A program made the position numbers and the translations under genes. Positions 1-64,000 of a stretch of 64,000 nt of DNA are shown one piece after another; position 1 is the first letter of the stretch; each line of letters begins with the position of its first letter. The stretch is taken from assembly GCA_903821355.1 (NCBI GenBank), contig CAIJKW010000006.1, positions 23,898 to 87,897 of the forward strand. Direction: 5' to 3'. The DNA comes from an uncultured bacterium (GTDB taxonomy: Bacteria; Patescibacteriota; Minisyncoccia; Phycocordibacterales; CAIZLB01). The notes under the pieces are model-generated. The model saw only the letters and a program-made list of their open reading frames with translations, was not told where the DNA came from and ran no database searches.

Positions 1-351
1 TGTGCCAAACATTAATGTTGCGACCAAGAAAATATAGGCTAAAATAACGTTAAATGTGACGCCAGCAATTAGGACCACAATTTGTTGCCATTTTGGTTTT
101 GCTAGAATACTGTCGGAAGTTAGGCTATCCTCTGGATTTTCACCGTGAATCTTCACATAGCCACCAAGAGGAATTAAGTTGAGTGAAAATCTTGTTTTTC
201 CAATCATTTTTCCAAAAAGTCTTGGGGGGAAGCCAATAGCAAAATCATCAACTCTGACCCCAAAGAGTTTACAAGCTAAAAAGTGGCCCATTTCATGGAC
301 TGCGATAAGCAAGGTTAGGACCAGCAGAAATATTATTATAGTAGATATCAT
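1..351 (-). CDS. rseP: RseP-like site-2 zinc metalloprotease (M50 family), N-terminal part; the gene continues past the window edge
   Basis: Minus-strand translation from the ATG at 351: MISTIIIFLLVLTLLIAVHEMGHFLACKLFGVRVDDFAIGFPP... The HExxH motif (HEMGH) sits in the first TM helix, which is typical of RseP. The ORF runs off the window edge, so it is absent from the ORF track. Confidence 0.75.
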   Translation of the reverse strand, partial: MISTIIIFLLVLTLLIAVHEMGHFLACKLFGVRVDDFAIGFPPRLFGKMIGKTRFSLNLIPLGGYVKIHGENPEDSLTSDSILAKPKWQQIVVLIAGVTFNVILAYIFLVATLMFGT

Positions 352-371
352 TTATATTTTATTTTTAGAAA

Positions 372-923
372 TTAAATCAATATGTCCTTCTCTTTTTTTG
401 CAAAGAATTCTTCTAGGTGCGCTTCACAATCCTTCATTATCTTCTCCATTTCTGTTCTTGATCTCATTACCTCATCTTCACTCATCTCTCCATCTTTTTT
501 CTTTTTATTCAAGTCATCAGAAATTTCCCCTCTCTCCCTTCTTAGTGCCACCTTTGAATCTTCCAGCTTTTGCTTTGCAATCTTTACCAACTGCTGTCTT
601 CTCTCTCCAGTTAGTTCTGGAAATATAACGCGAAGGCCTTTATCGTCAACTGTTACAGAAACACCCAGGTCAGCTGCTGTAATAGCTTTTTCTATTGCTT
701 GAGTTTGGCTTCTATCCCATGGTGTAACTCTAATAGTTTTAGGGTCTTCAGTTACAACACTGGCAACTCCTGCTAAATTCATCAAACTACCATAAGAGTC
801 TACTTTGACACCGTCGAGAAAAGAAACTGTTGCCCGACCAGTCCTAATACCCGTCAATTCCTTAATAAGCCACTCCTCTGTACCCTTTGTTTTTTGTTTA
901 AATGAAGAAAAATCATATGTCAT
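372..923 (-). CDS. frr: ribosome recycling factor
   Basis: 183 aa. Full-length similarity to the RRF family (…RTGRATVSFLDGVKVDSYGS…VTPWD…ELTGERRQQLVK…). Confidence 0.9.
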   Translation of the reverse strand: MTYDFSSFKQKTKGTEEWLIKELTGIRTGRATVSFLDGVKVDSYGSLMNLAGVASVVTEDPKTIRVTPWDRSQTQAIEKAITAADLGVSVTVDDKGLRVIFPELTGERRQQLVKIAKQKLEDSKVALRRERGEISDDLNKKKKDGEMSEDEVMRSRTEMEKIMKDCEAHLEEFFAKKEKDILI

Positions 924-1016
924 AGTGTATTAATTTTAGCATGAAAGTAAAGATTGGTAAAACATGTTCTAATTAGGTATGTTGGCCTATTTTATTTATA
1001 TTTAACAGAAGACAGA

Positions 1017-1050
1017 AATGCCGAGCGATTGTGTGTCGCCCGGCATTTTT
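1017..1050. terminator. putative rho-independent terminator hairpin
   Basis: aatgccgagcg…cgcccggcatt inverted repeat followed by TTTTT. It lies downstream of the minus-strand gene ending at 1082. Confidence 0.35.
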
Positions 1051-1081
1051 CTAGATGTTGTCTCACCTTACTCTTCCCTGT

Positions 1082-1453
1082 CTAGGATCTAAGGACGCCA
1101 ATGAGGCCTCCGAAAAGTCCTACAGCAGATGACGCAAAGTATTGGCCGCAGAGGCTGTATCCTTCTTCCACAACGACCTTGTTGAGGTCGCCAAAGTCAA
1201 AGAATCCGGCAATGCAGATTGAAAACAACAGGATCAGTTCCGTGACCAAGAGCTGTTTCAGGCTGAAGCCAAGGATTTTGCCCTTGTCTGAAGAAAGCAC
1301 ATGAAGAACAATCGCTGCAACTAGCGCCATATTGAGAAGGAAGACGGACATGCAAATCATTTTCATAGGTACATGGGGTTGGAATTCAGGTTCGATAGAG
1401 CAAAAACTCACTGACGAAGTCAGTGGCAGATGTGCCATCGATTCTGAATTCAA
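1082..1453 (-). CDS. hypothetical small membrane protein
   Basis: 123-aa ORF with about 3 hydrophobic helices. No family recognised. Confidence 0.4.
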   Translation of the reverse strand: MNSESMAHLPLTSSVSFCSIEPEFQPHVPMKMICMSVFLLNMALVAAIVLHVLSSDKGKILGFSLKQLLVTELILLFSICIAGFFDFGDLNKVVVEEGYSLCGQYFASSAVGLFGGLIGVLRS

Positions 1454-1548
1454 AAACCATATTGCACCATGAAAAAAGTACTATTGGTCTCTGATATTTT
1501 TATATCACATACGATATATTTAAACAATAACAATATGCACACTCTCTT

Positions 1549-2313
1549 TTATAGAATATGACCATCACTCATCTTAATCACTCTATCTGTAAACTTTCCG
1601 TATTCTTCTTCGTGAGTAACCATTACAATGGTTTGTCCTTTCTTGTGTAGTTTTTTAAAAATCTCCATAATCATGTCCGATGATTCATTATCTAGGTTTG
1701 CCGTAGGTTCATCGGCAAAAAGAATTGTTGGCGAATGAGCAATCGCGCGAGCAATAGAAACTCTCTGTTGTTCTCCACCAGAAAGTTTTGCAGGTAAATT
1801 ATTAAATTTTGTACCAAGTCCTACTTCTATCAATTGCTCCTCAGCAATCTTATATGCCTCTTCCTTATTTACTCCCTGCATAATCAAAGGCACGGCAACA
1901 TTCTCTCCTGCGGTTAAATCAGGCAAAAGAGCGTAGTCTTGAAAAACGTATCCAAGCTTATGTAGTCTGAATTTAACCCTATCGTCACTTGATAAACTGT
2001 GAGCATTTAGGCCATCGATTATTATCTCACCTGAAGTTGGATGATCCAGTAAACTTATCTGATACAACATTGTACTTTTTCCTGCACCAGAGCGACCCAT
2101 GATAGAAATAAATTCACCACTTTTAATATCCAAATCAACACCCTTTAAAACCGTAGTCTCTTTTGTTCCATCCAAAAATGTTTTGGTCAAACCTCTTGTG
2201 CTAATAATAAAATCCCCATGCCTCGTTGATCTTTTTTTCCAAGCATCACCAACAAGAATACTTTCCTTTGCGCCATCAATTTTTTCGTTTTTATTTAAAT
2301 TTTTCTTGTTCAT
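1549..2313 (-). CDS. ABC transporter ATP-binding protein (MacB/LolD/FtsE-like)
   Basis: Walker A GRSGAGKST, ABC signature LSGGEQQRVSIARA and Walker B ILFADEPT. It forms an operon with the upstream permease and adaptor genes. Confidence 0.9.
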   Translation of the reverse strand: MNKKNLNKNEKIDGAKESILVGDAWKKRSTRHGDFIISTRGLTKTFLDGTKETTVLKGVDLDIKSGEFISIMGRSGAGKSTMLYQISLLDHPTSGEIIIDGLNAHSLSSDDRVKFRLHKLGYVFQDYALLPDLTAGENVAVPLIMQGVNKEEAYKIAEEQLIEVGLGTKFNNLPAKLSGGEQQRVSIARAIAHSPTILFADEPTANLDNESSDMIMEIFKKLHKKGQTIVMVTHEEEYGKFTDRVIKMSDGHIL

Positions 2314-2354
2314 GATTTTATTTTAAATGTTTTGTTTTTTTCGATTTCGACTCA

Positions 2355-3629
2355 TTATCGGCCTAATATTGAATCAAGTGTATTCTTCTTGACGATAATC
2401 CTTGCAGGAATATATCCAGCAATAACCGTTGTAACAAGGAGAATTAGAGCTCGCACAAGTGTACCTGTTAGTGGTGCATAAATTATACCATCACTAAATG
2501 GGAAGTTGATTGGGTGTGCGTCCACATACGGTACCAGAAATCCATACAGAATCAGAAATCCAATTACAGATCCAGCAAACGCATAAAAAATAGATTGTAA
2601 AATATAGGAAATTTCAATAGATTTTGAATCAATTCCAATTCCCTTCAAGATTCCAATGAATTTTCTACGAGTAATAGCGTTAACAAAAATCACAATAAAA
2701 ATTGTAATGGAAGCAACGGCGATACCAATTGAACCAATCATATTTCCGAGAAGTGCAAAAGTAGACATAATATCCTTGAGGAACTTTGGCTGAGCCTCAA
2801 GCCATGTCTGAATCTTTGCTCCATCGTCAAAATTATTATTGAACAAAATCTGCTGAACTCTGGCGGCATCGTCAATTGTAGACCCATCTTGTAACTTAAC
2901 AAAAATTTCATCCGCGTTTACATCGTTTCTGCCGATCAACTTTTTGGCTTCACTTTCAATCATGAAGATTCTAAAATCATTAGTATCAACCTTGGTCTTT
3001 ATAACACCACGCAAAATAACTTCTTTAGAATTCTTGCCAACCGTAATTTTTAATTTATCACCGACATTAACATTCTTTAATGTCGCAAAACCCGCAGAAT
3101 CAACTGGAGTGTATTTATAGAGCAAGGTTGCACCAAGAATTATTCCATCAGTATCATTCTCCTGCAAATAAGTTCCCTCTTGCATATATTTTGAAAGACC
3201 ATTTATTTTATCTTCATTAAGAGGATCGATTCCTGCAATTGTCCCCGCCACCTTGTTGGGAACTTCGTCTTGTCTCAGCTTTCTTCTGTAGTCTGCATTT
3301 ATTGTCCCCGACCCAGTGTAGCGAGTTGCAACATCTTTGACTTGAGGCAACCCTTTTAAAACATTCAGAATATCGCCAGTTCTTTCAATTTCTGTTTTCT
3401 GAGTAAGTGTTGTAATTGCGATATCTCCAGTTCCCCTATCTCTATGAGACTCAACTGCACCCTGAATAAGACCAACCAGCACACCATTAACAACGACGAG
3501 ATTCAAAAAAGTTAATGCCATAACTGCCACAATTAAAATTGTAGTCCAAAGATTGGCACGCTTAATTTGCCTATATGCTAGGAAAAAACCAACTCGCCAA
3601 ATGTTAATGTTATTTTTTGTTGGAAGCAT
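2355..3629 (-). CDS. ABC transporter permease, FtsX/MacB-type
   Basis: 424 aa. An N-terminal TM helix, a large periplasmic domain and three C-terminal TM helices (FtsX fold). It lies between the adaptor and ATPase genes. Confidence 0.8.
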   Translation of the reverse strand: MLPTKNNINIWRVGFFLAYRQIKRANLWTTILIVAVMALTFLNLVVVNGVLVGLIQGAVESHRDRGTGDIAITTLTQKTEIERTGDILNVLKGLPQVKDVATRYTGSGTINADYRRKLRQDEVPNKVAGTIAGIDPLNEDKINGLSKYMQEGTYLQENDTDGIILGATLLYKYTPVDSAGFATLKNVNVGDKLKITVGKNSKEVILRGVIKTKVDTNDFRIFMIESEAKKLIGRNDVNADEIFVKLQDGSTIDDAARVQQILFNNNFDDGAKIQTWLEAQPKFLKDIMSTFALLGNMIGSIGIAVASITIFIVIFVNAITRRKFIGILKGIGIDSKSIEISYILQSIFYAFAGSVIGFLILYGFLVPYVDAHPINFPFSDGIIYAPLTGTLVRALILLVTTVIAGYIPARIIVKKNTLDSILGR

Positions 3630-3687
3630 TGGTTTATTTTTACGATTTAGATTTGCGTCACTCCAGCTTATCTTGATTACTTATAAC

Positions 3688-5277
3688 TTACTTATTCTTC
3701 ACCATAATTCTCTCCCCCGCCACCAATCCCGAAACAATTTCAATTTCTCCTGACGCATTAAGTCCTCCTGTCTCAACTTTCTTATCAACTCTTTTACCAC
3801 CTTGATCAACGGTTACCATCTTTTCACCAGCATTTAGAAATAGTGCCTCTTGAGGAATCACAAAAGTTGCAGGTTTGTTTGAAGTTTCGATCGTAATATT
3901 TGCTGTCATTCCAGACCTAATCCTTTCATCGGTTTGATTGAAAGATAATTTGATCTTGTAGGTTGTTACACCATCAACCACTGTTTCAGCTGGATCAACT
4001 TCATAAACTGTTGCTGGAAAAATTACGTCCTTTCCGTAAGTATCAAGAGTGATTCTTGCAGGTTGAGCAACTTTAACTTTTGCAATATCAGATTCTGAAA
4101 CATAACTTTCCACTTCATAGTTTGATGCACTTATCATTGATGCATAAGTTGTACCAAGTATAGTACTCTCCCCTTCTTTTGCATCCATCTTTGTAACAAT
4201 TCCATCAAACGGCGCGACAATCATGGTTTTTGCCAAAATAGCTTGTGCACTTTCAACTTGAGCACTAGCTGATCTAACCCTTGCTTCTCCTGCAGCGAGC
4301 TGGTCTTCTGTTGATCCAGCTTTCTTTAATGCGAGTTGTTGAGTAGCCCTATTTAAACCTGATTTACTTGTATTGTAATTTTGCTCAGCCATAGTTAGGC
4401 TTGCCGCTATAGCATTTAAAGATGCTCTAGCAGATAGAACAGATGCTTTATAATTATCTATCACAGCCTGAGGTGTTGCCACGTTAACTTCAACAGAAGA
4501 TGCCACCATTGATAGATCATCTAGGAGTGCCCTGACCAATGCCAAGCTGTCCCTGGTTTCTTGAATATATTTAGGATCAAAAGTTCCTACGGTAAGTGAC
4601 GATGTATCCGCACCAAGCTTTGCTAGACTCTCATTTACTTTCACTTTTTTTGCAGCCAAATCATTTTGTAAAGTAACATTGTTACCATAATTATTATTGA
4701 AAGGAATAATTTGTGGATTCACACTTCTTGGATTTGTATAAAACTGATCCGCTTTTGTTCTGACAGCATCATCAGCGACAGAATAAGTTTCTTTTATTTT
4801 ATCGACAAAAGCCTGCAAGCTTTGATCCAAGGAAGATTGAGCAGATTGTAAATCAGCTTCTGCAATACTTATATCCTCTGTACGAGAACCTGCTGCCAAA
4901 TCATTATAATTAGCTTGTGCAGTTGCAAGGTCTGCTTGACGTTGAAGAAGTGCTCCGTAAGAATCACCGTTTGCGAGAGAAACCAAGACGGCGCCTTTTT
5001 TGACAACATCGCCAACTTTTACACTCACCTTTGAGACCCTACCAGCCGCCTCAAACCCCATATCAACATTTTGTGATGCTTGTACTTTTCCAGTTACAGA
5101 AACCTCCTGAACAAAAGTTTGAGGTTCAAGTGTAATAATTGTCTCAGCGGAGGAGTTTGAAGAAAAGGACTTATATAGGACAATTGCAAGAATAATTGCA
5201 ATCAAAGTAATATAAACACTTTTGAGTTTAAGAATTGACCATAATTTAACAAAAAACTTTTTCATATTTATTTTCAT
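3688..5277 (-). CDS. HlyD-family periplasmic adaptor / membrane fusion protein (MacA-like) with a long coiled coil
   Basis: 529 aa. An N-terminal TM anchor, a biotinyl/lipoyl-like hairpin (VSKVSVKVGDVVKKGAVLVSL), an extended alanine/glutamine-rich coiled coil and a C-terminal beta-barrel domain. Confidence 0.75.
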   Translation of the reverse strand: MKINMKKFFVKLWSILKLKSVYITLIAIILAIVLYKSFSSNSSAETIITLEPQTFVQEVSVTGKVQASQNVDMGFEAAGRVSKVSVKVGDVVKKGAVLVSLANGDSYGALLQRQADLATAQANYNDLAAGSRTEDISIAEADLQSAQSSLDQSLQAFVDKIKETYSVADDAVRTKADQFYTNPRSVNPQIIPFNNNYGNNVTLQNDLAAKKVKVNESLAKLGADTSSLTVGTFDPKYIQETRDSLALVRALLDDLSMVASSVEVNVATPQAVIDNYKASVLSARASLNAIAASLTMAEQNYNTSKSGLNRATQQLALKKAGSTEDQLAAGEARVRSASAQVESAQAILAKTMIVAPFDGIVTKMDAKEGESTILGTTYASMISASNYEVESYVSESDIAKVKVAQPARITLDTYGKDVIFPATVYEVDPAETVVDGVTTYKIKLSFNQTDERIRSGMTANITIETSNKPATFVIPQEALFLNAGEKMVTVDQGGKRVDKKVETGGLNASGEIEIVSGLVAGERIMVKNK

Positions 5278-5438
5278 ATTTAAAATTTATTATAGCACAT
5301 TTTTTAGAAAGTTTTCAAAACAAAAAAATAAGAAAAGAAAAATCCCCTCACAAGTGTGAGTCGCGAGGCGACTTTTCCTTGTAAGGGGTTTATCCAATTA
5401 TGTATTGGAACCAGGTAGGACTACTACCATTTTGACAA

Positions 5439-6485
5439 CTAAGGAACGGGGGACCAATCCCTCCAAGTTCCACGAACTCCAGTCCAGACCATCCTGTAGA
5501 ATTCCTTTGCTGGACGACGACGCTCATTCGGATAGTTCTGATCGAACATAACCCATTCATAGGTATTGGAGTAAAAACCCACTTCACCATCAGGAATAGT
5601 ATGTGGTCCGACCCAATTTCCGCCTTCACCGCCGAAGCCCCAATCTGTCCAAGTCACAAGGTCTATCGACCGTTGCAACTTGAAATATTCCAGTTGTTCA
5701 CCAGACATCCGAAGGACAGTACCTTCATCACTTGAGTTTGGATAGGTTTCAGAAATGGACTTAAGGCTGACCAACTCCGGCAACGGAACATCCGCAACCT
5801 TGTAGACAATATTGATGCCATCGTTTCCACCGATCGTAAGCATCACTTCAGGATACTCAACCCCATCGTAGGTAGGGATGAAGGAAATGTGCCAGCGAAC
5901 AATGTAACCTTGGCCAAGAACTGGTTTGGTGAAGTCCTGCGACGAACCCCATCTCAGTTTTTGCCTTGTGACGAACAAGTCGCCGACATTATTCACTGTC
6001 GAACCTATGATTGGCGTATCGTTGGTGCTGTTGATACTGCTGGCCTCATTCCACATAGTAAGATCGGTTGTGAATACCGACGGAGCTGACAATGTCGTCT
6101 CATCTCCAAACGTTTTCACTTTGATACCGACCGCCGGGCTGTTATCGGACAACAAAACCGGAGTCTCGTTGTCGAATGAATCCGTGTGGTAGATATCGTA
6201 TTCAAACCTTGTGATTTTGATAGAATCGAGTGGAATGGGCTGCTCCCAGACGGAGTTTTGAATCCTGAAGCCGACATCAAAACCATCAGCCACGCACACT
6301 TGCGGGACATTTAGGTTTAACGTATAGGGCTTGTTGGAATTAACCATCGCTCGATTGAACTCACCAACAACGCTAATGCCGCCGATGATATCATAATAAG
6401 GCGTAATGTCCTGTGCTGACACGTGGGAGGTTGGAATGGCCAACATAAGGCCGATGATGATTGAAACTAACTGATTTTTTTTCAT
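5439..6485 (-). CDS. hypothetical secreted protein with signal peptide and Trp-rich C-terminus
   Basis: N-terminal signal peptide MKKNQLVSIIIGLMLAIPTSHVSAQ. No recognisable domain. Confidence 0.55.
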   Translation of the reverse strand: MKKNQLVSIIIGLMLAIPTSHVSAQDITPYYDIIGGISVVGEFNRAMVNSNKPYTLNLNVPQVCVADGFDVGFRIQNSVWEQPIPLDSIKITRFEYDIYHTDSFDNETPVLLSDNSPAVGIKVKTFGDETTLSAPSVFTTDLTMWNEASSINSTNDTPIIGSTVNNVGDLFVTRQKLRWGSSQDFTKPVLGQGYIVRWHISFIPTYDGVEYPEVMLTIGGNDGINIVYKVADVPLPELVSLKSISETYPNSSDEGTVLRMSGEQLEYFKLQRSIDLVTWTDWGFGGEGGNWVGPHTIPDGEVGFYSNTYEWVMFDQNYPNERRRPAKEFYRMVWTGVRGTWRDWSPVP

Positions 6486-6775
6486 TTTGCTTTCTGTGTT
6501 TGCTGTTTGCTGTGTTTTCTTCTAACTATTGGTTTTGAGCAGTTTTGTTTATAACTGCATCTTAGAAGATTCATATATATCCTCAAAGATGCAGTCAAAA
6601 ACTACAAAATTTCAATGTTCAATTACAAACACAAGTATAACATACATTAACAGTATGTCAATGGATTCATCAATTTTATTCAGCTTTTAAGCCATAAAAC
6701 CCTTATTCATAGCCACACCTCCCAGTATTTTGCATATTGGCAATCAAATTGGCAAAAGGTTGCCTCGTGTGGGTG

Positions 6776-6875
6776 GTGGTGCAAACCTGCCTTTTGAGAG
6801 ACTTGCGAGTTGCAACGAGCAGAGCCAATTCAGAGCACTGAATTGGCGTTCTCTCAAGAGGCAGGTTTGCACCAC
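6776..6875. repeat. long imperfect hairpin (~26-bp stem) with the conserved core TTGAGAGACTTGCGAGTTGCAACGAGC (copy A)
   Basis: GGTGGTGCAAACCTGCC..TTGAGAGA pairs with TCTCTCAA..GGCAGGTTTGCACCAC. The 27-nt core at 6794-6820 is identical to 15808-15834. There is an inner hairpin CCAATTCAG/CTGAATTGG. It lies in the divergent region upstream of typA. Confidence 0.6.
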
Positions 6876-6948
6876 GACCTTCGAATATAATTCTTTTAAC
6901 AATTTGATTGCCAAAATACCAAAATAGTGTTTAAATGAACTCTCAATT

Positions 6949-8739
6949 ATGCAAATACGTAACATCGCGATTATCGCCCACGTTGACCATGGAAAAACAA
7001 CCATCGTTGATGCCATTATGAAATACACTGGAGCTGTCAAAGATGCAGTATCCATGGACTCTAACGCCATTGAACTTGAGCGAGGTATTACTATATATGC
7101 CAAAAACGCCTCATTTGAGTACAAAGGAACAAAAGTAAACGTTATAGACACACCAGGTCACGCAGACTTTGGCTCAGAGGTTGAGCGTGTTCTTCGTTCT
7201 ATTGACTGTGTTCTACTTATTGTCGATGCACAAGAAGGACCAATGCCACAAACTCGTTTCGTACTTAAAAAATCTCTTGAGCTTGGTCTTAAGCCAATTG
7301 TCGTTCTTAACAAACTAGACAAGCCAGCCGCAAATCCAGCAAGAGTTCACGATGAAATCCTAGAACTATTTATAGAACTTGGTGCTCATGATCATCAATT
7401 AGACTTCCCTATGGTTTATTGTATTGGACGCGAAGGTAAGGCAAAGCTAAATTTGGACGATGAATTTGTAAACCTTGATCCCCTACTCGATACAATTATT
7501 AAAGAAGTTCCTCCTGCAAAAAGTGCGCCAGAAGAAACTCTTGAGGCTCAACCTTTTAACCTCGCATATGACAATTTTCTTGGAAGAATGGCTGTTACTC
7601 GTATTTGGACAGGAACTCTTAAAATGGGTCAAACTTTGTTTATTAAAAAAGATACAGGAGAAACAAGAACCGGAAGAATTACAAAACTTTTTACATTTGA
7701 TGGTCTAGCAAGAAAAGAAGTTAAGGAAGCATACTCAGGTGACGTCGTGATGATTGCAGGACTTTCTGATATTTTTATTGGCGAGACAATAACTGACAAG
7801 GAGGATACTTTGCCTTTGCCCTCAATTAAAATTGACGAACCAACAATTTCTCTTGGTTTTCTTGTTAACGATTCTCCTTTTGCAGGTCGCGAAGGTAAAT
7901 ATGTTACAGGACGTCAAATTAGAGATAGATTAGAAAAAGAACTTGAAGTTAACGTTGGTCTTCATGTCGATTTCGACCAAGCCGACGTTCTTAAAGTTTA
8001 TGGACGTGGAGAATTACATGTCGCAGTTCTACTTGAACAAATGCGTCGTGAAGGATATGAGCTTCAAGTTTCTCAACCTGAGGTTATTATCAAAGAAGTA
8101 AACGGAGAAAAATGTGAGCCATTTGAAGAGGTTGTTATTGATACACCAAGTGAATTCTCAGGAGCTGTTATTGATAAGCTTGGAAGAAGAAAAGGAATTA
8201 TGACTTCAATGAAAGATCATGGTGGTATCACAAGAATGACCTTCGATATTCCTACTCGTGGGCTTTTGGGTTACAGAAGTCAATTCGTTATTGATACGAG
8301 AGGTGAAGGAATTATGTCTTCCCGTTTTGAAGACTTCAGACCTCACGTTGGTACAATTGAAAAAAGAGCTGTTGGATCTATGATTTCAATGGAGAGTGGT
8401 AAGGTTCTACACTTTGCTCTTGGAAACTTACAAGACAGAGGCGTGCTTTATGTTGCCCCAGGAACTGAGGTTTATGCTGGTATGGTTATCGGAAACACAT
8501 CTAAGGGAGAAGAAATGGAAGTTAACCCAACTAAAGGAAAGCAACTTACTAACATGCGTGCATCTGGAACTGATGAGACAGTATATCTTGCCCCTGCACT
8601 TGAAATTACAATTGAACGTGGACTTGAAATCATGTGTGAAGATGAATACTTGGAAATCACACCAACTTCAGCAAGGTTGCGTAAAAAGTTTTTGACAAAG
8701 ACAGGAAGAGAGAGAGCAGAGAAAGGAATCACAAAATAG
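6949..8739 (+). CDS. typA: translational GTPase TypA/BipA
   Basis: 596 aa. G1 motif AHVDHGKTT and G3 motif DTPGHADF. BipA-type domain order along the full length. Confidence 0.9.
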
Positions 8740-8756
8740 TTTCAATCAAAAAAACT

Positions 8757-8788
8757 ACCCCGCCACAGACGACGGGGTCGTTTTTTGT
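8757..8788 (+). terminator. rho-independent terminator of typA
   Basis: CCCCGCC…GACGGGGTCG hairpin followed by TTTTTTG. Confidence 0.6.
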
Positions 8789-8834
8789 GGTGGGGTAGGT
8801 TTATTAAGGACGAAAAATAAAGCCGACGAGCACT

Positions 8835-9419
8835 TCAAAACAAGGAGTCTTCGTAACCGTTTCTTGCTGTCAATTCAGTGGCCCTCTTCTCAGCATCAAG
8901 TTTGGCAAAATGATTCTTAAGGCCGATGGTAATTTCACCTGTGCTGACGTCCATAATGTACCCTTCACCGTAGTTAGGAACATCGCAGACAATAACCTCT
9001 CCGGTTATCAGGTGGTGGAATGCGCCGACGATGCCGGGAATCGCCAAATTGTGATTGGTAACAATGGCTCCTTCGGCGCCGTCAGGAAGAAAATCAAGTA
9101 CCGTGTTCATCTGCACCACTCCGTCGTGATACTCGGACTTACTAAGGCATGACAACCCGAAGATGGGTAATTCGTCTATGTAATTGTAAAGATGCCACGC
9201 CAACGCACTTGCCGTTTGGAATGAGCGTAGCTCATTGGAGTGAAAAATCGCAATTTCGACATTCGGCCAATCGGCAAGCAAGTGAGGCTTAATTGCCCTA
9301 GCAAAACAGTTGAGACGGACATCGGCGTCCTTCGTCAATAGTTTAGTGACACGATCATATTCAAAATGACGGATAAACATCACCCATTTAAGGGCTTTCA
9401 ATCTGGGGTCAAGATTCAT
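8835..9419 (-). CDS. histidine phosphatase (phosphoglycerate mutase-like) family protein
   Basis: Starts at MNLDPRLKALKWVMFIRHFEY (RHxE-type catalytic motif). The longer ORF-track start (9560) would run through the terminator of the upstream gene, so the internal Met at 9419 was chosen. Confidence 0.5.
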   Translation of the reverse strand: MNLDPRLKALKWVMFIRHFEYDRVTKLLTKDADVRLNCFARAIKPHLLADWPNVEIAIFHSNELRSFQTASALAWHLYNYIDELPIFGLSCLSKSEYHDGVVQMNTVLDFLPDGAEGAIVTNHNLAIPGIVGAFHHLITGEVIVCDVPNYGEGYIMDVSTGEITIGLKNHFAKLDAEKRATELTARNGYEDSLF

Positions 9420-9543
9420 GATTGTTAATTGGTTCAGTTTTACAGCGATCAAACAGAAGCACCTGCTTCCATTGAAATCCAAAGTAAGACTACACCGTAG
9501 ATGATAGCGCGTCAATAAATTCGTAAAAGTTTTTTTAATACAC

Positions 9544-9582
9544 AAAAAAGCGCCTAACATAATATGCTCGGCGCCCTTTTGT
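9544..9582 (-). terminator. rho-independent terminator of the RRM-protein gene
   Basis: Minus-strand reading: GGCGCCgagcatattatgttaGGCGC followed by TTTTTTGTG. Confidence 0.6.
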
Positions 9583-9616
9583 TTATTAGACGATTATTTC
9601 TAAATCTCGCTAAAGA

Positions 9617-9967
9617 TTAGTAGTCGCGTCTGAATCCACGATCTCCACCTCTATCACCTCCACGATCGTTTCCTCTTCCACCAAAGTCTCTTCTAGGACC
9701 TCCAGTTGGATTCTCTGTCTTTGGACGAGCCCTGTTTACAACAAGGTTTCTTCCATCAAGATCTTGCTCGTTAAACATAGCGATAGCAGCGTCTGTAGCT
9801 TCATCGGTTGCCATTGTGACAAATCCGAATCCACGTGAACGTCCACTCATATTCTCTGTCATAACGATTGCGTCTACTACTTCTCCAGCCTTTGAAAACG
9901 CTGCCTTTAGACTATCTGTAGTTGTAGTCCAAGCTAGGTTTCCAACATATAATTTCTTCTCTCCCAT
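9617..9967 (-). CDS. RNA-binding protein with RRM (RNP-1/RNP-2) domain and Arg/Gly-rich tail
   Basis: RNP-2 LYVGNL and RNP-1 RGFGFVTM. C-terminal RGG/RGD-rich tail. Confidence 0.85.
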   Translation of the reverse strand: MGEKKLYVGNLAWTTTTDSLKAAFSKAGEVVDAIVMTENMSGRSRGFGFVTMATDEATDAAIAMFNEQDLDGRNLVVNRARPKTENPTGGPRRDFGGRGNDRGGDRGGDRGFRRDY

Positions 9968-10184
9968 TTTGTGTGTTTATGCGTTACTTTTAATCGTCCA
10001 TAGCCGACCCCTTTACGCCAACCACACAGGAAACTCCGCTGGCTTGATGAGATACTACGAACTTTAACAGTATAACACATATATTAACAATGACAATGCA
10101 AAAGCCTTGTCTAAATGTCAAATTTGTTTCCTATTTTTGAACGCCAACGAAAGACGGGCGAACCTTGCCGTTTTACCCCTATGC

Positions 10185-10946
10185 CTATATGTTTTTCAGA
10201 ATTGGCAGTTTTAATGATAGATACTCCAAAAGCATCTTCTTTGAAGCTCCTCCGTCTGCAAAGTACTCTCTAACGTTGGTTAAGGTTTGAAGCTCGTCTT
10301 TGCTAAGGCGTCTATTTAGTTTGTTCTTTTCTAGATCTTTGAGCGTGATTTCTATATCGTGCAAAAATTGAAATAGTTTTGACGAATCATCCTCTTCGTC
10401 CTTCCCCGCCTCTTCAACCATTCTCTTAACCATTTCAATTCTTTGAGCTAAGCTCGCCCCCAAAAAATGAGAAACTATTTGAGATGAGATACTTCTCTCC
10501 CCTTCCTCTCCTTTTTTTATTTTCCTTACGTCATTTTGAATCTTAAATTTTTCAAAAAAATCCTCTATGCTATAAGTTTCAACTCTAGATTGTATTGTTG
10601 GAAGCAAAAGTGACGATGAAGAAATTGTTATCAAAAAATATGTGTTTGGATAAGGCTCCTCTAGTGTCTTTAAAATAGCGTTCTGTGCTTGATGCCCTGC
10701 CCCATTTATTTCAATCAATGCAACTTTATTGCCACCACCATTTTCGCCAAAAGATTTTTGCGAGTTGAAAGCAACAATTTTCTCTGCCTCATCCACGCTC
10801 AGTTGATTACTTTTTATATGTAGAAAGTTTGGAGAAGAATGTGGATCTTTTTCCATTTCCAAAACTTGAGAAATAAAATTAAGGATGGCGGAGATTCCAT
10901 CGTCAGAAACTTTTTCTATTATATATGCGTGGTGATTTAGTTTCAT
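10185..10946 (-). CDS. holB: DNA polymerase III delta-prime subunit (HolB-like clamp-loader subunit)
   Basis: …AQNAILKTLEEPYPNTYFLITISSSSLLLPTIQSRVETYS… matches the sensor-1/TIxSRC region of clamp-loader delta-prime subunits. The internal Met start was chosen so the gene does not overlap mreB. Confidence 0.65.
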   Translation of the reverse strand: MKLNHHAYIIEKVSDDGISAILNFISQVLEMEKDPHSSPNFLHIKSNQLSVDEAEKIVAFNSQKSFGENGGGNKVALIEINGAGHQAQNAILKTLEEPYPNTYFLITISSSSLLLPTIQSRVETYSIEDFFEKFKIQNDVRKIKKGEEGERSISSQIVSHFLGASLAQRIEMVKRMVEEAGKDEEDDSSKLFQFLHDIEITLKDLEKNKLNRRLSKDELQTLTNVREYFADGGASKKMLLEYLSLKLPILKNI

Positions 10947-10995
10947 TTTAATTATTATGACACGCTTTTTCGTAAAAACCGGTGCCTGACCCCTA

Positions 10996-12009
10996 CTACC
11001 TCTTCGCAATAATTGTCTTCTTGTAAGTATTCAAGTGCTCAAGGGCAATACCTGTTCCCTTGGCGACACAATAAAGTGAATCTTCAGCAAGCTTTGCCTT
11101 AACCCCAGTTCTTCTATAAACAAGCTCCGGTAAATTACGAAGCTGAGATGAACCACCGGTCATAATAATACCGTTATCGATAATATCAGACGCCAACTCT
11201 GGAGGAGTTTCTTGAAGCACATCTTTTATTGCCTTTATCATTTCACGCAGTTCTTTTGCAATAGCCTTCACAACTTCATTTGTTTTAATTTCAACAGAAC
11301 GAGGAAGTCCTGTTAGAAAATCTCGCCCTTTAATTGTCATGGAAAGTTCTTCATCCATTGTAACAGCTGAGCCGATATTTATTTTCATCTCCTCTGCTGT
11401 CTTGTCACCAATTGCTAGGTTGTAAGTTTTTTTTATGTAATCAGCAATTGCTTGATCAACTCTGTTTCCAGCACACTTCACAGAATTACATGTCACAATT
11501 CCTCCCAAAGAAATTACGGCAACGTCAGTTGTTCCACCTCCAATATCAACAATCATATGGCCATTTGGCTCTTGAATAGAAATTCCCGCACCAATTGCAG
11601 CCAAAATTGGTTCTTTCACAACGTATGCATTTTTTGCGCCAGCTTTAATTGCCGCCTCCACAACTGCACGTCTCTCAGTTGAGGTAACTCCAGCAGGAAC
11701 AGAAACCATCACATCAGGTTTCCAAATATTCCATCTGCCCAATGCTTTGTTTATAAAATATCTAAGCATCGCTTCAGTCACTCTATAGTCAGCAATAACA
11801 CCGTCTCTCATGGGTCTATATGCAATGATGTTATCCGGAGTCTTTCCAATCATATCTTTTGCCTCTATCCCAACCGCCAAGATTTGATTGTCTTGTTCAG
11901 AAACGGCTACAACAGAAGGCTCGTTTAGAACGATTCCACGTCCAGGAAGAAAAACTAGGGTGTTAGAAGTACCCAAGTCAATTCCCAGCTTTTTAGAAAA
12001 TAATGCCAT
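10996..12009 (-). CDS. mreB: rod-shape determining protein MreB (actin homologue)
   Basis: Phosphate-1 motif GIDLGTSNTLV and …DIGGGTTDVAV… Start taken at MALFSKK. The ORF-track N-terminal extension is improbable. Confidence 0.9.
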   Translation of the reverse strand: MALFSKKLGIDLGTSNTLVFLPGRGIVLNEPSVVAVSEQDNQILAVGIEAKDMIGKTPDNIIAYRPMRDGVIADYRVTEAMLRYFINKALGRWNIWKPDVMVSVPAGVTSTERRAVVEAAIKAGAKNAYVVKEPILAAIGAGISIQEPNGHMIVDIGGGTTDVAVISLGGIVTCNSVKCAGNRVDQAIADYIKKTYNLAIGDKTAEEMKINIGSAVTMDEELSMTIKGRDFLTGLPRSVEIKTNEVVKAIAKELREMIKAIKDVLQETPPELASDIIDNGIIMTGGSSQLRNLPELVYRRTGVKAKLAEDSLYCVAKGTGIALEHLNTYKKTIIAKR

Positions 12010-12191
12010 GCCTACATAATAAGGCTTGTTAAGGTTTTTTACAACTTGACGAGACGAGGGGTAGATGATGTTCAAGATAGTAAAAAACCACTGCAAACTA
12101 TAGTTGCATCGAAATCTGCTGATTTCGATGTGTTTTTTACGAATAAAAAACAGCTATTGAAAAAAAGTCCATTTTCTGCGATGATTTAAGG

Positions 12192-14210
12192 GTGTATATC
12201 CTAACCGTTCACCCAATCCAGAGATCCGCTTTTAAAGAAACCCTAACCTACTGGGGGCCCAATAATTTTCCAGCAGGGTCTATTATCTATGTTCCATTTA
12301 GAAGTAAGAATATATTGGCGCTGGTTGAGAGTTGTATAAACGCAACTGAATCTAAAACGGACATAAAGAACGCGGACTTTGTTGCAAGAAAAATTGAATC
12401 GAAAAAAACAATTACAGCCGTTTCCCCATCGTTAATAAAAGCCTGTCAATCTGTTTCAAAGGAATTTGCATATCCAATAGGTGCTGTCATAAAAACAATT
12501 ATTCCAGAATGCGCACTTTTGTACGCTGAGGAGGTGATAAATAAAAAAAATAAAAACTTGGCTGAAAAAAGTGTCGAAGAAGTTAATGTGGAGGACAAAA
12601 CTGAATCGACAAAAAAATCTCCGTTAGAAATTGAAGATGAGGACGATGGATTCACTGAACAGCCAAGCTCGCGTGACATTTTTGTCTTTCAAACAAATAC
12701 CACTGATAGATACGGAACATATAAAAGCATTATCAGAGAGGAATTTGCAAAGAAGAAGTCAGTCGTAATTATTGCTCCAACAGTTAATTCTGCAGAAGAA
12801 ATTTACGAAGAACTCTCTCGTGGAATAAGTGACTACGCCTATCTTTTGCATGGTGGAATAAACAAAAAGAAACAGGTTGAAATATGGGGTAAGGCATTAA
12901 ATGAAAGCCACACGATTGCATTAATCACTACCCCATCTTTTGTTGGGCTACCAAGAGATGATATTGCAACTATTGTTGTAGAGAGAGAATCGTCAAGAAG
13001 TTATGTCACAATGTTCAAACCGTTTTTTGATTATAGATATCTTTTTCAAAAATGGTCAAAAGAATTACGCGCCAGACTAATTTATGGAGACATACTACTT
13101 CGCGTGGAGACTTTGTATAAAAGAGAGCGCGGAGAAGTCTTTGATTTCTTTCCCATTTCAATGCGTATAGAAAAACGTCCAAATACTATTATTGTCGATA
13201 TGTCAGAGCCTCTTCGAAAAGAAAAGGCAAAAAAGGAAAAAGATAAAGTAAATTCAAAGAATAATTTAATTTATTCTGAAGAACTTGAATCTCAGGTTGA
13301 GTATGCGGGAAAGAAGAAAGAGAAGATGATAATTTTTACAGCACGACGTGGTTTAGCCCCACAAACTGTTTGCGGTGATTGTGGTACAACTGTAACTTGT
13401 TCAATATGCGAAGCGCCTGTTGTATTACACAATTCCAAGGTTGAAAGTAAAAGATATTTTCTATGTCATCATTGTGGTAGAGAGAGAACGGCGCTTGAAG
13501 GTTGTAAGAACTGTGGAAGCTGGAAATTGATAACTCTTGGAATTGGATCGGACACTATTCACGAGGAAACACTAAAAAGATTTCCTGATAGGCAAATTTT
13601 TAGACTGGATAGAGATACTGCAAAAACAGACAAGCAAGCTCGAGATATCGCCAAAAAGTTTGATGAAAGTTCTACCGGCATTTTAATTGGTACTGAATTT
13701 TCTTTGAATTATTTGAAACCAGTCAAACATGTTGCGGTGGCCTCATTAGATAGTTTGTTTTCTCTTCCCGACTTTAGAATTAATGAAAGAATTTGTCATA
13801 TACTATTGCAAGCACAAACTTTAGCAGAAGAATATTTACTAATACAATCGAGAAATGCCACTCACCCGCTTTTGGGCTATATACAAAGTGGTAACTTAAA
13901 TGATTTTTATAAATCAGAAATTTCAGACAGAAAAGCACTAACTTATCCTCCTTTTGCAACTTTTGTAAAAATCACAATTGAAGCAGACAAAGCAACTGCA
14001 GCAAAAGAAATGGGTAAATTACAAGTGTGGCTGGAAAAGTGGAATCCTACCATCTTCCCCGCTTTCGTTCCTTCTGTTGGAGGAAAATCTATTTTGCACA
14101 TGTTAATATCAATGTCACCAAAAGCTTGGCCAGATGAAGAGTTACGCAACATTCTAGTTAGCCTACCCCCAGAGTTCACAGTTAGCGTTCATCCAGAGAG
14201 CTTGCTATAA
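12192..14210 (+). CDS. PriA-like primosomal protein N-prime homologue with a degenerate helicase core
   Basis: PriA-type N-terminal 3'-DNA-binding domain. A Cys-rich zinc-binding insert (CGDCGTTVTCSICEAPV…CHHCG…CKNCGS) and PriA C-terminal domain are present. Walker A (expected GSGKT) and the DEEH box are not conserved (TDRYGTYKS; VERE). Confidence 0.55.
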   Translation: MYILTVHPIQRSAFKETLTYWGPNNFPAGSIIYVPFRSKNILALVESCINATESKTDIKNADFVARKIESKKTITAVSPSLIKACQSVSKEFAYPIGAVIKTIIPECALLYAEEVINKKNKNLAEKSVEEVNVEDKTESTKKSPLEIEDEDDGFTEQPSSRDIFVFQTNTTDRYGTYKSIIREEFAKKKSVVIIAPTVNSAEEIYEELSRGISDYAYLLHGGINKKKQVEIWGKALNESHTIALITTPSFVGLPRDDIATIVVERESSRSYVTMFKPFFDYRYLFQKWSKELRARLIYGDILLRVETLYKRERGEVFDFFPISMRIEKRPNTIIVDMSEPLRKEKAKKEKDKVNSKNNLIYSEELESQVEYAGKKKEKMIIFTARRGLAPQTVCGDCGTTVTCSICEAPVVLHNSKVESKRYFLCHHCGRERTALEGCKNCGSWKLITLGIGSDTIHEETLKRFPDRQIFRLDRDTAKTDKQARDIAKKFDESSTGILIGTEFSLNYLKPVKHVAVASLDSLFSLPDFRINERICHILLQAQTLAEEYLLIQSRNATHPLLGYIQSGNLNDFYKSEISDRKALTYPPFATFVKITIEADKATAAKEMGKLQVWLEKWNPTIFPAFVPSVGGKSILHMLISMSPKAWPDEELRNILVSLPPEFTVSVHPESLL

Positions 14211-14217
14211 TATCAGC

Positions 14218-14808
14218 ATGGAAAAGTTTACCCAATTTAAACCTGAAAATAAGATTGTCACAGATGGTCATCCAGCTCTAAGGATGGCTGCAATCGAGAT
14301 CCCAAAAGAAGAAATTAAAAGTAAATACGTACAAGATCTTATTTCCTTTATGAGTAAGAAGTTGGCGGAACAAATTGACGGCGTTGGTCTTGCCGCTCCT
14401 CAAATTGGTGTTCCACTTCAAATCTTTATAGTATCAGGAAAGATTTTTTTAAATGATGAAGAAAGAGATATCGTAATGGAAGCAGAAAAAAAGAAGAAAA
14501 AACACAAAGTAGTTATACCGCCAGACTTAGTTTGCATAAATCCAATGATTACAAAAACTTCTAAGGATAAAAAATGGATGGATGGTGAAGGCTGTCTTTC
14601 TGTAAGGTGGTTTTATGGCAAAGTTCAAAGAGCACTTAGGGTTACCATAAAAGCCTATGACAGAGAAGGTAAATCATTTACCAGAGGAGCAAGTGGTCTA
14701 TTATCTCATATCTTTCAACATGAAGTAGATCACTTGAATGGAGTCTTGTTTATCGACAAAGCAAAAGACGTCAAACAATTTGAACCTGAAGAAATTATGA
14801 GTGCATAA
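14218..14808 (+). CDS. def: peptide deformylase
   Basis: Motifs GVGLAAPQIG, EGCLS and HEVDHLNG. Contains a Lys-rich insertion (EAEKKKKKHK). Confidence 0.9.
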   Translation: MEKFTQFKPENKIVTDGHPALRMAAIEIPKEEIKSKYVQDLISFMSKKLAEQIDGVGLAAPQIGVPLQIFIVSGKIFLNDEERDIVMEAEKKKKKHKVVIPPDLVCINPMITKTSKDKKWMDGEGCLSVRWFYGKVQRALRVTIKAYDREGKSFTRGASGLLSHIFQHEVDHLNGVLFIDKAKDVKQFEPEEIMSA

Positions 14809-14819
14809 TTAATTAAAAA

Positions 14820-15788
14820 ATGACAAGCCCATACCAATCACCGACACATTCACCATTAGTTTTCTTTGGCTCATCACTGATGTCCGTTAAGGTCTTAAAC
14901 GCCCTTCGTAATTACGGAATAAATGCTGATGTAATTGTAACAATACCAGACAAGCCTCAAGGAAGAAAATTAATTCTCACCCCAAACCCAACAAAAATTT
15001 GGGCGCTCGAGCATAATATTCCACATCTTGAATTTGCAAAATTAAATGATGAAGCTTATGAAAAGTTACAATCGGTAGGAAATTTAATTAATCAGCCACA
15101 AGGTGGAGACGGTGGAAAGCCAAAGTTATTCATTGTGGCCTCTTACGGAAAAATAATTCCTGAAAGATTTTTAGAGATTCCAGAATTTGGCGCATTAAAC
15201 GTGCACCCATCAAAACTTCCGGAACTTCGCGGGGCCGCTCCACTTCAAACAACAATACTACAAGACAAGAATAAAACGGCTGTAACTATAATTAAAATGG
15301 ATAAGGAAATGGACCATGGGGCAATCTTCGCTCAAAGAGATGTAGATATCGCAGAAATTGCAAACTGGCCAACAACATATTCGGAGCTAGAATTAATTAC
15401 AGCTAATATTGGAGCACAATTAATTACAGAAAATCTGGATTCATATATAAGTGGTGAGTTAAAATTACAAGAACAAGATCACGACCTTGCAACTTTCACC
15501 GGCAAAACGTTAAAGGAAGATGGCCTAATAGATCCTTGGACTACAGACGCAGAAAAACAGAGAAAAAATATCCTTAAAATAAGAGCGTACGAAGAGTGGC
15601 CCGGAACATATTTCTTCGTGGATAAAAAAATTAAAGGCGAGGATAAAAAAATTCGCGTGATAGTTAAAGAAGCTGAATGGTTGGAAAATGAAGACGCTGG
15701 ACATCAACTGAAAATTACAAAAGTTGTTCCAGAGGGCGGAAAAGAAATGAGTTGGAATTCATTTCTGCAAAGTATTGGGAGAGGGTAA
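14820..15788 (+). CDS. fmt: methionyl-tRNA formyltransferase
   Basis: Formyltransferase N-domain (LNVHPSKLPELRGAAPLQ) plus the Fmt C-terminal domain. Directly downstream of def. Confidence 0.9.
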   Translation: MTSPYQSPTHSPLVFFGSSLMSVKVLNALRNYGINADVIVTIPDKPQGRKLILTPNPTKIWALEHNIPHLEFAKLNDEAYEKLQSVGNLINQPQGGDGGKPKLFIVASYGKIIPERFLEIPEFGALNVHPSKLPELRGAAPLQTTILQDKNKTAVTIIKMDKEMDHGAIFAQRDVDIAEIANWPTTYSELELITANIGAQLITENLDSYISGELKLQEQDHDLATFTGKTLKEDGLIDPWTTDAEKQRKNILKIRAYEEWPGTYFFVDKKIKGEDKKIRVIVKEAEWLENEDAGHQLKITKVVPEGGKEMSWNSFLQSIGRG

Positions 15789-15797
15789 AACAAAATA

Positions 15798-15895
15798 AAA
15801 ACACCTATTGAGAGACTTGCGAGTTGCAACGAGCGGATGATTCCGTCTACAGGAATCATTCACCAGAAAACCCTCGTGTTCTCAATAGGTGTTTT
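15798..15895. repeat. long hairpin with the conserved core TTGAGAGACTTGCGAGTTGCAACGAGC (copy B); probably also a bidirectional terminator
   Basis: AACACCTATTGAGAGA pairs with TCTCAATAGGTGTT. An A-run precedes it and a T-run follows. The core at 15808-15834 is identical to 6794-6820. It lies between convergent fmt and hpf. Confidence 0.6.
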
Positions 15896-15904
15896 ATTTT
15901 ATAT

Positions 15905-16255
15905 CTATCCCCTCTTAAATAAATTCTTTATTTTTTGTGCACCCTTTCTAAATAGAGTTTGTTTTTTGTCTTTTTTATTCGACAACATGTTAAATAGTTC
16001 TTCCTGCACTAGATCGATAGATGAATACATATTATCAGATGTTTTTTCCGCCTTATTCATCTTGCCTTTATTCCAAACAAGAACTTTGGCTCTAAAAATA
16101 TCACCAGACTTATGATGGTTGGTTGTTTTTTCTAACTCAACCTCAACTTTAGTATCTTCATTAATAAACTTCTCAATCGATGACATCTTTTTGTAAAGAT
16201 AATCCCTAACAGGTTCTGTGATATCAATGTTTATTCCTTTTGTGATTATTTTCAT
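15905..16255 (-). CDS. hpf: ribosome hibernation promoting factor / ribosome-associated inhibitor A (YfiA family)
   Basis: 116 aa. MKIITKGINIDITEPVRDYLYKKM… matches the RaiA/HPF fold. Confidence 0.85.
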   Translation of the reverse strand: MKIITKGINIDITEPVRDYLYKKMSSIEKFINEDTKVEVELEKTTNHHKSGDIFRAKVLVWNKGKMNKAEKTSDNMYSSIDLVQEELFNMLSNKKDKKQTLFRKGAQKIKNLFKRG

Positions 16256-16335
16256 ATTTTTATCGATTAATTAGTAACACATACATTATAACATACTTAT
16301 CAACTTAAATATGTGCTAAAATATAAGAAAATAAA

Positions 16336-16839
16336 ATGTTTAAAGAAGGAATATCAAATTATACTGAACATGTCGTGGTAAAACATAGAGACAACCATGG
16401 TAATAATAGCTCAAAAGAGAAAGAGGCTGGTTTTCAAAGGGTTAAACGTCTATCTATAATTGCAGGTGCTTTGACCACCCTACTTGCGGGAGGTCTTGCG
16501 GAATATCGACACTTAAAAGATCATGATGCGGAAGATGACAAGACTGAAGAAACTAATATAAATATATATTTATCTGAAGACAAACCTGAAGTGGAAGAAA
16601 TTAGAAATTCTCAACCTCCAGAAACAAGAGCGGTACCTGAAAAAACCAACGCCAAAAAGGTTGGTGAGGTAAAAAAGGAAGATGTATTTATCGAAACAAT
16701 ACAAAATAGAGAGATTACAGAAATTGAGAGAAAATTGATAAGAGAAATACCTCTCTATGGTAGAGAAGCTTCTTCTTTAAAAAGAAAGATCCCCTCCCCC
16801 TCTGAATATTACAAAGCTCCACAGAAGTACTGTTTATAA
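16336..16839 (+). CDS. hypothetical protein (one predicted TM helix, acidic/lysine-rich C-terminal region)
   Basis: ORF only. No family recognised. Confidence 0.4.
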   Translation: MFKEGISNYTEHVVVKHRDNHGNNSSKEKEAGFQRVKRLSIIAGALTTLLAGGLAEYRHLKDHDAEDDKTEETNINIYLSEDKPEVEEIRNSQPPETRAVPEKTNAKKVGEVKKEDVFIETIQNREITEIERKLIREIPLYGREASSLKRKIPSPSEYYKAPQKYCL

Positions 16840-16846
16840 AATACTT

Positions 16847-17497
16847 TTGGATCTTTCTGTTAAGGGTCTTGTCAGCGAAATACAAAAGAAGGGTAAACTT
16901 TTCTATCAGGTAGAAAATCCTGAAAAATTGACAAGGTATTTGAAAGACAAAGTGACAATGGCAAATGATCACCTAGAGAAAGCAAATAAACTTATCCCAG
17001 AAATTGAGGGGCTGTTTAGTATGTTTGCTGACAAACCTAAGGTCTCATATTTTGAAGGACAAGAAAATGTTATGCAAATTTATGCGGATCATTTGAATGT
17101 TAAAAAACCATACGAGATGGTTGCTTGGGCAAATACTACTTATCTAAAAGATCTACTAAAGTCTGATTTCTTTTTACATTATAGAAAGACAAAAGAAAAA
17201 CTTGGCATAACAACGCGTGGAATTGTCCCCGACACTGATTACGATGTGGACTTCGTCAAAAATACTTACACAAAAATTGGTATTGCAGAAAAATATTGGC
17301 CATGGATGAAATACATTTCACATAAAGATTTTTCTTTCGAAGGAGAAATCACTATCTATAGTGACGACAAAGTCTCTATTGTAAACCTAAACAAAAATCA
17401 CTTCACCGGAACTGTCATTCAAGACAAAACCATTCACAATATGATGCGAATGATTTTTGAGCTATCGTGGAAGGGTGCGGATACTTACGAGAAATAG
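16847..17497 (+). CDS. hypothetical protein
   Basis: 216-aa ORF immediately downstream of the previous ORF, in a different frame. No family recognised. Confidence 0.4.
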   Translation: MDLSVKGLVSEIQKKGKLFYQVENPEKLTRYLKDKVTMANDHLEKANKLIPEIEGLFSMFADKPKVSYFEGQENVMQIYADHLNVKKPYEMVAWANTTYLKDLLKSDFFLHYRKTKEKLGITTRGIVPDTDYDVDFVKNTYTKIGIAEKYWPWMKYISHKDFSFEGEITIYSDDKVSIVNLNKNHFTGTVIQDKTIHNMMRMIFELSWKGADTYEK

Positions 17498-17498
17498 A

Positions 17499-18365
17499 TT
17501 ACAACTTATACTCCCCCATGAATCCTTGTGGTCTATACATCATCAAGAATAATAACAAGAGACCGTAAACAACTTGTCTCATTTGAGCAGCGACATCTGT
17601 TGGAAATCCAACAAATCTCAAAACCTCGGGCAGGAGAATTAAAAAGACAGTTCCCCAAAAGACACCTTTGTTGCTTGCAAGACCGCCAAGTATGACAATC
17701 GATAAAATAAATATTGATTCATTTAAAGAGAAACTTGATGGGTCTATGAATGTTATATACGATGCAAAGAGAGCTCCTGCAACTGCGGCAAGTCCTGCCG
17801 CAACGACGAAAACAATCATCTTATATATTTTTGTATTGTAACCAAAAACAGAAATTGCTTGTTCGTCCTCTCTAATTGCTTTTATAACTCTTCCAAAACT
17901 AGATCCTACTATATATTGTGAAAACAAATATGTTAGAAGAGTAAGTGCTGCTGCCAATATTAAAAAATGAGAATTTGATCTAAATACAAAACCAAAAATT
18001 TCAGGTCTGCCGATTCCTGGAATTCCAAGAGGTCCTCTTGTTAAGCTCTGCCAATTAAGCATGATGCTAAAAGCGATGATGTTAAAACCAAAGGATGCGA
18101 GCGCATAATAGTCACCCTTGAATTTTCCTAGAATTGCACCCAAGACTAATGAGACCGCCATGGCAATGATTGCGCCAACGACCATCGCTAAAAAGAAATT
18201 CCATCCGTAACCGGTCATAAGTATGGCCGTAGCATAAGCCCCTACTCCAAAAAATGTTGCATGCGTAATTGAAAGCAGTCCTGTGTAGCCAACAACCAAA
18301 TTGAGACTTACGCCCAATATTGACCAAATTGAAATCAAAACCAAAAGGTGAATTATATATTCCAT
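17499..18365 (-). CDS. branched-chain amino-acid ABC transporter permease (LivH/LivM family)
   Basis: 8-10 TM helices. The conserved loop IKAIREDEQAISVFGYNTKIYK…AAGLAAVAGALFASY is typical of LivM/LivH. Confidence 0.75.
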   Translation of the reverse strand: MEYIIHLLVLISIWSILGVSLNLVVGYTGLLSITHATFFGVGAYATAILMTGYGWNFFLAMVVGAIIAMAVSLVLGAILGKFKGDYYALASFGFNIIAFSIMLNWQSLTRGPLGIPGIGRPEIFGFVFRSNSHFLILAAALTLLTYLFSQYIVGSSFGRVIKAIREDEQAISVFGYNTKIYKMIVFVVAAGLAAVAGALFASYITFIDPSSFSLNESIFILSIVILGGLASNKGVFWGTVFLILLPEVLRFVGFPTDVAAQMRQVVYGLLLLFLMMYRPQGFMGEYKL

Positions 18366-18493
18366 TAGTTAAATAATATCAAAGTTGTAATTATTTTGCT
18401 ACTTTATATCCGAGAGCTCGCGGAGCGCCCGCGGGCGCCCCGAATTTTCATGCCAGAGGAAAGGGTGGCGAGAGGAGATTCCTCGAGCCACCC

Positions 18494-18820
18494 TCAGATA
18501 TCATCGGGATCATGACCTGCCTCCTTGAAGCCTTCCAACATCTCAGCTTCATGCCTTTGCGCATCTTCGAGATCTCTTTCTTCCTTCAATACTTGAATCA
18601 CCCCTTTTATTTCTTCCTGTTTGATCTGCTGTCTGTGTAGACTTAGTTCTCTACCGATAGCATTAGCTGATGCGTAAGGGTGTTCCATAATCAATTCTCG
18701 AATTAATGTACCTAGACTCTTAACTTCAACGCCTTCAGCTCTAAGGGCTGCAGCCCGATGACTTACGATTGACGCTAGCTCTTGAATCGTCAAATATTCG
18801 CATTCACTATTTTTGTGCAT
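18494..18820 (-). CDS. hypothetical protein in a GC-rich segment
   Basis: 108-aa ORF. Local GC is clearly above the window average. Flanked at 18400-18495 by the perfect palindrome GCGCCCGCGGGCGC and a GGGTGGC/GCCACCC hairpin. Confidence 0.4.
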   Translation of the reverse strand: MHKNSECEYLTIQELASIVSHRAAALRAEGVEVKSLGTLIRELIMEHPYASANAIGRELSLHRQQIKQEEIKGVIQVLKEERDLEDAQRHEAEMLEGFKEAGHDPDDI

Positions 18821-18994
18821 ATGGGTCCTTTCGTTTCCCAGCCATAATTATACAACAAATTTAATTTTTGTGTCAAAAAGATGAATGCTAGTTAAGCTAG
18901 AAGCCTTAAAAAAATATTTGTTTCAGCCGTTGTATACTTAATCGTAAAAATACAAATAGATTTTAAATTATAAGCGTGTTGTGGTAAAGAAAAT

Positions 18995-19138
18995 GATTGA
19001 CTTTCATGAAGAAGAGTCTAAAATTTTAAGGTGGCGAAGATATCTAATTATGACGTGAGTACATATTTTAGATTCGTTTATTCCAAAAATGTCGACTGCG
19101 ATAACATCCCTTCTATCCCCGCAGTGGAAAGCATCTAG
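18995..19138 (+). repeat. ~140-bp conserved element, copy 1; contains a consensus-like promoter TTGACT-16-TAAAAT (18997-19024)
   Basis: About 93% identical to 19677-19820. The reading frame is not conserved between the copies (one-base indel), which suggests an sRNA or 5' leader. Confidence 0.6.
18997..19024 (+). promoter_or_regulatory. sigma70-like promoter (TTGACT, 16-nt spacer, TAAAAT) at the start of repeat copy 1
   Basis: Read directly from the sequence. Confidence 0.45.
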
Positions 19139-19191
19139 AATGTATTTTTCAGAAAGATTTATAAGGCACAAAAAACAGACAAATAACAGAT

Positions 19192-19222
19192 TTGAACTTT
19201 TTAGACATCTCCACTTATTAAT
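19192..19222 (+). promoter_or_regulatory. putative promoter (TTGAAC, 18-nt spacer, TATTAAT) upstream of the truncated paralogue
   Basis: The block TTGAACTTTTTAGAC.TC..CACTT.TTAATAG is conserved at 19901-19933. Confidence 0.35.
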
Positions 19223-19255
19223 AGTTTATTGTTAACTTAAAAAAAATAAGTAAAT

Positions 19256-19408
19256 ATGAATAAAATAATAGACATCTTTAAGTCTTATCATATTTTTTTG
19301 TTTGGATCAGGCCTTTTGATTTCACTTCTGTTTATTATGATAATTCCATCTGTCACTAACGCAGAGGCAGAGACGGCTTATCACGTTACAAGTATTATAA
19401 ACGGATGA
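19256..19408 (+). pseudogene. truncated paralogue (signal-peptide-only, 50 aa) of the PG-binding/FN3 protein gene at 19961
   Basis: MNKIIDIFKSYHIFLFGSGLLISLLFIMIIPSVTNA… parallels MNKITTTLKSYSTY…LIPSITNA of the downstream gene. It is followed by the terminator at 19504-19531. Confidence 0.45.
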
Positions 19409-19503
19409 ACAACATAAATATTACAAATACGTAATATTTAAAAATTAATCACTTTCCTGCAGGATTCCATACAAATAAATATATGACGAAGACATATTAA
19501 AGG

Positions 19504-19531
19504 AAAACCATCATTAGCTTGGTGGTTTTTC
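19504..19531 (+). terminator. rho-independent terminator
   Basis: AAAACCATCA…TGGTGGTTTT hairpin followed by a T-run. Confidence 0.45.
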
Positions 19532-19676
19532 TATTTAGATAAAATCTTTGAAATCGCAAATCTAGATTAATTTTTGAAACAAGCATTGAAATTAATCATC
19601 AAATAGAACGATATAATTACTTACGCCATGTCAATATCTAGACTTGAATTAATAAGCATGTCGTATTTCCAATACA

Positions 19677-19820
19677 TATTGACTTTTGTCAAGAAGAGTC
19701 TAAAATTCTACTGTAGCGAAGATATCTAATTATGACGTGAGTACATATTTTAGATTCGTTTATTCCAAAAATGTCGACTGCGATAACACCCCTCTATCCC
19801 CCGCAGTGGAAAGTATCTAG
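19677..19820 (+). repeat. ~140-bp conserved element, copy 2; promoter TTGACT-16-TAAAAT at 19679-19706
   Basis: Direct repeat of 18995-19138. Confidence 0.6.
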
Positions 19821-19960
19821 GTAATGTGTACTGAGAAAACTACAAACTTTATGACGTGGATAAATTAATTTTTATCTAAACAAGAGACAAGTAAAAACAG
19901 TTGAACTTTTTAGACGTCTTCACTTCTTAATAGCAATTATTAAAATTAAGAAATAAAAAT

Positions 19961-20623
19961 ATGAATAAAATAACAACAACATTAAAATCTTATAGCACCT
20001 ACTTGCCAGTATTAGCTTTTATTGTGACAGCGCTTTTTGTCACATTGATTCCATCAATCACTAACGCTGATACACTTTATCGTCAATTACAAGTAGGATC
20101 ACGTGGTGCGGATGTCTCATCGCTTCAAACTTTCCTAGCACAAGACCCAACACTTTACCCTCAAGGATTAGTTACTGGATACTTTGGATTTTTGACAAAG
20201 TCAGCTGTGTCTAATTTTCAATCTCGTAATGGCATTTCAGCTGTAGGACGAGTTGGACCTCAAACACTCCCTGTTATTAACGCGCAAATGGCATTGGGAA
20301 CAAGTGGTGGCACAGCACCAACAATAGTAAGTGCGGGGGTTAATAATATCAATAGAAACTCTGCGACTGTAAATTGGTATACTAATGAAAATGCAAAAGG
20401 ATTGGTATATTATAGTACAAGTCCTCTTAGCTTAGGTGAACATCTAAACTCTGTTGATGTTTCTGGAAACACAGCAATGACTGATGCAGGTTTCAGAACA
20501 TCTCAAAGTGTTGTTTTGCAAAACCTACAACCAAACACAACTTACTATTACCTAGCTTACGTAACTGGAGCAACTGGTAATGTAAGTATCACATGGCCTG
20601 CAACATTCACTACTTCAAACTAG
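19961..20623 (+). CDS. secreted protein with a peptidoglycan-binding domain (PG_binding_1-like) and a fibronectin type III-like domain
   Basis: Signal peptide. LQVGSRGADVSSLQTFLA…GYFGFLTKSAVSNFQSRNGISAVGRVGPQT matches the PG-binding repeat fold. SATVNWYTNENAKGLVYYST…LQPNTTYYY is FN3-like. Confidence 0.7.
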   Translation: MNKITTTLKSYSTYLPVLAFIVTALFVTLIPSITNADTLYRQLQVGSRGADVSSLQTFLAQDPTLYPQGLVTGYFGFLTKSAVSNFQSRNGISAVGRVGPQTLPVINAQMALGTSGGTAPTIVSAGVNNINRNSATVNWYTNENAKGLVYYSTSPLSLGEHLNSVDVSGNTAMTDAGFRTSQSVVLQNLQPNTTYYYLAYVTGATGNVSITWPATFTTSN

Positions 20624-20876
20624 TCTGAACAAATATTCTTTCTAAGTGTCAGACAAAAAATTTTAGAACCTTAAATCTAAAATTTAAAAAACAAAAAAAC
20701 TATCATTCAAAATTTACAACAAAAACTACCATAAATCGTCTGGTGGTTTTTTTGTTGGTGGAGTTTTACAAGATATTTATTATTTGAAAAACGAAAATCC
20801 CACCACCTAGACGGTGAGAATTCCGTTTTTGGATGTTGGGATTTTGGATGTTGTTGTGATGCTGTTGTATTGATAG

Positions 20877-21416
20877 CTAGTCTTCGGAAGGCCCGCCCAT
20901 CGACATTTTACAGAACATGATTTCAGAATTGGGATTCACTCGATAACCCACCTGAAATTTGTCACACTCTGTCGATACAAGACTGCGAACGATTTCGATG
21001 ATCAACCTCTCCAGCATCATTGATTGTGCATAGGAGTCTTGTCGAACAAGGAAGTCATTTCCCAGAAAATTGTTGAAGTCTTCCATCTTCTTAAAAGAAT
21101 CGCCTGCCACCATTGATGCTAATTCTTCATCAGACACGGTTCCGCCATTTTCGTCCAACTTTTCTATGAGGGTCTGAAGGCGAACTATTTTAAGAATCTG
21201 ATTAGGGGGGATCTTGTCCCTAGAAACTATGACTCTACCCCACCCAACAGGGTGTGCAATCAGCCTGTCATCAGGTATTCCATCAATAGTAGTGGCTTCG
21301 CCAAGGATTTGAGCAATGATCGATATAACGTTTTTCATCTGGATGCGTTTGGTTGGTTGTTTTGTTGTGTTTCTTCTCTCGATTATCATCTTGATGGTTT
21401 CAATATCAAGACCCAT
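20877..21416 (-). CDS. hypothetical protein
   Basis: Start chosen at MGLDIETIK. The ORF-track upstream extension is Pro/Ala/Ser-rich and overlaps the divergent promoter and gene start. Confidence 0.45.
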   Translation of the reverse strand: MGLDIETIKMIIERRNTTKQPTKRIQMKNVISIIAQILGEATTIDGIPDDRLIAHPVGWGRVIVSRDKIPPNQILKIVRLQTLIEKLDENGGTVSDEELASMVAGDSFKKMEDFNNFLGNDFLVRQDSYAQSMMLERLIIEIVRSLVSTECDKFQVGYRVNPNSEIMFCKMSMGGPSED

Positions 21417-21546
21417 TTCTAAATACAGACTATGTCGATTTTGATAAATAGTCAATGTAAGGGAGTTGTGTTGGTTAGTGAAAAAATATGGATGTGTGTA
21501 TGTATGTGTGTTGGAGCAATAACCAAAAAGTGATACTATAGCCCTA

Positions 21547-22815
21547 ATGGAAAAAGATAACTTATGGGACATAATTGTGGTTGGTGGCGGCCCTGCGGGA
21601 ATGATTGCAGCAGGAAGAGCCGCTGAAAAAGGTGCTAAGGTTCTTCTGATTGAAAAAAATGACTCGCTTGGCAGAAAGCTCTTGATCACAGGAGGAGGGA
21701 GATGTAATGTTACAAACTCGGAGTTTGATGTTAGAAAATTTTTGAATAGATTTAAGAACGATGGAAAATTCCTCTTCTCTGCCTTCTCTCAACATAGCGT
21801 TAAAGAATCTCTGGAGTTTTTTAACGAAAGGGGTATGTCTACAAAAGTCGAAAATGAACTGCGCACCTTCCCCACTTCAGACAAGGCGCAATCTGTCTTA
21901 GATGTTTTGGTTGATTACATGAAAGAAAACAATGTTGAAGTTCTATCTAACTGTCCCGTGACAGGAATCGCACAAAAAGATGCACCTGAAGGCAATAAGG
22001 TTGTTGGGGTTACTTTAAAAAACAAGAAAGTGATATATGGAAAAAGTATTATTATTGCAACGGGTGGAGCATCTCGTCCAGATACGGGTTCAACGGGAGA
22101 TGGATTTGCTTGGCTTAAGGAAATTGGCCATACAATAATTCCCCCTACTCCCTCCCTTGTTCCAGTTGCCATCAAAGATAAATGGGTTGAAAATCTTGCA
22201 GGCTTTAGTCTGAACGATATAAAAATTTCTGTATTTCAAAACGGTAAAAAACAAGTATTTAAAAAGGGCAAGGTTCTTTTCACTCACGTTGGTTTAAGCG
22301 GTCCAACTATTTTAAATATGAGTAAGGATATTGGCGATCTTCTAAAGTATGGTGAGGTCACCGTCTCACTTGATCTTTTACCATCGGAAGATTACGGATT
22401 ACTAAATACAAAACTCCAAGAACTTTTTAAAGAACATGATAAGAAAAAATTTAGAAATGCGATTGTTAATATCGTTCCTTCGGGAATTGCCCCCATCATT
22501 GTTGACCTATCATTAATTGATCCAGAAAAGGAATGCAATAGTATTACTAGAGAAGAGAGGGTTAGACTTATAAATCTTCTGAAAAATATTCCAATGCAAG
22601 TAGATAAGCTGCTTGGAGTTGATAAAGCAATCATTACAAGTGGTGGAGTATTACTTGATGAAGTTGATTTTAAGACGATGCAATCGCGCCTCTTCCCTAA
22701 CCTTTACCTAGTTGGCGATATTTTAAATATTGACCGGCCATCTGGGGGTTTTAGCCTCCAAATATGCTGGACAACTGGAATGGTCGCAGGAGAATCAGCC
22801 GCAAAGTTTGCATAA
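21547..22815 (+). CDS. FAD-dependent oxidoreductase of the HI0933/BaiN (YhiN-like) flavoprotein family
   Basis: N-terminal dinucleotide-binding motif IIVVGGGPAGMIAAGRAA. The motif …LITGGGRCNVTN… is typical of HI0933-like proteins. Confidence 0.8.
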   Translation: MEKDNLWDIIVVGGGPAGMIAAGRAAEKGAKVLLIEKNDSLGRKLLITGGGRCNVTNSEFDVRKFLNRFKNDGKFLFSAFSQHSVKESLEFFNERGMSTKVENELRTFPTSDKAQSVLDVLVDYMKENNVEVLSNCPVTGIAQKDAPEGNKVVGVTLKNKKVIYGKSIIIATGGASRPDTGSTGDGFAWLKEIGHTIIPPTPSLVPVAIKDKWVENLAGFSLNDIKISVFQNGKKQVFKKGKVLFTHVGLSGPTILNMSKDIGDLLKYGEVTVSLDLLPSEDYGLLNTKLQELFKEHDKKKFRNAIVNIVPSGIAPIIVDLSLIDPEKECNSITREERVRLINLLKNIPMQVDKLLGVDKAIITSGGVLLDEVDFKTMQSRLFPNLYLVGDILNIDRPSGGFSLQICWTTGMVAGESAAKFA

Positions 22816-22832
22816 TAGTCCAAAGAAACGGT

Positions 22833-23936
22833 TTACAAAATTCGCAAAAATAAATTAATTATTGGGGCTAGTATATAGTCGAACCATTTCATTTTCTGAA
22901 TTGTTGCATCGAACAAAACTGAATCTTTTTTCCAGCTCTCTATAATTTTTGAAATCCTTTGTATCGCATCTTGGTCATTGAAGAAAATTCCAACTTCAGA
23001 ATTTAATTCAAATGAGAGGTAGTCCAAATTATTAGATCCAACAACGGCTTCTTTTGAGTCTATTGTCATTATCTTTGCATGATTCATCTTTGATTCAAGA
23101 TAAATATCTATTCCCAATTTTGACAATTTAGACATATAAAAATAATTTACTCTGTCTATAAAGTAGTAGTCCGTTTTTTCTGGTACCAAAACCTCAACCT
23201 TGACGCCCCTCAGATTTGCTTGGTGCAACAATCCAATAAGCCATCTTTTTGGCATAAAATATGGAGTGACAAGAATTATCTCTTTTCTTGCATCCAGCAA
23301 ATGCTTTGTATAAAGCTTTTTCAGCCTAAATTTGTTTTTTACAGGAGAATGGTCAACAAGCCAGTCGCGCATTTTGTCACGAATCTTTTCCTTCATCACA
23401 TATTGCCCATTTGCCCTTAGAATTATTTTATTACGAGAGATGACCATACGATCAAGTATTTTTTGATCCAACCCTCCACACTCATGATAAACCTTTGCAA
23501 AAGATTTTGTTATTGAAGAAATTAGCTTTCCTCCTTTTATTTGTACAACCAAGTCATTCCAAAGTGATGCGCTCTGTTGAAAATTTACTCCACCAATGTA
23601 AGCAATTTTTTCATCCACTATTAAGATTTTACGATGAGTTCTATGTAAAAAATAACTTAAAAAGAACAGCTCTATACCAGCCTCTCTAATTTCAATAACT
23701 GCCTTTTTACTTAAACTTGAACTGCCAAAAGAATCTAAAATTATTTTGACCCTAATCCCCTCTTTGGCCTTTTCTTTTAGTAATTTCAAAAAATCAAAAT
23801 CCACCATGTCCTCCTGAAAAATGTACATCTCAAGATATATAGATTCTTTGGCAACCAAAATAGCATTGAACATTGCCTGCCAAGACTTTTGCGAACTAGC
23901 AAAAAATTTGTAACGCATACGGATATTATAGCACAA
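22833..23936 (-). CDS. phospholipase D family protein / cardiolipin synthase-like
   Basis: Two HKD motifs (HRKILIVDEKIAYIGGVN and HAKIMTIDSKEAVVGSNN). Confidence 0.8.
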   Translation of the reverse strand: MCYNIRMRYKFFASSQKSWQAMFNAILVAKESIYLEMYIFQEDMVDFDFLKLLKEKAKEGIRVKIILDSFGSSSLSKKAVIEIREAGIELFFLSYFLHRTHRKILIVDEKIAYIGGVNFQQSASLWNDLVVQIKGGKLISSITKSFAKVYHECGGLDQKILDRMVISRNKIILRANGQYVMKEKIRDKMRDWLVDHSPVKNKFRLKKLYTKHLLDARKEIILVTPYFMPKRWLIGLLHQANLRGVKVEVLVPEKTDYYFIDRVNYFYMSKLSKLGIDIYLESKMNHAKIMTIDSKEAVVGSNNLDYLSFELNSEVGIFFNDQDAIQRISKIIESWKKDSVLFDATIQKMKWFDYILAPIINLFLRIL

Positions 23937-24013
23937 AAGTACCTAAAAATAAGGCCTATTCCTCTGATCAGGAAAGTCTGATAAGATGTAAAAGTAGTAA
24001 AACATATCCTTTA

Positions 24014-25207
24014 ATGAATCCTCTAAATACAATTAGCGCCAAAAATAAAAAATCAGTATATTTTGAAAATCTTGATGGTCTAAGATTTTTTGCCTTTTTG
24101 GCTGTGTTTATTTCTCACGCCACTCTATTTCTTGGATATAGCAATCTGTCCCCTACTTTTTATTGGATCAAAAAAAATATCTTAGTTAATGGCGATGTTG
24201 GTGTGTCGTTCTTTTTTGTTCTATCCGGCTTCTTAATCACTTATTTACTTTTAAAGGAAAAGGATGACTGTGATAAAATTTCTTTGAAGAACTTTTATAT
24301 TAGAAGGATTTTAAGAATTTGGCCGGTCTATTTTACAACCATCATAGTTGGTTTTTTTATTTTACCGATGATTGCAAAATTGTTTGTCGGCAATGGCCCC
24401 TTTGTCTTCCTGCTAAATCCCTCCTTTACTCTATTGCCACAATACATGCTTTTCTTAGCAAACTTCAATCTAGCTTTTACCGGTGGATCAAGCGTTCCAA
24501 CAGACGTCCTGTGGTCAATATCTGTAGAGGAACAATTTTATTTAGTTTGGCCTTGGCTTATCGCCTTTCTTCCTCGCAAGCACTTACTGAAGGCGCTTGG
24601 CGCAATTATTTTAGGCTCATGTATTTATAGATATTTTTATGCCCTCTCACCAAACGTAATCGCCTACTCAACTTTTTCAGTTATGTCAGATCTAGCAATC
24701 GGCTCTGTTTTGGCCTACCTCGTCTATACAAAGAATAATATTATAGACAAATTGCGCAACACTCCACGCCTTATAATTTTTAGCGCTTACACTTTTTTGT
24801 TTTTGATTATTTTTGGTAGACATTACGCTACAGATGCATTAATTGGAAATAATATTTTTTATGCTCTGTTTATCTCTATTTTTCCGTTGATTCTTGCTCT
24901 AATCTATTCTTTTGTGATACTCGATCAAAATGAAATGTCTCGATCGATATTTAAAATTGGCAAATCTAAAACCCTATCTTTCTTTGGCAAAATCTCTTAC
25001 GGACTTTATTCGTATCATATTTTTGCCTTTGCAATTATTTTGCTAATTGCGCTTAGTCTTGGCTTTAATCTAAGATATGCATCACTCTTGCAGTGGATTA
25101 TCATTGCCTTTACGTCTCTAATTACAGTTTTTTTCTTATCGATAATCTCGTACTACGGAATGGAAAAACCTTTCTTAAACAAAAAGCCAAAGACAGATGA
25201 CAATTAA
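24014..25207 (+). CDS. acyltransferase family 3 membrane protein (OafA/YrhL-like O-acyltransferase)
   Basis: LDGLRFFAFLAVFISH… N-terminal motif and about 10 TM helices. Confidence 0.8.
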   Translation: MNPLNTISAKNKKSVYFENLDGLRFFAFLAVFISHATLFLGYSNLSPTFYWIKKNILVNGDVGVSFFFVLSGFLITYLLLKEKDDCDKISLKNFYIRRILRIWPVYFTTIIVGFFILPMIAKLFVGNGPFVFLLNPSFTLLPQYMLFLANFNLAFTGGSSVPTDVLWSISVEEQFYLVWPWLIAFLPRKHLLKALGAIILGSCIYRYFYALSPNVIAYSTFSVMSDLAIGSVLAYLVYTKNNIIDKLRNTPRLIIFSAYTFLFLIIFGRHYATDALIGNNIFYALFISIFPLILALIYSFVILDQNEMSRSIFKIGKSKTLSFFGKISYGLYSYHIFAFAIILLIALSLGFNLRYASLLQWIIIAFTSLITVFFLSIISYYGMEKPFLNKKPKTDDN

Positions 25208-25260
25208 TTATGATATAATCGAAGTAGCAAATTGGCAGTATAATTGTCAATAAAACTAAA

Positions 25261-25944
25261 ATGAAAATTTCCATTGTTATACCAGCACATAACGAAGAAT
25301 CATGCATAGCAGAAACAATTAAGGCGGCACTATCTCAAGATTATCCTAATTTTGAAGTTATTGTGGTTGATAACAATTGTACAGATAGAACTGCAGAGAT
25401 AGCAAAAAAAATGGGTGTTAAAGTGGTTTCAGAGAAAAATAAAGGGACTCAATGGGCCAGAGAGCGAGGAAGAAAAGAAGCAACGGGAGATATTATTGCG
25501 AGCCTTGATGCAGACTGCTTGCCAAATCCTGATTGGCTAAAAAAAGCTGTAAAATATTTTTCCTCTCCAGAAATAGTTTCTGTTGGTGGTCCTTACGATT
25601 ATTATGATGCTAAACCTGCGTTTAGAAAGTTCTCTCTACTTTTCCAAAAATATATATATTCACTTTTTAATACAATGATGCAATTCTTGCATAAGGGCGC
25701 AACATCCATTGGAGGCAATTCTTTTTTTAGAGCAAGTACTCTTGAAAAAATTGGTGGTTACGATACAAAGTTTGTATTTTATGGCGATGATACTGATACA
25801 GCAAAAAGAATCTCTAAAGAAGGCAAGGTGATATTTGACACAAAGCTTATCGTAAAAACTTCCGCACGCAGACTTAAATCAGAGGGTTCTTTAAAGATAT
25901 CGATAATTTATATTTACCATTTCTTTAAGACTATTTTTAGTTAG
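25261..25944 (+). CDS. glycosyltransferase family 2
   Basis: KISIVIPAHNEE…VIVVDNNCTD…LDAD motifs typical of the GT-A/GT2 fold. Confidence 0.8.
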   Translation: MKISIVIPAHNEESCIAETIKAALSQDYPNFEVIVVDNNCTDRTAEIAKKMGVKVVSEKNKGTQWARERGRKEATGDIIASLDADCLPNPDWLKKAVKYFSSPEIVSVGGPYDYYDAKPAFRKFSLLFQKYIYSLFNTMMQFLHKGATSIGGNSFFRASTLEKIGGYDTKFVFYGDDTDTAKRISKEGKVIFDTKLIVKTSARRLKSEGSLKISIIYIYHFFKTIFS

Positions 25945-26083
25945 CCCGCTCCCGCAACAACAATTGTGGTGTAGCCAATAAATCAAAAAGACCCGCCGCT
26001 GGTACGGTGGGTCTGTGTTGTTGTTTGACCATATTAATCCAGTGGTCGTTGTTTAGGTTGCTGTCTAAGCTAGGTGACTCCTA

Positions 26084-26941
26084 CTAAGACTGCGGAACAA
26101 CCCGCCATTTGTCAGTAAACCGGTCACGTTCGTAGATCCTGATGTAAGAGTTCGTCTTTTCAGACCGAATGCTTTGGCGAAGGTAAAGTTGCGCCAAGCT
26201 AAGCTCTGGAAAAACTTCCTCATCAAGGTCCATGCCGAGAAAGCGGTAAAGATCGGGACCAACCTTGAAGTTGGTTTTTTCGATCAATATCTGCTTGGTC
26301 AGCTCGAACAGTGCTTTGGTGTTTGGATCCATCGCCGTCGCCTGGAACTTCAAAAAGAACTTCTCGATTTCCAATTTTGCCAAGTTTGCCAAGTCACCTT
26401 GGACAATAGTCATTGTGTTGACCATGGCGACGACACGACGTAAACCGTTTGAGCTAGTGAAGCTAACCTGCGAGCAAAGTTTGTCATCGGTGATTAGCCG
26501 AGGAAAAACATGTCGCTTCAGACATTCCCCCAAATCTGCGGCGGCCCGAACTACGGTACCATTGAGGGCAAAGACTTGTGTGACAATTTCATCAATTGCC
26601 CCCACTTCGCCATTTTCTTGTTCGGTCAGACGCGCAAGTTCCAGTCCAAGTTGAATAAGAGTTTCCTCGATACTTCTAATCTTGGATCGGAAAATGTCCC
26701 GATTCTTAGTCAATTCCCTACTTCTTTGTGGCCAACTTAAGATCTTTTCTTTCAAAGCTTTTTCTTTCGCGGTGTTATGGATCTTAATTTTCGCAAGATC
26801 CTCCGCGGCGGACAAATGTTTGCCATACTCCAAGGTCCACTTTTTTCTTGATCTTTCTTCTTTGCCGGCGGCCTTTTCGCGTTCTCTTTTGTTTTTTGCG
26901 ATTAAGCGACCCAACTCTGCAATCTTTGTTTTGAATTTCAT
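26084..26941 (-). CDS. hypothetical protein with N-terminal coiled coil, in a GC-rich island
   Basis: 285-aa ORF in a segment of about 50% GC (26.0-27.8 kb). No family recognised. Confidence 0.45.
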   Translation of the reverse strand: MKFKTKIAELGRLIAKNKREREKAAGKEERSRKKWTLEYGKHLSAAEDLAKIKIHNTAKEKALKEKILSWPQRSRELTKNRDIFRSKIRSIEETLIQLGLELARLTEQENGEVGAIDEIVTQVFALNGTVVRAAADLGECLKRHVFPRLITDDKLCSQVSFTSSNGLRRVVAMVNTMTIVQGDLANLAKLEIEKFFLKFQATAMDPNTKALFELTKQILIEKTNFKVGPDLYRFLGMDLDEEVFPELSLAQLYLRQSIRSEKTNSYIRIYERDRFTDKWRVVPQS

Positions 26942-27151
26942 CTCTGACGGTTCTTCCTATGGTTTCTGTTGTTTGTGATAGGTTACGATGTGGCAAAAAT
27001 GCCAATCCACTCATATTATAATACATAAATAAGCCTTGGGCAATGTGATCTAGACCCGAGGAATTTAAAAACCGCCAAGCACCCGCTCGCGGTTTCTGTT
27101 CTCGTTTGTTCAGTTGAGAAAGACTGTTAGACTTTGCCAGGGCTTGTGTTG

Positions 27152-27811
27152 TTAACCCTCGATGACTGCCCCCTTTACAGGTGAACCCTTGACTCCATCC
27201 CAAGTAATCTGCCCAGTCAAAACCATGTTGGTGATCTTGGCCTGCCAGAGATGCTCCACAGCATTTACTCGAGCCGCTAGGGATCCGACGGTGTCGTCAG
27301 GTTTGATTTCAACCTTCGTACGAAAAATTATCGTGGAAGGATCATCGTAGATGTCAGTCGCATAATGCATAGTTACACCATGATGTTGAACTAAGCCGGC
27401 TTTGTAATCAGCCAGCACAGCCTCATGAACATGGTGACCGTAGAAACCCTTTCCATGGTACTTTGAAGGCATGTAGGCCGGGTGAATGTTGATTGTCTTG
27501 CTTGGATCGTGTCCTTCAATATGGCCTAGCCATCCTGAAAGAGCGACGTAGTCGGCTTGAGTTTCCTCTATGATGCGTTTGTAGTCCTCCGCCGTTCTTC
27601 CTTTTGGGGAATAAATGAAGCGAATTCCAAGGCGATCTGCACGTTTTCTGACACCACCAAACTCATGATTGGAAACAACAGCGACCGGATTTGCATGGAG
27701 CGTACCGTCATTGATTGCCTCAACAAGCTTCTCAAGACCAGATCCTCCACCCTCTCTGTCACCAGAGGCAAAAATGAGAAGGTTTGGTTTGTTGGAATAA
27801 TTTTTTTTCAT
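27152..27811 (-). CDS. formyltransferase of the PurN (phosphoribosylglycinamide formyltransferase) family
   Basis: LLIFASG…GSGLE N-terminal motif, …ALSGWL… and INIHPAYMP (compare NIHPSLLP). An Asp is conserved in ATDIYDDPS. GC-rich. Confidence 0.7.
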   Translation of the reverse strand: MKKNYSNKPNLLIFASGDREGGGSGLEKLVEAINDGTLHANPVAVVSNHEFGGVRKRADRLGIRFIYSPKGRTAEDYKRIIEETQADYVALSGWLGHIEGHDPSKTINIHPAYMPSKYHGKGFYGHHVHEAVLADYKAGLVQHHGVTMHYATDIYDDPSTIIFRTKVEIKPDDTVGSLAARVNAVEHLWQAKITNMVLTGQITWDGVKGSPVKGAVIEG

Positions 27812-27968
27812 TTTCTTGCTTTTTTTGGTTGACGTTTGTGTTCAGTGAATTTTCTGGGGTTGCTGTTCTTGATGAAGATATTTCCTCGTCTCCTTAAAAT
27901 ATATCATTAAGCTCTGGAATGTCTAGTGCGTGCGATTTCATTTAGTCTTATTTCACTTTATCTAAAAA

Positions 27969-28724
27969 TCAGAGTAAACCTAAGGCCGTTTCTATTGCCT
28001 TCATATGGGCCTTTACCCTATCTTCAAGCATATAATCAGAAGATGTTTCAAGTGTAAAATTCATAGATTTCTTCTTGATATGCAAATAAAATGCTTCTGG
28101 CCAAAAAGGCAACTTGTGCTTATATGAAGCAGAAACAACCCCCTTTTTGACAAGACGTTCATCAGCTGAGTTTTGTTCAATCGGAAAAACTTTTTCTACC
28201 TCCTTAATTATTTTTCTAGCAATTATTTTATTTGATCCGTATATGTAAAATCCTTCAGCTTCCCAATCTTCATGGACACAAATACTCATATCAAAATCAA
28301 CTTGTTTTTCCAGCCAATTAGTGTGAGCCTTAACTTCCTTGGATGTTGGATTTAAATAATCACGATTTAAATCAACCCCATCTTCATTCTCTCTCGTATG
28401 TAATTTACACCCAGTAGGATTAAGGCACGGTAGTAAATAAATATTTACATCACTTGGCCATTGATTTTTTTCTAATAATTTATTTATCGAAACTGGTCCC
28501 GCGGGCTCATCGCCATGAATCCCCGATGAAATATAAACATTTTTTGCAGCTCCAGATACAATGTGTTTTAGAACAATGATTTCAAAACCTTTATTTATAG
28601 CTATCTTTTCTACCTTCCAACCGTGTTTTTTGGCATTTTTTAAGCAAGAGGAAAGAACATCGTCAATATCAATCCTTTCTCCAAAGTATGAGCCTTTATT
28701 TAATTTAAGATGTTCTATATTCAT
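27969..28724 (-). CDS. zinc carboxypeptidase-like protein (M14 / succinylglutamate desuccinylase-aspartoacylase superfamily; MpaA-like)
   Basis: Motifs SGIHGDEPAG, NPTG, DLNRDY and HEDWE. Confidence 0.6.
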   Translation of the reverse strand: MNIEHLKLNKGSYFGERIDIDDVLSSCLKNAKKHGWKVEKIAINKGFEIIVLKHIVSGAAKNVYISSGIHGDEPAGPVSINKLLEKNQWPSDVNIYLLPCLNPTGCKLHTRENEDGVDLNRDYLNPTSKEVKAHTNWLEKQVDFDMSICVHEDWEAEGFYIYGSNKIIARKIIKEVEKVFPIEQNSADERLVKKGVVSASYKHKLPFWPEAFYLHIKKKSMNFTLETSSDYMLEDRVKAHMKAIETALGLL

Positions 28725-28750
28725 AAAGTTGTAAATTAATTTGTTAAAAT

Positions 28751-30109
28751 TTATGTTTTCGACATAACATCAAGACCCAATTGCCTTCTAGCATAAATAA
28801 ATGTAACTATCGCAGCAGACCATGTTATACAAAGTACACCCCACCAAACACCATTTATATCAAAATGAAATATGTGAATTAAAGAATAGAATACAATTAC
28901 TGGCGCAATAATTTGACGATATAAACCAATCCAAACCGCATACATAGGACGTTTGATTCCTTGAAGTGCAGATACAGAAATGAAGAGAATCGCATATGCG
29001 ATAAAAATAAAACAAGCAAAAACTAGGTAGTTACTTCCAATTGATTGGACATTTGGGTTGTTGGTAAAGACGGACATTAAAAAACCTCGTAAGAAAAACA
29101 TCAGGACAGCCCCTATCGCCATAATGATTACACCATATTTAATACATAGTTTGTAAGCCTCTTTAATTCGTTCATATTTTTTTGATCCGTTATTTTGCCC
29201 AATTATGCTTAATGCCGCAACTGTAATACCAATTGTGGGCAATAATGTGATTTGTTCAATACGAGTGGCAATTCCATATGCCGCAACAGCAGTTTCTCCA
29301 AAGTTACTTATGAAGTAGGTGATGATAAAAATTCCGACACCTATTGTTGCCAAATTAAGACTTGCTGGTAAGGCCTGAGAAGTTATTTCTTTTATAGCAG
29401 ACCATTCAAGTCTCATGTATTTAAAAGTCTCTTTTGTAATTAGTTTTACTTTTATGGCTTGATAGAAAATATAAATACATCCAATCATCTCCACAGTAAC
29501 TGTTGCAATAGCAATTCCTGGAAATCCCAGTGCAGGCAGTCCCAGTCCCCCATACAAAAACCATGGATCCAAAATACAATTTAAAATAAAACCGCCAATT
29601 AGAAAATTCCTATAAGTTTTTGTGTTTCCATTTGCTTGCAAAATTGAATTAGCAACGCTTATCATTATAAAAAATATAGCTCCGTAGAAAATATAGTTCA
29701 TGTAAGAAAGGGCGATAGAGAGGTACTCCCCTTCTGCACCAAGCAACCTAAAAATACTTGGCGATACCAATAAACCAAAAATCGTAAGAATTACTGAAAC
29801 AATAATTCCAAAAGATATAGATTGCCCAATATACTTTTTTGTTTTAAATTGATCCCCTTCGCCAATAATGTTTGCTAATAAGGCTGTAATTCCAGTCGAT
29901 ATTCCAGAATCGAAAATAATAATCAGGAAAAATACCGGAAAAGAAAGTGACAGCGCGGCCAAAGCGGTTGTTGAAATTTGTCCACCAAAATATGTATCTA
30001 CGACGTTATACATCGTATTGAAAAAGAACCCTATAACTACAGGCGTAGCTATTTTCTTAATCAAGTCTTTTATGGGATCTTCAATTAAATTTAAATCATT
30101 TTTACTCAT
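28751..30109 (-). CDS. MATE family efflux transporter
   Basis: 12 TM helices. The start was moved to MSKNDLNL… (30109); this gives the usual MATE N-terminus. Confidence 0.8.
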   Translation of the reverse strand: MSKNDLNLIEDPIKDLIKKIATPVVIGFFFNTMYNVVDTYFGGQISTTALAALSLSFPVFFLIIIFDSGISTGITALLANIIGEGDQFKTKKYIGQSISFGIIVSVILTIFGLLVSPSIFRLLGAEGEYLSIALSYMNYIFYGAIFFIMISVANSILQANGNTKTYRNFLIGGFILNCILDPWFLYGGLGLPALGFPGIAIATVTVEMIGCIYIFYQAIKVKLITKETFKYMRLEWSAIKEITSQALPASLNLATIGVGIFIITYFISNFGETAVAAYGIATRIEQITLLPTIGITVAALSIIGQNNGSKKYERIKEAYKLCIKYGVIIMAIGAVLMFFLRGFLMSVFTNNPNVQSIGSNYLVFACFIFIAYAILFISVSALQGIKRPMYAVWIGLYRQIIAPVIVFYSLIHIFHFDINGVWWGVLCITWSAAIVTFIYARRQLGLDVMSKT

Positions 30110-30284
30110 AATATTATATTTAATTAAGCGTGGTTTATAATTTAAGCGTACTTCATGATTAGACAGACCCACTCAAAAATGCCAAAATATCCAGTAAATA
30201 CCAGACATATTTTGAATCTTTTTTCATAGTGTTTAAGTTAAGTTAATAAAATTCAGATAGAAAGTGATTATCTTAAATCACGAA

Positions 30285-30716
30285 CTAAAGAATTATTTTC
30301 TTTACAGGAGTCTTTTGAAAATTTAACATCCACTCAACTCCATATTTATCTGTGACAAGTCCAAATAAGGCACCCCAGAAAGTATCATCTACAGGCATGA
30401 AGACATCACCATCTTCTGAAAGCTTCTCAAATATTTTTCTAATTTCCTCTTCACTCTCACACTCAAGTGATATTCCAACACTGTCTCCAATAATTGCTCT
30501 ATCACGCATCATGTCAGAACCGACAAGAATCCAATCACCTTTTTTCAAAGTTGAATGCATAATTAAATCTTGCTTATCATCTGACATATCTTTTGCCACA
30601 GGACTTTCTTTGACTGTCATAAACTCTAACTCACCACCAAGACACTCCTTGTAAAAATTCATAGCCTCGACACACTTACCGTCATTGAATCTAATAAATG
30701 GATTAATTTTAGTCAT
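30285..30716 (-). CDS. VOC (glyoxalase/bleomycin-resistance, PhnB-like) family protein
   Basis: 143 aa. Two βαβββ modules. The N-terminus INPFIRFNDGKCVEAMNFYKECLGGE is typical of PhnB-like proteins. Confidence 0.65.
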   Translation of the reverse strand: MTKINPFIRFNDGKCVEAMNFYKECLGGELEFMTVKESPVAKDMSDDKQDLIMHSTLKKGDWILVGSDMMRDRAIIGDSVGISLECESEEEIRKIFEKLSEDGDVFMPVDDTFWGALFGLVTDKYGVEWMLNFQKTPVKKIIL

Positions 30717-30844
30717 ATGTTTAAGGTTAAGATTGTTAATCTCTAATTATATCAAAAACTACTATTGATTAAAATAGTATTTTATAACTTAAAATATAAG
30801 GCTTTTTTGGGTTAGTCTGACTTAATTCTAAATTGACCAAACGT

Positions 30845-31324
30845 TTATTTAGATGACAAAAAGTTCTTCAGCTTTTCTAGTTGTTGAGCAAAACCGTATT
30901 CCATTCCCTCAGCAGCCATACCTGCATCTGGCCCAGCCTTATTTATAGCTGCTTTGATTTTTACTTTAGTTTTACCATCCACTTCTATTAATGTAATCTC
31001 AGTAGTTTGGTCAATTGTTGTTTCCTTTTTTTTTCCTTCAGTCCAAGCCTTTGCATTATATGAAAGTTTTTCATTTGGTTTAACAACAGTAAATTCTGCT
31101 AGCATTGGCCATTGTGTTCCTTTGAAAGGACCCATTGCCTCTCCCGCTTCCATGACAATATAAAATTTTCCACCCACTCTTAAATCAACCTCACATTCCG
31201 GTATTGTGACATCATTTGGCCCCCACCATTTTTTTAACATTTCCGAATTAGTCCAAGCTTCCCAAACTTTTTCCAACGAAGCACCGTAGGTTCTTTCGAG
31301 TTCAATTTCTTTAATAGGTTTCAT
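30845..31324 (-). CDS. SRPBCC/AHSA1-domain protein (activator of Hsp90 ATPase homologue-like)
   Basis: IELERTYGASLEKVWEAWTNSEMLKKWWGP is the Aha1/SRPBCC N-terminal signature. Start taken at MKPIK. Confidence 0.6.
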   Translation of the reverse strand: MKPIKEIELERTYGASLEKVWEAWTNSEMLKKWWGPNDVTIPECEVDLRVGGKFYIVMEAGEAMGPFKGTQWPMLAEFTVVKPNEKLSYNAKAWTEGKKKETTIDQTTEITLIEVDGKTKVKIKAAINKAGPDAGMAAEGMEYGFAQQLEKLKNFLSSK

Positions 31325-31442
31325 AATTTTTTTGTTAATTATTCTATTAATAGATCGACTACAATCAATTATATCAAAAATTGACCCTTTTTCAATGTCC
31401 AAATTAGGCTATATAATCTGGCTTTTTAAGGACTTTATTTTC

Positions 31443-31652
31443 TTAGGATTTATCGTTTAGATATTTACCAGCTACACTCAATGCAAATGAAGGCAGTATT
31501 ACAAAGACAGTTGCAAACAAGAGTCTGATAAATATTTTACTTATAAAAGAATCTGGCGAATCTGGTCCAGAACCAGTTATAACAACCAAAATACCAATAA
31601 TTCCAAAAACGATGGATGAGTAAATGAAGATCCTTGTTGCTATTTTTTGCAT
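31443..31652 (-). CDS. hypothetical small membrane protein (2 TM)
   Basis: 69-aa ORF with two hydrophobic helices. Confidence 0.4.
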   Translation of the reverse strand: MQKIATRIFIYSSIVFGIIGILVVITGSGPDSPDSFISKIFIRLLFATVFVILPSFALSVAGKYLNDKS

Positions 31653-31758
31653 GATTTTAGTATAACAGCGGAAGTAAGATCAGTAAACCACGACTATAAA
31701 ATCCTAATATGTATAGAATGAAATGTTTCTTTGTCTTCTTCGTATCCAAATTTATATC

Positions 31759-32316
31759 CTATTTTGTCAGTTCCCTTACTACCACATTTTTATATGGATA
31801 AATATGATATTCCACAAAATGCATATTTTGACCCGAACCGTTCTTTCCATCGATTTCTTTTTCAATTTTTCCACCCATTGATTCGGGAATTCTTCGGCTG
31901 GCAATATTTTTGTCAGCTACTGGATATATTATGTATTGATAATCCAAATTACTATCAGCCCAATCTTTAAGAGCCCGCATTGTTTCCATTCCATAGCCAT
32001 GACCATGAGCAGACTTCTTTATCCATATACCAAGCTCCGGTGTTTTAGTATCAAGATGATGTAAACCTCCACAACCCAAAAATTCCTTCGTGTTTTTATC
32101 GAGAATAACAATTTGTAAATTCTTACCTTCAGAATTTTCTTTGATTGACGAATTTATAAAATCAACAGTTTCTCGTATTGATTCAGCTGGCTTAGGTATC
32201 ATATAAAAAGCAATTTCTGGAGTGAATTCCTTAAAAATATTTTCTTTATACTCTAAGCTTATAGATTTAAGCAAAAGTCGTTTTGTCTCTATTTCTTCTG
32301 GAATCTTTTTATTCAT
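31759..32316 (-). CDS. GNAT family N-acetyltransferase (RimJ/RimL-like)
   Basis: …VILDKNTKEFLGCGGLHHLD…GIWIKKSAHGHGYGMETMRAL… matches the acetyl-CoA binding motif A region. Confidence 0.7.
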   Translation of the reverse strand: MNKKIPEEIETKRLLLKSISLEYKENIFKEFTPEIAFYMIPKPAESIRETVDFINSSIKENSEGKNLQIVILDKNTKEFLGCGGLHHLDTKTPELGIWIKKSAHGHGYGMETMRALKDWADSNLDYQYIIYPVADKNIASRRIPESMGGKIEKEIDGKNGSGQNMHFVEYHIYPYKNVVVRELTK

Positions 32317-32478
32317 ATATAAATAATACCATAGGTTCAAACTCCATACCTAGGTATAAAAATAAGCCCATATATATTACATGTAAATTTGCGCTTTTTT
32401 GTAAAAAGAAGTAATATCGCAACTAGTATTCACCCCCCAACCCCCGTAAATCAGCAACCCCAATAGAAAGGAAACACA

Positions 32479-33039
32479 TTGAAAAATAACACCGTATATC
32501 TGCTCATCGGACAACGAGGAGCAGGAAAAAGTCACTACGCCGGCAGGCTCAAAGAAAGACAGCCTGAACTTGAGTTGATAAGTCGAGATGAAATCCTCAT
32601 ACGTTTGTTTGGCACAACCAGCTTGTGCTCTTACACTGGCGGCCACTTCCACGCTAGCAACGAAGTGTTTCAGGAGATTGAGAAGACCTTCTCGGATAGC
32701 AACGAGAAAAAAGTCCTTCTCGACTTCTGGACAGGCTTCAGTAATGAGAGATGGTCACTCGTGCAAAAGCTGCGCCAACTTGGAGCCGAGCGCATCATAG
32801 CTCTCTACTTCATGACCCCGCTTCCGCTTGTCGAGAAATGGTTCTGGTCAAAACCTGGAATCGCACGAATGAGCGAAATGAGGTCAAAAAACGGAGAAAA
32901 AGGTGTTGCGTTTTATTCAGACACCGCACCCGCTCACGACTTTCAACTCTTTCATCAAGAAGCCCAAAAAATTGACCGTGATGGATTCGACGAGGTCATC
33001 CGAATCGATCCACAAGGCGAGCTGGTTCTCTTGACTTGA
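32479..33039 (+). CDS. P-loop kinase (AAA_33/zeta-toxin-like nucleotide kinase); TTG start
   Basis: Walker A LIGQRGAGKSHYA. About 50% GC. The start at 32479 reads TTG and follows an AAGGAAA RBS. Confidence 0.55.
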   Translation: MKNNTVYLLIGQRGAGKSHYAGRLKERQPELELISRDEILIRLFGTTSLCSYTGGHFHASNEVFQEIEKTFSDSNEKKVLLDFWTGFSNERWSLVQKLRQLGAERIIALYFMTPLPLVEKWFWSKPGIARMSEMRSKNGEKGVAFYSDTAPAHDFQLFHQEAQKIDRDGFDEVIRIDPQGELVLLT

Positions 33040-33053
33040 GAGAAAACCAAACC

Positions 33054-33092
33054 AAGCCACCCGACAGTACGTCTGCCGGGTGGCTTTCCCTT
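33054..33092. terminator. bidirectional rho-independent terminator
   Basis: AGCCACCCG…CGGGTGGCT 9-bp GC-rich hairpin followed by TTTCCCTT. It lies between convergent genes. Confidence 0.55.
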
Positions 33093-33129
33093 AATTTAGA
33101 AAACCATATTACTTGAATGTACGTAAATT

Positions 33130-33630
33130 TTAAATATCTTTCCTCATTAAAACTCCATCCGCATAATGAATGCTCACCTTACCTTCCCCATCCTCTTGCT
33201 CCCAAGAATCTTTAGTTTCCCCACAAACCTCATACCCTAATTTCTTATATAAGTCCTGTGCTTTAGTATTCTCTTTTTCTACACCAAGCATTGCAACATT
33301 AATACCCCTAGATTTAATTCTGTTTTCTAATTCTTTAATTAATCGAGTTCCAATACCCAATCCTCGTAATGACTCCTTTGTAATAATTTGCCACATAGTT
33401 CCAGCGTCTTTATGAACCTTGTAATCTACACCACCAATAGATATAGGATGTCCTTCCTCATCTCTGACAGCCAAATAGTCAACTTCGCCTTTCTCTACTC
33501 GTTCAAGAGCTTCTTTAACATAACGAATATGAGTCGGTGAGCCAGACCAAGAGATTTTATCTAAATCGTTAATAGTTAGATTATCAACGATTAATGAATT
33601 TACATCCATTACCTTTTTATTTTCTGTCAT
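33130..33630 (-). CDS. GNAT family N-acetyltransferase
   Basis: …ISIGGVDYKVHKD…LRGLGIGTRLIKELENRIKSRG… matches motif A (Q/RxxGxG/A). Confidence 0.75.
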   Translation of the reverse strand: MTENKKVMDVNSLIVDNLTINDLDKISWSGSPTHIRYVKEALERVEKGEVDYLAVRDEEGHPISIGGVDYKVHKDAGTMWQIITKESLRGLGIGTRLIKELENRIKSRGINVAMLGVEKENTKAQDLYKKLGYEVCGETKDSWEQEDGEGKVSIHYADGVLMRKDI

Positions 33631-33631
33631 A

Positions 33632-34069
33632 TTATTCTTTAGATAAGTTATTTAAATACTCCTCCATCAATATTATATCCTCAAGGTCTTTTGGATTACC
33701 AAGTTCTTTTTTGAACTTAATAAATTCCTCGAGCTTAATAAATGGATAGCTATTTATAATATCAGCATTTTCTATTAGACTTTTTGTATCACCTATATAA
33801 TTTCCAAACATAAAATTTGGGAGAATATCAACATCTTCGCCTTTAAGCATCAGTCTACTGGTTTGCATACATTGTTCACAAGTACATTGTTTGTATTCTC
33901 CGCTTTCCAATAGAGTCTTATATAGATTTGGTGTTACCAATATATCAAGGTCATGAGCTTCTCTTATTCCATGTGCTGTCATAGATCCACCCACAACAAC
34001 ATATTCTCCTCTTGGCAGGTTTAGAGATGCTAGTTTTTTGTATATATCCATATAATTGAATTGTATCAT
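33632..34069 (-). CDS. putative nucleotidyltransferase-fold protein
   Basis: VVVGGSMTAHGIREAHDLDILV resembles the GS…D.D motif of the minimal nucleotidyltransferase fold. Confidence 0.4.
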   Translation of the reverse strand: MIQFNYMDIYKKLASLNLPRGEYVVVGGSMTAHGIREAHDLDILVTPNLYKTLLESGEYKQCTCEQCMQTSRLMLKGEDVDILPNFMFGNYIGDTKSLIENADIINSYPFIKLEEFIKFKKELGNPKDLEDIILMEEYLNNLSKE

Positions 34070-34159
34070 AGGTTCGAACTCGATTTAAGGTAAACAAAAA
34101 ATACCCTTGCAAAACAAGGATATTTTACGAGGCTTCGCACATGGGACGATCTTCAATTT
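34070..34159 (+). repeat. cassette-boundary repeat R1 (5' module AGGTTCGAACT…, terminator hairpin CCTTG/CAAGG+ATATTTTAC, 3' module GGCTTCGCACATGGGACGAT)
   Basis: Member of the R1-R8 family. It fills exactly the gap between genes 33632-34069 and 34161-34769. Confidence 0.7.
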
Positions 34160-34160
34160 A

Positions 34161-34769
34161 TTATTGCACATGGCTTAAACCAAAATTTTTATCCATTTCT
34201 TCAATAAAATATCTCCTTACCTCTTCATTCTGTATACACCCAGCAACATAACTCTTATCCCAAGCACGATCTATCATTTGTTTCTTTATGGCGTCATTTG
34301 AATCAAATAATTCCCCAATATCGATAAGAACTATCTCATCTTTTGTATTAAGCCCGTAGTTCTTTGTAATATTAAAACTCTTATCTATCACACCAAGACC
34401 AAGGAGCTTTTTATTAAAAAAGATAAATTTGTCGATGGTGTTTTTCATGGATAGTACATCAGACCTTGAGAATAAATCATGAATAGGCGTAACCTTGTCT
34501 TGTTCAAAATCTAGTTCATTTATAAAATGTGGATTGGCAATATAATCGGCTGGAATATTTTTTGTTTTAAGTACATTAAATGAACGTAAGGCTGTCTTCT
34601 TCATACCTCTAGAAAATTCAGGTATTTTTGTAAATGAATCCTCTCGAAACGGAAATATGGTTTTTAATATAACCCAGTATGATTTTATAGGTGAGTGGAA
34701 CCTCTTAAGAACGCGTCCATTATTCAAATCATACACGCTATATTGCCAACCTTCACCTATTTTTTTCAT
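34161..34769 (-). CDS. hypothetical protein, possibly kinase-like fold
   Basis: The N-terminus GEGWQYSVYDLNNGRVLKRF resembles a Gly-rich loop and a β3 Lys. …LIDIGELF… is DFG-like. The assignment is weak. Confidence 0.4.
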   Translation of the reverse strand: MKKIGEGWQYSVYDLNNGRVLKRFHSPIKSYWVILKTIFPFREDSFTKIPEFSRGMKKTALRSFNVLKTKNIPADYIANPHFINELDFEQDKVTPIHDLFSRSDVLSMKNTIDKFIFFNKKLLGLGVIDKSFNITKNYGLNTKDEIVLIDIGELFDSNDAIKKQMIDRAWDKSYVAGCIQNEEVRRYFIEEMDKNFGLSHVQ

Positions 34770-34902
34770 ATAAAAATTGTATCACAAGTTTAAACTTTTA
34801 TATAACAACAAACCAGCCACCAGAGGTCTTTGTAGACATGGTGGCTTGGGGTTGATGTTGTTTGATGTTATTGCGTCGCTGACGACAGTGGATTTTGAAA
34901 GC

Positions 34903-35256
34903 TCATGGGTCAAGCCATCTCTTACCTTCTCTGGTGTGTGGGTTGATATACCCAACACCAAAGATGTGGATAGGGTCGGGACAGCCGTGCATAAACTCGT
35001 TGAAACTCCTCATCCGCCTTCGCTGTCTAGACCGATTTGCCTGTCCCTTATCTTGAGTAAACAGAAGACAGCCTTCATACAACTCGTAGGAGAAAAGTTT
35101 TTTCAATTTCAGAAGCCTAGCGAGATGAAAGGCTACCTCATTTCTTGAAAAACCAGTCTCTTCCGTGAAGTCGTCGAAACTTTTGATGTCACACCTTGTC
35201 AATTCAAGGAGTTTTTCTCGTCTATTGTGTGCTTTTGTTTGATTTTGTTCATTCAT
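34903..35256 (-). CDS. hypothetical protein (uncertain; overlaps a plus-strand ORF 34777-35148)
   Basis: ORF only. The N-terminal half looks protein-like and the C-terminal half is Arg-rich. Confidence 0.25.
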   Translation of the reverse strand: MNEQNQTKAHNRREKLLELTRCDIKSFDDFTEETGFSRNEVAFHLARLLKLKKLFSYELYEGCLLFTQDKGQANRSRQRRRMRSFNEFMHGCPDPIHIFGVGYINPHTREGKRWLDP

Positions 35257-35472
35257 TTGTTGCCTCCTCTCTGGTCTGTGTGTAAAGTAAGTCGTATATT
35301 AAAACACCGAGCAATACCTTAGTGGTGTCTAATAGCAGATTTTTCACGTCAGTTTGTTCTATTGGTTTTCAGTTTGTAGAGGTTTAGCTCAAAGACTTCC
35401 AAGGCAAAGAGCTGTTTTATTCATCAAAAGGATATTCTTTTATATACAGGAAGTCAATGTCATTTTTGAATT

Positions 35473-35560
35473 AGGTTCGAACTCAATTTAAGGTAAACAA
35501 AGATGCCTTTACAGAATAAGGATATTTTACTATGCTCCGAACCTGGGACGATGTTCGAAT
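35473..35560 (+). repeat. cassette-boundary repeat R2
   Basis: AGGTTCGAACTCAATTTAAGGTAAACAAA…CCTTTACAGAATAAGGATATTTTAC…GCTCCGAACCTGGGACGATGTTCGAAT. Confidence 0.7.
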
Positions 35561-35631
35561 GATTGTTTTATGTAAATGAAAACCATCCCTGTCACGAGCG
35601 GCTTTCGTGAGGGGTGGTGAAGGTGGATTAC

Positions 35632-35850
35632 TCAACAGGGATTACCCCATATGTTATATCTGATAAAGTGTTTTTCACCCTGTTGGTCTAACCACTCCAT
35701 CCAAGAGATTGATACTCTCGCAAAGCCGTTGAGTCCAATCTGTACAGTGTCACCGACGTTGAGTTTTGGGGGAGGGTCAATTTCAACCCTTGCTCCACCC
35801 ACAAACTCAACCAACCCGAAACCTAAGCGACTTACTACATGTTTTATCAT
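35632..35850 (-). CDS. hypothetical small protein
   Basis: 72-aa ORF inside cassette 2. Confidence 0.35.
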   Translation of the reverse strand: MIKHVVSRLGFGLVEFVGGARVEIDPPPKLNVGDTVQIGLNGFARVSISWMEWLDQQGEKHFIRYNIWGNPC

Positions 35851-35879
35851 AATACTTGTTGGCTGGTGTTACTGTTATT

Positions 35880-36026
35880 TCAGGACTTCATCTCTCGTGC
35901 GCTGGCGATTGCCGTCAAAGCGTTCTTGAGATATTCTTCAGCTTTTCCATAAGAGCTGTCTTTCATCGCTAGACTGGCAAGCTCTGCGAAAAGCCGTGCG
36001 ACTTTTTCGTAATCTTTCTTTTTCAT
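35880..36026 (-). CDS. hypothetical small protein (48 aa; not in the ORF track)
   Basis: ATG at 36026 to TGA: MKKKDYEKVARLFAELASLAMKDSSYGKAEEYLKNALTAIASAREMKS. Helical. Adjacent to the 72-aa ORF. Confidence 0.3.
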   Translation of the reverse strand: MKKKDYEKVARLFAELASLAMKDSSYGKAEEYLKNALTAIASAREMKS

Positions 36027-36144
36027 AATGACTTTGGTTCTGTGTTTTTAGTGGTTCAGCTCCGAGACTTCCAAATCAAAGAGCTGTTGTATTCATCAAA
36101 AGAATATTCTTTTACATACGAGAAGTCAATGTCATTTTATAATT

Positions 36145-36292
36145 AGGTTCGAACTAGATTTAAGGTAAACAAAAAATACCCTTACAGAATAAGGATATTT
36201 TACGAGGCTCCGAACTTGGGAGGTTGCTCCCTTTTTGTTCAAGAACGTAGTGATTGAATACAAATAGCAGTCCCCTTTAGGGGGTTCGAATT
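36145..36292 (+). repeat. cassette-boundary repeat R3 (full unit plus an extra CCCCT/AGGGG hairpin and GTTCGAAT motif at 36271-36291)
   Basis: AGGTTCGAACTAGATTTAAGGTAAACAAAAAATACCCTTACAGAATAAGGATATTTTACGAGGCTCCGAACTTGGGAGG…GGGGGTTCGAATTATT. Confidence 0.7.
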
Positions 36293-36299
36293 ATTACCA

Positions 36300-37280
36300 T
36301 CAACGATAAATAGTGCTTTCAGGAGGCCATTCTCCAGTTGGAATAGCTGAATTTTTAAAGTAAACCAAGTCTTCTGGTTTAATACTATCTTCAATACCAA
36401 TCATATCGGCAATGCTTTTCATTGAATAGTAGTAAACATAATAATGTCGCAACCTTTTTAATGTAGGATCTTGTGACATATTCATATCCCAAAGTTCCTT
36501 AGGTCTAGGTAAAAGAGCCTCAATGATATGGTAATCAATTGAACCATCTTCCTTCTTGTAAATAGTTATATTATTTTGGCCGAATATATCAATCATCAAT
36601 CCTGTTCTTTTTGTATATTCAATAATTTTTGAAACAATCTCTCTTACTACTATTTTATATTTTTCGTCCTTTAGCAATTCTTCAAAACTAACAAGAAAAT
36701 TATCATCAATAATACTACGAGTCTCCCTCAAGGCTTCGTCTATATTAATTTGCTTAAAAAAATCAGTATGCGTAATTAAATCAGTACTAAACTCTATTGT
36801 TGAAAATTTTTCTGGATCTCTAAGCTCCTCCGCTACAACCTGAGTCTCCGCCAACATTTCTATTTCAGTTTCAAAATAATCTGGTAATTTTTCAACAGCA
36901 TTAGCCCTTTCATTTCCCAAGAAAGATAGTAAAAATTCTTTTGTAATTGGTATTTTTATTTTAAATACTCCTGTCTTTAAAAAATGTTCTTCTCCAAAAA
37001 TATCTTTTATTTCTTTTTCATCTCTTTCCAGTTCATCTATTTGTTCTCTTTGTGCTTCATGATTTTTATTCTCAAAATCATCAGGTGAGTAATTTTCAGC
37101 CGACAACAAATTTGATATTTTTTGTCTTAAAACAGTTTGACTGACTTTTATTATTTTTCTTGTACTTCCAGGAGTTTCTAATACCACTTTGTCAGCGCCA
37201 ATTCCAACGAATTTATATCCACGTTTTTTTAACGGCTCCTGATCTAAAATTTCTTTTATTCTCTGTTTTGTCTCTTCCAT
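36300..37280 (-). CDS. hypothetical protein
   Basis: 326-aa ORF with an acidic central region. No family recognised. Confidence 0.5.
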   Translation of the reverse strand: MEETKQRIKEILDQEPLKKRGYKFVGIGADKVVLETPGSTRKIIKVSQTVLRQKISNLLSAENYSPDDFENKNHEAQREQIDELERDEKEIKDIFGEEHFLKTGVFKIKIPITKEFLLSFLGNERANAVEKLPDYFETEIEMLAETQVVAEELRDPEKFSTIEFSTDLITHTDFFKQINIDEALRETRSIIDDNFLVSFEELLKDEKYKIVVREIVSKIIEYTKRTGLMIDIFGQNNITIYKKEDGSIDYHIIEALLPRPKELWDMNMSQDPTLKRLRHYYVYYYSMKSIADMIGIEDSIKPEDLVYFKNSAIPTGEWPPESTIYR

Positions 37281-37344
37281 GCATTTATTTTAACATTTAT
37301 ATTTAGCTATACATATAGAAAAAGAATGGCAATATGTAGGCATA

Positions 37345-37407
37345 AAAATAACCCTATATTATTAGGGGTATTTTCGTCGGCTCCGCACCTGGGAGGATGT
37401 TCGAATG
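37345..37407 (+). repeat. cassette-boundary repeat R4 (terminator hairpin ACCCTATATTATTAGGGGT+ATTTTCG, then GGCTCCGCACCTGGGAGGATGTTCGAATG)
   Basis: GGCTCCGC is identical to the complement of the tRNA-Asn acceptor 3' end (49015-49022). Confidence 0.7.
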
Positions 37408-37581
37408 TTAATAAACAAGGTAGAATAAACAGACACCATCAAAACCGTGAAAATATCTATTTTTATGAGGCTTTTCACGGTTTTGATTGATTAACGTAAT
37501 GCATGGTTTCCTTACATTACTTGACTCAATGTAAGCAAAAAGGTATACTTTGCTTACATTGTTAAAAAGATGTAAACAAAC

Positions 37582-38724
37582 ATGAAATCAATACAAATTG
37601 GAGAATTAATACAACAAAAAAGTGGCTTTAAAGCATTCGTCCCCTACCCCTTTCCCCCAAAAGGTGGTTTTGAATTTAACCAAAAGACCCTAAAAAAAGT
37701 TGATGAAGCAACCCGTCTACTTGGTAAACTTGATGGAATTACAAAACTACTACCAGATGTAGATTTCTTTTTAGGTATGTACCTTAGAAAAGACGCAGCT
37801 TCATCAAGTCAAATTGAAGGAACAATGGCAACAATGATTGATGCGATTGAGGCTGAGGTAAATTCTAATGCAAGTATTCCTCCTGATGTCGATGATATTT
37901 TACATTACATCAAAGCTCTTAATTACGGTATGAAGCGAGTACAACAAGATAACTTTCCAATGTCTCTGCGTTTTATAAGAGAGCTACATAAACACTTGAT
38001 GGACAAAGCACGTTCAACGCACTTTTCAGATCCAGGCGAATTTAGAAAATCACAAAATTGGATTGGTGGCACGCGTCCAGACAATGCCCGTTTTGTTCCT
38101 CCACCAGTTGAAGAAATGAAAGTATCACTTAGTGATCTTGAAAAGTTTATGCACGGAGATGATGACAACCTTACTCTGGTTAAAGCAGCCCTAATTCATG
38201 CTCAATTTGAGACTATTCACCCGTTCTTGGATGGTAATGGTAGAACTGGTCGAATGATTATAACCTTCTATCTTTGGAAAGAGGGGTATCTTGAAAAACC
38301 TGTTTTATTTTTATCCTCATATTTCAAAAAACATCAAAAAGTTTATTACGAGAAACTTCTTAACTATCACTTTGGTGGTGTTGAAGAATGGGTAGAATTC
38401 TTTCTTGATGGTGTTGCTGAAATTGCGAATGAAGCAATAGATATTGTTGGTAAGATTACAAAACTACGCGACAAAGATATGTTAAAAATTCAAACACTGG
38501 GAAAACGTGCCGCGATGAGTGCTGGTATTGTATTACCTAAATTATACGAACAACCTATTGTTAATATTGCTTCTATTCAAAAAATGACTAATTTTTCAAG
38601 AGTAGGATCTCAAGATATTATCAATCGTTTCATCGAAATGGATATTTTAGTTCCGAAAGATAAAGATAAGAAATATGGACAATCATACATATACAAGAAA
38701 TATGTTGATATTTTTTCTGAGTAG
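37582..38724 (+). CDS. Fic family protein (AMPylator/phosphocholine transferase-type Fido domain)
   Basis: Canonical Fic motif HPFLDGNGRTGRMII. Confidence 0.85.
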   Translation: MKSIQIGELIQQKSGFKAFVPYPFPPKGGFEFNQKTLKKVDEATRLLGKLDGITKLLPDVDFFLGMYLRKDAASSSQIEGTMATMIDAIEAEVNSNASIPPDVDDILHYIKALNYGMKRVQQDNFPMSLRFIRELHKHLMDKARSTHFSDPGEFRKSQNWIGGTRPDNARFVPPPVEEMKVSLSDLEKFMHGDDDNLTLVKAALIHAQFETIHPFLDGNGRTGRMIITFYLWKEGYLEKPVLFLSSYFKKHQKVYYEKLLNYHFGGVEEWVEFFLDGVAEIANEAIDIVGKITKLRDKDMLKIQTLGKRAAMSAGIVLPKLYEQPIVNIASIQKMTNFSRVGSQDIINRFIEMDILVPKDKDKKYGQSYIYKKYVDIFSE

Positions 38725-38752
38725 AGGAGCTTTTAGTTAAATATCTTGTCCT

Positions 38753-38785
38753 AACTGGCTTCGAACTTGGGACGATGTTCGAATA
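38753..38785 (+). repeat. cassette-boundary repeat R5 (AACTGGCTTCGAACTTGGGACGATGTTCGAATA)
   Basis: AACTGGCT(C/T)CG matches 49009-49019 at the tRNA-Asn 3' end / recombinase stop region. Confidence 0.7.
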
Positions 38786-38829
38786 ATTTTTATTAACACA
38801 TTTCTATAATATGATATAATCTTCGAATA

Positions 38830-39342
38830 ATGAGGAAAAACGATAATAATTATGCTTTTATCGATAGTCAAAACTTAAATCTAGGTATAAAAGACTTGGG
38901 TTGGAAATTAGACTTCTATAAATTTAGAAGGTATCTTACTGAAAAGTATTCTGTTACTAAAGCATATATGTTTATTGGATATGTTCCTGGAAATGAAGCT
39001 CTATATACGGCACTACAGAATATGGGTTATATTTGCATATTTAAACCGACTCTTGAGTTAAAGGATGGAAGAGTCAAAGGTAATGTTGATGCTGAATTAG
39101 TACTTCATACAATGATTCAATTAAATAATTTCAATAAAGCGATTGTAGTATCAGGTGACGGAGATTTTTATTGTCTAATTGAGCATTTAATAAAAGAAAA
39201 CAAACTAGAAATCTTACTTGTTCCAGATGAAAGAAGGTATTCTGCGCTACTTAAGAGGCTTAGTTCACCAGATAAAAATATCTTTGAATTTCTTAATAAA
39301 AAACGAGGTCAACTTGAGTATATAAATGAAAAGGCTCTGTAA
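38830..39342 (+). CDS. NYN-domain (LabA/PIN-like) putative ribonuclease
   Basis: N-terminal YAFIDSQNL and …AIVVSGDGDF… are typical acidic residues of the NYN/PIN fold. Confidence 0.7.
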   Translation: MRKNDNNYAFIDSQNLNLGIKDLGWKLDFYKFRRYLTEKYSVTKAYMFIGYVPGNEALYTALQNMGYICIFKPTLELKDGRVKGNVDAELVLHTMIQLNNFNKAIVVSGDGDFYCLIEHLIKENKLEILLVPDERRYSALLKRLSSPDKNIFEFLNKKRGQLEYINEKAL

Positions 39343-39415
39343 GGGACGGGACCCCTACAGAACCTTTTCGTCGTGATGTGTATATTATATCAAGAGTTGT
39401 CTGTTAGTCAAGTAG

Positions 39416-39479
39416 AAAAATAACCCCATATTCATAGGGCTATTTTCACTGGCTCCCTATCTTGGACGAGTTCAGAACC
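39416..39479 (+). repeat. cassette-boundary repeat R6 (hairpin ACCCCATATTCATAGGG+TATTTTC; ACTGGCTCCCTATCTTGGACGAGTTCAGAAC)
   Basis: ACTGGCTCC is identical to 49010-49018. Confidence 0.7.
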
Positions 39480-39635
39480 ATTAATTGGCAGAACATTAAA
39501 ATTAAATTAGGTAGATTGAGTTTTGTATAAAAATTTAACACCATCCGAAGATGGTGTCATTACCCCGAAGAATTGAACTTCGGTAACGGTTTGTAACCGA
39601 GTGGAGAATACCACTATTTAGACAATTCCCTGCCG

Positions 39636-40265
39636 TTACGGACCTAGAGGAAAAGCGTATGGGCTATCGCACGGTGGCTGATAGGTCAAACAACTGTAAC
39701 TCAACGCTAAAGCAAAAAGAAGCAGAAACGAATACTCGACGGGATGTCGGTATATCTCCGTAATTGTATCAAGAAGTTTTTTCAGTGTCGGTTGAACGAA
39801 CTGCCGTCTCTCAACTGGTGAATAGAACATTCTCCAAGTCGATGAGGCAATAAGTTCTCCTTTTTCTGTTTTTACTTCAATCAGCCAATCACAGTATGCT
39901 CTACTTCTTTTTACTACACGGTGCATTAAGGTGTATGAGTATTGATAGCACATACCGAGATGAAGTGGTTGCTTCAACTCGACAGAACTATAACCCAAGG
40001 CAATTATCTCTGTGTCCTCGGCGAAGCTAAGGATTTTGTGAATGCTTGGCTTTGTCAGAGCAAGAACCAAGTCTCCACAACAAGTCAGACCTTTGAGGTT
40101 AGACCTGTAACGCCAAGCAGTGAATGGGTTGATGTGAACTTTGTTCCAGTCTCCAGTTGCAATTGCAAAAAGGATAAAACGGAAAAAAGACACAACCATC
40201 AACCTAGACTGCCAGCAAAATCCTACGGGGAGATTACAGATGTCAGGTATCTTTTTAAAGTGCAT
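39636..40265 (-). CDS. MaoC-like (hotdog-fold) dehydratase domain protein; GC-rich
   Basis: TGDWNKVHINPFTAWRY matches the GDxNPxHxD…A hotdog signature. About 48% GC. The exact start is uncertain. Confidence 0.5.
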   Translation of the reverse strand: MHFKKIPDICNLPVGFCWQSRLMVVSFFRFILFAIATGDWNKVHINPFTAWRYRSNLKGLTCCGDLVLALTKPSIHKILSFAEDTEIIALGYSSVELKQPLHLGMCYQYSYTLMHRVVKRSRAYCDWLIEVKTEKGELIASSTWRMFYSPVERRQFVQPTLKKLLDTITEIYRHPVEYSFLLLFALALSYSCLTYQPPCDSPYAFPLGP

Positions 40266-40286
40266 TTTCTTAGGGGATTCGGGATG

Positions 40287-40784
40287 CTAAGCCATTGCGT
40301 CAAGGTCGACGTCGTCAGATTTATTTGCGATGTGGCCAAAGACTTCTTCTGTGCCTCCTTTGAGAAGTTGCTGAAGATTTAGCCCACGAATTTGGGCATA
40401 ATGTTCAGCTTGCTCCAAAAACAGAGGTTCTTCCCATCGTTCCGCGGCAGAATATCCAGCCCACCGCATGGGAAGCTCTCCAGCGACAGTCTTTCGTGTG
40501 AACAAATCGCCTCTGTCAGTCCCAACCCTTACCAATTCTGGTGTCTCAAACAAAGCGGAGTACCACTCGTCTTTGACACGAAGACTGATTAGGTCGTCAC
40601 GGCTACGCATGAAGTAGATTTCAATAACCTCATCACCAATACGGACTTCCCCGTGGTTGGTATTAAAGTCAATGCAATCGTAGGTAACTCGTTTTCCGTG
40701 CAGGACTTCAAGGGCTGTGCGCACCATTTCCATTATGGCACAAACATTAGCAGTCAATACAGGCCGTTTCTTTTTATTAAACAT
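40287..40784 (-). CDS. hypothetical protein; GC-rich, co-cassette with the MaoC-like gene
   Basis: 165-aa ORF. No family recognised. Confidence 0.45.
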   Translation of the reverse strand: MFNKKKRPVLTANVCAIMEMVRTALEVLHGKRVTYDCIDFNTNHGEVRIGDEVIEIYFMRSRDDLISLRVKDEWYSALFETPELVRVGTDRGDLFTRKTVAGELPMRWAGYSAAERWEEPLFLEQAEHYAQIRGLNLQQLLKGGTEEVFGHIANKSDDVDLDAMA

Positions 40785-40900
40785 GATGTTTTTCTCCTAG
40801 TTCAAGGTTCAGTTTCGTTGTTGAAGAGATTGCTCTCTTGGAACCACAGTTCAGTAGCTCTGTAAATATTATACATTAGATATAATATAAAGTCAAATTT

Positions 40901-40926
40901 GCTCCTATCTTGGACGAGTTCAGAAC
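40901..40926 (+). repeat. cassette-boundary repeat R7 (GCTCCTATCTTGGACGAGTTCAGAAC)
   Basis: Shares the 17-mer TTGGACGAGTTCAGAAC with R6 and R8. Confidence 0.65.
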
Positions 40927-41059
40927 TTTGGATTGGGTAAATATTAGCAAAGAATTGCGTTGTTTTAATTTTGTATAAACAGAAAACCCACCAACTCGCG
41001 ACGGAGCCAGTGGGTCTTCCGTGTTAAGTTGATGGGTGAATTACGAACGATGAACTGAA

Positions 41060-41686
41060 TCATCGTGTTCGTAAACGATACGCCAACAATGGTGGCATGA
41101 TAATAATCGGTGGCGTAGCCATATACACAGCGTAGGTGGCAATTTCCCAGTTCCATGTTTCCACGGCAAAGAGATTGCATATACCACCAAGACTCCATAA
41201 TGTCCACGCTAACAAGTCTTCTTCCTCGGGTCTTTTCCATGATTTAACAATCGTTGGTATGGCGCCGTTTGCATCGACAGCCAAGCCTCCAAATAGTGTA
41301 ATCAGTGGAAGAAAGCGAGCCCAAGCAGGAAGAACGTGTACTGATTCAATAATCTTGAAAGTTATCCAAGGGACAAAAAGAATCAGACCTATCGCGAGAC
41401 AAATCTTATCTATCTTTGGCCAAGGCTCTTTTTCACGATTTTTGAACAAAGCTACACCCAACACGAATGCTGGACAGATAGCGTAACTGACAGCTACCCA
41501 GACACTAGCATTGGCGCCTGATGTCTTGTAGCTAAGGGCAACTGCCGTTCCGACGACAAGCCAGATAATCCAACTTGTCTTACTTGGCACCGTTGTGTTT
41601 TTGAAGATGGCGATAATGTATGGGAGAAATCCGAGAGTTGCGAACACGCCCGCAATCTTACCCATAAGTTCATGGTCAATTTGCAC
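41060..41686 (-). CDS. hypothetical integral membrane protein (about 6 TM)
   Basis: 208-aa hydrophobic ORF. Confidence 0.5.
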   Translation of the reverse strand: MQIDHELMGKIAGVFATLGFLPYIIAIFKNTTVPSKTSWIIWLVVGTAVALSYKTSGANASVWVAVSYAICPAFVLGVALFKNREKEPWPKIDKICLAIGLILFVPWITFKIIESVHVLPAWARFLPLITLFGGLAVDANGAIPTIVKSWKRPEEEDLLAWTLWSLGGICNLFAVETWNWEIATYAVYMATPPIIIMPPLLAYRLRTR

Positions 41687-41778
41687 GATATTAAGTCCTT
41701 TCTTGTTGGTTGTTTGAATTCGAAATCAATGTGCGTATGCACGAGATAATAACACGTTTTATTAATACCGTCAAATCA

Positions 41779-41803
41779 GCGCCTATTGGACGAGTTCAGA
41801 ACT
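41779..41803 (+). repeat. cassette-boundary repeat R8 (GCGCCTATTGGACGAGTTCAGAAC)
   Basis: Shares TTGGACGAGTTCAGAAC with R6 and R7. Confidence 0.65.
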
Positions 41804-41808
41804 GACTA

Positions 41809-42240
41809 TCATCTATGTTTTTTACCAATAGCGACAATGTTGAATATGTTATTTACCACATACCCAAAAATTCTACCAGCACCCGAATAATCAACTTCAA
41901 GCATTTCTATATCCTCTTGTATTCCATCAAACAACACAGAATAATTACCAGAATTACTGATTGGTTTACATGCAATACATGAAATATGTTGATGCCTAAA
42001 GTGTTTAGTTGGTATTTTTGAGATTTTCTTTAGTTCTTTTGTTAACTTTTTTGCTTCAATATTATCTAGTTTATATATCTCACATTGATTATTATTATAA
42101 ATCTCAAAACTAAAAACCACCCTCCTATTTTCATAGTCTTTAAGAGCGTCGGAAATGGCCACTGTTGGAGAAATGATATCCCGTTCCGCAGTTAGGTTTG
42201 CTATACTACTAGGAAGTTTTTGACTTGAGTTTTCCTGCAT
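41809..42240 (-). CDS. hypothetical protein; candidate toxin partner of the upstream Panacea-domain antitoxin
   Basis: 143 aa. The start overlaps the end of the Panacea gene by 32 bp. No family recognised. The call is contextual. Confidence 0.45.
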   Translation of the reverse strand: MQENSSQKLPSSIANLTAERDIISPTVAISDALKDYENRRVVFSFEIYNNNQCEIYKLDNIEAKKLTKELKKISKIPTKHFRHQHISCIACKPISNSGNYSVLFDGIQEDIEMLEVDYSGAGRIFGYVVNNIFNIVAIGKKHR

Positions 42241-42691
42241 AAAACTTCTTTGCTGTAGTTAAATTTATTATATTATTTGATGACTCTGATGCAGATGTAT
42301 CCTTTCTTGCTTCCTGCCAAGGAAGTTCAGAATGTGAAAGCGCCTCAAGATATTCTGCATTATATTTTCCATAAATAGCCCAGATACTTTCAAGTAATTC
42401 CACTTGTTTTTTAGAAAAACTGAAAGAAACTTTGGTGGTATCCATTTGTATTGGATTGAACTCAAACACCTTAAACCTTCTATATACAGCAGGAATTGCA
42501 GGCCCGTGAATCCATGCTTCAATCCTTTCAGAGAATAATTTTTCACCATTAACAACCAGAGACCAAACTTGCGCATAATAAAGTAGTTTCTGTAACTTTT
42601 TGTTGGTTATTGTTTCTTTTTCTTTATTTGCCTTATCAATAAAATACTCTGCGACAGTCAATGCACTTATTTTTTTAGTGACTGAACTCAT
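42209..42691 (-). CDS. Panacea-domain (DUF4065, SocA/PanA-like) putative antitoxin
   Basis: …KKLQKLLYYAQVWSLVVNGEKLFSERIEAWIHGPAIPAVYRRF… matches the conserved DUF4065 core. Confidence 0.6.
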   Translation of the reverse strand: MSSVTKKISALTVAEYFIDKANKEKETITNKKLQKLLYYAQVWSLVVNGEKLFSERIEAWIHGPAIPAVYRRFKVFEFNPIQMDTTKVSFSFSKKQVELLESIWAIYGKYNAEYLEALSHSELPWQEARKDTSASESSNNIINLTTAKKFYAGKLKSKTS

Positions 42692-42774
42692 GACCTTAGT
42701 ATACTCTTCATAATATTTTTAATCAAGTTAAAATAGTTGATAAGTATTGTATACTAAAGTAAAGTAAAGATACC

Positions 42775-43446
42775 ATGAATAAGAAAGTAAACATTAAAGA
42801 CCCTTATGTTAATTCTAAAGGACTAAAAAAATTATGGAATTATTTTCTGTATTTAGTAGAAAAACCCGACTTTCTTGAAAAAATAGATGGGATACGAACC
42901 AAATATAACATAGATATAAACAATAAATTAGAGGATGACGGCAACCTATCTAATCAAGATTTATTTAAGGACATAATCGCATTGGCTGAAGAATATGAGC
43001 TTGATTCAAGTACTTGGTTGACGTCGATTGCCCCATTGGTGTTGTGGAATATATTAGCAGAACCAGCGTGTACAGATATTTGTATAACCTCTGATAATAT
43101 AAATGACCACGATTTAAGCGAAAATGAGAGACGACACTATCCCGTATCAATTAGAATTAGCCCTTACGCAAGCAAACGTGACATCTTAGACTACATCAAT
43201 AGATTTTATAAATACATCTCCCAAACCCAAGAAAATTACAAGGACGAATCAGTGAAAATTGGTCGCCTTAAGACAAGGAAAGATGCTATAAAAAAGCGTA
43301 ATAGCTTTATATATGAACATAAACATCTGCCAACAAAAGAGATTATGCAACTCGTCGGCAAAGAGTTTGGTCTTAATTCTATTATTGACTGTGCTTATAT
43401 AGGCAAAATAATAGCACTAGAAAACAAAAAAAGAAAAGAAGTGTGA
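42775..43446 (+). CDS. hypothetical protein
   Basis: 223-aa ORF. No family recognised. Confidence 0.45.
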   Translation: MNKKVNIKDPYVNSKGLKKLWNYFLYLVEKPDFLEKIDGIRTKYNIDINNKLEDDGNLSNQDLFKDIIALAEEYELDSSTWLTSIAPLVLWNILAEPACTDICITSDNINDHDLSENERRHYPVSIRISPYASKRDILDYINRFYKYISQTQENYKDESVKIGRLKTRKDAIKKRNSFIYEHKHLPTKEIMQLVGKEFGLNSIIDCAYIGKIIALENKKRKEV

Positions 43447-43674
43447 TACAGATTTTTTCCGTATTACAGAAAATACTTATACTGTATTTTGCATCAATAG
43501 TATTCTGAAGACATCCTTCGGGATATTTTATGCAGGATACTGTTTCAACAAAAAACTTCAAAGTAAACGAGCTACCAGCTAACGACAAACGAAAATTGGT
43601 CGATGCTTTAACTTGGTTAATACAAGAAGATAAAAAGCAAAATCCTGCACTTTATCAGATTAAAAAAGAACAAA

Positions 43675-44793
43675 ATGATAGACACGATATGTCTCTTGAT
43701 ACCAAAAGACAAGATGAATTACCAATCAGGAGTAACCAGCTGGGAGCTTTACTCACAAACGGACCAATACAAGAAATACGTTCGAAATCCAAATAAGGCT
43801 GAAAAAGAAACTGGTAAATATTTCCCTAGATTAACAAGCTATGAACGAAAATTTTCTCAAGAAGCAAACATCCGAATGGAGTTTTCTGTCCCTAAGTTAA
43901 TATATCTAAACAATCTAAATGAGCTTGAAGATAAAGACTTTACAGAGGTAATTGAGATACTCCAAGAAAGACTTAAGACCATGGGAGTAATCGTTACAAA
44001 AGAAGTTCTTGAAAATGCATCAGTAAGTTCGGTCCACTTTTCAAAGAACATATTACTTCAAGACGGATACACTTCTAGCCACTTAATTTCAGAAATGAAT
44101 AAAGTTAATTTACAAAAAAGATTTGATTTTGCAAAGACTAGATTTATGAATGACGGACAAAGCCTCTATGCTCACACCACAGCCCACCAGCTTGTTATAT
44201 ACGACAAGATAGCAGATTTAAACAAAGACAAGAAGCGGGCAATAGATAAGGACCAAACTTTATATCAACAGAATCTATTTACAGAAATAACCAAAGAAGA
44301 TAAATTCCAAGAAATAATACGATTTGAGATTAGGCTGGCTAAAAAGCCTAAAATGAATACGGTCATTGAAGATTTAGGCTATCAAAAGAACCCTACATTC
44401 AAAGACGTATTTAGTACTGAGATGAGTCAAAAAGTTGTTACTAGCTACTGGAAGACACTTATCAAAGAAAGAGGACTTGGAATATTCTCGATAACAATAA
44501 GACCAAAGGATATATTGCAGACTCTATTTCTAGCAGACTTAAAACTAAAGCCAAAACAAGCTGTCTATCTTCTAGGATTATTTACCTTAGCCAAGGACGA
44601 GAATGGTATGAGGCAACTAAGAGAGATTGTCTCAAAGAGGTCTACTGAAGAAACTTGGTATCGAATAGCCAGAGATTTACGACGGTCCAGTGAATTAATA
44701 ACTCAAAACAAGCTACGGGACTGGGTTACTCAAATAGATACAGCGTTAGAAGATTATAAACCATATAAAATTAAAGATTATGAAAACAAATAA
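43675..44793 (+). CDS. hypothetical protein, possibly a replication-initiation-type protein of a mobile element
   Basis: 372 aa. Only weak resemblance to phage/plasmid Rep proteins. Sits in the element between the cassette array and xis. Confidence 0.4.
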   Translation: MIDTICLLIPKDKMNYQSGVTSWELYSQTDQYKKYVRNPNKAEKETGKYFPRLTSYERKFSQEANIRMEFSVPKLIYLNNLNELEDKDFTEVIEILQERLKTMGVIVTKEVLENASVSSVHFSKNILLQDGYTSSHLISEMNKVNLQKRFDFAKTRFMNDGQSLYAHTTAHQLVIYDKIADLNKDKKRAIDKDQTLYQQNLFTEITKEDKFQEIIRFEIRLAKKPKMNTVIEDLGYQKNPTFKDVFSTEMSQKVVTSYWKTLIKERGLGIFSITIRPKDILQTLFLADLKLKPKQAVYLLGLFTLAKDENGMRQLREIVSKRSTEETWYRIARDLRRSSELITQNKLRDWVTQIDTALEDYKPYKIKDYENK

Positions 44794-44977
44794 GAAAAAC
44801 CTAAGTGCAATTGATAAATTTTCAAATAATATGAATCTACTTTTTGCAGATTATTATAATAAAAAACTTTCAGAAAGCATAAAAAGAGGGCTAGAATTAA
44901 GGAAAAAAAGATTGTCCACATCAAAAGTTGATATGTAAAGAATTGTAAAGTATACTTATTAAGTTAATATAATAAAA

Positions 44978-45157
44978 ATGAATAAAGAAAAAGAATTTTA
45001 CAAAGCAGAAGATTTAGCGAAGTCGTTAGAAGTAAACATTATGACGATTTATCGTTATATAAAATCAGGTCGCCTAAAGGCGTACAAGATAGGTCGTGAG
45101 TTTCGTATCGATAAAAAAGAATTCAATGTCTTTCTTAACAGCGTAAAAACAATATAA
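44978..45157 (+). CDS. excisionase/Xis-family helix-turn-helix DNA-binding protein (59 aa; not in the ORF track)
   Basis: MNKEKEFYKAEDLAKSLEVNIMTIYRYIKSGRLKAYKIGREFRIDKKEF… is a typical Xis/MerR-type HTH_17 motif. Immediately upstream of the R-M and recombinase genes. Confidence 0.55.
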   Translation: MNKEKEFYKAEDLAKSLEVNIMTIYRYIKSGRLKAYKIGREFRIDKKEFNVFLNSVKTI

Positions 45158-45162
45158 AAAAA

Positions 45163-46284
45163 ATGGAAGAATGCCTAGTTCATGATTTAATCATGCAAAC
45201 CAAAGAAATTCAGGATGATTTAAAAAGTATATTACTTATTGACCATAATAATAGTTTTAAACTAATACATGAAGACCAATACATAAACGGAATCACAGCT
45301 GATTTTACACTTGTATCAAATAACAAAATTAGAGCGATTGTTGAATGCAAAGCTGGAAATATAGGTATTACTGACTATGTTCGTGGTATAGGGCAAGTCA
45401 TGCAATATGAGTATTTCTATGAAGAAAAAATTACCCCTAAGAGTATTGAGTATGATACTATTTTTAACTCCGTATTGTTGTTTCCCTCGTCTGTTATTAA
45501 AAATAATATATTCAATGTAGGTAGGTTCAAATATCCAAAAAGTACCGTAATTGTTGAATTGAACGATTCAAGTAAGGTACTTAGAAGAATTAATGACTCA
45601 GAACTTGATAAACTAAAGGAAGCGACCGAACAAAACTTGGTAACGATAAGCCAATACTACATAAGAGACAATCGACTATACGAATTATATATTCTTTTAA
45701 ATTATCTAACATTTCTAAAATTCAAGGGCGTTAACGAGGTAAATAGAAATGATTCAGAGGAGCTTTTTTTGAATCATATAGGTACGCAAAATAATGGAAA
45801 TTGGAGAAATGCGTTCATTAGTTTATCCTCTCTTGGTTTTATAGATAGTTATAATATCCCAACCTCTTCAGGAGTTAAGTATGCAAATCTAACTTTTGAA
45901 AAATTTGCTGTGGAAATATATAAGTCATACATAAAACCATATTTTGAAGTTATATTACAATTATTCAATACTGGAGAACAAGTGGACATTAGTAATCAAG
46001 AAATCTGCGACAGAATAAAACAAAGATACCTTGGTAGAGACGTCCTGTTTTTGACAGAGTCTGAAGGTAGATATATTTCTAGCTGGTTAAATATTCTAAG
46101 GGATGATTATGGATGTTTGGAATTTGCCCCAAGAAAAAAGGAGAGAAGAATGACTTATGATTTATTGAATTATAATGAGGAAGGTCTGGAAGCGGCAATT
46201 AAAAGTAAGTCTATCGCTTACGAATATATAAATAAATATTTTACACTATTAAATAACCAAAAAGCATATGTATACAATTTTTGA
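45163..46284 (+). CDS. putative type II restriction endonuclease (by context)
   Basis: 373-aa ORF. Its end overlaps the start of the C5-methyltransferase gene by 17 bp. No conserved family recognised. Confidence 0.45.
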   Translation: MEECLVHDLIMQTKEIQDDLKSILLIDHNNSFKLIHEDQYINGITADFTLVSNNKIRAIVECKAGNIGITDYVRGIGQVMQYEYFYEEKITPKSIEYDTIFNSVLLFPSSVIKNNIFNVGRFKYPKSTVIVELNDSSKVLRRINDSELDKLKEATEQNLVTISQYYIRDNRLYELYILLNYLTFLKFKGVNEVNRNDSEELFLNHIGTQNNGNWRNAFISLSSLGFIDSYNIPTSSGVKYANLTFEKFAVEIYKSYIKPYFEVILQLFNTGEQVDISNQEICDRIKQRYLGRDVLFLTESEGRYISSWLNILRDDYGCLEFAPRKKERRMTYDLLNYNEEGLEAAIKSKSIAYEYINKYFTLLNNQKAYVYNF

Positions 46285-47527
46285 AACTTTTGTCGGTGTG
46301 GGTGGGTCTCATATTGGATTTAAAAATAAAGGGTTTAAAACCATCTACGTGAATGATAACAACGAAGATTGTTTAGCAACGCTTATATTAAACAATCCTG
46401 AATTACAAGGCACAGCATATATAGATAACAGAAGCATTCTTGATGTTTCCACGTCTGATTTATTGAAAAAAATTAAGATGAAGAAAAAATCTCTAGATGT
46501 ATGTTTTGGTGGAATTGTATGTAAAGGTTTTAGTTTGGCTGGAGAAAGGTCCCCCAATGATGAAAGAAGTTATTTTTATCATAAACAAATTGAATTAGTT
46601 TCTGAACTGATGCCAAAAATTAGCATAATTGAAAACGTAAAAGGTATTCTAAATGCAAAAGTTTTATCTGCTAAAACGCCAAAGAAGATAAAAGATGAGG
46701 TTGACTTTATATGGCAAGAGCTTGAAAACTATAAGGGCAAAAAGGCGGATTTGAGGAAGAAAGACAAAATCACAAAATCATTTGAAAGTGAGGGTGAAGT
46801 TTTAAGGCAAAATAAAGAAAAAATGTTAGTTAGACTTGAAAAAGAAGGCTATTTGGTATCAGTACTAGATGATATACATGATATTTATCAAAAATTAGGC
46901 TACAAAGTCAAATATCAGGTACTAAACACAGCATGGTATGGAGCATCTACAAAAAGAGAGCGTGTTATTATCGTTGCAGTAAGAAACGATATAAAAGAAG
47001 AGTTCTTGTTTCCAGTACCTAAATTTTTAGATAAAACGATAACCACCAAACTAACTGGTTTCAACATAGACGGAGTAAAATTTAAAAAGCCTATTTCCAT
47101 TAATGAGGCATTGTCTAAAATAAATTATAAAAAAATAGACCCTGATAATATCGCAATGCAACATTCACCAAAAACGGTTAGTCGTTTTAAGTGTATTCCT
47201 GAAGGAAGAAATATATCTGACATGATGGATGGCGTACCTGATGACCTTAAAATTAGTAAATTCTATTCAAGAGGAAACACAATGAGATTAAATGGAAATT
47301 CACTAAGTCCAACTCTTGTACCTGGACACAGCAATTTTCCTATTCACCCAAAAGAAGATAGGAGTATTACCGTCAGAGAAGCGGCTTGTATAACTGGCTT
47401 CCCTATTGACTACAAGTTCGTCGGTAGCCACACTAAACGTTGTGAGCATGTTGGTAACGCTGTCCCTCCGCCTCTTGCTGAAGCTATAGCTCAAAGTTGT
47501 ATTGATTTGCTAAATAAAATTAAATGA
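46268..47527 (+). CDS. DNA (cytosine-5)-methyltransferase
   Basis: Motif I FVGVGGSHIGF, motif IV GGIVCKGFSLAG (catalytic Cys) and motif VI IENVKGIL. Confidence 0.85.
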   Translation: MYTIFETFVGVGGSHIGFKNKGFKTIYVNDNNEDCLATLILNNPELQGTAYIDNRSILDVSTSDLLKKIKMKKKSLDVCFGGIVCKGFSLAGERSPNDERSYFYHKQIELVSELMPKISIIENVKGILNAKVLSAKTPKKIKDEVDFIWQELENYKGKKADLRKKDKITKSFESEGEVLRQNKEKMLVRLEKEGYLVSVLDDIHDIYQKLGYKVKYQVLNTAWYGASTKRERVIIVAVRNDIKEEFLFPVPKFLDKTITTKLTGFNIDGVKFKKPISINEALSKINYKKIDPDNIAMQHSPKTVSRFKCIPEGRNISDMMDGVPDDLKISKFYSRGNTMRLNGNSLSPTLVPGHSNFPIHPKEDRSITVREAACITGFPIDYKFVGSHTKRCEHVGNAVPPPLAEAIAQSCIDLLNKIK

Positions 47528-49026
47528 AAGCAATAAACGTCTCAAGAGTATCAACGGAAGAACAAAAAGAAGCTGGTAATTCCCTACCTGCTCAAATTGA
47601 GCGTATAAATAAATATTGCAAAAACAAATCATTTGAAATTATTAAATCTTTTAGCTTCGATGAAAGTGCCTATAAAGATAAGCGAGATGAATTTGATAAA
47701 TTTTTAGACTACGTTGAAGAGTTAGTTAAAAAAGAGAAGATAGCAGTTTGTTTTGACAAAGTAGACAGGCTTTCAAGAAGTGTTTTCGACAAGAGAGTTG
47801 CGAGACTTTATGAACTGGCCATGGCTGGAAAAATTGAACTTCATTTTGTTTCTGATAATCAGGTAATAAAAGGTGAGCTTTCTGCAACTGAAAAAGGTGG
47901 GTTTGGTATGAGTCTCGTAATGGCTAGTTACTATTCAAATGCTATTAGTGATAATGTCAAAAGAGCTTTTGAGCAAAAAAGAAGAAGTGGAGAATGGACT
48001 GGGCCAGTGTGTTTAGGTTATTTAAATATAAGCCTAAACGAGGAAAAAAGACTACGCAAAGACATAATAATTGACCCAGAGCGTGGCCACCTTATTCTAA
48101 AAATGTTTGAGCTTTATTCGACAGGATTGTACTCTTTAGAAACCTTGAGATTAAAGATGACAGAACTTGGATTAAGAACTCTCAAGGGAAACATCTTAAC
48201 AAAAAGCGGAGTTGATAACATAATAAGAAACAGCTTTTATTGTGGAATAGCTATTTCGAGAAAATATGGTGCATACCCACACAACTACCCTCGTCTAATA
48301 ACTAAGGATTTATTTGATAGATGTAAGGAAATTCAAATTGGACGATTCAATAACATACATAAGGAAGTCTCAAAAGACTTCATCTTTAAAGGTTTACTAA
48401 AATGCCAGAATTGCGGTTGTGCAATAACAGCTGAGCAACACGAGGGCAAGCCCATATACTATTCCTGTACAAATGGTAAACATATATGCAAGAGATTATA
48501 TATCAATGAGAAAGACCTTCTGAAGCCCATATACGAGGTCCTAGAGCGTTTTGAGAGCATTACAGAGGAGGTGGCTAATGATTTAGTAAGTGAGCTAAGA
48601 AAGAACACTGAATCAGAAATTGTGTATCATAAAGCACAAATTAATCGTATAAGAATTAATTACGATAACCTTTTAGCAAAACAAGAAAGACTGCTTGAAG
48701 CTTTTTTGGACCAGAGTATTACTAAGAGCATCTATGACAAGAAACACGAAGAGCAACAAGACCAAATACAGACCTTAGAAATTGAAATGTCTGAACACAA
48801 TAAAGCAGACTATGATTACCAAACTACCGTTGCCACAGTACTTTCTGTAGCAAGAAGAGCAAAGAGCATATTTGAAAATAGTTCTGAAGTTGCAGGAAAA
48901 AGAGCATTTTTGAGCATGATACTTCAGAACCCTGTCATAAACGAAAAAAAGCTAGTGTTTACAATAGCTTCTCCGTTCAATCTAGTATTAGAATTAGCTG
49001 ACCGTCCAAACTGGCTCCGCGGGTAG
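47524..49026 (+). CDS. large serine recombinase (resolvase/invertase N-domain + recombinase domain + zinc ribbon)
   Basis: Catalytic region INVSRVSTEEQ…DRLSRS. Cys cluster CQNCGC…CTNGKHIC. Coiled-coil C-terminus. Its last 15 nt overlap the 3' end of tRNA-Asn on the opposite strand. Confidence 0.85.
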   Translation: MKAINVSRVSTEEQKEAGNSLPAQIERINKYCKNKSFEIIKSFSFDESAYKDKRDEFDKFLDYVEELVKKEKIAVCFDKVDRLSRSVFDKRVARLYELAMAGKIELHFVSDNQVIKGELSATEKGGFGMSLVMASYYSNAISDNVKRAFEQKRRSGEWTGPVCLGYLNISLNEEKRLRKDIIIDPERGHLILKMFELYSTGLYSLETLRLKMTELGLRTLKGNILTKSGVDNIIRNSFYCGIAISRKYGAYPHNYPRLITKDLFDRCKEIQIGRFNNIHKEVSKDFIFKGLLKCQNCGCAITAEQHEGKPIYYSCTNGKHICKRLYINEKDLLKPIYEVLERFESITEEVANDLVSELRKNTESEIVYHKAQINRIRINYDNLLAKQERLLEAFLDQSITKSIYDKKHEEQQDQIQTLEIEMSEHNKADYDYQTTVATVLSVARRAKSIFENSSEVAGKRAFLSMILQNPVINEKKLVFTIASPFNLVLELADRPNWLRG

Positions 49027-49086
49027 GATTCGAACCTACGACCAATTCGTTAACAGCGAACTGCTCTACCACTGAGCTACCGCGGA
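49012..49086 (-). tRNA. tRNA-Asn (anticodon GUU), CCA encoded
   Basis: Manual fold: acceptor UCCGCGG/CCGCGGA; D-arm GCUC-AGUGGU-AGAGC; anticodon stem GUUCG/CGAAU with loop CUGUUAA; T-arm GGUUCGAAUCC; discriminator G + CCA. Confidence 0.85.
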
Positions 49087-49227
49087 ATGTTTATTATCAA
49101 GTTATAGCTCATATGACTTGATGTAAGGAATAATAGCAAACGGTTTGTGTTTTGTAAACTGTATAATTATCTAAATACAAGGCTTGAAATATGGTTAGTA
49201 TTAGAGAGATCTATGATAAATATATAA

Positions 49228-49266
49228 AAAAACCGCAAGCTGACAAAAGACTCGCGGTTTTTATAT
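49228..49266. terminator. bidirectional rho-independent terminator
   Basis: AAAAAAACCGCAAG…CTCGCGGTTTTTAT. Confidence 0.5.
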
Positions 49267-49350
49267 AGCCATATTATTAGTTATTACAATCCACCATGAC
49301 ACCCCTCCCTTTGGGCACTCAGCGCTCACACTAGGCCCTGTGGCGCAGGA

Positions 49351-49914
49351 CTACCTTGTCACTGATATTTCCCCTGTTGGAGTTGTCTCTGCAATGTCTG
49401 ACTTAACAGTGACCCTACCCGATGCATCCTGAGAGATTAGATAACCAGTATCATAATGATCTGATGTCTCCCAACTTGCTCCATCCTTCTTTGGATCAAA
49501 TGGCAATGATGAAATATAAGTTGGTGTAATACAATCTGCTATATCATAGCCATCTACCCCACTCTTCATTTCAGTTGAAGTACCTGGCAACAATTTTGCT
49601 TCTCCGTTACAGCTAAATACCCCACCGTTGTCTGCTACGTTCTGGCTAACAGCGTTCAATATTGAAGCGACGTTTGCAGTACGTTGTGAATCTCTTGCTG
49701 TTTTGAATTGTTTTGCAGGATTTACTGCGACCAACACAACAGTTGCAAGAATTGCCAAAATACCAATGACAACCAAAACTTCAATAAGGGTAAAACCGTT
49801 AGCCTTTTTTAATAATCTATATCTTTCTAAAAAATTTGAAATAGCGGTCTTTTGTGCCACAGTTTGTGAATATGTCACAGGAACGGCTCTTTCAATTACA
49901 TTATTTTTGTTCAT
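49351..49914 (-). CDS. type IV pilin / pseudopilin-like protein with N-terminal methylation motif
   Basis: GFTLIEVLVVIGILAILATVVLVAV is the canonical prepilin cleavage/methylation site. It is preceded by an unusually long 44-aa leader. Confidence 0.75.
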   Translation of the reverse strand: MNKNNVIERAVPVTYSQTVAQKTAISNFLERYRLLKKANGFTLIEVLVVIGILAILATVVLVAVNPAKQFKTARDSQRTANVASILNAVSQNVADNGGVFSCNGEAKLLPGTSTEMKSGVDGYDIADCITPTYISSLPFDPKKDGASWETSDHYDTGYLISQDASGRVTVKSDIAETTPTGEISVTR

Positions 49915-49992
49915 GCAAGAACTCTATCAAAGCGACATGAAGTTTCTATAAAAAAATTCTAAAGAATTGCCAAAGTTTTCTTAAAGAATTAA

Positions 49993-50547
49993 TTAAAGAA
50001 TTAATTTCAGTTTACTTATATAAAATCTATAATCATCTATCTTCCATTCCATATATACCTTGGAATGATTGTTTTCATCTTCACCATTAAAAGTATTAAA
50101 TCCCTCTATTTTAGCGTTGTAAGTACACGCGCTAGTGTCACATTTATTGAAATCAACCACCTTGCATTCAAAAGACTCAATCCCCTTCTGATTATAATTT
50201 GAGTACGAGGACTTAGTTGTCCAATAATTTTTATCGATTAAATCCCTCTCGGAAAAGTTTTTAATATTGGAAATTAAATCATCGTTCAATAAAGGGTATC
50301 TTGCCAGAGTACTTGAGATGTAATCAACACAAATTAAGGCGCTTTGTAAGCTCCTTTCCAATTTTATTATTTCCCGAACATTGTCCGCAATCTGTTTTTG
50401 ATTTTCTGCATATCTAATCATCATAAAAAGTAAAGACATTGCTATAATTACGACAAAAACAAGCACAGCAAAACCACCCGAGCTACTATGGTTACTTGGT
50501 CTGACAAAGTTTTTACACCGTACATCTCCACCATTAAATAAATTCAC
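49993..50547 (-). CDS. hypothetical membrane protein, possibly a degenerate pilin-like protein
   Basis: SSGGFAVLVFVVIIAMSLLF resembles a prepilin N-terminal segment but lacks Glu+5. Confidence 0.35.
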   Translation of the reverse strand: MNLFNGGDVRCKNFVRPSNHSSSGGFAVLVFVVIIAMSLLFMMIRYAENQKQIADNVREIIKLERSLQSALICVDYISSTLARYPLLNDDLISNIKNFSERDLIDKNYWTTKSSYSNYNQKGIESFECKVVDFNKCDTSACTYNAKIEGFNTFNGEDENNHSKVYMEWKIDDYRFYISKLKLIL

Positions 50548-50610
50548 AAAATCATCCTAGCAGAACAAACCTACAATTTATATAAAAAAAATCTAAAGAA
50601 AAACCAAAGA

Positions 50611-51234
50611 TTATATTCCAACAATCTTCTTCCTTTCTGTCTTTAACCAAACCAAGAATATTACTATTCCCAAAACGGATAGTATTATGCCGATTTCTGA
50701 AAAATATCTTCCAAAAATATGCCACTTTTTACCCACCAGAACTCCAAGCATTAAATATGCAACTGACCAGGCTGTTGCTCCGACTACATTCCACAAAGTA
50801 AATGCCGTAAAATCCATATGAGTTGTCCCTGCAACTATTGGGACAACAGGTCTAATTGGACCTATAAATCTGGCGATGACAATACTTTTGGCACCATATT
50901 TATCAAAAAAAGAATGTCCAACCTCCAAATTTTTTGTACTTAAATATCTATGATGCTCTTTAAAAAATCTTCTGCCATATCTGCCTAAATAGTAACTAAC
51001 AGTATCCCCTATCACGGCTCCTAATATAGATGCGATGACACATGGAAAAAAGTGCATATAGCCTTGTGAAATTACAGAACCAAAATAAAGCATTACAATC
51101 ACCCCTGGAAAGACAGCTCCGACAGGGCTTGACTCTAGACCAGAAATTATAAAAACCACAAAATAAATAAGAATGCCTATTGAGGCAAAATACGGCATAG
51201 AATCTATTATTGGCTGTACTACAAATTCAAACAC
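50611..51234 (-). CDS. DedA/VTT-domain family membrane protein
   Basis: …GDTVSYYLGRYGRRFF…GAKSIVIARFIGPIRPVVPIVAG… matches the DedA signature. Confidence 0.75.
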   Translation of the reverse strand: MFEFVVQPIIDSMPYFASIGILIYFVVFIISGLESSPVGAVFPGVIVMLYFGSVISQGYMHFFPCVIASILGAVIGDTVSYYLGRYGRRFFKEHHRYLSTKNLEVGHSFFDKYGAKSIVIARFIGPIRPVVPIVAGTTHMDFTAFTLWNVVGATAWSVAYLMLGVLVGKKWHIFGRYFSEIGIILSVLGIVIFLVWLKTERKKIVGI

Positions 51235-51267
51235 AAGGTGATTATATCAGATAAAAGCGATTTGCGC

Positions 51268-52092
51268 CTAGTTCGTCCTTACAAATTGTCCGCTACCATA
51301 TTGTCCAACGTTATATTGCGACTGTGCATCATAATACTGGCCGTTATACTGTCCATAGTTTTGATAATTTTGCTGATATGGATAAGACGGATTCATATTT
51401 ACGTTCATGTTCACATTAGTATTTTGACCCTGATATGGATAAGTAGTTCCATAATTTGTTTGGCCACTTCCAGCTTGATAGTACAAAGAGGCAGGAGTTG
51501 CTGTAGTGTAGCCCGTATTTACTCCATTAACCAAACCATTCATTGATCCATTTTGGTTATAACTTATTGTCTGTTGATTTGGAACGTAGACAATTTGTGG
51601 ATAATTAACGTATTGATATGGTTGAGTAAGAGAGGAATTATAAGACGAGGAGTAGTTATTGTTTTGATTTGGTACGTAAGTTATTTGAGGGTAATTAACA
51701 TATTGATATGGTTGAGTATATGAGGAACCATATGATGAATAACTGTTACCACAACCGTAACTACAACCAGAATATGAAGATCCGTAAGAATATGGATCAT
51801 AATAAGAGTTCCCTCCATAACTATTATAACCGTAGTTGTTATAGCCAGAATTATTATAACCATTGTAGTTTCCATACTGATCGTATGCCCCAGTTCCGTA
51901 AGGGTCATATGAGTTATATCCGTAAGGATCATATGAGTTATATGAGTTATATGAGCCGTAACCGCCGTATGAAGAACTGTCGCAACCATAATAATCACAA
52001 GCTTGCGCCTTATTATTAGGCATTAGAACGAATATAGCGACAAGGACAGCAGATACGATTAAAGAATATGTTAAAGCTTTTTTCATGTCCAA
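51268..52092 (-). CDS. secreted low-complexity Tyr/Gly/Asn/Ser-rich repeat protein
   Basis: Signal peptide MDMKKALTYSLIVSAVLVAIFVLMPNNKAQA. The motif TQPYQYVNYPQI(T/V)YVPNQ occurs twice; the corresponding ~75-bp DNA direct repeat is at 51560-51720. Confidence 0.6.
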   Translation of the reverse strand: MDMKKALTYSLIVSAVLVAIFVLMPNNKAQACDYYGCDSSSYGGYGSYNSYNSYDPYGYNSYDPYGTGAYDQYGNYNGYNNSGYNNYGYNSYGGNSYYDPYSYGSSYSGCSYGCGNSYSSYGSSYTQPYQYVNYPQITYVPNQNNNYSSSYNSSLTQPYQYVNYPQIVYVPNQQTISYNQNGSMNGLVNGVNTGYTTATPASLYYQAGSGQTNYGTTYPYQGQNTNVNMNVNMNPSYPYQQNYQNYGQYNGQYYDAQSQYNVGQYGSGQFVRTN

Positions 52093-52168
52093 ATACTACC
52101 ACAGATTATCGAAATATGCAATATAGCGCAGTATTTTAGTTTCAATACAGTTGTGTTATAGTATCTCC

Positions 52169-52489
52169 ATGAATACTCTAACAAAAGGTACATTTAGACA
52201 TATTGTCTTCAAAGATGGCGACACTTGGTATGCAGTTGCTCTTGAATTTAATATTGTTGAATCAAGTGATGATCCAAAACTCGCTTTCTTTAATCTGCTT
52301 CAAGCTGTAAGTGGATATATTGAGTCTGCAAAAAAAATAAAAGGAACGCGTTTTCAGTCCTTAAATCAAGAAGCCGATCAAGAGTATGAAAAACTTTGGT
52401 CAATACTTACTGCCCCGAAGAAAGTTAGCTCTTTGAAACCTATTAAATCTCCTTACTTAGTAAATATGTACGGGGTCTCAACAATATAA
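52169..52489 (+). CDS. putative HicB-family antitoxin
   Basis: Small protein immediately upstream of hicA; the stop abuts the start. …DGDTWYAVALEFN… is compatible with the HicB N-domain. The assignment is moderate. Confidence 0.45.
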   Translation: MNTLTKGTFRHIVFKDGDTWYAVALEFNIVESSDDPKLAFFNLLQAVSGYIESAKKIKGTRFQSLNQEADQEYEKLWSILTAPKKVSSLKPIKSPYLVNMYGVSTI

Positions 52490-52723
52490 ATGTCAAAAAG
52501 ATTTTTCAACTGGACATTCAAAGACGTCGAGTCTTTTCTGAAGGAAAAGGGTTTTAAACTTAATTATACAAATGCAAGTCATTTTTACTATACAGGTAGT
52601 CATGATGGTATTTTAAGAAATGTATGTGTCCCTTTTCATGGAAGTAAAGTTATAAAACCACGGACATTAAAGGGTATTATTCTACAATCAGGGATAGACA
52701 AAGAAGAATGGTTCAAGTTTTAA
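52490..52723 (+). CDS. HicA-family toxin (YcfA-like mRNA interferase)
   Basis: 77 aa. …KDVESFLKEKGFKL…GSHDG…H…K…TLKGIL… is the HicA fold signature. Confidence 0.65.
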   Translation: MSKRFFNWTFKDVESFLKEKGFKLNYTNASHFYYTGSHDGILRNVCVPFHGSKVIKPRTLKGIILQSGIDKEEWFKF

Positions 52724-54286
52724 TTAGTAACTAGAGCTATTTTGCTTAACCTTGAAGGTACTCCAGATTTTATCGAAAATTGAAAAATAAGGGTCTCCGT
52801 CTTCTTTTGCATTTGAATACAAGCTGAATATTTCTTTATCGTTATTTTTATCAGTCACGCATATGTCTGCATGATATTGATTTGTATCAGCGCCCATTAT
52901 TCCATATTTAATATAAGACCCTACTCCAAACAAACCTAGATCAATAAATTCTGAATCTTTGACTTTAACATTTGTTGAATCATTTAAATTAAAATTATAT
53001 TCTGAGCAAGTCTCAACTATCGATTTTGTCTGCAAAACCAAACTTCTATTGTCAGAGGTTTTAAATGTTATATTCACTGTACCGTTTTCAAAAAGCTCCT
53101 CTTTCTGCCATGTCTCAGGAACTCTAAAAGAAAAATCTAGACTAGAAAAAGTATAATTATAAGGGTACCAGGTTGATGTCTTCTCCCCTTGCTCCTTAAA
53201 CAATTTTGCCTCACTAACTTTTTGCATCAAGTTATTAGCAAGTTTGTATTTGATAACCTTATTTGCCGATGGTTTTCCTAGAAAATCTCCATTTGCATAG
53301 AAGTTACCTATTAAAACCGCTGACCTATCGGAAATTTCTGCAGATAAGATTGTCGGTGAATATAATCCAAAATTGAACGGAACAATATTATAAGATTTAT
53401 CTTCCAATACTGATGTGGTGGTAGTAGCTACGGTGGTGGTGGCTGCAGTGGTGGTAGCTTTTATGACAGATTTGTCGGTGCTGGATTTGGACTTAACCGC
53501 GCTAGATGTAGCAGACTTAACAACACCTGAAGTGGCTTTGACGGCGCTCGTTGTGGCTTTGACGGCGCTCGTTGCGGATTTAGCAACACTTGTCGTAGCA
53601 GTAATAAGTGCATAAAAATTGTCAGTCTTAAGCTTGTCTGTCGCCAAGTTTTCTATCGCAGAAACTGAAATTATGGAATCGTTGACCTTATCGCCATTTA
53701 AATCTCCAATAGACCATATCTTATCTAAACTATATTGGGGAAAACAAACCCTACCGGTCTGATCGTTATAACAACTATCGCCAACAGCTTTTCCATTAAG
53801 CAATTTAATATCTACGCCATCGGTATTTTCCTTTGTCTTTATGAGATAATTTGACAGCTTAGCAAAGTTGACCATTTTGTTAGCCTCATCTGAATTTGGA
53901 TCAACATTAGGACCAAAAGCAATTTTAACGATAGATCCACCGCTCTCGCCATCTGAATTATTTACCCCACTGTCTGAACCTTGATTTGCGATATTAGCAT
54001 TTCTAATATTTCTAAGAACAATGGCAGGTGAATCTATCAAGCTTTTCATCGGCACATCCTGCTTCCCTGCTAAATTTGAATTGTTATTCAAATCAACAAA
54101 TTCCGCTGTTGAGGTGCCGTCCAATTGTTGTTGCTTTTGTTTAGCTATACTATTGAAAAGATTTTTTTGCTCATTAATTCCAATATAATAACCGGCAACA
54201 GTAAGAAGGGCTACGCCTAAAATAAAATAGAATACAAATAAAACAGAGCCTTTATTTTTATTATTCTTTTTATTATTAAGAGACAT
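52724..54286 (-). CDS. membrane-anchored protein with Ser/Thr/Ala/Lys-rich tandem repeats
   Basis: N-terminal TM helix. Central …ATSAVKATTSAVKATSGVVKSATSSAVKSKSS…ATTTAATTTVATTTTSV…; tandem DNA repeats at about 53400-53620. Confidence 0.5.
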   Translation of the reverse strand: MSLNNKKNNKNKGSVLFVFYFILGVALLTVAGYYIGINEQKNLFNSIAKQKQQQLDGTSTAEFVDLNNNSNLAGKQDVPMKSLIDSPAIVLRNIRNANIANQGSDSGVNNSDGESGGSIVKIAFGPNVDPNSDEANKMVNFAKLSNYLIKTKENTDGVDIKLLNGKAVGDSCYNDQTGRVCFPQYSLDKIWSIGDLNGDKVNDSIISVSAIENLATDKLKTDNFYALITATTSVAKSATSAVKATTSAVKATSGVVKSATSSAVKSKSSTDKSVIKATTTAATTTVATTTTSVLEDKSYNIVPFNFGLYSPTILSAEISDRSAVLIGNFYANGDFLGKPSANKVIKYKLANNLMQKVSEAKLFKEQGEKTSTWYPYNYTFSSLDFSFRVPETWQKEELFENGTVNITFKTSDNRSLVLQTKSIVETCSEYNFNLNDSTNVKVKDSEFIDLGLFGVGSYIKYGIMGADTNQYHADICVTDKNNDKEIFSLYSNAKEDGDPYFSIFDKIWSTFKVKQNSSSY

Positions 54287-54301
54287 AACAATATTATATC
54301 A

Positions 54302-54766
54302 CTATGTAAGCAAAACTTCTTTGACCTTTTCAACAATTTGATCCAATGTGTAATTTGTTTTTACGATAAAGACTGTGCTACCCTGCTCCATTGCATGCGC
54401 AACACTTTCTGGCTTATCCAGTGCTGTTAGCATTATAACTTTTGCATTTTCTCCCCAAGCGTCAATTCTAAGTTTTTCCAAAGTCTCCCAACCACTCATG
54501 TTTGGCATGATAACATCTAGCAATATTAAATCTGGTTTAGTCTCCAGCGCTTTCTTCAAACCCACAACTCCATCATTTGCAGATTCAGCAATAAAACCTG
54601 AAAAATTTAACTTATCAACTAGGACCGTTGTGAGATTTTCATCGTCATCAATTATTAAAATCTTTTTCTTTGCGATGTCGCCTTGTGCGATATCCTGTGC
54701 GGTACTTTGCACTACGTCTTTGCCGTCCGCGTTTTGTGTATCTTGTGTTGTTGTTTGTGGTTCCAT
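54302..54766 (-). CDS. single-domain response regulator (CheY-like receiver)
   Basis: ILIIDDDE…DLILLDVIMPNMSGWE…IMLTA: phospho-acceptor Asp and receiver fold. Confidence 0.8.
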   Translation of the reverse strand: MEPQTTTQDTQNADGKDVVQSTAQDIAQGDIAKKKILIIDDDENLTTVLVDKLNFSGFIAESANDGVVGLKKALETKPDLILLDVIMPNMSGWETLEKLRIDAWGENAKVIMLTALDKPESVAHAMEQGSTVFIVKTNYTLDQIVEKVKEVLLT

Positions 54767-54776
54767 ATAGTATAGA

Positions 54777-56141
54777 TTATAACCTTAATGTGAAAGTTGA
54801 GCCAGCGTTTTCTTCTGAGACAAAACTTATACTGCCGCCCATTGCTTCTGCAACAGATTTCACCAGATACAGTCCAAGCCCCGTACTTTGAGCATTGCTT
54901 ACATCCTTCACGTTTGCGGCTCTAAATAGCTTTGAAAAAATCCTGTTTTGGTCATCTTTTGGAATACCAAGCCCCGTATCAGACACGCTTATAGAACTCT
55001 GTCCAATACCAGATTTTTCATCCAAGCTAATCGTTACGCTACCTCCATCTTTATTATATTTAATGGCGTTTGTAATTAAGTTTTGTATAATAATTCTAAG
55101 TAATTTTGGATCACTGTTTACATTTGTCAAAACATCGTTATATCTTTTCTGAAATACGATTTTCTTTTTGTCGATCTGTGATGCTAACTCAACCAATATT
55201 CCATCTATCATTTCCGGAACATTTGTTTTCTGCTTAGTGATTGCCAAAGTACCAATTTCTATTCTTGAGACATTAAGCAAAACCTCCACTAAATCAATCA
55301 TCTCTGTATTTACCAAATACATTTTGTTTAAATAATCTTTTTGCTTTTCATTCAACGCGCCGAGCTGATCTGAATTAAGCATTTCTGTATACCATTTTAT
55401 AGTTACCAAAGGTGTCCTTAGCTGATGAGAAGCCAAAGAAACGAATTCTGTTTTTGCCTGATCCAAATGTTTTTGTTCTGTAATATCAAAGACGGTCACT
55501 AACCCATTTTTTTCTCTAGTTACAGAATCTTTCGTCAAGAAAATTGAAATGGAAGCCCATTTTACGCCGTTTTCTTTTGTTATTAATCTTATTTCCTGCT
55601 TGTCGATTGGCGAATCGGCTTTGAAAAAGTTTAAGAGTCTGTCGCCGAGTTCCTTGTCTTCCTCTGCTGTAAAAGCAAAGAAATTTTTTTTAGATATCTC
55701 TTCTGGAACTACACCAAAGAATCTAAGGGCAGATTTGTTACCTCCTTTTATTTCTCCATTTTTATTAATCGTCAAATATGGTACTGGAGAATTTTCATAA
55801 AGTTCTTCTAGTTGAAATTTGGCGATCGATAAGTCCTTCGTTCTATATTCTGATATCAAACCGGCTCTAGTTGATGATGTTAATAGTAGATAGATGATAT
55901 ATCCAATTAAGACGATCGCGGTGTATAGCAAGATACTAAGTAACATAACCTGAATATCTAAAATGGAATATCCCTCAAATGAATAACCTTGTCCTAAATC
56001 AATCTGAGGATTTCTAAAAAAATCTATTACGTATGGGACGGACAAATAAAGACCTGCTGTAAAAATAATTATAATTGTAAGGCTAATGATAGCGTGTTTG
56101 GTTTTTAGTCCTTTTTTTGTTTCTTGTCCTTGAGGTTGCAT
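54777..56141 (-). CDS. sensor histidine kinase (2 TM, PAS-like region, HisKA + HATPase_c)
   Basis: H-box SHQLRTPL. G-boxes …DTGLGIP… and GLGLYLV. Confidence 0.85.
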   Translation of the reverse strand: MQPQGQETKKGLKTKHAIISLTIIIIFTAGLYLSVPYVIDFFRNPQIDLGQGYSFEGYSILDIQVMLLSILLYTAIVLIGYIIYLLLTSSTRAGLISEYRTKDLSIAKFQLEELYENSPVPYLTINKNGEIKGGNKSALRFFGVVPEEISKKNFFAFTAEEDKELGDRLLNFFKADSPIDKQEIRLITKENGVKWASISIFLTKDSVTREKNGLVTVFDITEQKHLDQAKTEFVSLASHQLRTPLVTIKWYTEMLNSDQLGALNEKQKDYLNKMYLVNTEMIDLVEVLLNVSRIEIGTLAITKQKTNVPEMIDGILVELASQIDKKKIVFQKRYNDVLTNVNSDPKLLRIIIQNLITNAIKYNKDGGSVTISLDEKSGIGQSSISVSDTGLGIPKDDQNRIFSKLFRAANVKDVSNAQSTGLGLYLVKSVAEAMGGSISFVSEENAGSTFTLRL

Positions 56142-56274
56142 GAAATTATTATAGCATTTAAGACAATTCTAGGACAACAAAAGGTTGATAATATAGGGTT
56201 TGGCTCTAATGGTATTGCAAAATTTAAAATGGTATAATTTAATTGTCGCCAATCAAAAACTAAACAACACAAAC

Positions 56275-56760
56275 ATGACAAACATAGACCCAGTTAATGA
56301 AGATCTTCGCTTGAAAAGAGTCCAAGAAATGGGACTTTTGGATAATTTGGCCCCAGAAGAAAGATTTGATCGTTTTACAAAACGAGCCATCGATGAATTA
56401 CATGTCCCAATTTCTACTCTAACAATTTTAGACGAGTCAAAAGAATATTATAAATCCTGCCAAGGGTTAACGGAGACAGAAGGACCTAGAGCAATTTCTT
56501 TTTGTAGCCACGCTCTTCTCTCAAAAGATTTGTTTGTGATTTCAGACTGTCTAAAAGATCCTCGTTTTGCTACAAACCCAATGGTTGTTGGAAGTCCTTT
56601 TATTCGTTTCTATGCTGGAATGGCAATTTATGATCACAAGACAAGTCAGCCTATTGCTGTTTTTTGTATAAAAGACAGAGAGCCTAGAGAATTTAACATT
56701 TCTGAAATAGCCTCTTTTTTGAATATTGCTAGCGAGGTTGAGAAGGAGATGAACAAATAA
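56275..56760 (+). CDS. GAF-domain protein
   Basis: …RFDRFTKRAIDELHVPISTLTILDESKEYYKS…FCSHALL…FYAGMAI… is a GAF fold pattern. Start taken at MTNIDP. Confidence 0.55.
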   Translation: MTNIDPVNEDLRLKRVQEMGLLDNLAPEERFDRFTKRAIDELHVPISTLTILDESKEYYKSCQGLTETEGPRAISFCSHALLSKDLFVISDCLKDPRFATNPMVVGSPFIRFYAGMAIYDHKTSQPIAVFCIKDREPREFNISEIASFLNIASEVEKEMNK

Positions 56761-56813
56761 TCTACGTCCAACCAAAATAACGCCCTCAGAACCCACAGCG
56801 AAGATGCTAAACT

Positions 56814-58196
56814 CTAGTATTTTACTTCACCGGACCTTTCTTTTAGGTCTATTGGGTATTTGCCATTGAAACATGAGGTGCAGAACAGGCATTCACTAAG
56901 TCCTGTTGCCTCAATCATTCCTTCGTATGATAGAAAATTTAATGAAGTGGAACCAAGATAGTGATTCATCTCCTCCACCGTCATTTTTGATGCCAGAAGA
57001 GCATCTTGTTTTGGCAGGTCTATTCCGTAAAAGTCAGGGTATCTAACTGGCGGAGAGCTTATGACAAAGTGCACCTCCTTCGCTCCAGTTTCAAAAAGCA
57101 TCTTTACAATTTGTCTGGATGTAGTTCCTCTTACGATAGAATCATCGACAACAATCACCCTCTTATTTTCAATCATTTCCTTGAGTGGTGCCAGTTTCAG
57201 CTTTACACCTTGATCTCTAATATGTTGTTCAGGTTCAATAAAAGTTCTATGAATATATCTACTTTTAATTATTCCCATTTCAAAAGGAATTCCAGATGCG
57301 TTAGCATAACCTATTGCAACAGGAATAGACGTTTCTGGAATTGGTATGACTACATCAGCATCAATTAAATATTCCTCTGCTAATCTTTTACCAAACTTCT
57401 TTCTAACATCGTAAACTGACTTACCAAGAAGAGTACTATCTGGGCGAGAAAAATAAACAAACTCAAATATGTCTAGCTTTTGTATACCCTTAACGATTTG
57501 TTTAATCTTAAGACCGCTTTCATCAACCACAACCATTTCTCCTGGATTCACATCTCTAATAAAATTTGCGCCAATCGGGTGAAAGGCGCAAGTCTCTGAT
57601 GCAAAAACAAATCCTCCGTTTAGCTTAGCAATTGAAAGAGGTCTAATCCCATATTGATCACGGAGCGCGACAAGCTTATCCTTCGTCATAATTAATAAAG
57701 AAAAAGATCCCGTCATTAGCGGGAAAATTTGTTCTATTGCTGATTCTATTGACTTGCCTTCTTTAGTCACTGAATGTAGCGCTTCTGTTATTATCATGGA
57801 ATCTGATGCGTCTTTTAATTCTATTCCTCTGGCTTTTAGAAAACTTGTTAGTAAAGTTGTACTTGGTAAGTTGCCGTTGTGCACTAGAGAAATTGATTTA
57901 TCAGAAGTTTCTATTGGGTGTGCATATTCAGCTCCTGCGCCCGATGAAGTTGAATATCTATTGTGTCCGATGGCAATATGGCCTGGGAGACTTTTAATTA
58001 TTCCTTCATTAAAAACTTGAGAGACCAAACCTACTCCCTTGTGACAGTAAACTTCTTCTCCATCTGTTGAAGCAATTCCAGAATTTTCTTGCCCTCTGTG
58101 TTGAAGAGCATATAAACCAAAAAAGGCCAGACGGCTTACGTCTAGACCTTTCCCGTAAATTCCAAATACGGCACATTTTTCTCCTAGTTTTTTCAT
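56814..58196 (-). CDS. purF: amidophosphoribosyltransferase (glutamine PRPP amidotransferase)
   Basis: Short propeptide then the catalytic Cys (MKKLGEKCAVFGIYG). Ntn glutaminase domain plus PRTase motif VVVDDSIVRGTT. Confidence 0.85.
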   Translation of the reverse strand: MKKLGEKCAVFGIYGKGLDVSRLAFFGLYALQHRGQENSGIASTDGEEVYCHKGVGLVSQVFNEGIIKSLPGHIAIGHNRYSTSSGAGAEYAHPIETSDKSISLVHNGNLPSTTLLTSFLKARGIELKDASDSMIITEALHSVTKEGKSIESAIEQIFPLMTGSFSLLIMTKDKLVALRDQYGIRPLSIAKLNGGFVFASETCAFHPIGANFIRDVNPGEMVVVDESGLKIKQIVKGIQKLDIFEFVYFSRPDSTLLGKSVYDVRKKFGKRLAEEYLIDADVVIPIPETSIPVAIGYANASGIPFEMGIIKSRYIHRTFIEPEQHIRDQGVKLKLAPLKEMIENKRVIVVDDSIVRGTTSRQIVKMLFETGAKEVHFVISSPPVRYPDFYGIDLPKQDALLASKMTVEEMNHYLGSTSLNFLSYEGMIEATGLSECLFCTSCFNGKYPIDLKERSGEVKY

Positions 58197-58254
58197 ATAT
58201 TCATTATACTGCCAAGTACAAAACTTTGCACATCGATATTATATGGCTAATTAA

Positions 58255-59001
58255 TTATTTAAAATCTAAGAAAAGTGGAGCGTGGTCAGAAACTTCATCT
58301 AGTAAGACTTTAAAATCTATGGTTTCAATTCCTTTTGAGACAAAAACATAATCGGCAAACTTAATTGGCTTTGGATATAAAGACGTGCGAGTTGAAATGA
58401 TTCCTTGCTCTTTAATTAAATTCACACACCCCAACTTTTCTTCTATCATTTGCAGACTCTTGGTATCTGGTAAAAGGTTGAAATCTCCACAAAGGACATA
58501 ATCATTTTTGATATCCTTAACAAATTCAACAATTTTTTTAGACTGATTTAGTCTATCTTCAGTATCTCCCTTACCTTCCCCGTTCCATAGTCCATGGAAA
58601 TTTAATATTGTTAGAGCCTTACCATTATATTCAGTTTTTAAGAATTGGATATTTTTTGCTGTATATCCATAAGCTTCCAATGAAGGATTGTGTCCAATAT
58701 ATTTATGAACGAAAAAATCACCTTCTTCAAGAATTTTGAAGTCTTTTTTTATAAATATAGCGAGCCCCCAGTAATCTTCTTGATACGGCTTGTAATATGA
58801 GTTGTATTTTGTAGAAAGGACGCCTTTTATATCGTCAAAAAAATTTAAATTTGAACCATCCCTCCATATTTTTTCTTTTTCTTCCGCGTTGTGATATACC
58901 TCTTGAAAACAGAATACATCAATGTCTCCATTCTCTATTAGAAACTTCTTAAGTTCACCTGTCATCTTTCCACACCATGTATTTAGAGTGACCAACTTCA
59001 T
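58255..59001 (-). CDS. endonuclease/exonuclease/phosphatase (EEP) family protein
   Basis: …VTLNTW…DVFCFQEV… and the C-terminal …SDHAPL… motif. Confidence 0.7.
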   Translation of the reverse strand: MKLVTLNTWCGKMTGELKKFLIENGDIDVFCFQEVYHNAEEKEKIWRDGSNLNFFDDIKGVLSTKYNSYYKPYQEDYWGLAIFIKKDFKILEEGDFFVHKYIGHNPSLEAYGYTAKNIQFLKTEYNGKALTILNFHGLWNGEGKGDTEDRLNQSKKIVEFVKDIKNDYVLCGDFNLLPDTKSLQMIEEKLGCVNLIKEQGIISTRTSLYPKPIKFADYVFVSKGIETIDFKVLLDEVSDHAPLFLDFK

Positions 59002-59009
59002 ACTTATTT

Positions 59010-59405
59010 TTACATGACAGCTTCACCAAAAGCCTCGTCTTTTACATCAGCATCTGCATCAGCTTTTGTAACATGAATTATTCCATCTATGTGATTTGCT
59101 GGAGCGTAAATTGTGTAAACCTTAAGATTACCTGCCCCTGTATTTACTACATTATGTTTTGTTCCTGGAGTAACAACTACAACATCGCCAGTATTCATTT
59201 CTGTTTCTTCACCATCAAGAATTGCCTTGGCAGAACCACTCAGTATAAAAATTGTCTGTTCAACATGAGCGTGAGTTTCTTCTCCAATCTCCCCTCCTGC
59301 GGGAATATCCATCACTACCAATTGAGATTTTTGCCCAGTAAAAAGAACCTCTCTAAAGTTGCTGTTTTCTGTTGTATTTTTTATTATGTTTGTTATATAT
59401 GACAT
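59010..59405 (-). CDS. cupin-domain protein
   Basis: …MDIPAGGEIGEETHAHVEQTIFILSG… is the cupin motif G(X)5HXH…E. Start at MSYITN. Confidence 0.6.
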   Translation of the reverse strand: MSYITNIIKNTTENSNFREVLFTGQKSQLVVMDIPAGGEIGEETHAHVEQTIFILSGSAKAILDGEETEMNTGDVVVVTPGTKHNVVNTGAGNLKVYTIYAPANHIDGIIHVTKADADADVKDEAFGEAVM

Positions 59406-59445
59406 GTGTTTAATTATACTATACTTTATAAAAATGCCACACGTC

Positions 59446-59703
59446 CTATTCTGTTGGCCAATTTTGACTATCCAAATCATCTTGGATTAATTTGGCCATA
59501 TTATCAGGCGTAAATCTTTCAGACAGAGCCTTATAGTACGACGGGTTCTTTTTCCAATCTGCTTCATTCGATTTATCTAAAATACCGCACATTTGTTCAA
59601 ACGACACATCACGCACTAAATCACTACGAAGAGAGACAGTATCTGAAGTCGATACATATCGCAAACTCTCTAGAAAATCTCTCATCTCCTTCAACTTTTT
59701 CAT
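59446..59703 (-). CDS. hypothetical protein
   Basis: 85-aa ORF. Confidence 0.35.
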   Translation of the reverse strand: MKKLKEMRDFLESLRYVSTSDTVSLRSDLVRDVSFEQMCGILDKSNEADWKKNPSYYKALSERFTPDNMAKLIQDDLDSQNWPTE

Positions 59704-59888
59704 TGTAGAAATAAAAAGCTCAGTTTTGTCAAAGACGCTTCCGCCCCAAGCATCCCAATTAATCTATCAACAATATCTTGATTACCCACATGTACGGCTT
59801 GATCTCCTGTTTGATTAGGTTCTATTATTTTTTCTTCTGTTTTTTTAGGTGTAAAATCGTGATATATAATATTGTTTTCTTCAGTCAT
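59700..59888 (-). CDS. hypothetical small protein
   Basis: 62-aa ORF abutting the previous one in another frame. It may be a frameshifted single gene. Confidence 0.25.
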   Translation of the reverse strand: MTEENNIIYHDFTPKKTEEKIIEPNQTGDQAVHVGNQDIVDRLIGMLGAEASLTKLSFLFLQ

Positions 59889-59890
59889 AT

Positions 59891-60616
59891 CTAAAGTTTA
59901 CTATATAATAGCTTAAAAATCTTCTTTTGAAATTGAGCGATCATTTCATTCTCAATTACAATCACTGTTTTACTGTTATAGTCAATTAAAGCAACCTTAC
60001 TGCCGTAAATAACCTGCGTTATATTCAGATCAAATAAATCATAATTACTTGGAATAGTTTTAACTGATTTGCCAAGTTTTTTAGAAATAATTTTACTTGA
60101 AGATTCATCCGTAATAATAAATCGCTCCAGAGACTTTCTATCACGAATTATTCTATAGTCAGCTGGAACGTATTTTTTACGAGATAAGGTTAGCGCGGAG
60201 CTATATCGATAATATACTTCATTTTTACTAAGACTATGGACGACGTCCGAAAACACCGCCTTAATTGCTTTATCACCTTCCGTATATGTAACGATAGGTT
60301 TTTTGTCCCTCATTTTATATGTCTCATGTAAGTCATGTATTTCTGCATTAAAATTATCCTCTAGGTCATTAAATATTTTTTCTATCTTTTCAGGCGAGCC
60401 AGCGACATACAATTTATACTTTCCTTTTGGCACAATACTTACTAGCCCAAATTCAATTAGATTAGATATAGATTTATAGATTGTTGGCCTATGCATTTTT
60501 GTCTGACGAACAATATCTGAAATAGATAGTGGACCCTTCTTTAAAAGAGCTTTGTAGATTACTTCTTCTTCCCTACTCATTCCTATTTGTTCCAAAACTG
60601 TTTTGTTTGTTTTCAT
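59891..60616 (-). CDS. TrmB-like winged-helix transcriptional regulator
   Basis: N-terminus …LEQIGMSREEEVIYKALLKKGPLSISDIVRQTKMHRPTIYKSISNLIEFGLV… is a TrmB/MarR-like wHTH. Confidence 0.55.
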   Translation of the reverse strand: MKTNKTVLEQIGMSREEEVIYKALLKKGPLSISDIVRQTKMHRPTIYKSISNLIEFGLVSIVPKGKYKLYVAGSPEKIEKIFNDLEDNFNAEIHDLHETYKMRDKKPIVTYTEGDKAIKAVFSDVVHSLSKNEVYYRYSSALTLSRKKYVPADYRIIRDRKSLERFIITDESSSKIISKKLGKSVKTIPSNYDLFDLNITQVIYGSKVALIDYNSKTVIVIENEMIAQFQKKIFKLLYSKL

Positions 60617-60784
60617 AAGTTGTAATATATTGTTACAACTTAATATATCACTATTACCTATAAAATCAAGGGTTTTTAGAGATATCCACTTTTATAGATA
60701 CAAGTTTTGCTGTTTTCGAATACACCCTTCTATTTTTAGTTTATATTGGAATTAGAAGTAAATTAACAGCTAACAACAATAACT

Positions 60785-61696
60785 ATGAAAAACACAAATA
60801 CGACTAAGGTCGAAGAAATGACAATCGAACAAATTGGTTCCTTCCTACTAGAGGAGGTTGTCCCACAGGCGATCAAGATTATACAAGACGAATGCCATGA
60901 CTTAACTATTCACAAGAAAGTTGGTTATGATGGCGTCAAGGATGATCTTGCAACCAATGGTGACAAATTGGCTCAAGCGATGTACATGAAGGAACTATCT
61001 GAACACTTCCCCAACTTTGGCATAATTGCCGAAGAAGATGGTGTGGCGTTTAATGGTACAAATGCAGATGGTGATGATATCTACTTCACCGTTGATCCTT
61101 TGGATGGAACCAAGGCATATGAGCGTGGATCATCGCAGGGTGTTGGGACTATGATTGCTTTAATCAAGAACGATGAAGTAATTGCATCATATATCGGCGA
61201 TGCCAATACCAGCGAAATATATGGATTTGCTAGTCTAGATAAGACTGGTCCGGTCATAAGACGTCGCTTTGGTTTTACAGACAATCTCAAGCCAGACATC
61301 CTTCGTCCTTTAACTAAACAGCACGTCCTTCTACGCGAAATTCCACGTAAACAACCGGCACTAATTAACAAAATGATTAAAGATGTTAAAGATGGTGGTC
61401 TGTTCAAGGATGCAGAAGTCTCGCGCGGAAGTATTGGCACCATGCTCGCAAGATTATGGAAAGGTGAAATTGGAGCCGTCGTACTTGAGGCAAACTTCAA
61501 CACCCCTTGGGACTTGGCACCAATACTTGGTATAAGCAAAAGACTTGGGTTCAAGTTTTACAAACTTGATGAACGAGGTACTCTTGTCGAGTATAGTCCC
61601 TCTCTCGTAAAGACAGTCACCCAAAAACCTTATACAGAAATTATTATTCATAAATCACATGAAGAAGAACTAAAATCATGGCTAAAACAAAACTAA
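60785..61696 (+). CDS. inositol monophosphatase / FBPase-IMPase family protein
   Basis: …IIAEEDG… and VDPLDGT motifs of the Li-sensitive phosphatase family. Confidence 0.75.
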   Translation: MKNTNTTKVEEMTIEQIGSFLLEEVVPQAIKIIQDECHDLTIHKKVGYDGVKDDLATNGDKLAQAMYMKELSEHFPNFGIIAEEDGVAFNGTNADGDDIYFTVDPLDGTKAYERGSSQGVGTMIALIKNDEVIASYIGDANTSEIYGFASLDKTGPVIRRRFGFTDNLKPDILRPLTKQHVLLREIPRKQPALINKMIKDVKDGGLFKDAEVSRGSIGTMLARLWKGEIGAVVLEANFNTPWDLAPILGISKRLGFKFYKLDERGTLVEYSPSLVKTVTQKPYTEIIIHKSHEEELKSWLKQN

Positions 61697-62178
61697 AAAC
61701 AACCACGCCGCTCGATGTGCAAAACGAAGCGATTGGGTTTGACATTGGAAACACTATAGTGAATTCATCGACCAAAGCAAAGCAAACATTTCCTCAATCC
61801 TTTAGGGTTATCAAGAGACTAGTAGATGAGCGCTTCGGCAATAAAAGCTATGTGGTCTCAAAAGTAAACCCTGAACAAGAGATCCGCGCAAAGGTTTGGA
61901 TCAAAAAGAAGGGTTTGCATGAAAAGACAGGAATAATTCAAGAGAATATTTTCTTTTGCAGAGAAAGGCATGAAAAAGCACCAATCTGCAAGTCTCTTGG
62001 CATCACACATTTTATTGACGATAGACCAGAAGTCTTGAGTCATATGGAAAGTGTTCCCCATCGAATTTTATTCCGAGGCGATGAAGATGATTTTCAAAAG
62101 TTCAAATCAAAACTCCAAGGAGTAATCCGAGTCAAGAACTGGAGAGAGATTGAAGAGCTGTTGTTGGGGGTAGATTAA
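61678..62178 (+). CDS. hypothetical protein (possibly HAD-like)
   Basis: 166-aa ORF. Only a weak HAD-like pattern (IGFDIGNT…FIDDRPE). Confidence 0.4.
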   Translation: MAKTKLKTTTPLDVQNEAIGFDIGNTIVNSSTKAKQTFPQSFRVIKRLVDERFGNKSYVVSKVNPEQEIRAKVWIKKKGLHEKTGIIQENIFFCRERHEKAPICKSLGITHFIDDRPEVLSHMESVPHRILFRGDEDDFQKFKSKLQGVIRVKNWREIEELLLGVD

Positions 62179-62619
62179 AATAGATCTTTGTAATTCATTA
62201 AACGTTCTTTATAGCGATACGGAAGCAAGATAACGGTACTTGAGGCTGTCTGAAGGATAGATATATGAAGCTTATTTATGGCTCTATATACCTATCCTCC
62301 AGAGCATCGCTCTGTGTGGCTGGGACTAAAACAAGTGTTATCAACCCCAAACCAACAAAAGCAATGAAACACCCCCCATGGGCCAACGCCCGCTACCGTT
62401 CGAAATTGAGCCAAATGTCCGCCACCTCCTGCTGCATCGGCGCCGTCGAAATGAGCCCCTGACGACACGGCCCCCGCCAGCGAGGTCTCCCAACAACAAG
62501 GTTTAACAGGATCTAGATCTTCTTTTGCAAACCCATAAAGCAAAAGATAGATAGAGATAATGGAAAACCATATGGTAACCCACCATGCATAATTGTTAGG
62601 AGCCCTACACGGCGCAACT

Positions 62620-62654
62620 TGACCGCCCCCTCACCGGGGCGGTCTTTACTTTTC
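62620..62654 (+). terminator. strong rho-independent terminator
   Basis: GACCGCCCC-ctcac-CGGGGCGGTC 9-bp GC stem followed by TTTACTTTT. It ends the GC-rich segment 62290-62610. Confidence 0.6.
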
Positions 62655-62723
62655 CACAAAAGTGGTATAATTGTAGTCGGCGTCGAGCTTTTATTAACAG
62701 TTCAATTTAAAAAATATAAATTT

Positions 62724-62873
62724 ATGTTAACAACAATCGCAGTAATCTTAATCGTTTTGTGGCTATTGGGATTAGTCACATCTTATACCTTGGGTGGTTT
62801 TATTCACGTTCTTCTAGTTATAGCAATCATATTAATAATAATGAGGTTGGTTAAAAAAGAGGAAGTGATGTAA
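62724..62873 (+). CDS. Lmo0937-family small membrane protein (49 aa)
   Basis: MLTTIAVILIVLWLLGLVTSYTLGGFIHVLLVIAIILIIMRLV matches the conserved small-protein family. The ORF-track start at 62619 runs through the terminator, so the internal Met was chosen. Confidence 0.55.
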   Translation: MLTTIAVILIVLWLLGLVTSYTLGGFIHVLLVIAIILIIMRLVKKEEVM

Positions 62874-62972
62874 CGCCTACATATTATTAAACACAGTTGT
62901 AGTTTTGAATAATCTAGAACCGTAGGACTAAATGAACACCACCGATAAGGCTGTTTGAACTTTTGAAAAATA

Positions 62973-63467
62973 TCAAGAGAACTTTTTTTCTTGCCTTCTT
63001 TTTATGTATCGATATTCATGAACTGTTAGCGAGATGACAACCAGATCTAATATCGTAAAAATAATTAACCAAATAGATTGGGTAATGGTGAATCTATATA
63101 TTTGATAAAGAATAAACATACCGAATACAATAATTGAAGTTGGGTAAGCCCAAAGTTTTTCCTTAAATAGACTCATAAGCAGAATCAGTTTTATAATACC
63201 GTGACTTAGTAAATAAAAAGCAACAAAGTGTTGAGAGGACACCGAAAAGCTCTCTGCAAATTTAATTAAATAATTTGAAAAGAGGTCTCTAGGGTCTTCC
63301 AAAAGTTCGCTTCTGGTCATCCAAACAACTAGATTGGATACAAATTGCTGACTTATAAAATAAACAAAAAAGGCACTAATAATCTCAATTAAAGCGTGAA
63401 TCCCTTTTAAAATAAGGGTTATATCAAAAAGCTCATGAATATATTTTTCTTTAAAAAAGTTTTTCAT
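62973..63467 (-). CDS. hypothetical membrane protein (DUF2127-like)
   Basis: Four hydrophobic helices. Start at MKNFFKEK. Confidence 0.45.
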   Translation of the reverse strand: MKNFFKEKYIHELFDITLILKGIHALIEIISAFFVYFISQQFVSNLVVWMTRSELLEDPRDLFSNYLIKFAESFSVSSQHFVAFYLLSHGIIKLILLMSLFKEKLWAYPTSIIVFGMFILYQIYRFTITQSIWLIIFTILDLVVISLTVHEYRYIKRRQEKKFS

Positions 63468-63723
63468 ATAGTCATAATTTAAATAAATAAAACCCAGCAC
63501 TAGAGATAAATTAAATCTGCTCTAGTCTAGGTAAAAATCAAACGTAGTCACCCCTAAATGCCTAAGCATTTATTATTTTTTAGCGACAACCTTCTTTGGT
63601 TTTTTTATGTTTTTATTTTTTTGTCCTCTGTGTTCGTTGCTGGCCATATTGTTTAAATTATTTTGTTAATACTGAAATTATAACACAAAAATAACTAATC
63701 AACATTAAATTTGCAATAATCCA

Positions 63724-63757
63724 CAAAAAGCGCCCCATGAGGGCGCTTATTCGTTTG
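63724..63757 (-). terminator. rho-independent terminator of ppdK
   Basis: Minus-strand reading: GCGCCCtcatgGGGCGC followed by TTTTTGTGG. Confidence 0.55.
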
Positions 63758-63777
63758 GCTGAATTTCTGAATTAAGC

Positions 63778-64000
63778 TTAGTTTTTCTTTCTTACTTCCA
63801 CCAACACTTTAGCTTTTTTTGTTTTTTTAACTAGACCAGTTACCTTCAAACAGCTCACTATCTCATCATCAAGCGCAGCTTGCGCAGCAGCCAATCTTGC
63901 AACTGGAACTCTATATGGCGAACAGCTGACATAAGTAAGTCCAAGCTTGTGACAGAATCTCACACTCGCTGGATCTCCTCCGTGCTCTCCACAAATTCCA
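63778..64000 (-). CDS. ppdK: pyruvate phosphate dikinase, C-terminal end (the gene continues beyond the window)
   Basis: Extends in frame to the window edge: …[43 protein letters not shown]… is the highly conserved C-terminus of the PEP-utilising TIM-barrel domain. The ORF-track start at 63963 is an internal GTG. Confidence 0.75.

What the first reader, a model, noticed from the sequence alone, without database searches (positions are those of the whole stretch)
44978..49086. Xis-like HTH, restriction-modification pair and large serine recombinase whose stop codon lies inside the tRNA-Asn 3' end
- The operon-like string is a 59-aa excisionase-type HTH (44978-45157), an unknown 373-aa protein, a C5-methyltransferase and a serine recombinase.
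- The genes overlap by 17 bp and 4 bp.
- The last 15 nt of the recombinase overlap the tRNA-Asn 3' end on the opposite strand.
- Established knowledge: integrative elements targeting tRNA 3' ends place the recombinase next to the tRNA and duplicate the tRNA 3' end at the far boundary.
- Most such elements use tyrosine integrases; a tRNA-targeting large serine recombinase with an encoded directionality factor is less common.
- The R-M pair probably stabilises the element.
- The 373-aa gene is a candidate novel restriction endonuclease.
Basis: partly seen in the sequence, partly recalled or inferred. Interest (0 to 1): 0.6.

Follow-up and report, generated by a model that had tools for sequence, protein, structure and literature searches.

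The report
Mobile restriction-modification element at tRNA-Asn
A mobile DNA element of about 7 kb sits at the very end of a tRNA-Asn gene in a candidate-phyla-radiation (Patescibacteria) bacterium, and it belongs to a large family, not found in the papers I could search, that carries restriction-modification systems using a serine integrase whose own gene spans the attachment site.

Summary
HTH_17 (44978-45157), a 373-aa protein, a C5 methyltransferase and a 500-aa large serine recombinase (LSR) form a tight co-directional string. The LSR stop codon lies 15 nt inside the 3' end of tRNA-Asn (49012-49086, minus strand).

The element runs from about 41780 to 49016. It also holds a SocA/Panacea pair, two conserved unknown genes and a 372-aa protein distantly related to gpII/Rep_trans rolling-circle initiators.

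The same backbone (Rep-like, HTH_17, cargo, LSR) occurs in at least 289 species genomes, nearly all Patescibacteria. In 67 of 75 informative loci the LSR runs into a tRNA 3' end, mostly Asn. A conserved left-end arm (TGGACGAGTTCAGAACT) lies 5-11 kb upstream. Circular copies of 7.4 and 9.4 kb exist.

The slot between HTH and LSR almost always holds a restriction-modification system. The 373-aa protein is a PD-(D/E)xK nuclease that travels with its methylase in unrelated phyla.

The attachment site attP lies inside the LSR reading frame. Integration replaces a conserved 24-34-aa tail with tRNA-encoded residues.

Upstream (34.1-41.8 kb), eight older junctions delimit defence-gene units.

This is a new variant of a known kind. 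The excision factor and current mobility are untested.

The parts
49012..49086 (-). tRNA-Asn(GTT), intact. Its last about 5 nt (A72, G73, C74, C75, A76 = + strand 49012-49016) are inferred to be supplied by the element.
   Evidence: ARAGORN; Rfam RF00005 74.5 bits; junction register.
48990..49040 (+). attR (P arm | B' arm): ...GACCGTCCAAACTGGCT|CCGCGGGTAGGATTCGAACC. The inferred central dinucleotide is T|C at 49016|49017. The outer motif GATTCGAAC (the tRNA T-loop) lies at half-site positions 11-19.
   Evidence: Sequence; alignment of 30 right junctions; the GTCC...GGAC dyad centre in the circular attP; attB/attP motif register of Rutherford et al. 2013.
47524..49026 (+). Large serine recombinase, 500 aa, in its integrated (short) form. 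The last residues L-R-G-stop are encoded by the tRNA gene's complementary strand.
   Evidence: Pfam PF00239/PF07508/PF13408; R8-S10 invariant; more than 1600 homologous clusters, best 120 at 69-78% identity.
46268..47527 (+). C5 cytosine DNA methyltransferase (cargo).
   Evidence: Pfam 2.7e-47; TIGR00675 4.6e-43; PADLOC MTase_II 6.8e-70; PDB C5-MTases.
45163..46284 (+). 373-aa candidate type II restriction endonuclease (cargo). It has an N-terminal PD-(D/E)xK-like domain and matches no named family.
   Evidence: AF2 pLDDT 93.4; Foldseek partial hits to NucS/EndoMS, XisH-like 2okf, SfsA, McrC and restriction enzymes; invariant E37, D47, E61, K63; synteny with PF00145 in L080-L083.
44978..45157 (+). 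59-aa HTH_17 / excisionase-family protein, a backbone gene. Candidate directionality factor or operon regulator.
   Evidence: Pfam, TIGR01764, PHROG; present in 61 of 79 loci at up to 91% identity (best hits 77-91%); 5-18 nt from the LSR gene in cargo-less relatives.
44780..44938 (+). 52-aa ORF resembling LSR helix E (residues 116-154). Probably a remnant of a second, short serine-recombinase-like gene that is longer in other elements.
   Evidence: tblastn 36% identity, E 0.003; longer versions in L016, L033, L039, L051.
43675..44793 (+). 372-aa backbone protein, a distant gpII (Phage_CRI) / Rep_trans-like rolling-circle initiator candidate.
   Evidence: Present in 63 of 79 loci at up to 80% identity (best hits 75-80%; more distant loci 46-49%); 1067 clusters by profile search; 6 of 45 diverse members hit PF05144 (1.8e-10) and 3 hit PF02486 (1.2e-7). 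The window protein itself has no Pfam hit.
43530..43796 (+). 88-aa conserved small ORF overlapping the start of the Rep-like gene.
   Evidence: tblastn hits in 36 loci.
42775..43446 (+). 223-aa backbone protein of unknown function.
   Evidence: tblastn hits in 21 loci at 30-39% identity; no family match.
41809..42691 (-). Left-slot cargo: SocA/Panacea antitoxin-like protein (42209-42691) and its 143-aa partner (41809-42240).
   Evidence: Pfam PF13274 6.7e-21; the pair recurs in 4 loci; Panacea is the commonest left-slot family.
41746..41822 (+). Nearest left junction: ACCGTCAAATCAGCGCC|TATTGGACGAGTTCAGAACT. It is degenerate. The core is GCGCC instead of GCTCC (41779-41783), the distance from the centre to GGAC is 6 nt instead of 9, and the tail-coding sequence is lost.
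40864..40947 (+). Older junction (LSR-end relic | type-B element arm); spacing 8 nt; the 24-codon tail is kept.
39414..39500 (+). Canonical attL-type junction: terminator hairpin + CACTGGCT|CCCTATCTTGGACGAGTTCAGAACC. The spacing is 9 nt and the 24-codon tail is kept. It is the best candidate partner of attR for excision.
34094..38803 (+). Five older junctions with the type-A element arm (GAACyTGGGAsGATGTTCGAAT) at 34094-34178, 35496-35579, 36169-36252, 37342-37424 and 38720-38803. They delimit units of 0.6-1.4 kb, including SoFic (37582-38724). The unit after the last type-A junction holds a NYN nuclease (38830-39342).
   Evidence: nhmmer E 1e-13 to 1e-16; PADLOC SoFic 1.4e-108 and NYN; type-A junctions in other loci.

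Best explanation
The region is the tRNA-proximal member of a family of 5-11 kb integrative, probably rolling-circle-replicating elements of Patescibacteria. These elements act as carriers of restriction-modification systems.

The circular form carries attP inside the 3' end of its own large-serine-recombinase gene:
- The P arm is the last about 25 bp of the shared ORF (...PNW).
- The centre is T|C within TGGCTCC.
- The P' arm is CCCyTAGTGGACrAGTTCAGAACT, followed by 24-34 further codons of the recombinase.

The recombinase recombines attP with the extreme 3' end of tRNA-Asn. The B' arm is the acceptor/T-arm, with the T-loop GATTCGAAC serving as the outer motif 5 bp closer to the centre than in attP. 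The crossover falls at about positions 71/72.

Three consequences follow from integration:
- The tRNA keeps its body and receives its last about 5 nt (including CCA) from the element.
- The recombinase loses its conserved tail and ends in tRNA-encoded residues (here L-R-G-stop).
- The tail codons end up at the far left end of the element.

HTH_17, the R-M genes and the recombinase form one co-directional unit. The R-M pair (a new PD-(D/E)xK nuclease plus a C5 methylase) is exchangeable cargo that protects the host and stabilises the element.

Repeated integration at the same tRNA, followed by decay of older copies, has built the array of junctions and defence genes at 34.1-41.8 kb.

Shown: anatomy, family-wide conservation, both junction types, circular copies, cargo content. 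Inferred: crossover position, rolling-circle replication, HTH as directionality factor or regulator, function of the tail swap, present mobility.
For: Observation and domains.

Family size and conservation:
- More than 1600 LSR clusters at E<=1e-20, best 120 at 69-78% identity.
- 289 matching stretches among 185,579 species genomes.
- Backbone genes recur with the LSR: Rep-like in 63 of 79 loci, HTH in 61 of 79.

tRNA overlap: present in 67 of 75 informative loci.

LSR C-termini: they share ...SPFNLVLELAxxPNW. After that they read LRG*, LGR*, LRRQGSNL and similar, which is the reverse complement of CCA, acceptor stem and T-loop.

Left arm: TGGACGAGTTCAGAACT preceded by (T)GGCTCC occurs on the same strand 5.4-11 kb upstream in 43 of 79 loci, usually once. 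Several contigs begin or end at these boundaries.

Circular forms:
- L154 and L155 come from two sequencing runs and are the same 9,406-bp circle after rotation (0 mismatches, 30-nt terminal overlaps).
- L153 is a 7,369-bp circle (43-nt terminal overlap).
- All three carry Rep-like, HTH, R-M and a long-form LSR spanning attP.

An unoccupied tRNA-Asn with tip plus terminator is seen in L039.

Half-site register:
- The dyad GTCC-18 nt-GGAC is centred on T|C.
- The outer motif sits at positions 11-19 in the tRNA arm and 16-24 in the element arm.
- This matches the 5-bp ZD-motif shift described for serine integrases (PMC3783163).

Tail:
- A 34-codon frame, PLVDKFRTANWTxIKSELQFSGILGLFPxLxLQN*, follows the P' arm.
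- Third-position variation is in excess: entropy 0.77/0.62/1.25 for codon positions 1/2/3.
- Long-form proteins carrying this tail are in databases.

Cargo:
- Of 102 ORFs in the HTH-LSR slot of 54 loci, 21 match N6_N4_Mtase, 13 C5 methylase, 13 ResIII, 6 D12, 6 N6_Mtase and 5 Eco57I. HpaII, BpuJI, Mrr and HNH families also occur.
- A methylase catalytic motif is present in 40 of 54 loci, against 0 of 40 for the left slot.

373-aa nuclease.

Tandem copies and truncated LSR remnants next to element arms.
Against: - No empty site or circular junction could be obtained for this particular genome. Its proteins are not on record in the contig index.
- The nearest left junction is degenerate (centre T->G, spacing 3 nt short, tail lost), so this copy may no longer excise on its own.
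- The Rep assignment is indirect. The window protein has no Pfam hit, its model has pLDDT 70, and there is no PDB fold or sequence match.
- No recombination directionality factor is demonstrated.
- Terminal-overlap contigs could also arise from identical tandem copies.
- Five junctions in the array have tRNA-tip + terminator left arms. Simple serial integration predicts only one.
- Promoter and terminator scans are uninformative.
Confidence: 0.85

Rival explanations
1. The unit is only the four-gene operon as read by the first stage: an Xis, R, M and integrase module with the tRNA 3' end duplicated at its far boundary near 44.9 kb.
For: The four genes are tightly packed and co-directional. A promoter-like site lies at 44928-44956.
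Against: - No copy of the tRNA end or element arm lies near 44.9 kb.
- The Rep-like gene, the 88-aa ORF and the 223-aa gene upstream are conserved with the LSR in most loci and are inside the circular forms.
- The conserved left arm is at 41785-41802.
Confidence: 0.03
2. It is a prophage (for example an inovirus-like filamentous phage) rather than a plasmid-like integrative element. The gpII-like gene would then be the phage replication initiator.
For: Distant Phage_CRI/G2P similarity in family members. The size of 5-11 kb is inovirus-like. Inoviruses have been reported in CPR and can use serine recombinases (PMC6813254).
Against: - No relative of the LSR is found in 2.9 million IMG/VR contigs.
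- No pI/Zot-type ATPase, coat or other structural family appears among the most frequent Pfam families (the 25 most frequent are listed per slot) in the left- or right-slot ORFs of 40-54 loci, nor in the window element.
- The variable space is filled by R-M and toxin-antitoxin/abortive-infection genes.
Confidence: 0.07
3. The upstream array (34.1-41.8 kb) is not debris of full elements. It is a working array of recombinase-less cassettes, each carrying an element arm at one end and a tRNA-tip + terminator at the other, inserted and excised in trans by the LSR. This would be an integron-like or SCC-like system.
For: - Five junctions have tip + terminator left arms rather than LSR remnants.
- No LSR, Rep or HTH remnants lie inside the units.
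- Units hold one or two genes, several of them defence genes.
- Two units share about 190 nt of right-end sequence.
- A similar hairpin|type-A junction follows the LSR in L024.
Against: - Other genomes show clear decay intermediates: LSR fragments of 60-100 aa next to the element arm.
- A B|P' junction is an attL-type site, which serine integrases do not recombine with attB without a directionality factor (PMC3783163).
- No free cassette circles were seen.
- Survivorship of junctions can mimic order.
Confidence: 0.2
4. The HTH_17 protein is the controller (C-protein-like) of the R-M system rather than part of the recombination machinery.
For: It lies directly upstream of R and M. It gives weak matches to the MADS methylation-associated HTH (NF047737 4e-6; PADLOC mad1 9e-10).
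Against: - It is conserved in 61 of 79 loci (best hits 77-91% identity) while the R-M type behind it changes between types I, II, IIG and III.
- In cargo-less elements it abuts the LSR gene.
- It is absent from the same R-M pair in other phyla.
Confidence: 0.15

Closest known systems
Phage-type large serine integrases (Listeria A118/LI, Bxb1, phiC31, SPbeta)
   Same: Same three-domain architecture. The att sites have an imperfect dyad. The outer motif lies about 5 bp further out in attP than in attB, as in the LI integrase model (PMC3783163).
   Different: - No detectable sequence match to any solved LSR at E<1e-5.
- The target is the last nucleotides of a tRNA gene.
- attP lies inside the recombinase ORF.
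- The carrier is a small R-M element, not a phage.
Tycheposons of Prochlorococcus (bioRxiv 10.1101/2020.12.28.424599)
   Same: tRNA-targeted cargo elements. They pile up next to the same tRNA, push older copies inward and leave degraded remnants and partial att repeats. A minority use large serine recombinases.
   Different: - Most tycheposons (910 of 937) use tyrosine recombinases and leave partial tRNA copies.
- Here only about 5-7 nt of the tRNA are shared.
- The backbone (gpII-like gene, HTH_17), the host phylum and the near-exclusive R-M cargo differ.
SCC elements of staphylococci (CcrAB/CcrC). Comparison from my own knowledge plus weak NCBIfam similarity.
   Same: Large serine recombinases insert cargo cassettes at the 3' end of a conserved gene. 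They build tandem composites and include recombinase-less cassettes. Sub-threshold matches to CcrB/CcrC: E about 3e-18, 65 bits against a cut-off of 900.
   Different: The target is rlmH, not a tRNA. SCC elements have no Rep-like gene. The Ccr genes are internal and do not span the att site. The window LSR fails the Ccr family cut-offs.
Actinomycete integrative elements of the pSAM2 type (AICE). From my own knowledge.
   Same: int + xis + rolling-circle rep, integrated at a tRNA 3' end, replicating after excision.
   Different: AICEs mostly use tyrosine integrases and carry an FtsK-like transfer gene. No such gene is general here: FtsK_gamma occurs in only 3 of 104 left-slot ORFs.
Archaeal SSV-type 'suicidal' integrases (PMC8371274)
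   Same: The attachment site lies inside the integrase gene, so integration changes the gene product.
   Different: - Those are tyrosine recombinases, said to be exclusive to Archaea, and are split into inactive halves.
- Here a bacterial serine recombinase loses only a 24-34-aa C-terminal tail and keeps all catalytic and DNA-binding domains.
Type II restriction-modification systems with C5 methylases
   Same: A nuclease gene directly upstream of, and overlapping, a C5 methylase. The pair is inherited together across phyla.
   Different: The nuclease matches no Pfam, NCBIfam or PADLOC model. Its recognition sequence is unknown.

Membership tests
Large serine recombinase | N-terminal resolvase catalytic domain with serine nucleophile | tested here: met
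   PF00239 1.5e-18; R8, V9, S10, T11 invariant in 25 relatives.
Large serine recombinase | Recombinase domain followed by a zinc-ribbon domain | tested here: met
   PF07508 1.6e-10 and PF13408 1.4e-8; invariant cysteines C294, C297, C299, C315, C322.
Large serine recombinase | attP/attB pair with a short common core and an outer (ZD) motif shifted about 5 bp | tested here: met
   Sequence level only. Motif GATTCGAAC lies at positions 11-19 in the tRNA arm; GTTCAGAAC/TGTTCGAAT lies at 16-24 in the element arms. The dyad is centred on T|C (model from PMC3783163).
Large serine recombinase | Catalyses attP x attB integration; needs a directionality factor for excision | not testable with these tools
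   Only products (attL, attR), substrates (circular attP, an unoccupied tRNA-Asn) and tandem arrays were seen.
Excisionase / recombination directionality factor | Small excisionase-type winged HTH (HTH_17 / TIGR01764) | tested here: met
   PF12728 3.9e-11; TIGR01764 2.2e-10 (above cut-off); PHROG excisionase families.
Excisionase / recombination directionality factor | Controls the direction of the cognate recombinase | not testable with these tools
   Only co-conservation with the LSR (61 of 79 loci) and adjacency in cargo-less elements. Known LSR directionality factors are diverse and not usually of this fold (my knowledge).
Type II restriction-modification system | DNA methyltransferase with catalytic motifs | tested here: met
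   PF00145 2.7e-47; TIGR00675 above cut-off; PDB C5-MTases.
Type II restriction-modification system | Adjacent endonuclease with a nuclease fold and catalytic residues | tested here: met
   Prediction level only. pLDDT 93.4. Foldseek matches have weak E-values (0.03-0.06) but probability 0.97-0.99 to PD-(D/E)xK nucleases over about 110-140 residues. Invariant E37, D47, E61, K63. Weak HSDR_N hint at 0.011.
Type II restriction-modification system | The two genes are inherited together independently of their surroundings | tested here: met
   Same order in a Sulfurovum contig and in a chromosomal context next to histidine-biosynthesis genes and a SpoIIID-family gene. R is 53-59% and M 56-59% identical.
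Type II restriction-modification system | Cleavage blocked by cognate methylation | not testable with these tools
   Needs a methylome and enzyme assays.
gpII (Phage_CRI) / Rep_trans rolling-circle initiators | Sequence membership in PF05144 or PF02486 | tested here: inconclusive
   The window protein has no hit even at E<10. Of 45 diverse family members, 6 hit PF05144 (best 1.8e-10) and 3 hit PF02486 (1.2e-7). No PDB match.
gpII (Phage_CRI) / Rep_trans rolling-circle initiators | Catalytic tyrosine and a nick site (origin) | not tested
   Y176 and Y165/Y49 are conserved but were not mapped to the family's active site. No origin was sought.
Integron | IntI tyrosine recombinase with attI and attC-bounded cassettes | tested here: not met
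   No tyrosine recombinase was found. The repeats are LSR-type half-sites joined to tRNA tips, not attC.
Tycheposon | tRNA-targeted element arrays with remnants | tested here: met
   Eight older junctions in the window and tandem LSR elements in other loci.
Tycheposon | Shared hallmark gene set of the Prochlorococcus family (integrase plus primase/helicase replication modules) | tested here: not met
   No primase or helicase is in the backbone, which instead has a different Rep-like gene. The comparison is with the description, not with their profiles.
Inovirus | pI/Zot-like morphogenesis ATPase (the marker used for detection) | tested here: not met
   No such family is found in the window element, nor among the most frequent Pfam families (25 listed per slot) of 206 slot ORFs of relatives. 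None in IMG/VR. Marker as described in PMC6813254.

The most novel reading that the evidence does not exclude
Because attP lies inside the recombinase ORF, the element makes two recombinase isoforms that report its own state. The circular form makes a long form with a conserved 24-34-aa tail. The integrated form makes a short form ending in tRNA-encoded residues.

The tail swap, not only a separate directionality factor, would set whether the enzyme integrates or excises, or whether it is stable. This would be a bacterial, serine-recombinase counterpart of archaeal 'suicidal' integrases and of integration-dependent phage immunity.

In addition, the same enzyme may service recombinase-less one-gene cassettes (element arm + cargo + tRNA tip/terminator). 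That would make the tRNA-Asn locus an integron-like defence-gene array.
Probability: 0.25. Interest if true: 0.85.

Novelty: new variant of a known kind. Interest (0 to 1): 0.64.

Why it matters
Patescibacteria are tiny, mostly uncultured episymbionts, and how they exchange genes is poorly known. Here one very conserved element family accounts for a defined hotspot (tRNA-Asn). LSR identity is 70-78% among the closest relatives, which are labelled with many different candidate phyla, and 48-65% among the more distant of the 79 loci.

The family carries R-M systems of every major type as its standard payload. This gives a concrete mechanism for how these bacteria acquire and shuffle phage defence.

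The recombinases come with natural, well-defined attP and attB sites, and the attB is a universal tRNA end. That makes them candidate genome-engineering tools and possible genetic handles for organisms of this phylum, for which few genetic tools are known to me.

The attP-inside-ORF arrangement makes a testable prediction about control of directionality in serine integrases. The 373-aa protein defines an unnamed family of more than 600 restriction-endonuclease candidates.

Tried and rejected
- Exact-protein look-ups for the window's LSR and a flanking gene, to find the source contig, strain variants or an empty site: not on record.
- A repeat profile built only from the window's junctions found few hits in other loci. 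It was replaced by fuzzy matching and a family-wide profile of the element arm.
- IMG/VR scan for the LSR: no relatives, so a recognised phage origin was dropped.
- The metagenome pattern scan for P|P' junctions gave 69 loci but no terminal-overlap contigs. Circles were found instead by looking up long-form LSR proteins.
- Promoter/terminator scan: counts near shuffled expectation (39 against 31; 2 against 3.6), so it was not used.
- I considered that the upstream repeats are decayed copies of the tRNA 3' half. This was rejected because the TTCGAA motif is displaced by 5 nt and the arms match element left ends in 43 other loci.
- I considered that the 373-aa protein might be an XisH-like excision factor, since the top Foldseek hit is 2okf. 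This was rejected as the main reading because the gene travels with the methylase and without any recombinase in other phyla.
- No methylase specificity could be inferred from PDB relatives.
- Literature searches for this element family returned nothing specific.

Full report
**1. The observation**

- 44978-45157 (59 aa)
- 45163-46284 (373 aa)
- 46268-47527 (419 aa)
- 47524-49026 (500 aa)

They overlap by 17 nt and 4 nt. Pfam assigns HTH_17 (3.9e-11), nothing, C5 DNA_methylase (2.7e-47), and Resolvase + Recombinase + Zn_ribbon_recom respectively. The last is the large-serine-recombinase (LSR) architecture.

ARAGORN finds one tRNA in the window, tRNA-Asn(GTT) at 49012-49086 on the minus strand. 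Rfam confirms it at 74.5 bits. The LSR codons read cca aac tgg ctc cgc ggg tag. The TGG (Trp) codon is the reverse complement of the encoded CCA. L-R-G-stop is read from the acceptor stem. The overlap is 15 nt.

**2. It is one member of a very large family**

The best 120 are 69-78% identical.
- A scan of one genome per species found 289 matching stretches. The 79 loci fetched are nearly all labelled Patescibacteria or its candidate phyla.
- Their C-termini share ...SPFNLVLELAxxPNW. After that they diverge into LRG*, LGR*, LPR*, LRRQGSNL, LPDLDSNQ.... These are translations of the opposite strand of a CCA end, acceptor stem and T-loop.
- Tally: 50 of 79 loci have an ARAGORN tRNA overlapped by the LSR stop (42 Asn, 5 Gln, 2 Asp, 1 His; 13-65 nt).
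- Another 14 have a tRNA 3' half interrupted by a group I intron, 7 of them confirmed with Rfam RF00028. Three have an uncalled T-arm, 4 stop at a contig end, and 8 read into something else.

**3. The real extent of the element**

tblastn of the window's proteins against the 79 loci shows which upstream genes belong to the backbone:
- 372-aa protein (43675-44793): 63 loci, best hits 75-80% identity
- HTH_17: 61 loci, best hits 77-91% identity
- 88-aa ORF (43530-43796): 36 loci
- 223-aa protein (42775-43446): 21 loci

The 373-aa protein occurs in none of the loci, and only distant methylases occur in 9.

A conserved sequence, (T)GGCTCC-C-yTnG-TGGACrAGTTCAGAACT, lies on the LSR strand 5.4-11.2 kb upstream of the LSR end in 43 loci, usually once. 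In the window the nearest copy is at 41785-41802. The element therefore spans about 41780-49016 (7.2 kb). Its left part holds a SocA/Panacea pair. Several contigs start about 120 nt before this arm or end at the tRNA, so assemblies break at the element ends.

**4. Circular forms**

Looking up long-form LSR proteins gave three contigs.
- L154 and L155 come from two different sequencing runs. Both are 9,436 nt with 30-nt terminal overlaps. After trimming and rotation they are identical 9,406-bp circles (0 mismatches).
- L153 is 7,412 nt with a 43-nt overlap.

Their gene order is Rep-like, HTH_17, R-M, LSR, minus-strand cargo, then the counterparts of the 223-aa and 88-aa genes. The R-M is Tsp45I + N6_N4 methylase in one case and a 1008-aa MmeI-like enzyme in the other. 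These circles give attP directly:

GCTGACAGTCCTAACTGGCT|CCCTCTCGTGGACAAGTTCAGAAC

An unoccupied tRNA-Asn in L039 ends ...GGAGCCA and is followed by a hairpin terminator. This shows what attB looks like.

**5. Attachment-site logic (read from sequence; the crossover is inferred)**

- Right junctions read ...CCTAAC TGGCTC|CGCGGGTAGGATTCGAACC.
- Left junctions read (T-run/terminator)...T(G)GCTC|CCCTTAGTGGACAAGTTCAGAAC.
- The only sequence common to all four arms is GCTC, or TGGCTCC when CCA is encoded.
- In attP the inner motifs GTCC and GGAC are 18 nt apart, which centres the site on T|C.
- Counting from that centre, the 9-bp outer motif lies at positions 11-19 in the tRNA arm (GATTCGAAC, the T-loop). 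It lies at 16-24 in the element arm (GTTCAGAAC; TGTTCGAAT in a second arm type).
- This is the same 5-bp shift, at the same positions, that Rutherford et al. describe for the zinc-ribbon motif in attB and attP of a Listeria integrase (PMC3783163).
- Relatives that target Gln or Asp keep the geometry and change the core to match their tRNA.

The crossover therefore falls at about tRNA positions 71/72. The element donates the last about 5 nt (A72, G73, CCA).

**6. attP lies inside the recombinase gene**

In every P|P' junction the LSR frame continues through the element arm for 24-34 more codons. The commonest version is PLVDKFRTANWTxIKSELQFSGILGLFPxLxLQN-stop.

Across 25 distinct sequences, the codons beyond the half-site vary mainly at third positions (entropy 0.77, 0.62 and 1.25 for positions 1, 2 and 3). 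I14, L18 and G22 are invariant despite third-position changes. The stretch is therefore under protein-level selection.

Predicted proteins with this tail are in the databases: P0092 (539 aa), P0103, P0065, P0115, P0033, P0114. The circles also encode them.

Integration thus removes a conserved tail and replaces it with whatever the tRNA strand encodes. A recent review states that recombinases carrying their target inside their own gene are known only from Archaea and are tyrosine recombinases (PMC8371274). Here the catalytic and DNA-binding domains stay intact, so the effect is a tail swap, not gene destruction. What the tail does is unknown.

**7. The cargo**

In 58 loci with both HTH and LSR, the gap between them ranges from 5 nt (no cargo) to 5.2 kb. 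All 102 ORFs of at least 90 aa in it are co-directional.

Pfam counts on these ORFs:

| Family | ORFs |
|---|---|
| N6_N4_Mtase | 21 |
| C5 DNA_methylase | 13 |
| ResIII | 13 |
| D12 methylase | 6 |
| N6_Mtase | 6 |
| Eco57I | 5 |
| TypeIII_RM_meth | 3 |

HpaII, BpuJI, Mrr, HNH and type I S families also occur.

A crude motif proxy finds a DNA-methylase catalytic motif in 40 of 54 loci with cargo, against 0 of 40 for the left slot. The left slot holds Panacea antitoxins, DUF3800, AbiTii, AbiEii-like, Mrr and Schlafen-like genes. The family is therefore a dedicated defence and R-M carrier. The window's R-M pair is its standard payload, not an incidental stabiliser.

**8. The 373-aa protein**

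- It has 610 homologs at E<=0.001 (the best 120 are 50-64% identical) with no annotation.
- It matches no Pfam, NCBIfam, PHROG or PADLOC model.
- A 41-sequence alignment gives an AlphaFold model with pLDDT 93.4.
- Foldseek against the PDB finds only partial matches, with weak E-values (0.03-0.06) but probability 0.97-0.99 for the top ones over about 110-140 N-terminal residues. The strongest are PD-(D/E)xK enzymes: NucS/EndoMS, an XisH-like protein and SfsA. Weaker hits (probability 0.13-0.54) include McrC, SduA and the restriction enzymes PaqCI, PfoI, FokI, OkrAI and BbvCI.
- E37, D47, E61 and K63 are invariant. This is the spacing of a D...ExK active site.
- In a Sulfurovum contig, and in a second chromosomal context next to histidine-biosynthesis genes and a SpoIIID-family gene, the homolog is again followed directly by a C5 methylase. 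Both genes diverge in step: R 53-59%, M 56-59% identity.

Activity and recognition site remain untested.

**9. The 372-aa backbone protein**

The window protein itself matches no family, even at E<10. Its model is mediocre (pLDDT 70) and has no PDB counterpart by fold or sequence.

A profile search finds 1067 clusters of uniform length. When 45 diverse members are scanned one by one, 6 hit Phage_CRI (the G2P N-terminal domain, best 1.8e-10) and 3 hit Rep_trans (1.2e-7).

The most likely role is a rolling-circle initiator for the excised circle. A relaxase-like role is an alternative, because Rep_trans proteins serve as relaxases in some conjugative elements (my knowledge). The LSR has no relatives in IMG/VR, and no morphogenesis genes were seen. 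I therefore read the element as plasmid-like rather than as a phage.

**10. The upstream array**

A profile of the window's repeats finds eight same-strand junctions between 34094 and 41822 (E 2e-7 to 3e-16), plus the true tRNA junction.
- Three carry the common (type B) element arm: 39414-39500, 40864-40947 and 41746-41822.
- Five carry a second arm type, GAACyTGGGAsGATGTTCGAAT. In other genomes this arm also follows LSR genes directly, giving tails of the form ...NWLRTWDDVR.
- The units between junctions are 0.6-1.5 kb. They hold SoFic (PADLOC 1.4e-108), a NYN nuclease and unknown genes.

Other genomes show the process in intermediate states. A second full LSR sits immediately before the left arm in L028, L078, L025, L043 and L075. 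LSR fragments of 60-100 aa sit next to the arm in L086, L128, L129, L144 and L150.

The best explanation is repeated integration at the same tRNA, with newcomers next to the tRNA and older copies eroding. This is what has been described for tycheposons.

It also implies that the recombinase tolerates almost any sequence on the flank side of attB. That fits its use of tRNA-Asn in very different hosts.

**11. State of this copy**

The distance from the centre to GGAC is 9 nt in the circles and in the junction at 39449. It is 8 nt at 40902. At the nearest junction it is 6 nt, the central T is also replaced by G (GCGCC, 41779-41783) and the tail codons are lost.

Serine recombinases need matching central dinucleotides. 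The 7.2-kb unit is therefore probably no longer excisable by itself. The junction at 39414-39500 has a terminator + tip left arm and a canonical element arm, and it is the only intact attL. A 9.6-kb composite (39455-49016) could still excise. This is inference from sequence.

**12. Unexplained**

Five junctions have left arms that look like native tRNA ends (tip + terminator hairpin). They fall into two sequence types, and two of them share about 190 nt. Serial integration at one tRNA should leave only one such arm.

Possible explanations are recombinase-less cassettes that carry their own tip + terminator, local duplication, or capture of foreign attB flanks. None was resolved. The first is kept as a rival and as part of the novel reading.

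**13. Comparison and verdict**

In mechanism it is an LSR integrative element. In population behaviour it resembles tycheposons and SCC composites. In gene set it resembles int-xis-rep elements such as pSAM2. In having attP inside the integrase gene it resembles archaeal SSV-type integrases.

It fails the membership tests for integrons, inoviruses and the Ccr family (65 bits against a cut-off of 900). Searches of the held literature found no description of this family. That is absence from the library, not proof of novelty.

I rate it a new variant of a known kind, of moderate to high interest. The interest lies in the family-level features rather than in this particular, possibly immobilised, copy.

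Noticed in passing
L006, L017, L019, L022, L029, L050, L055 (just downstream of the LSR end, for example L019:3646-3902): The tRNA next to the recombinase carries a group I intron (Rfam RF00028, 55-94 bits) in its anticodon loop, so ARAGORN does not call it. The recombinase still abuts the intact 3' exon.
   Followed up: partly
window 44780-44938: A 52-aa ORF between the Rep-like gene and the HTH resembles helix E of the LSR (36% identity over 39 aa, E 0.003). Other elements have a longer LSR-like fragment (residues about 104-270, or 7-293) at this position. It is possibly a second, truncated recombinase-derived protein.
   Followed up: partly
window 37582-38724 and 38830-39342: A SoFic-type Fic defence protein (PADLOC 1.4e-108) and a NYN-domain nuclease each occupy their own junction-bounded unit in the array upstream of the element.
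   Followed up: partly
window 33900-34180, 35300-35582, 35975-36255: Three junctions share about 75 nt of left-arm sequence (TTAGGTTCGAACTCGATTTAAGGTAAAC + hairpin), and two of them share about 190 nt. The near-palindromic GGTTCGAAC upstream of the hairpin resembles the recombinase's outer binding motif.
   Followed up: partly
window 52151-52723: A HicA toxin gene (52490-52723, PF07927 1.5e-10) is directly preceded by a 112-aa ORF that may be its antitoxin.
   Followed up: no
window 51268-52092 (minus strand): A 274-aa protein very rich in Y, N, S, G and Q, with internal repeats of 90 nt and 24-30 nt. Several overlapping ORFs there are artefacts of the repeats.
   Followed up: no
window 49351-49914 (minus strand): A protein with an N-terminal methylation motif (type IV pilin-like, PF07963 3.2e-8) lies on the far side of the tRNA, in the host flank.
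   Followed up: no
window 26000-28000: GC content rises to 0.45 against about 0.35 elsewhere. A formyl-transferase gene (27152-27811) lies there.
   Followed up: no
L008, L023, L051, L055, L058 (starts); L001, L007, L011 (ends): Genome contigs begin about 120 nt before the element's left arm or end at the tRNA junction. This suggests that assemblers break at element boundaries, as expected if populations are mixed for presence of the element.
   Followed up: no
L032, L047, L052, L061, L066, L071, L078: Records labelled Alphaproteobacteria, Gammaproteobacteria, Neomarinimicrobiota or Pacearchaeota carry the same Patescibacteria-type element. These are probably mis-binned or mislabelled genome bins rather than cross-phylum transfer.
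   Followed up: no
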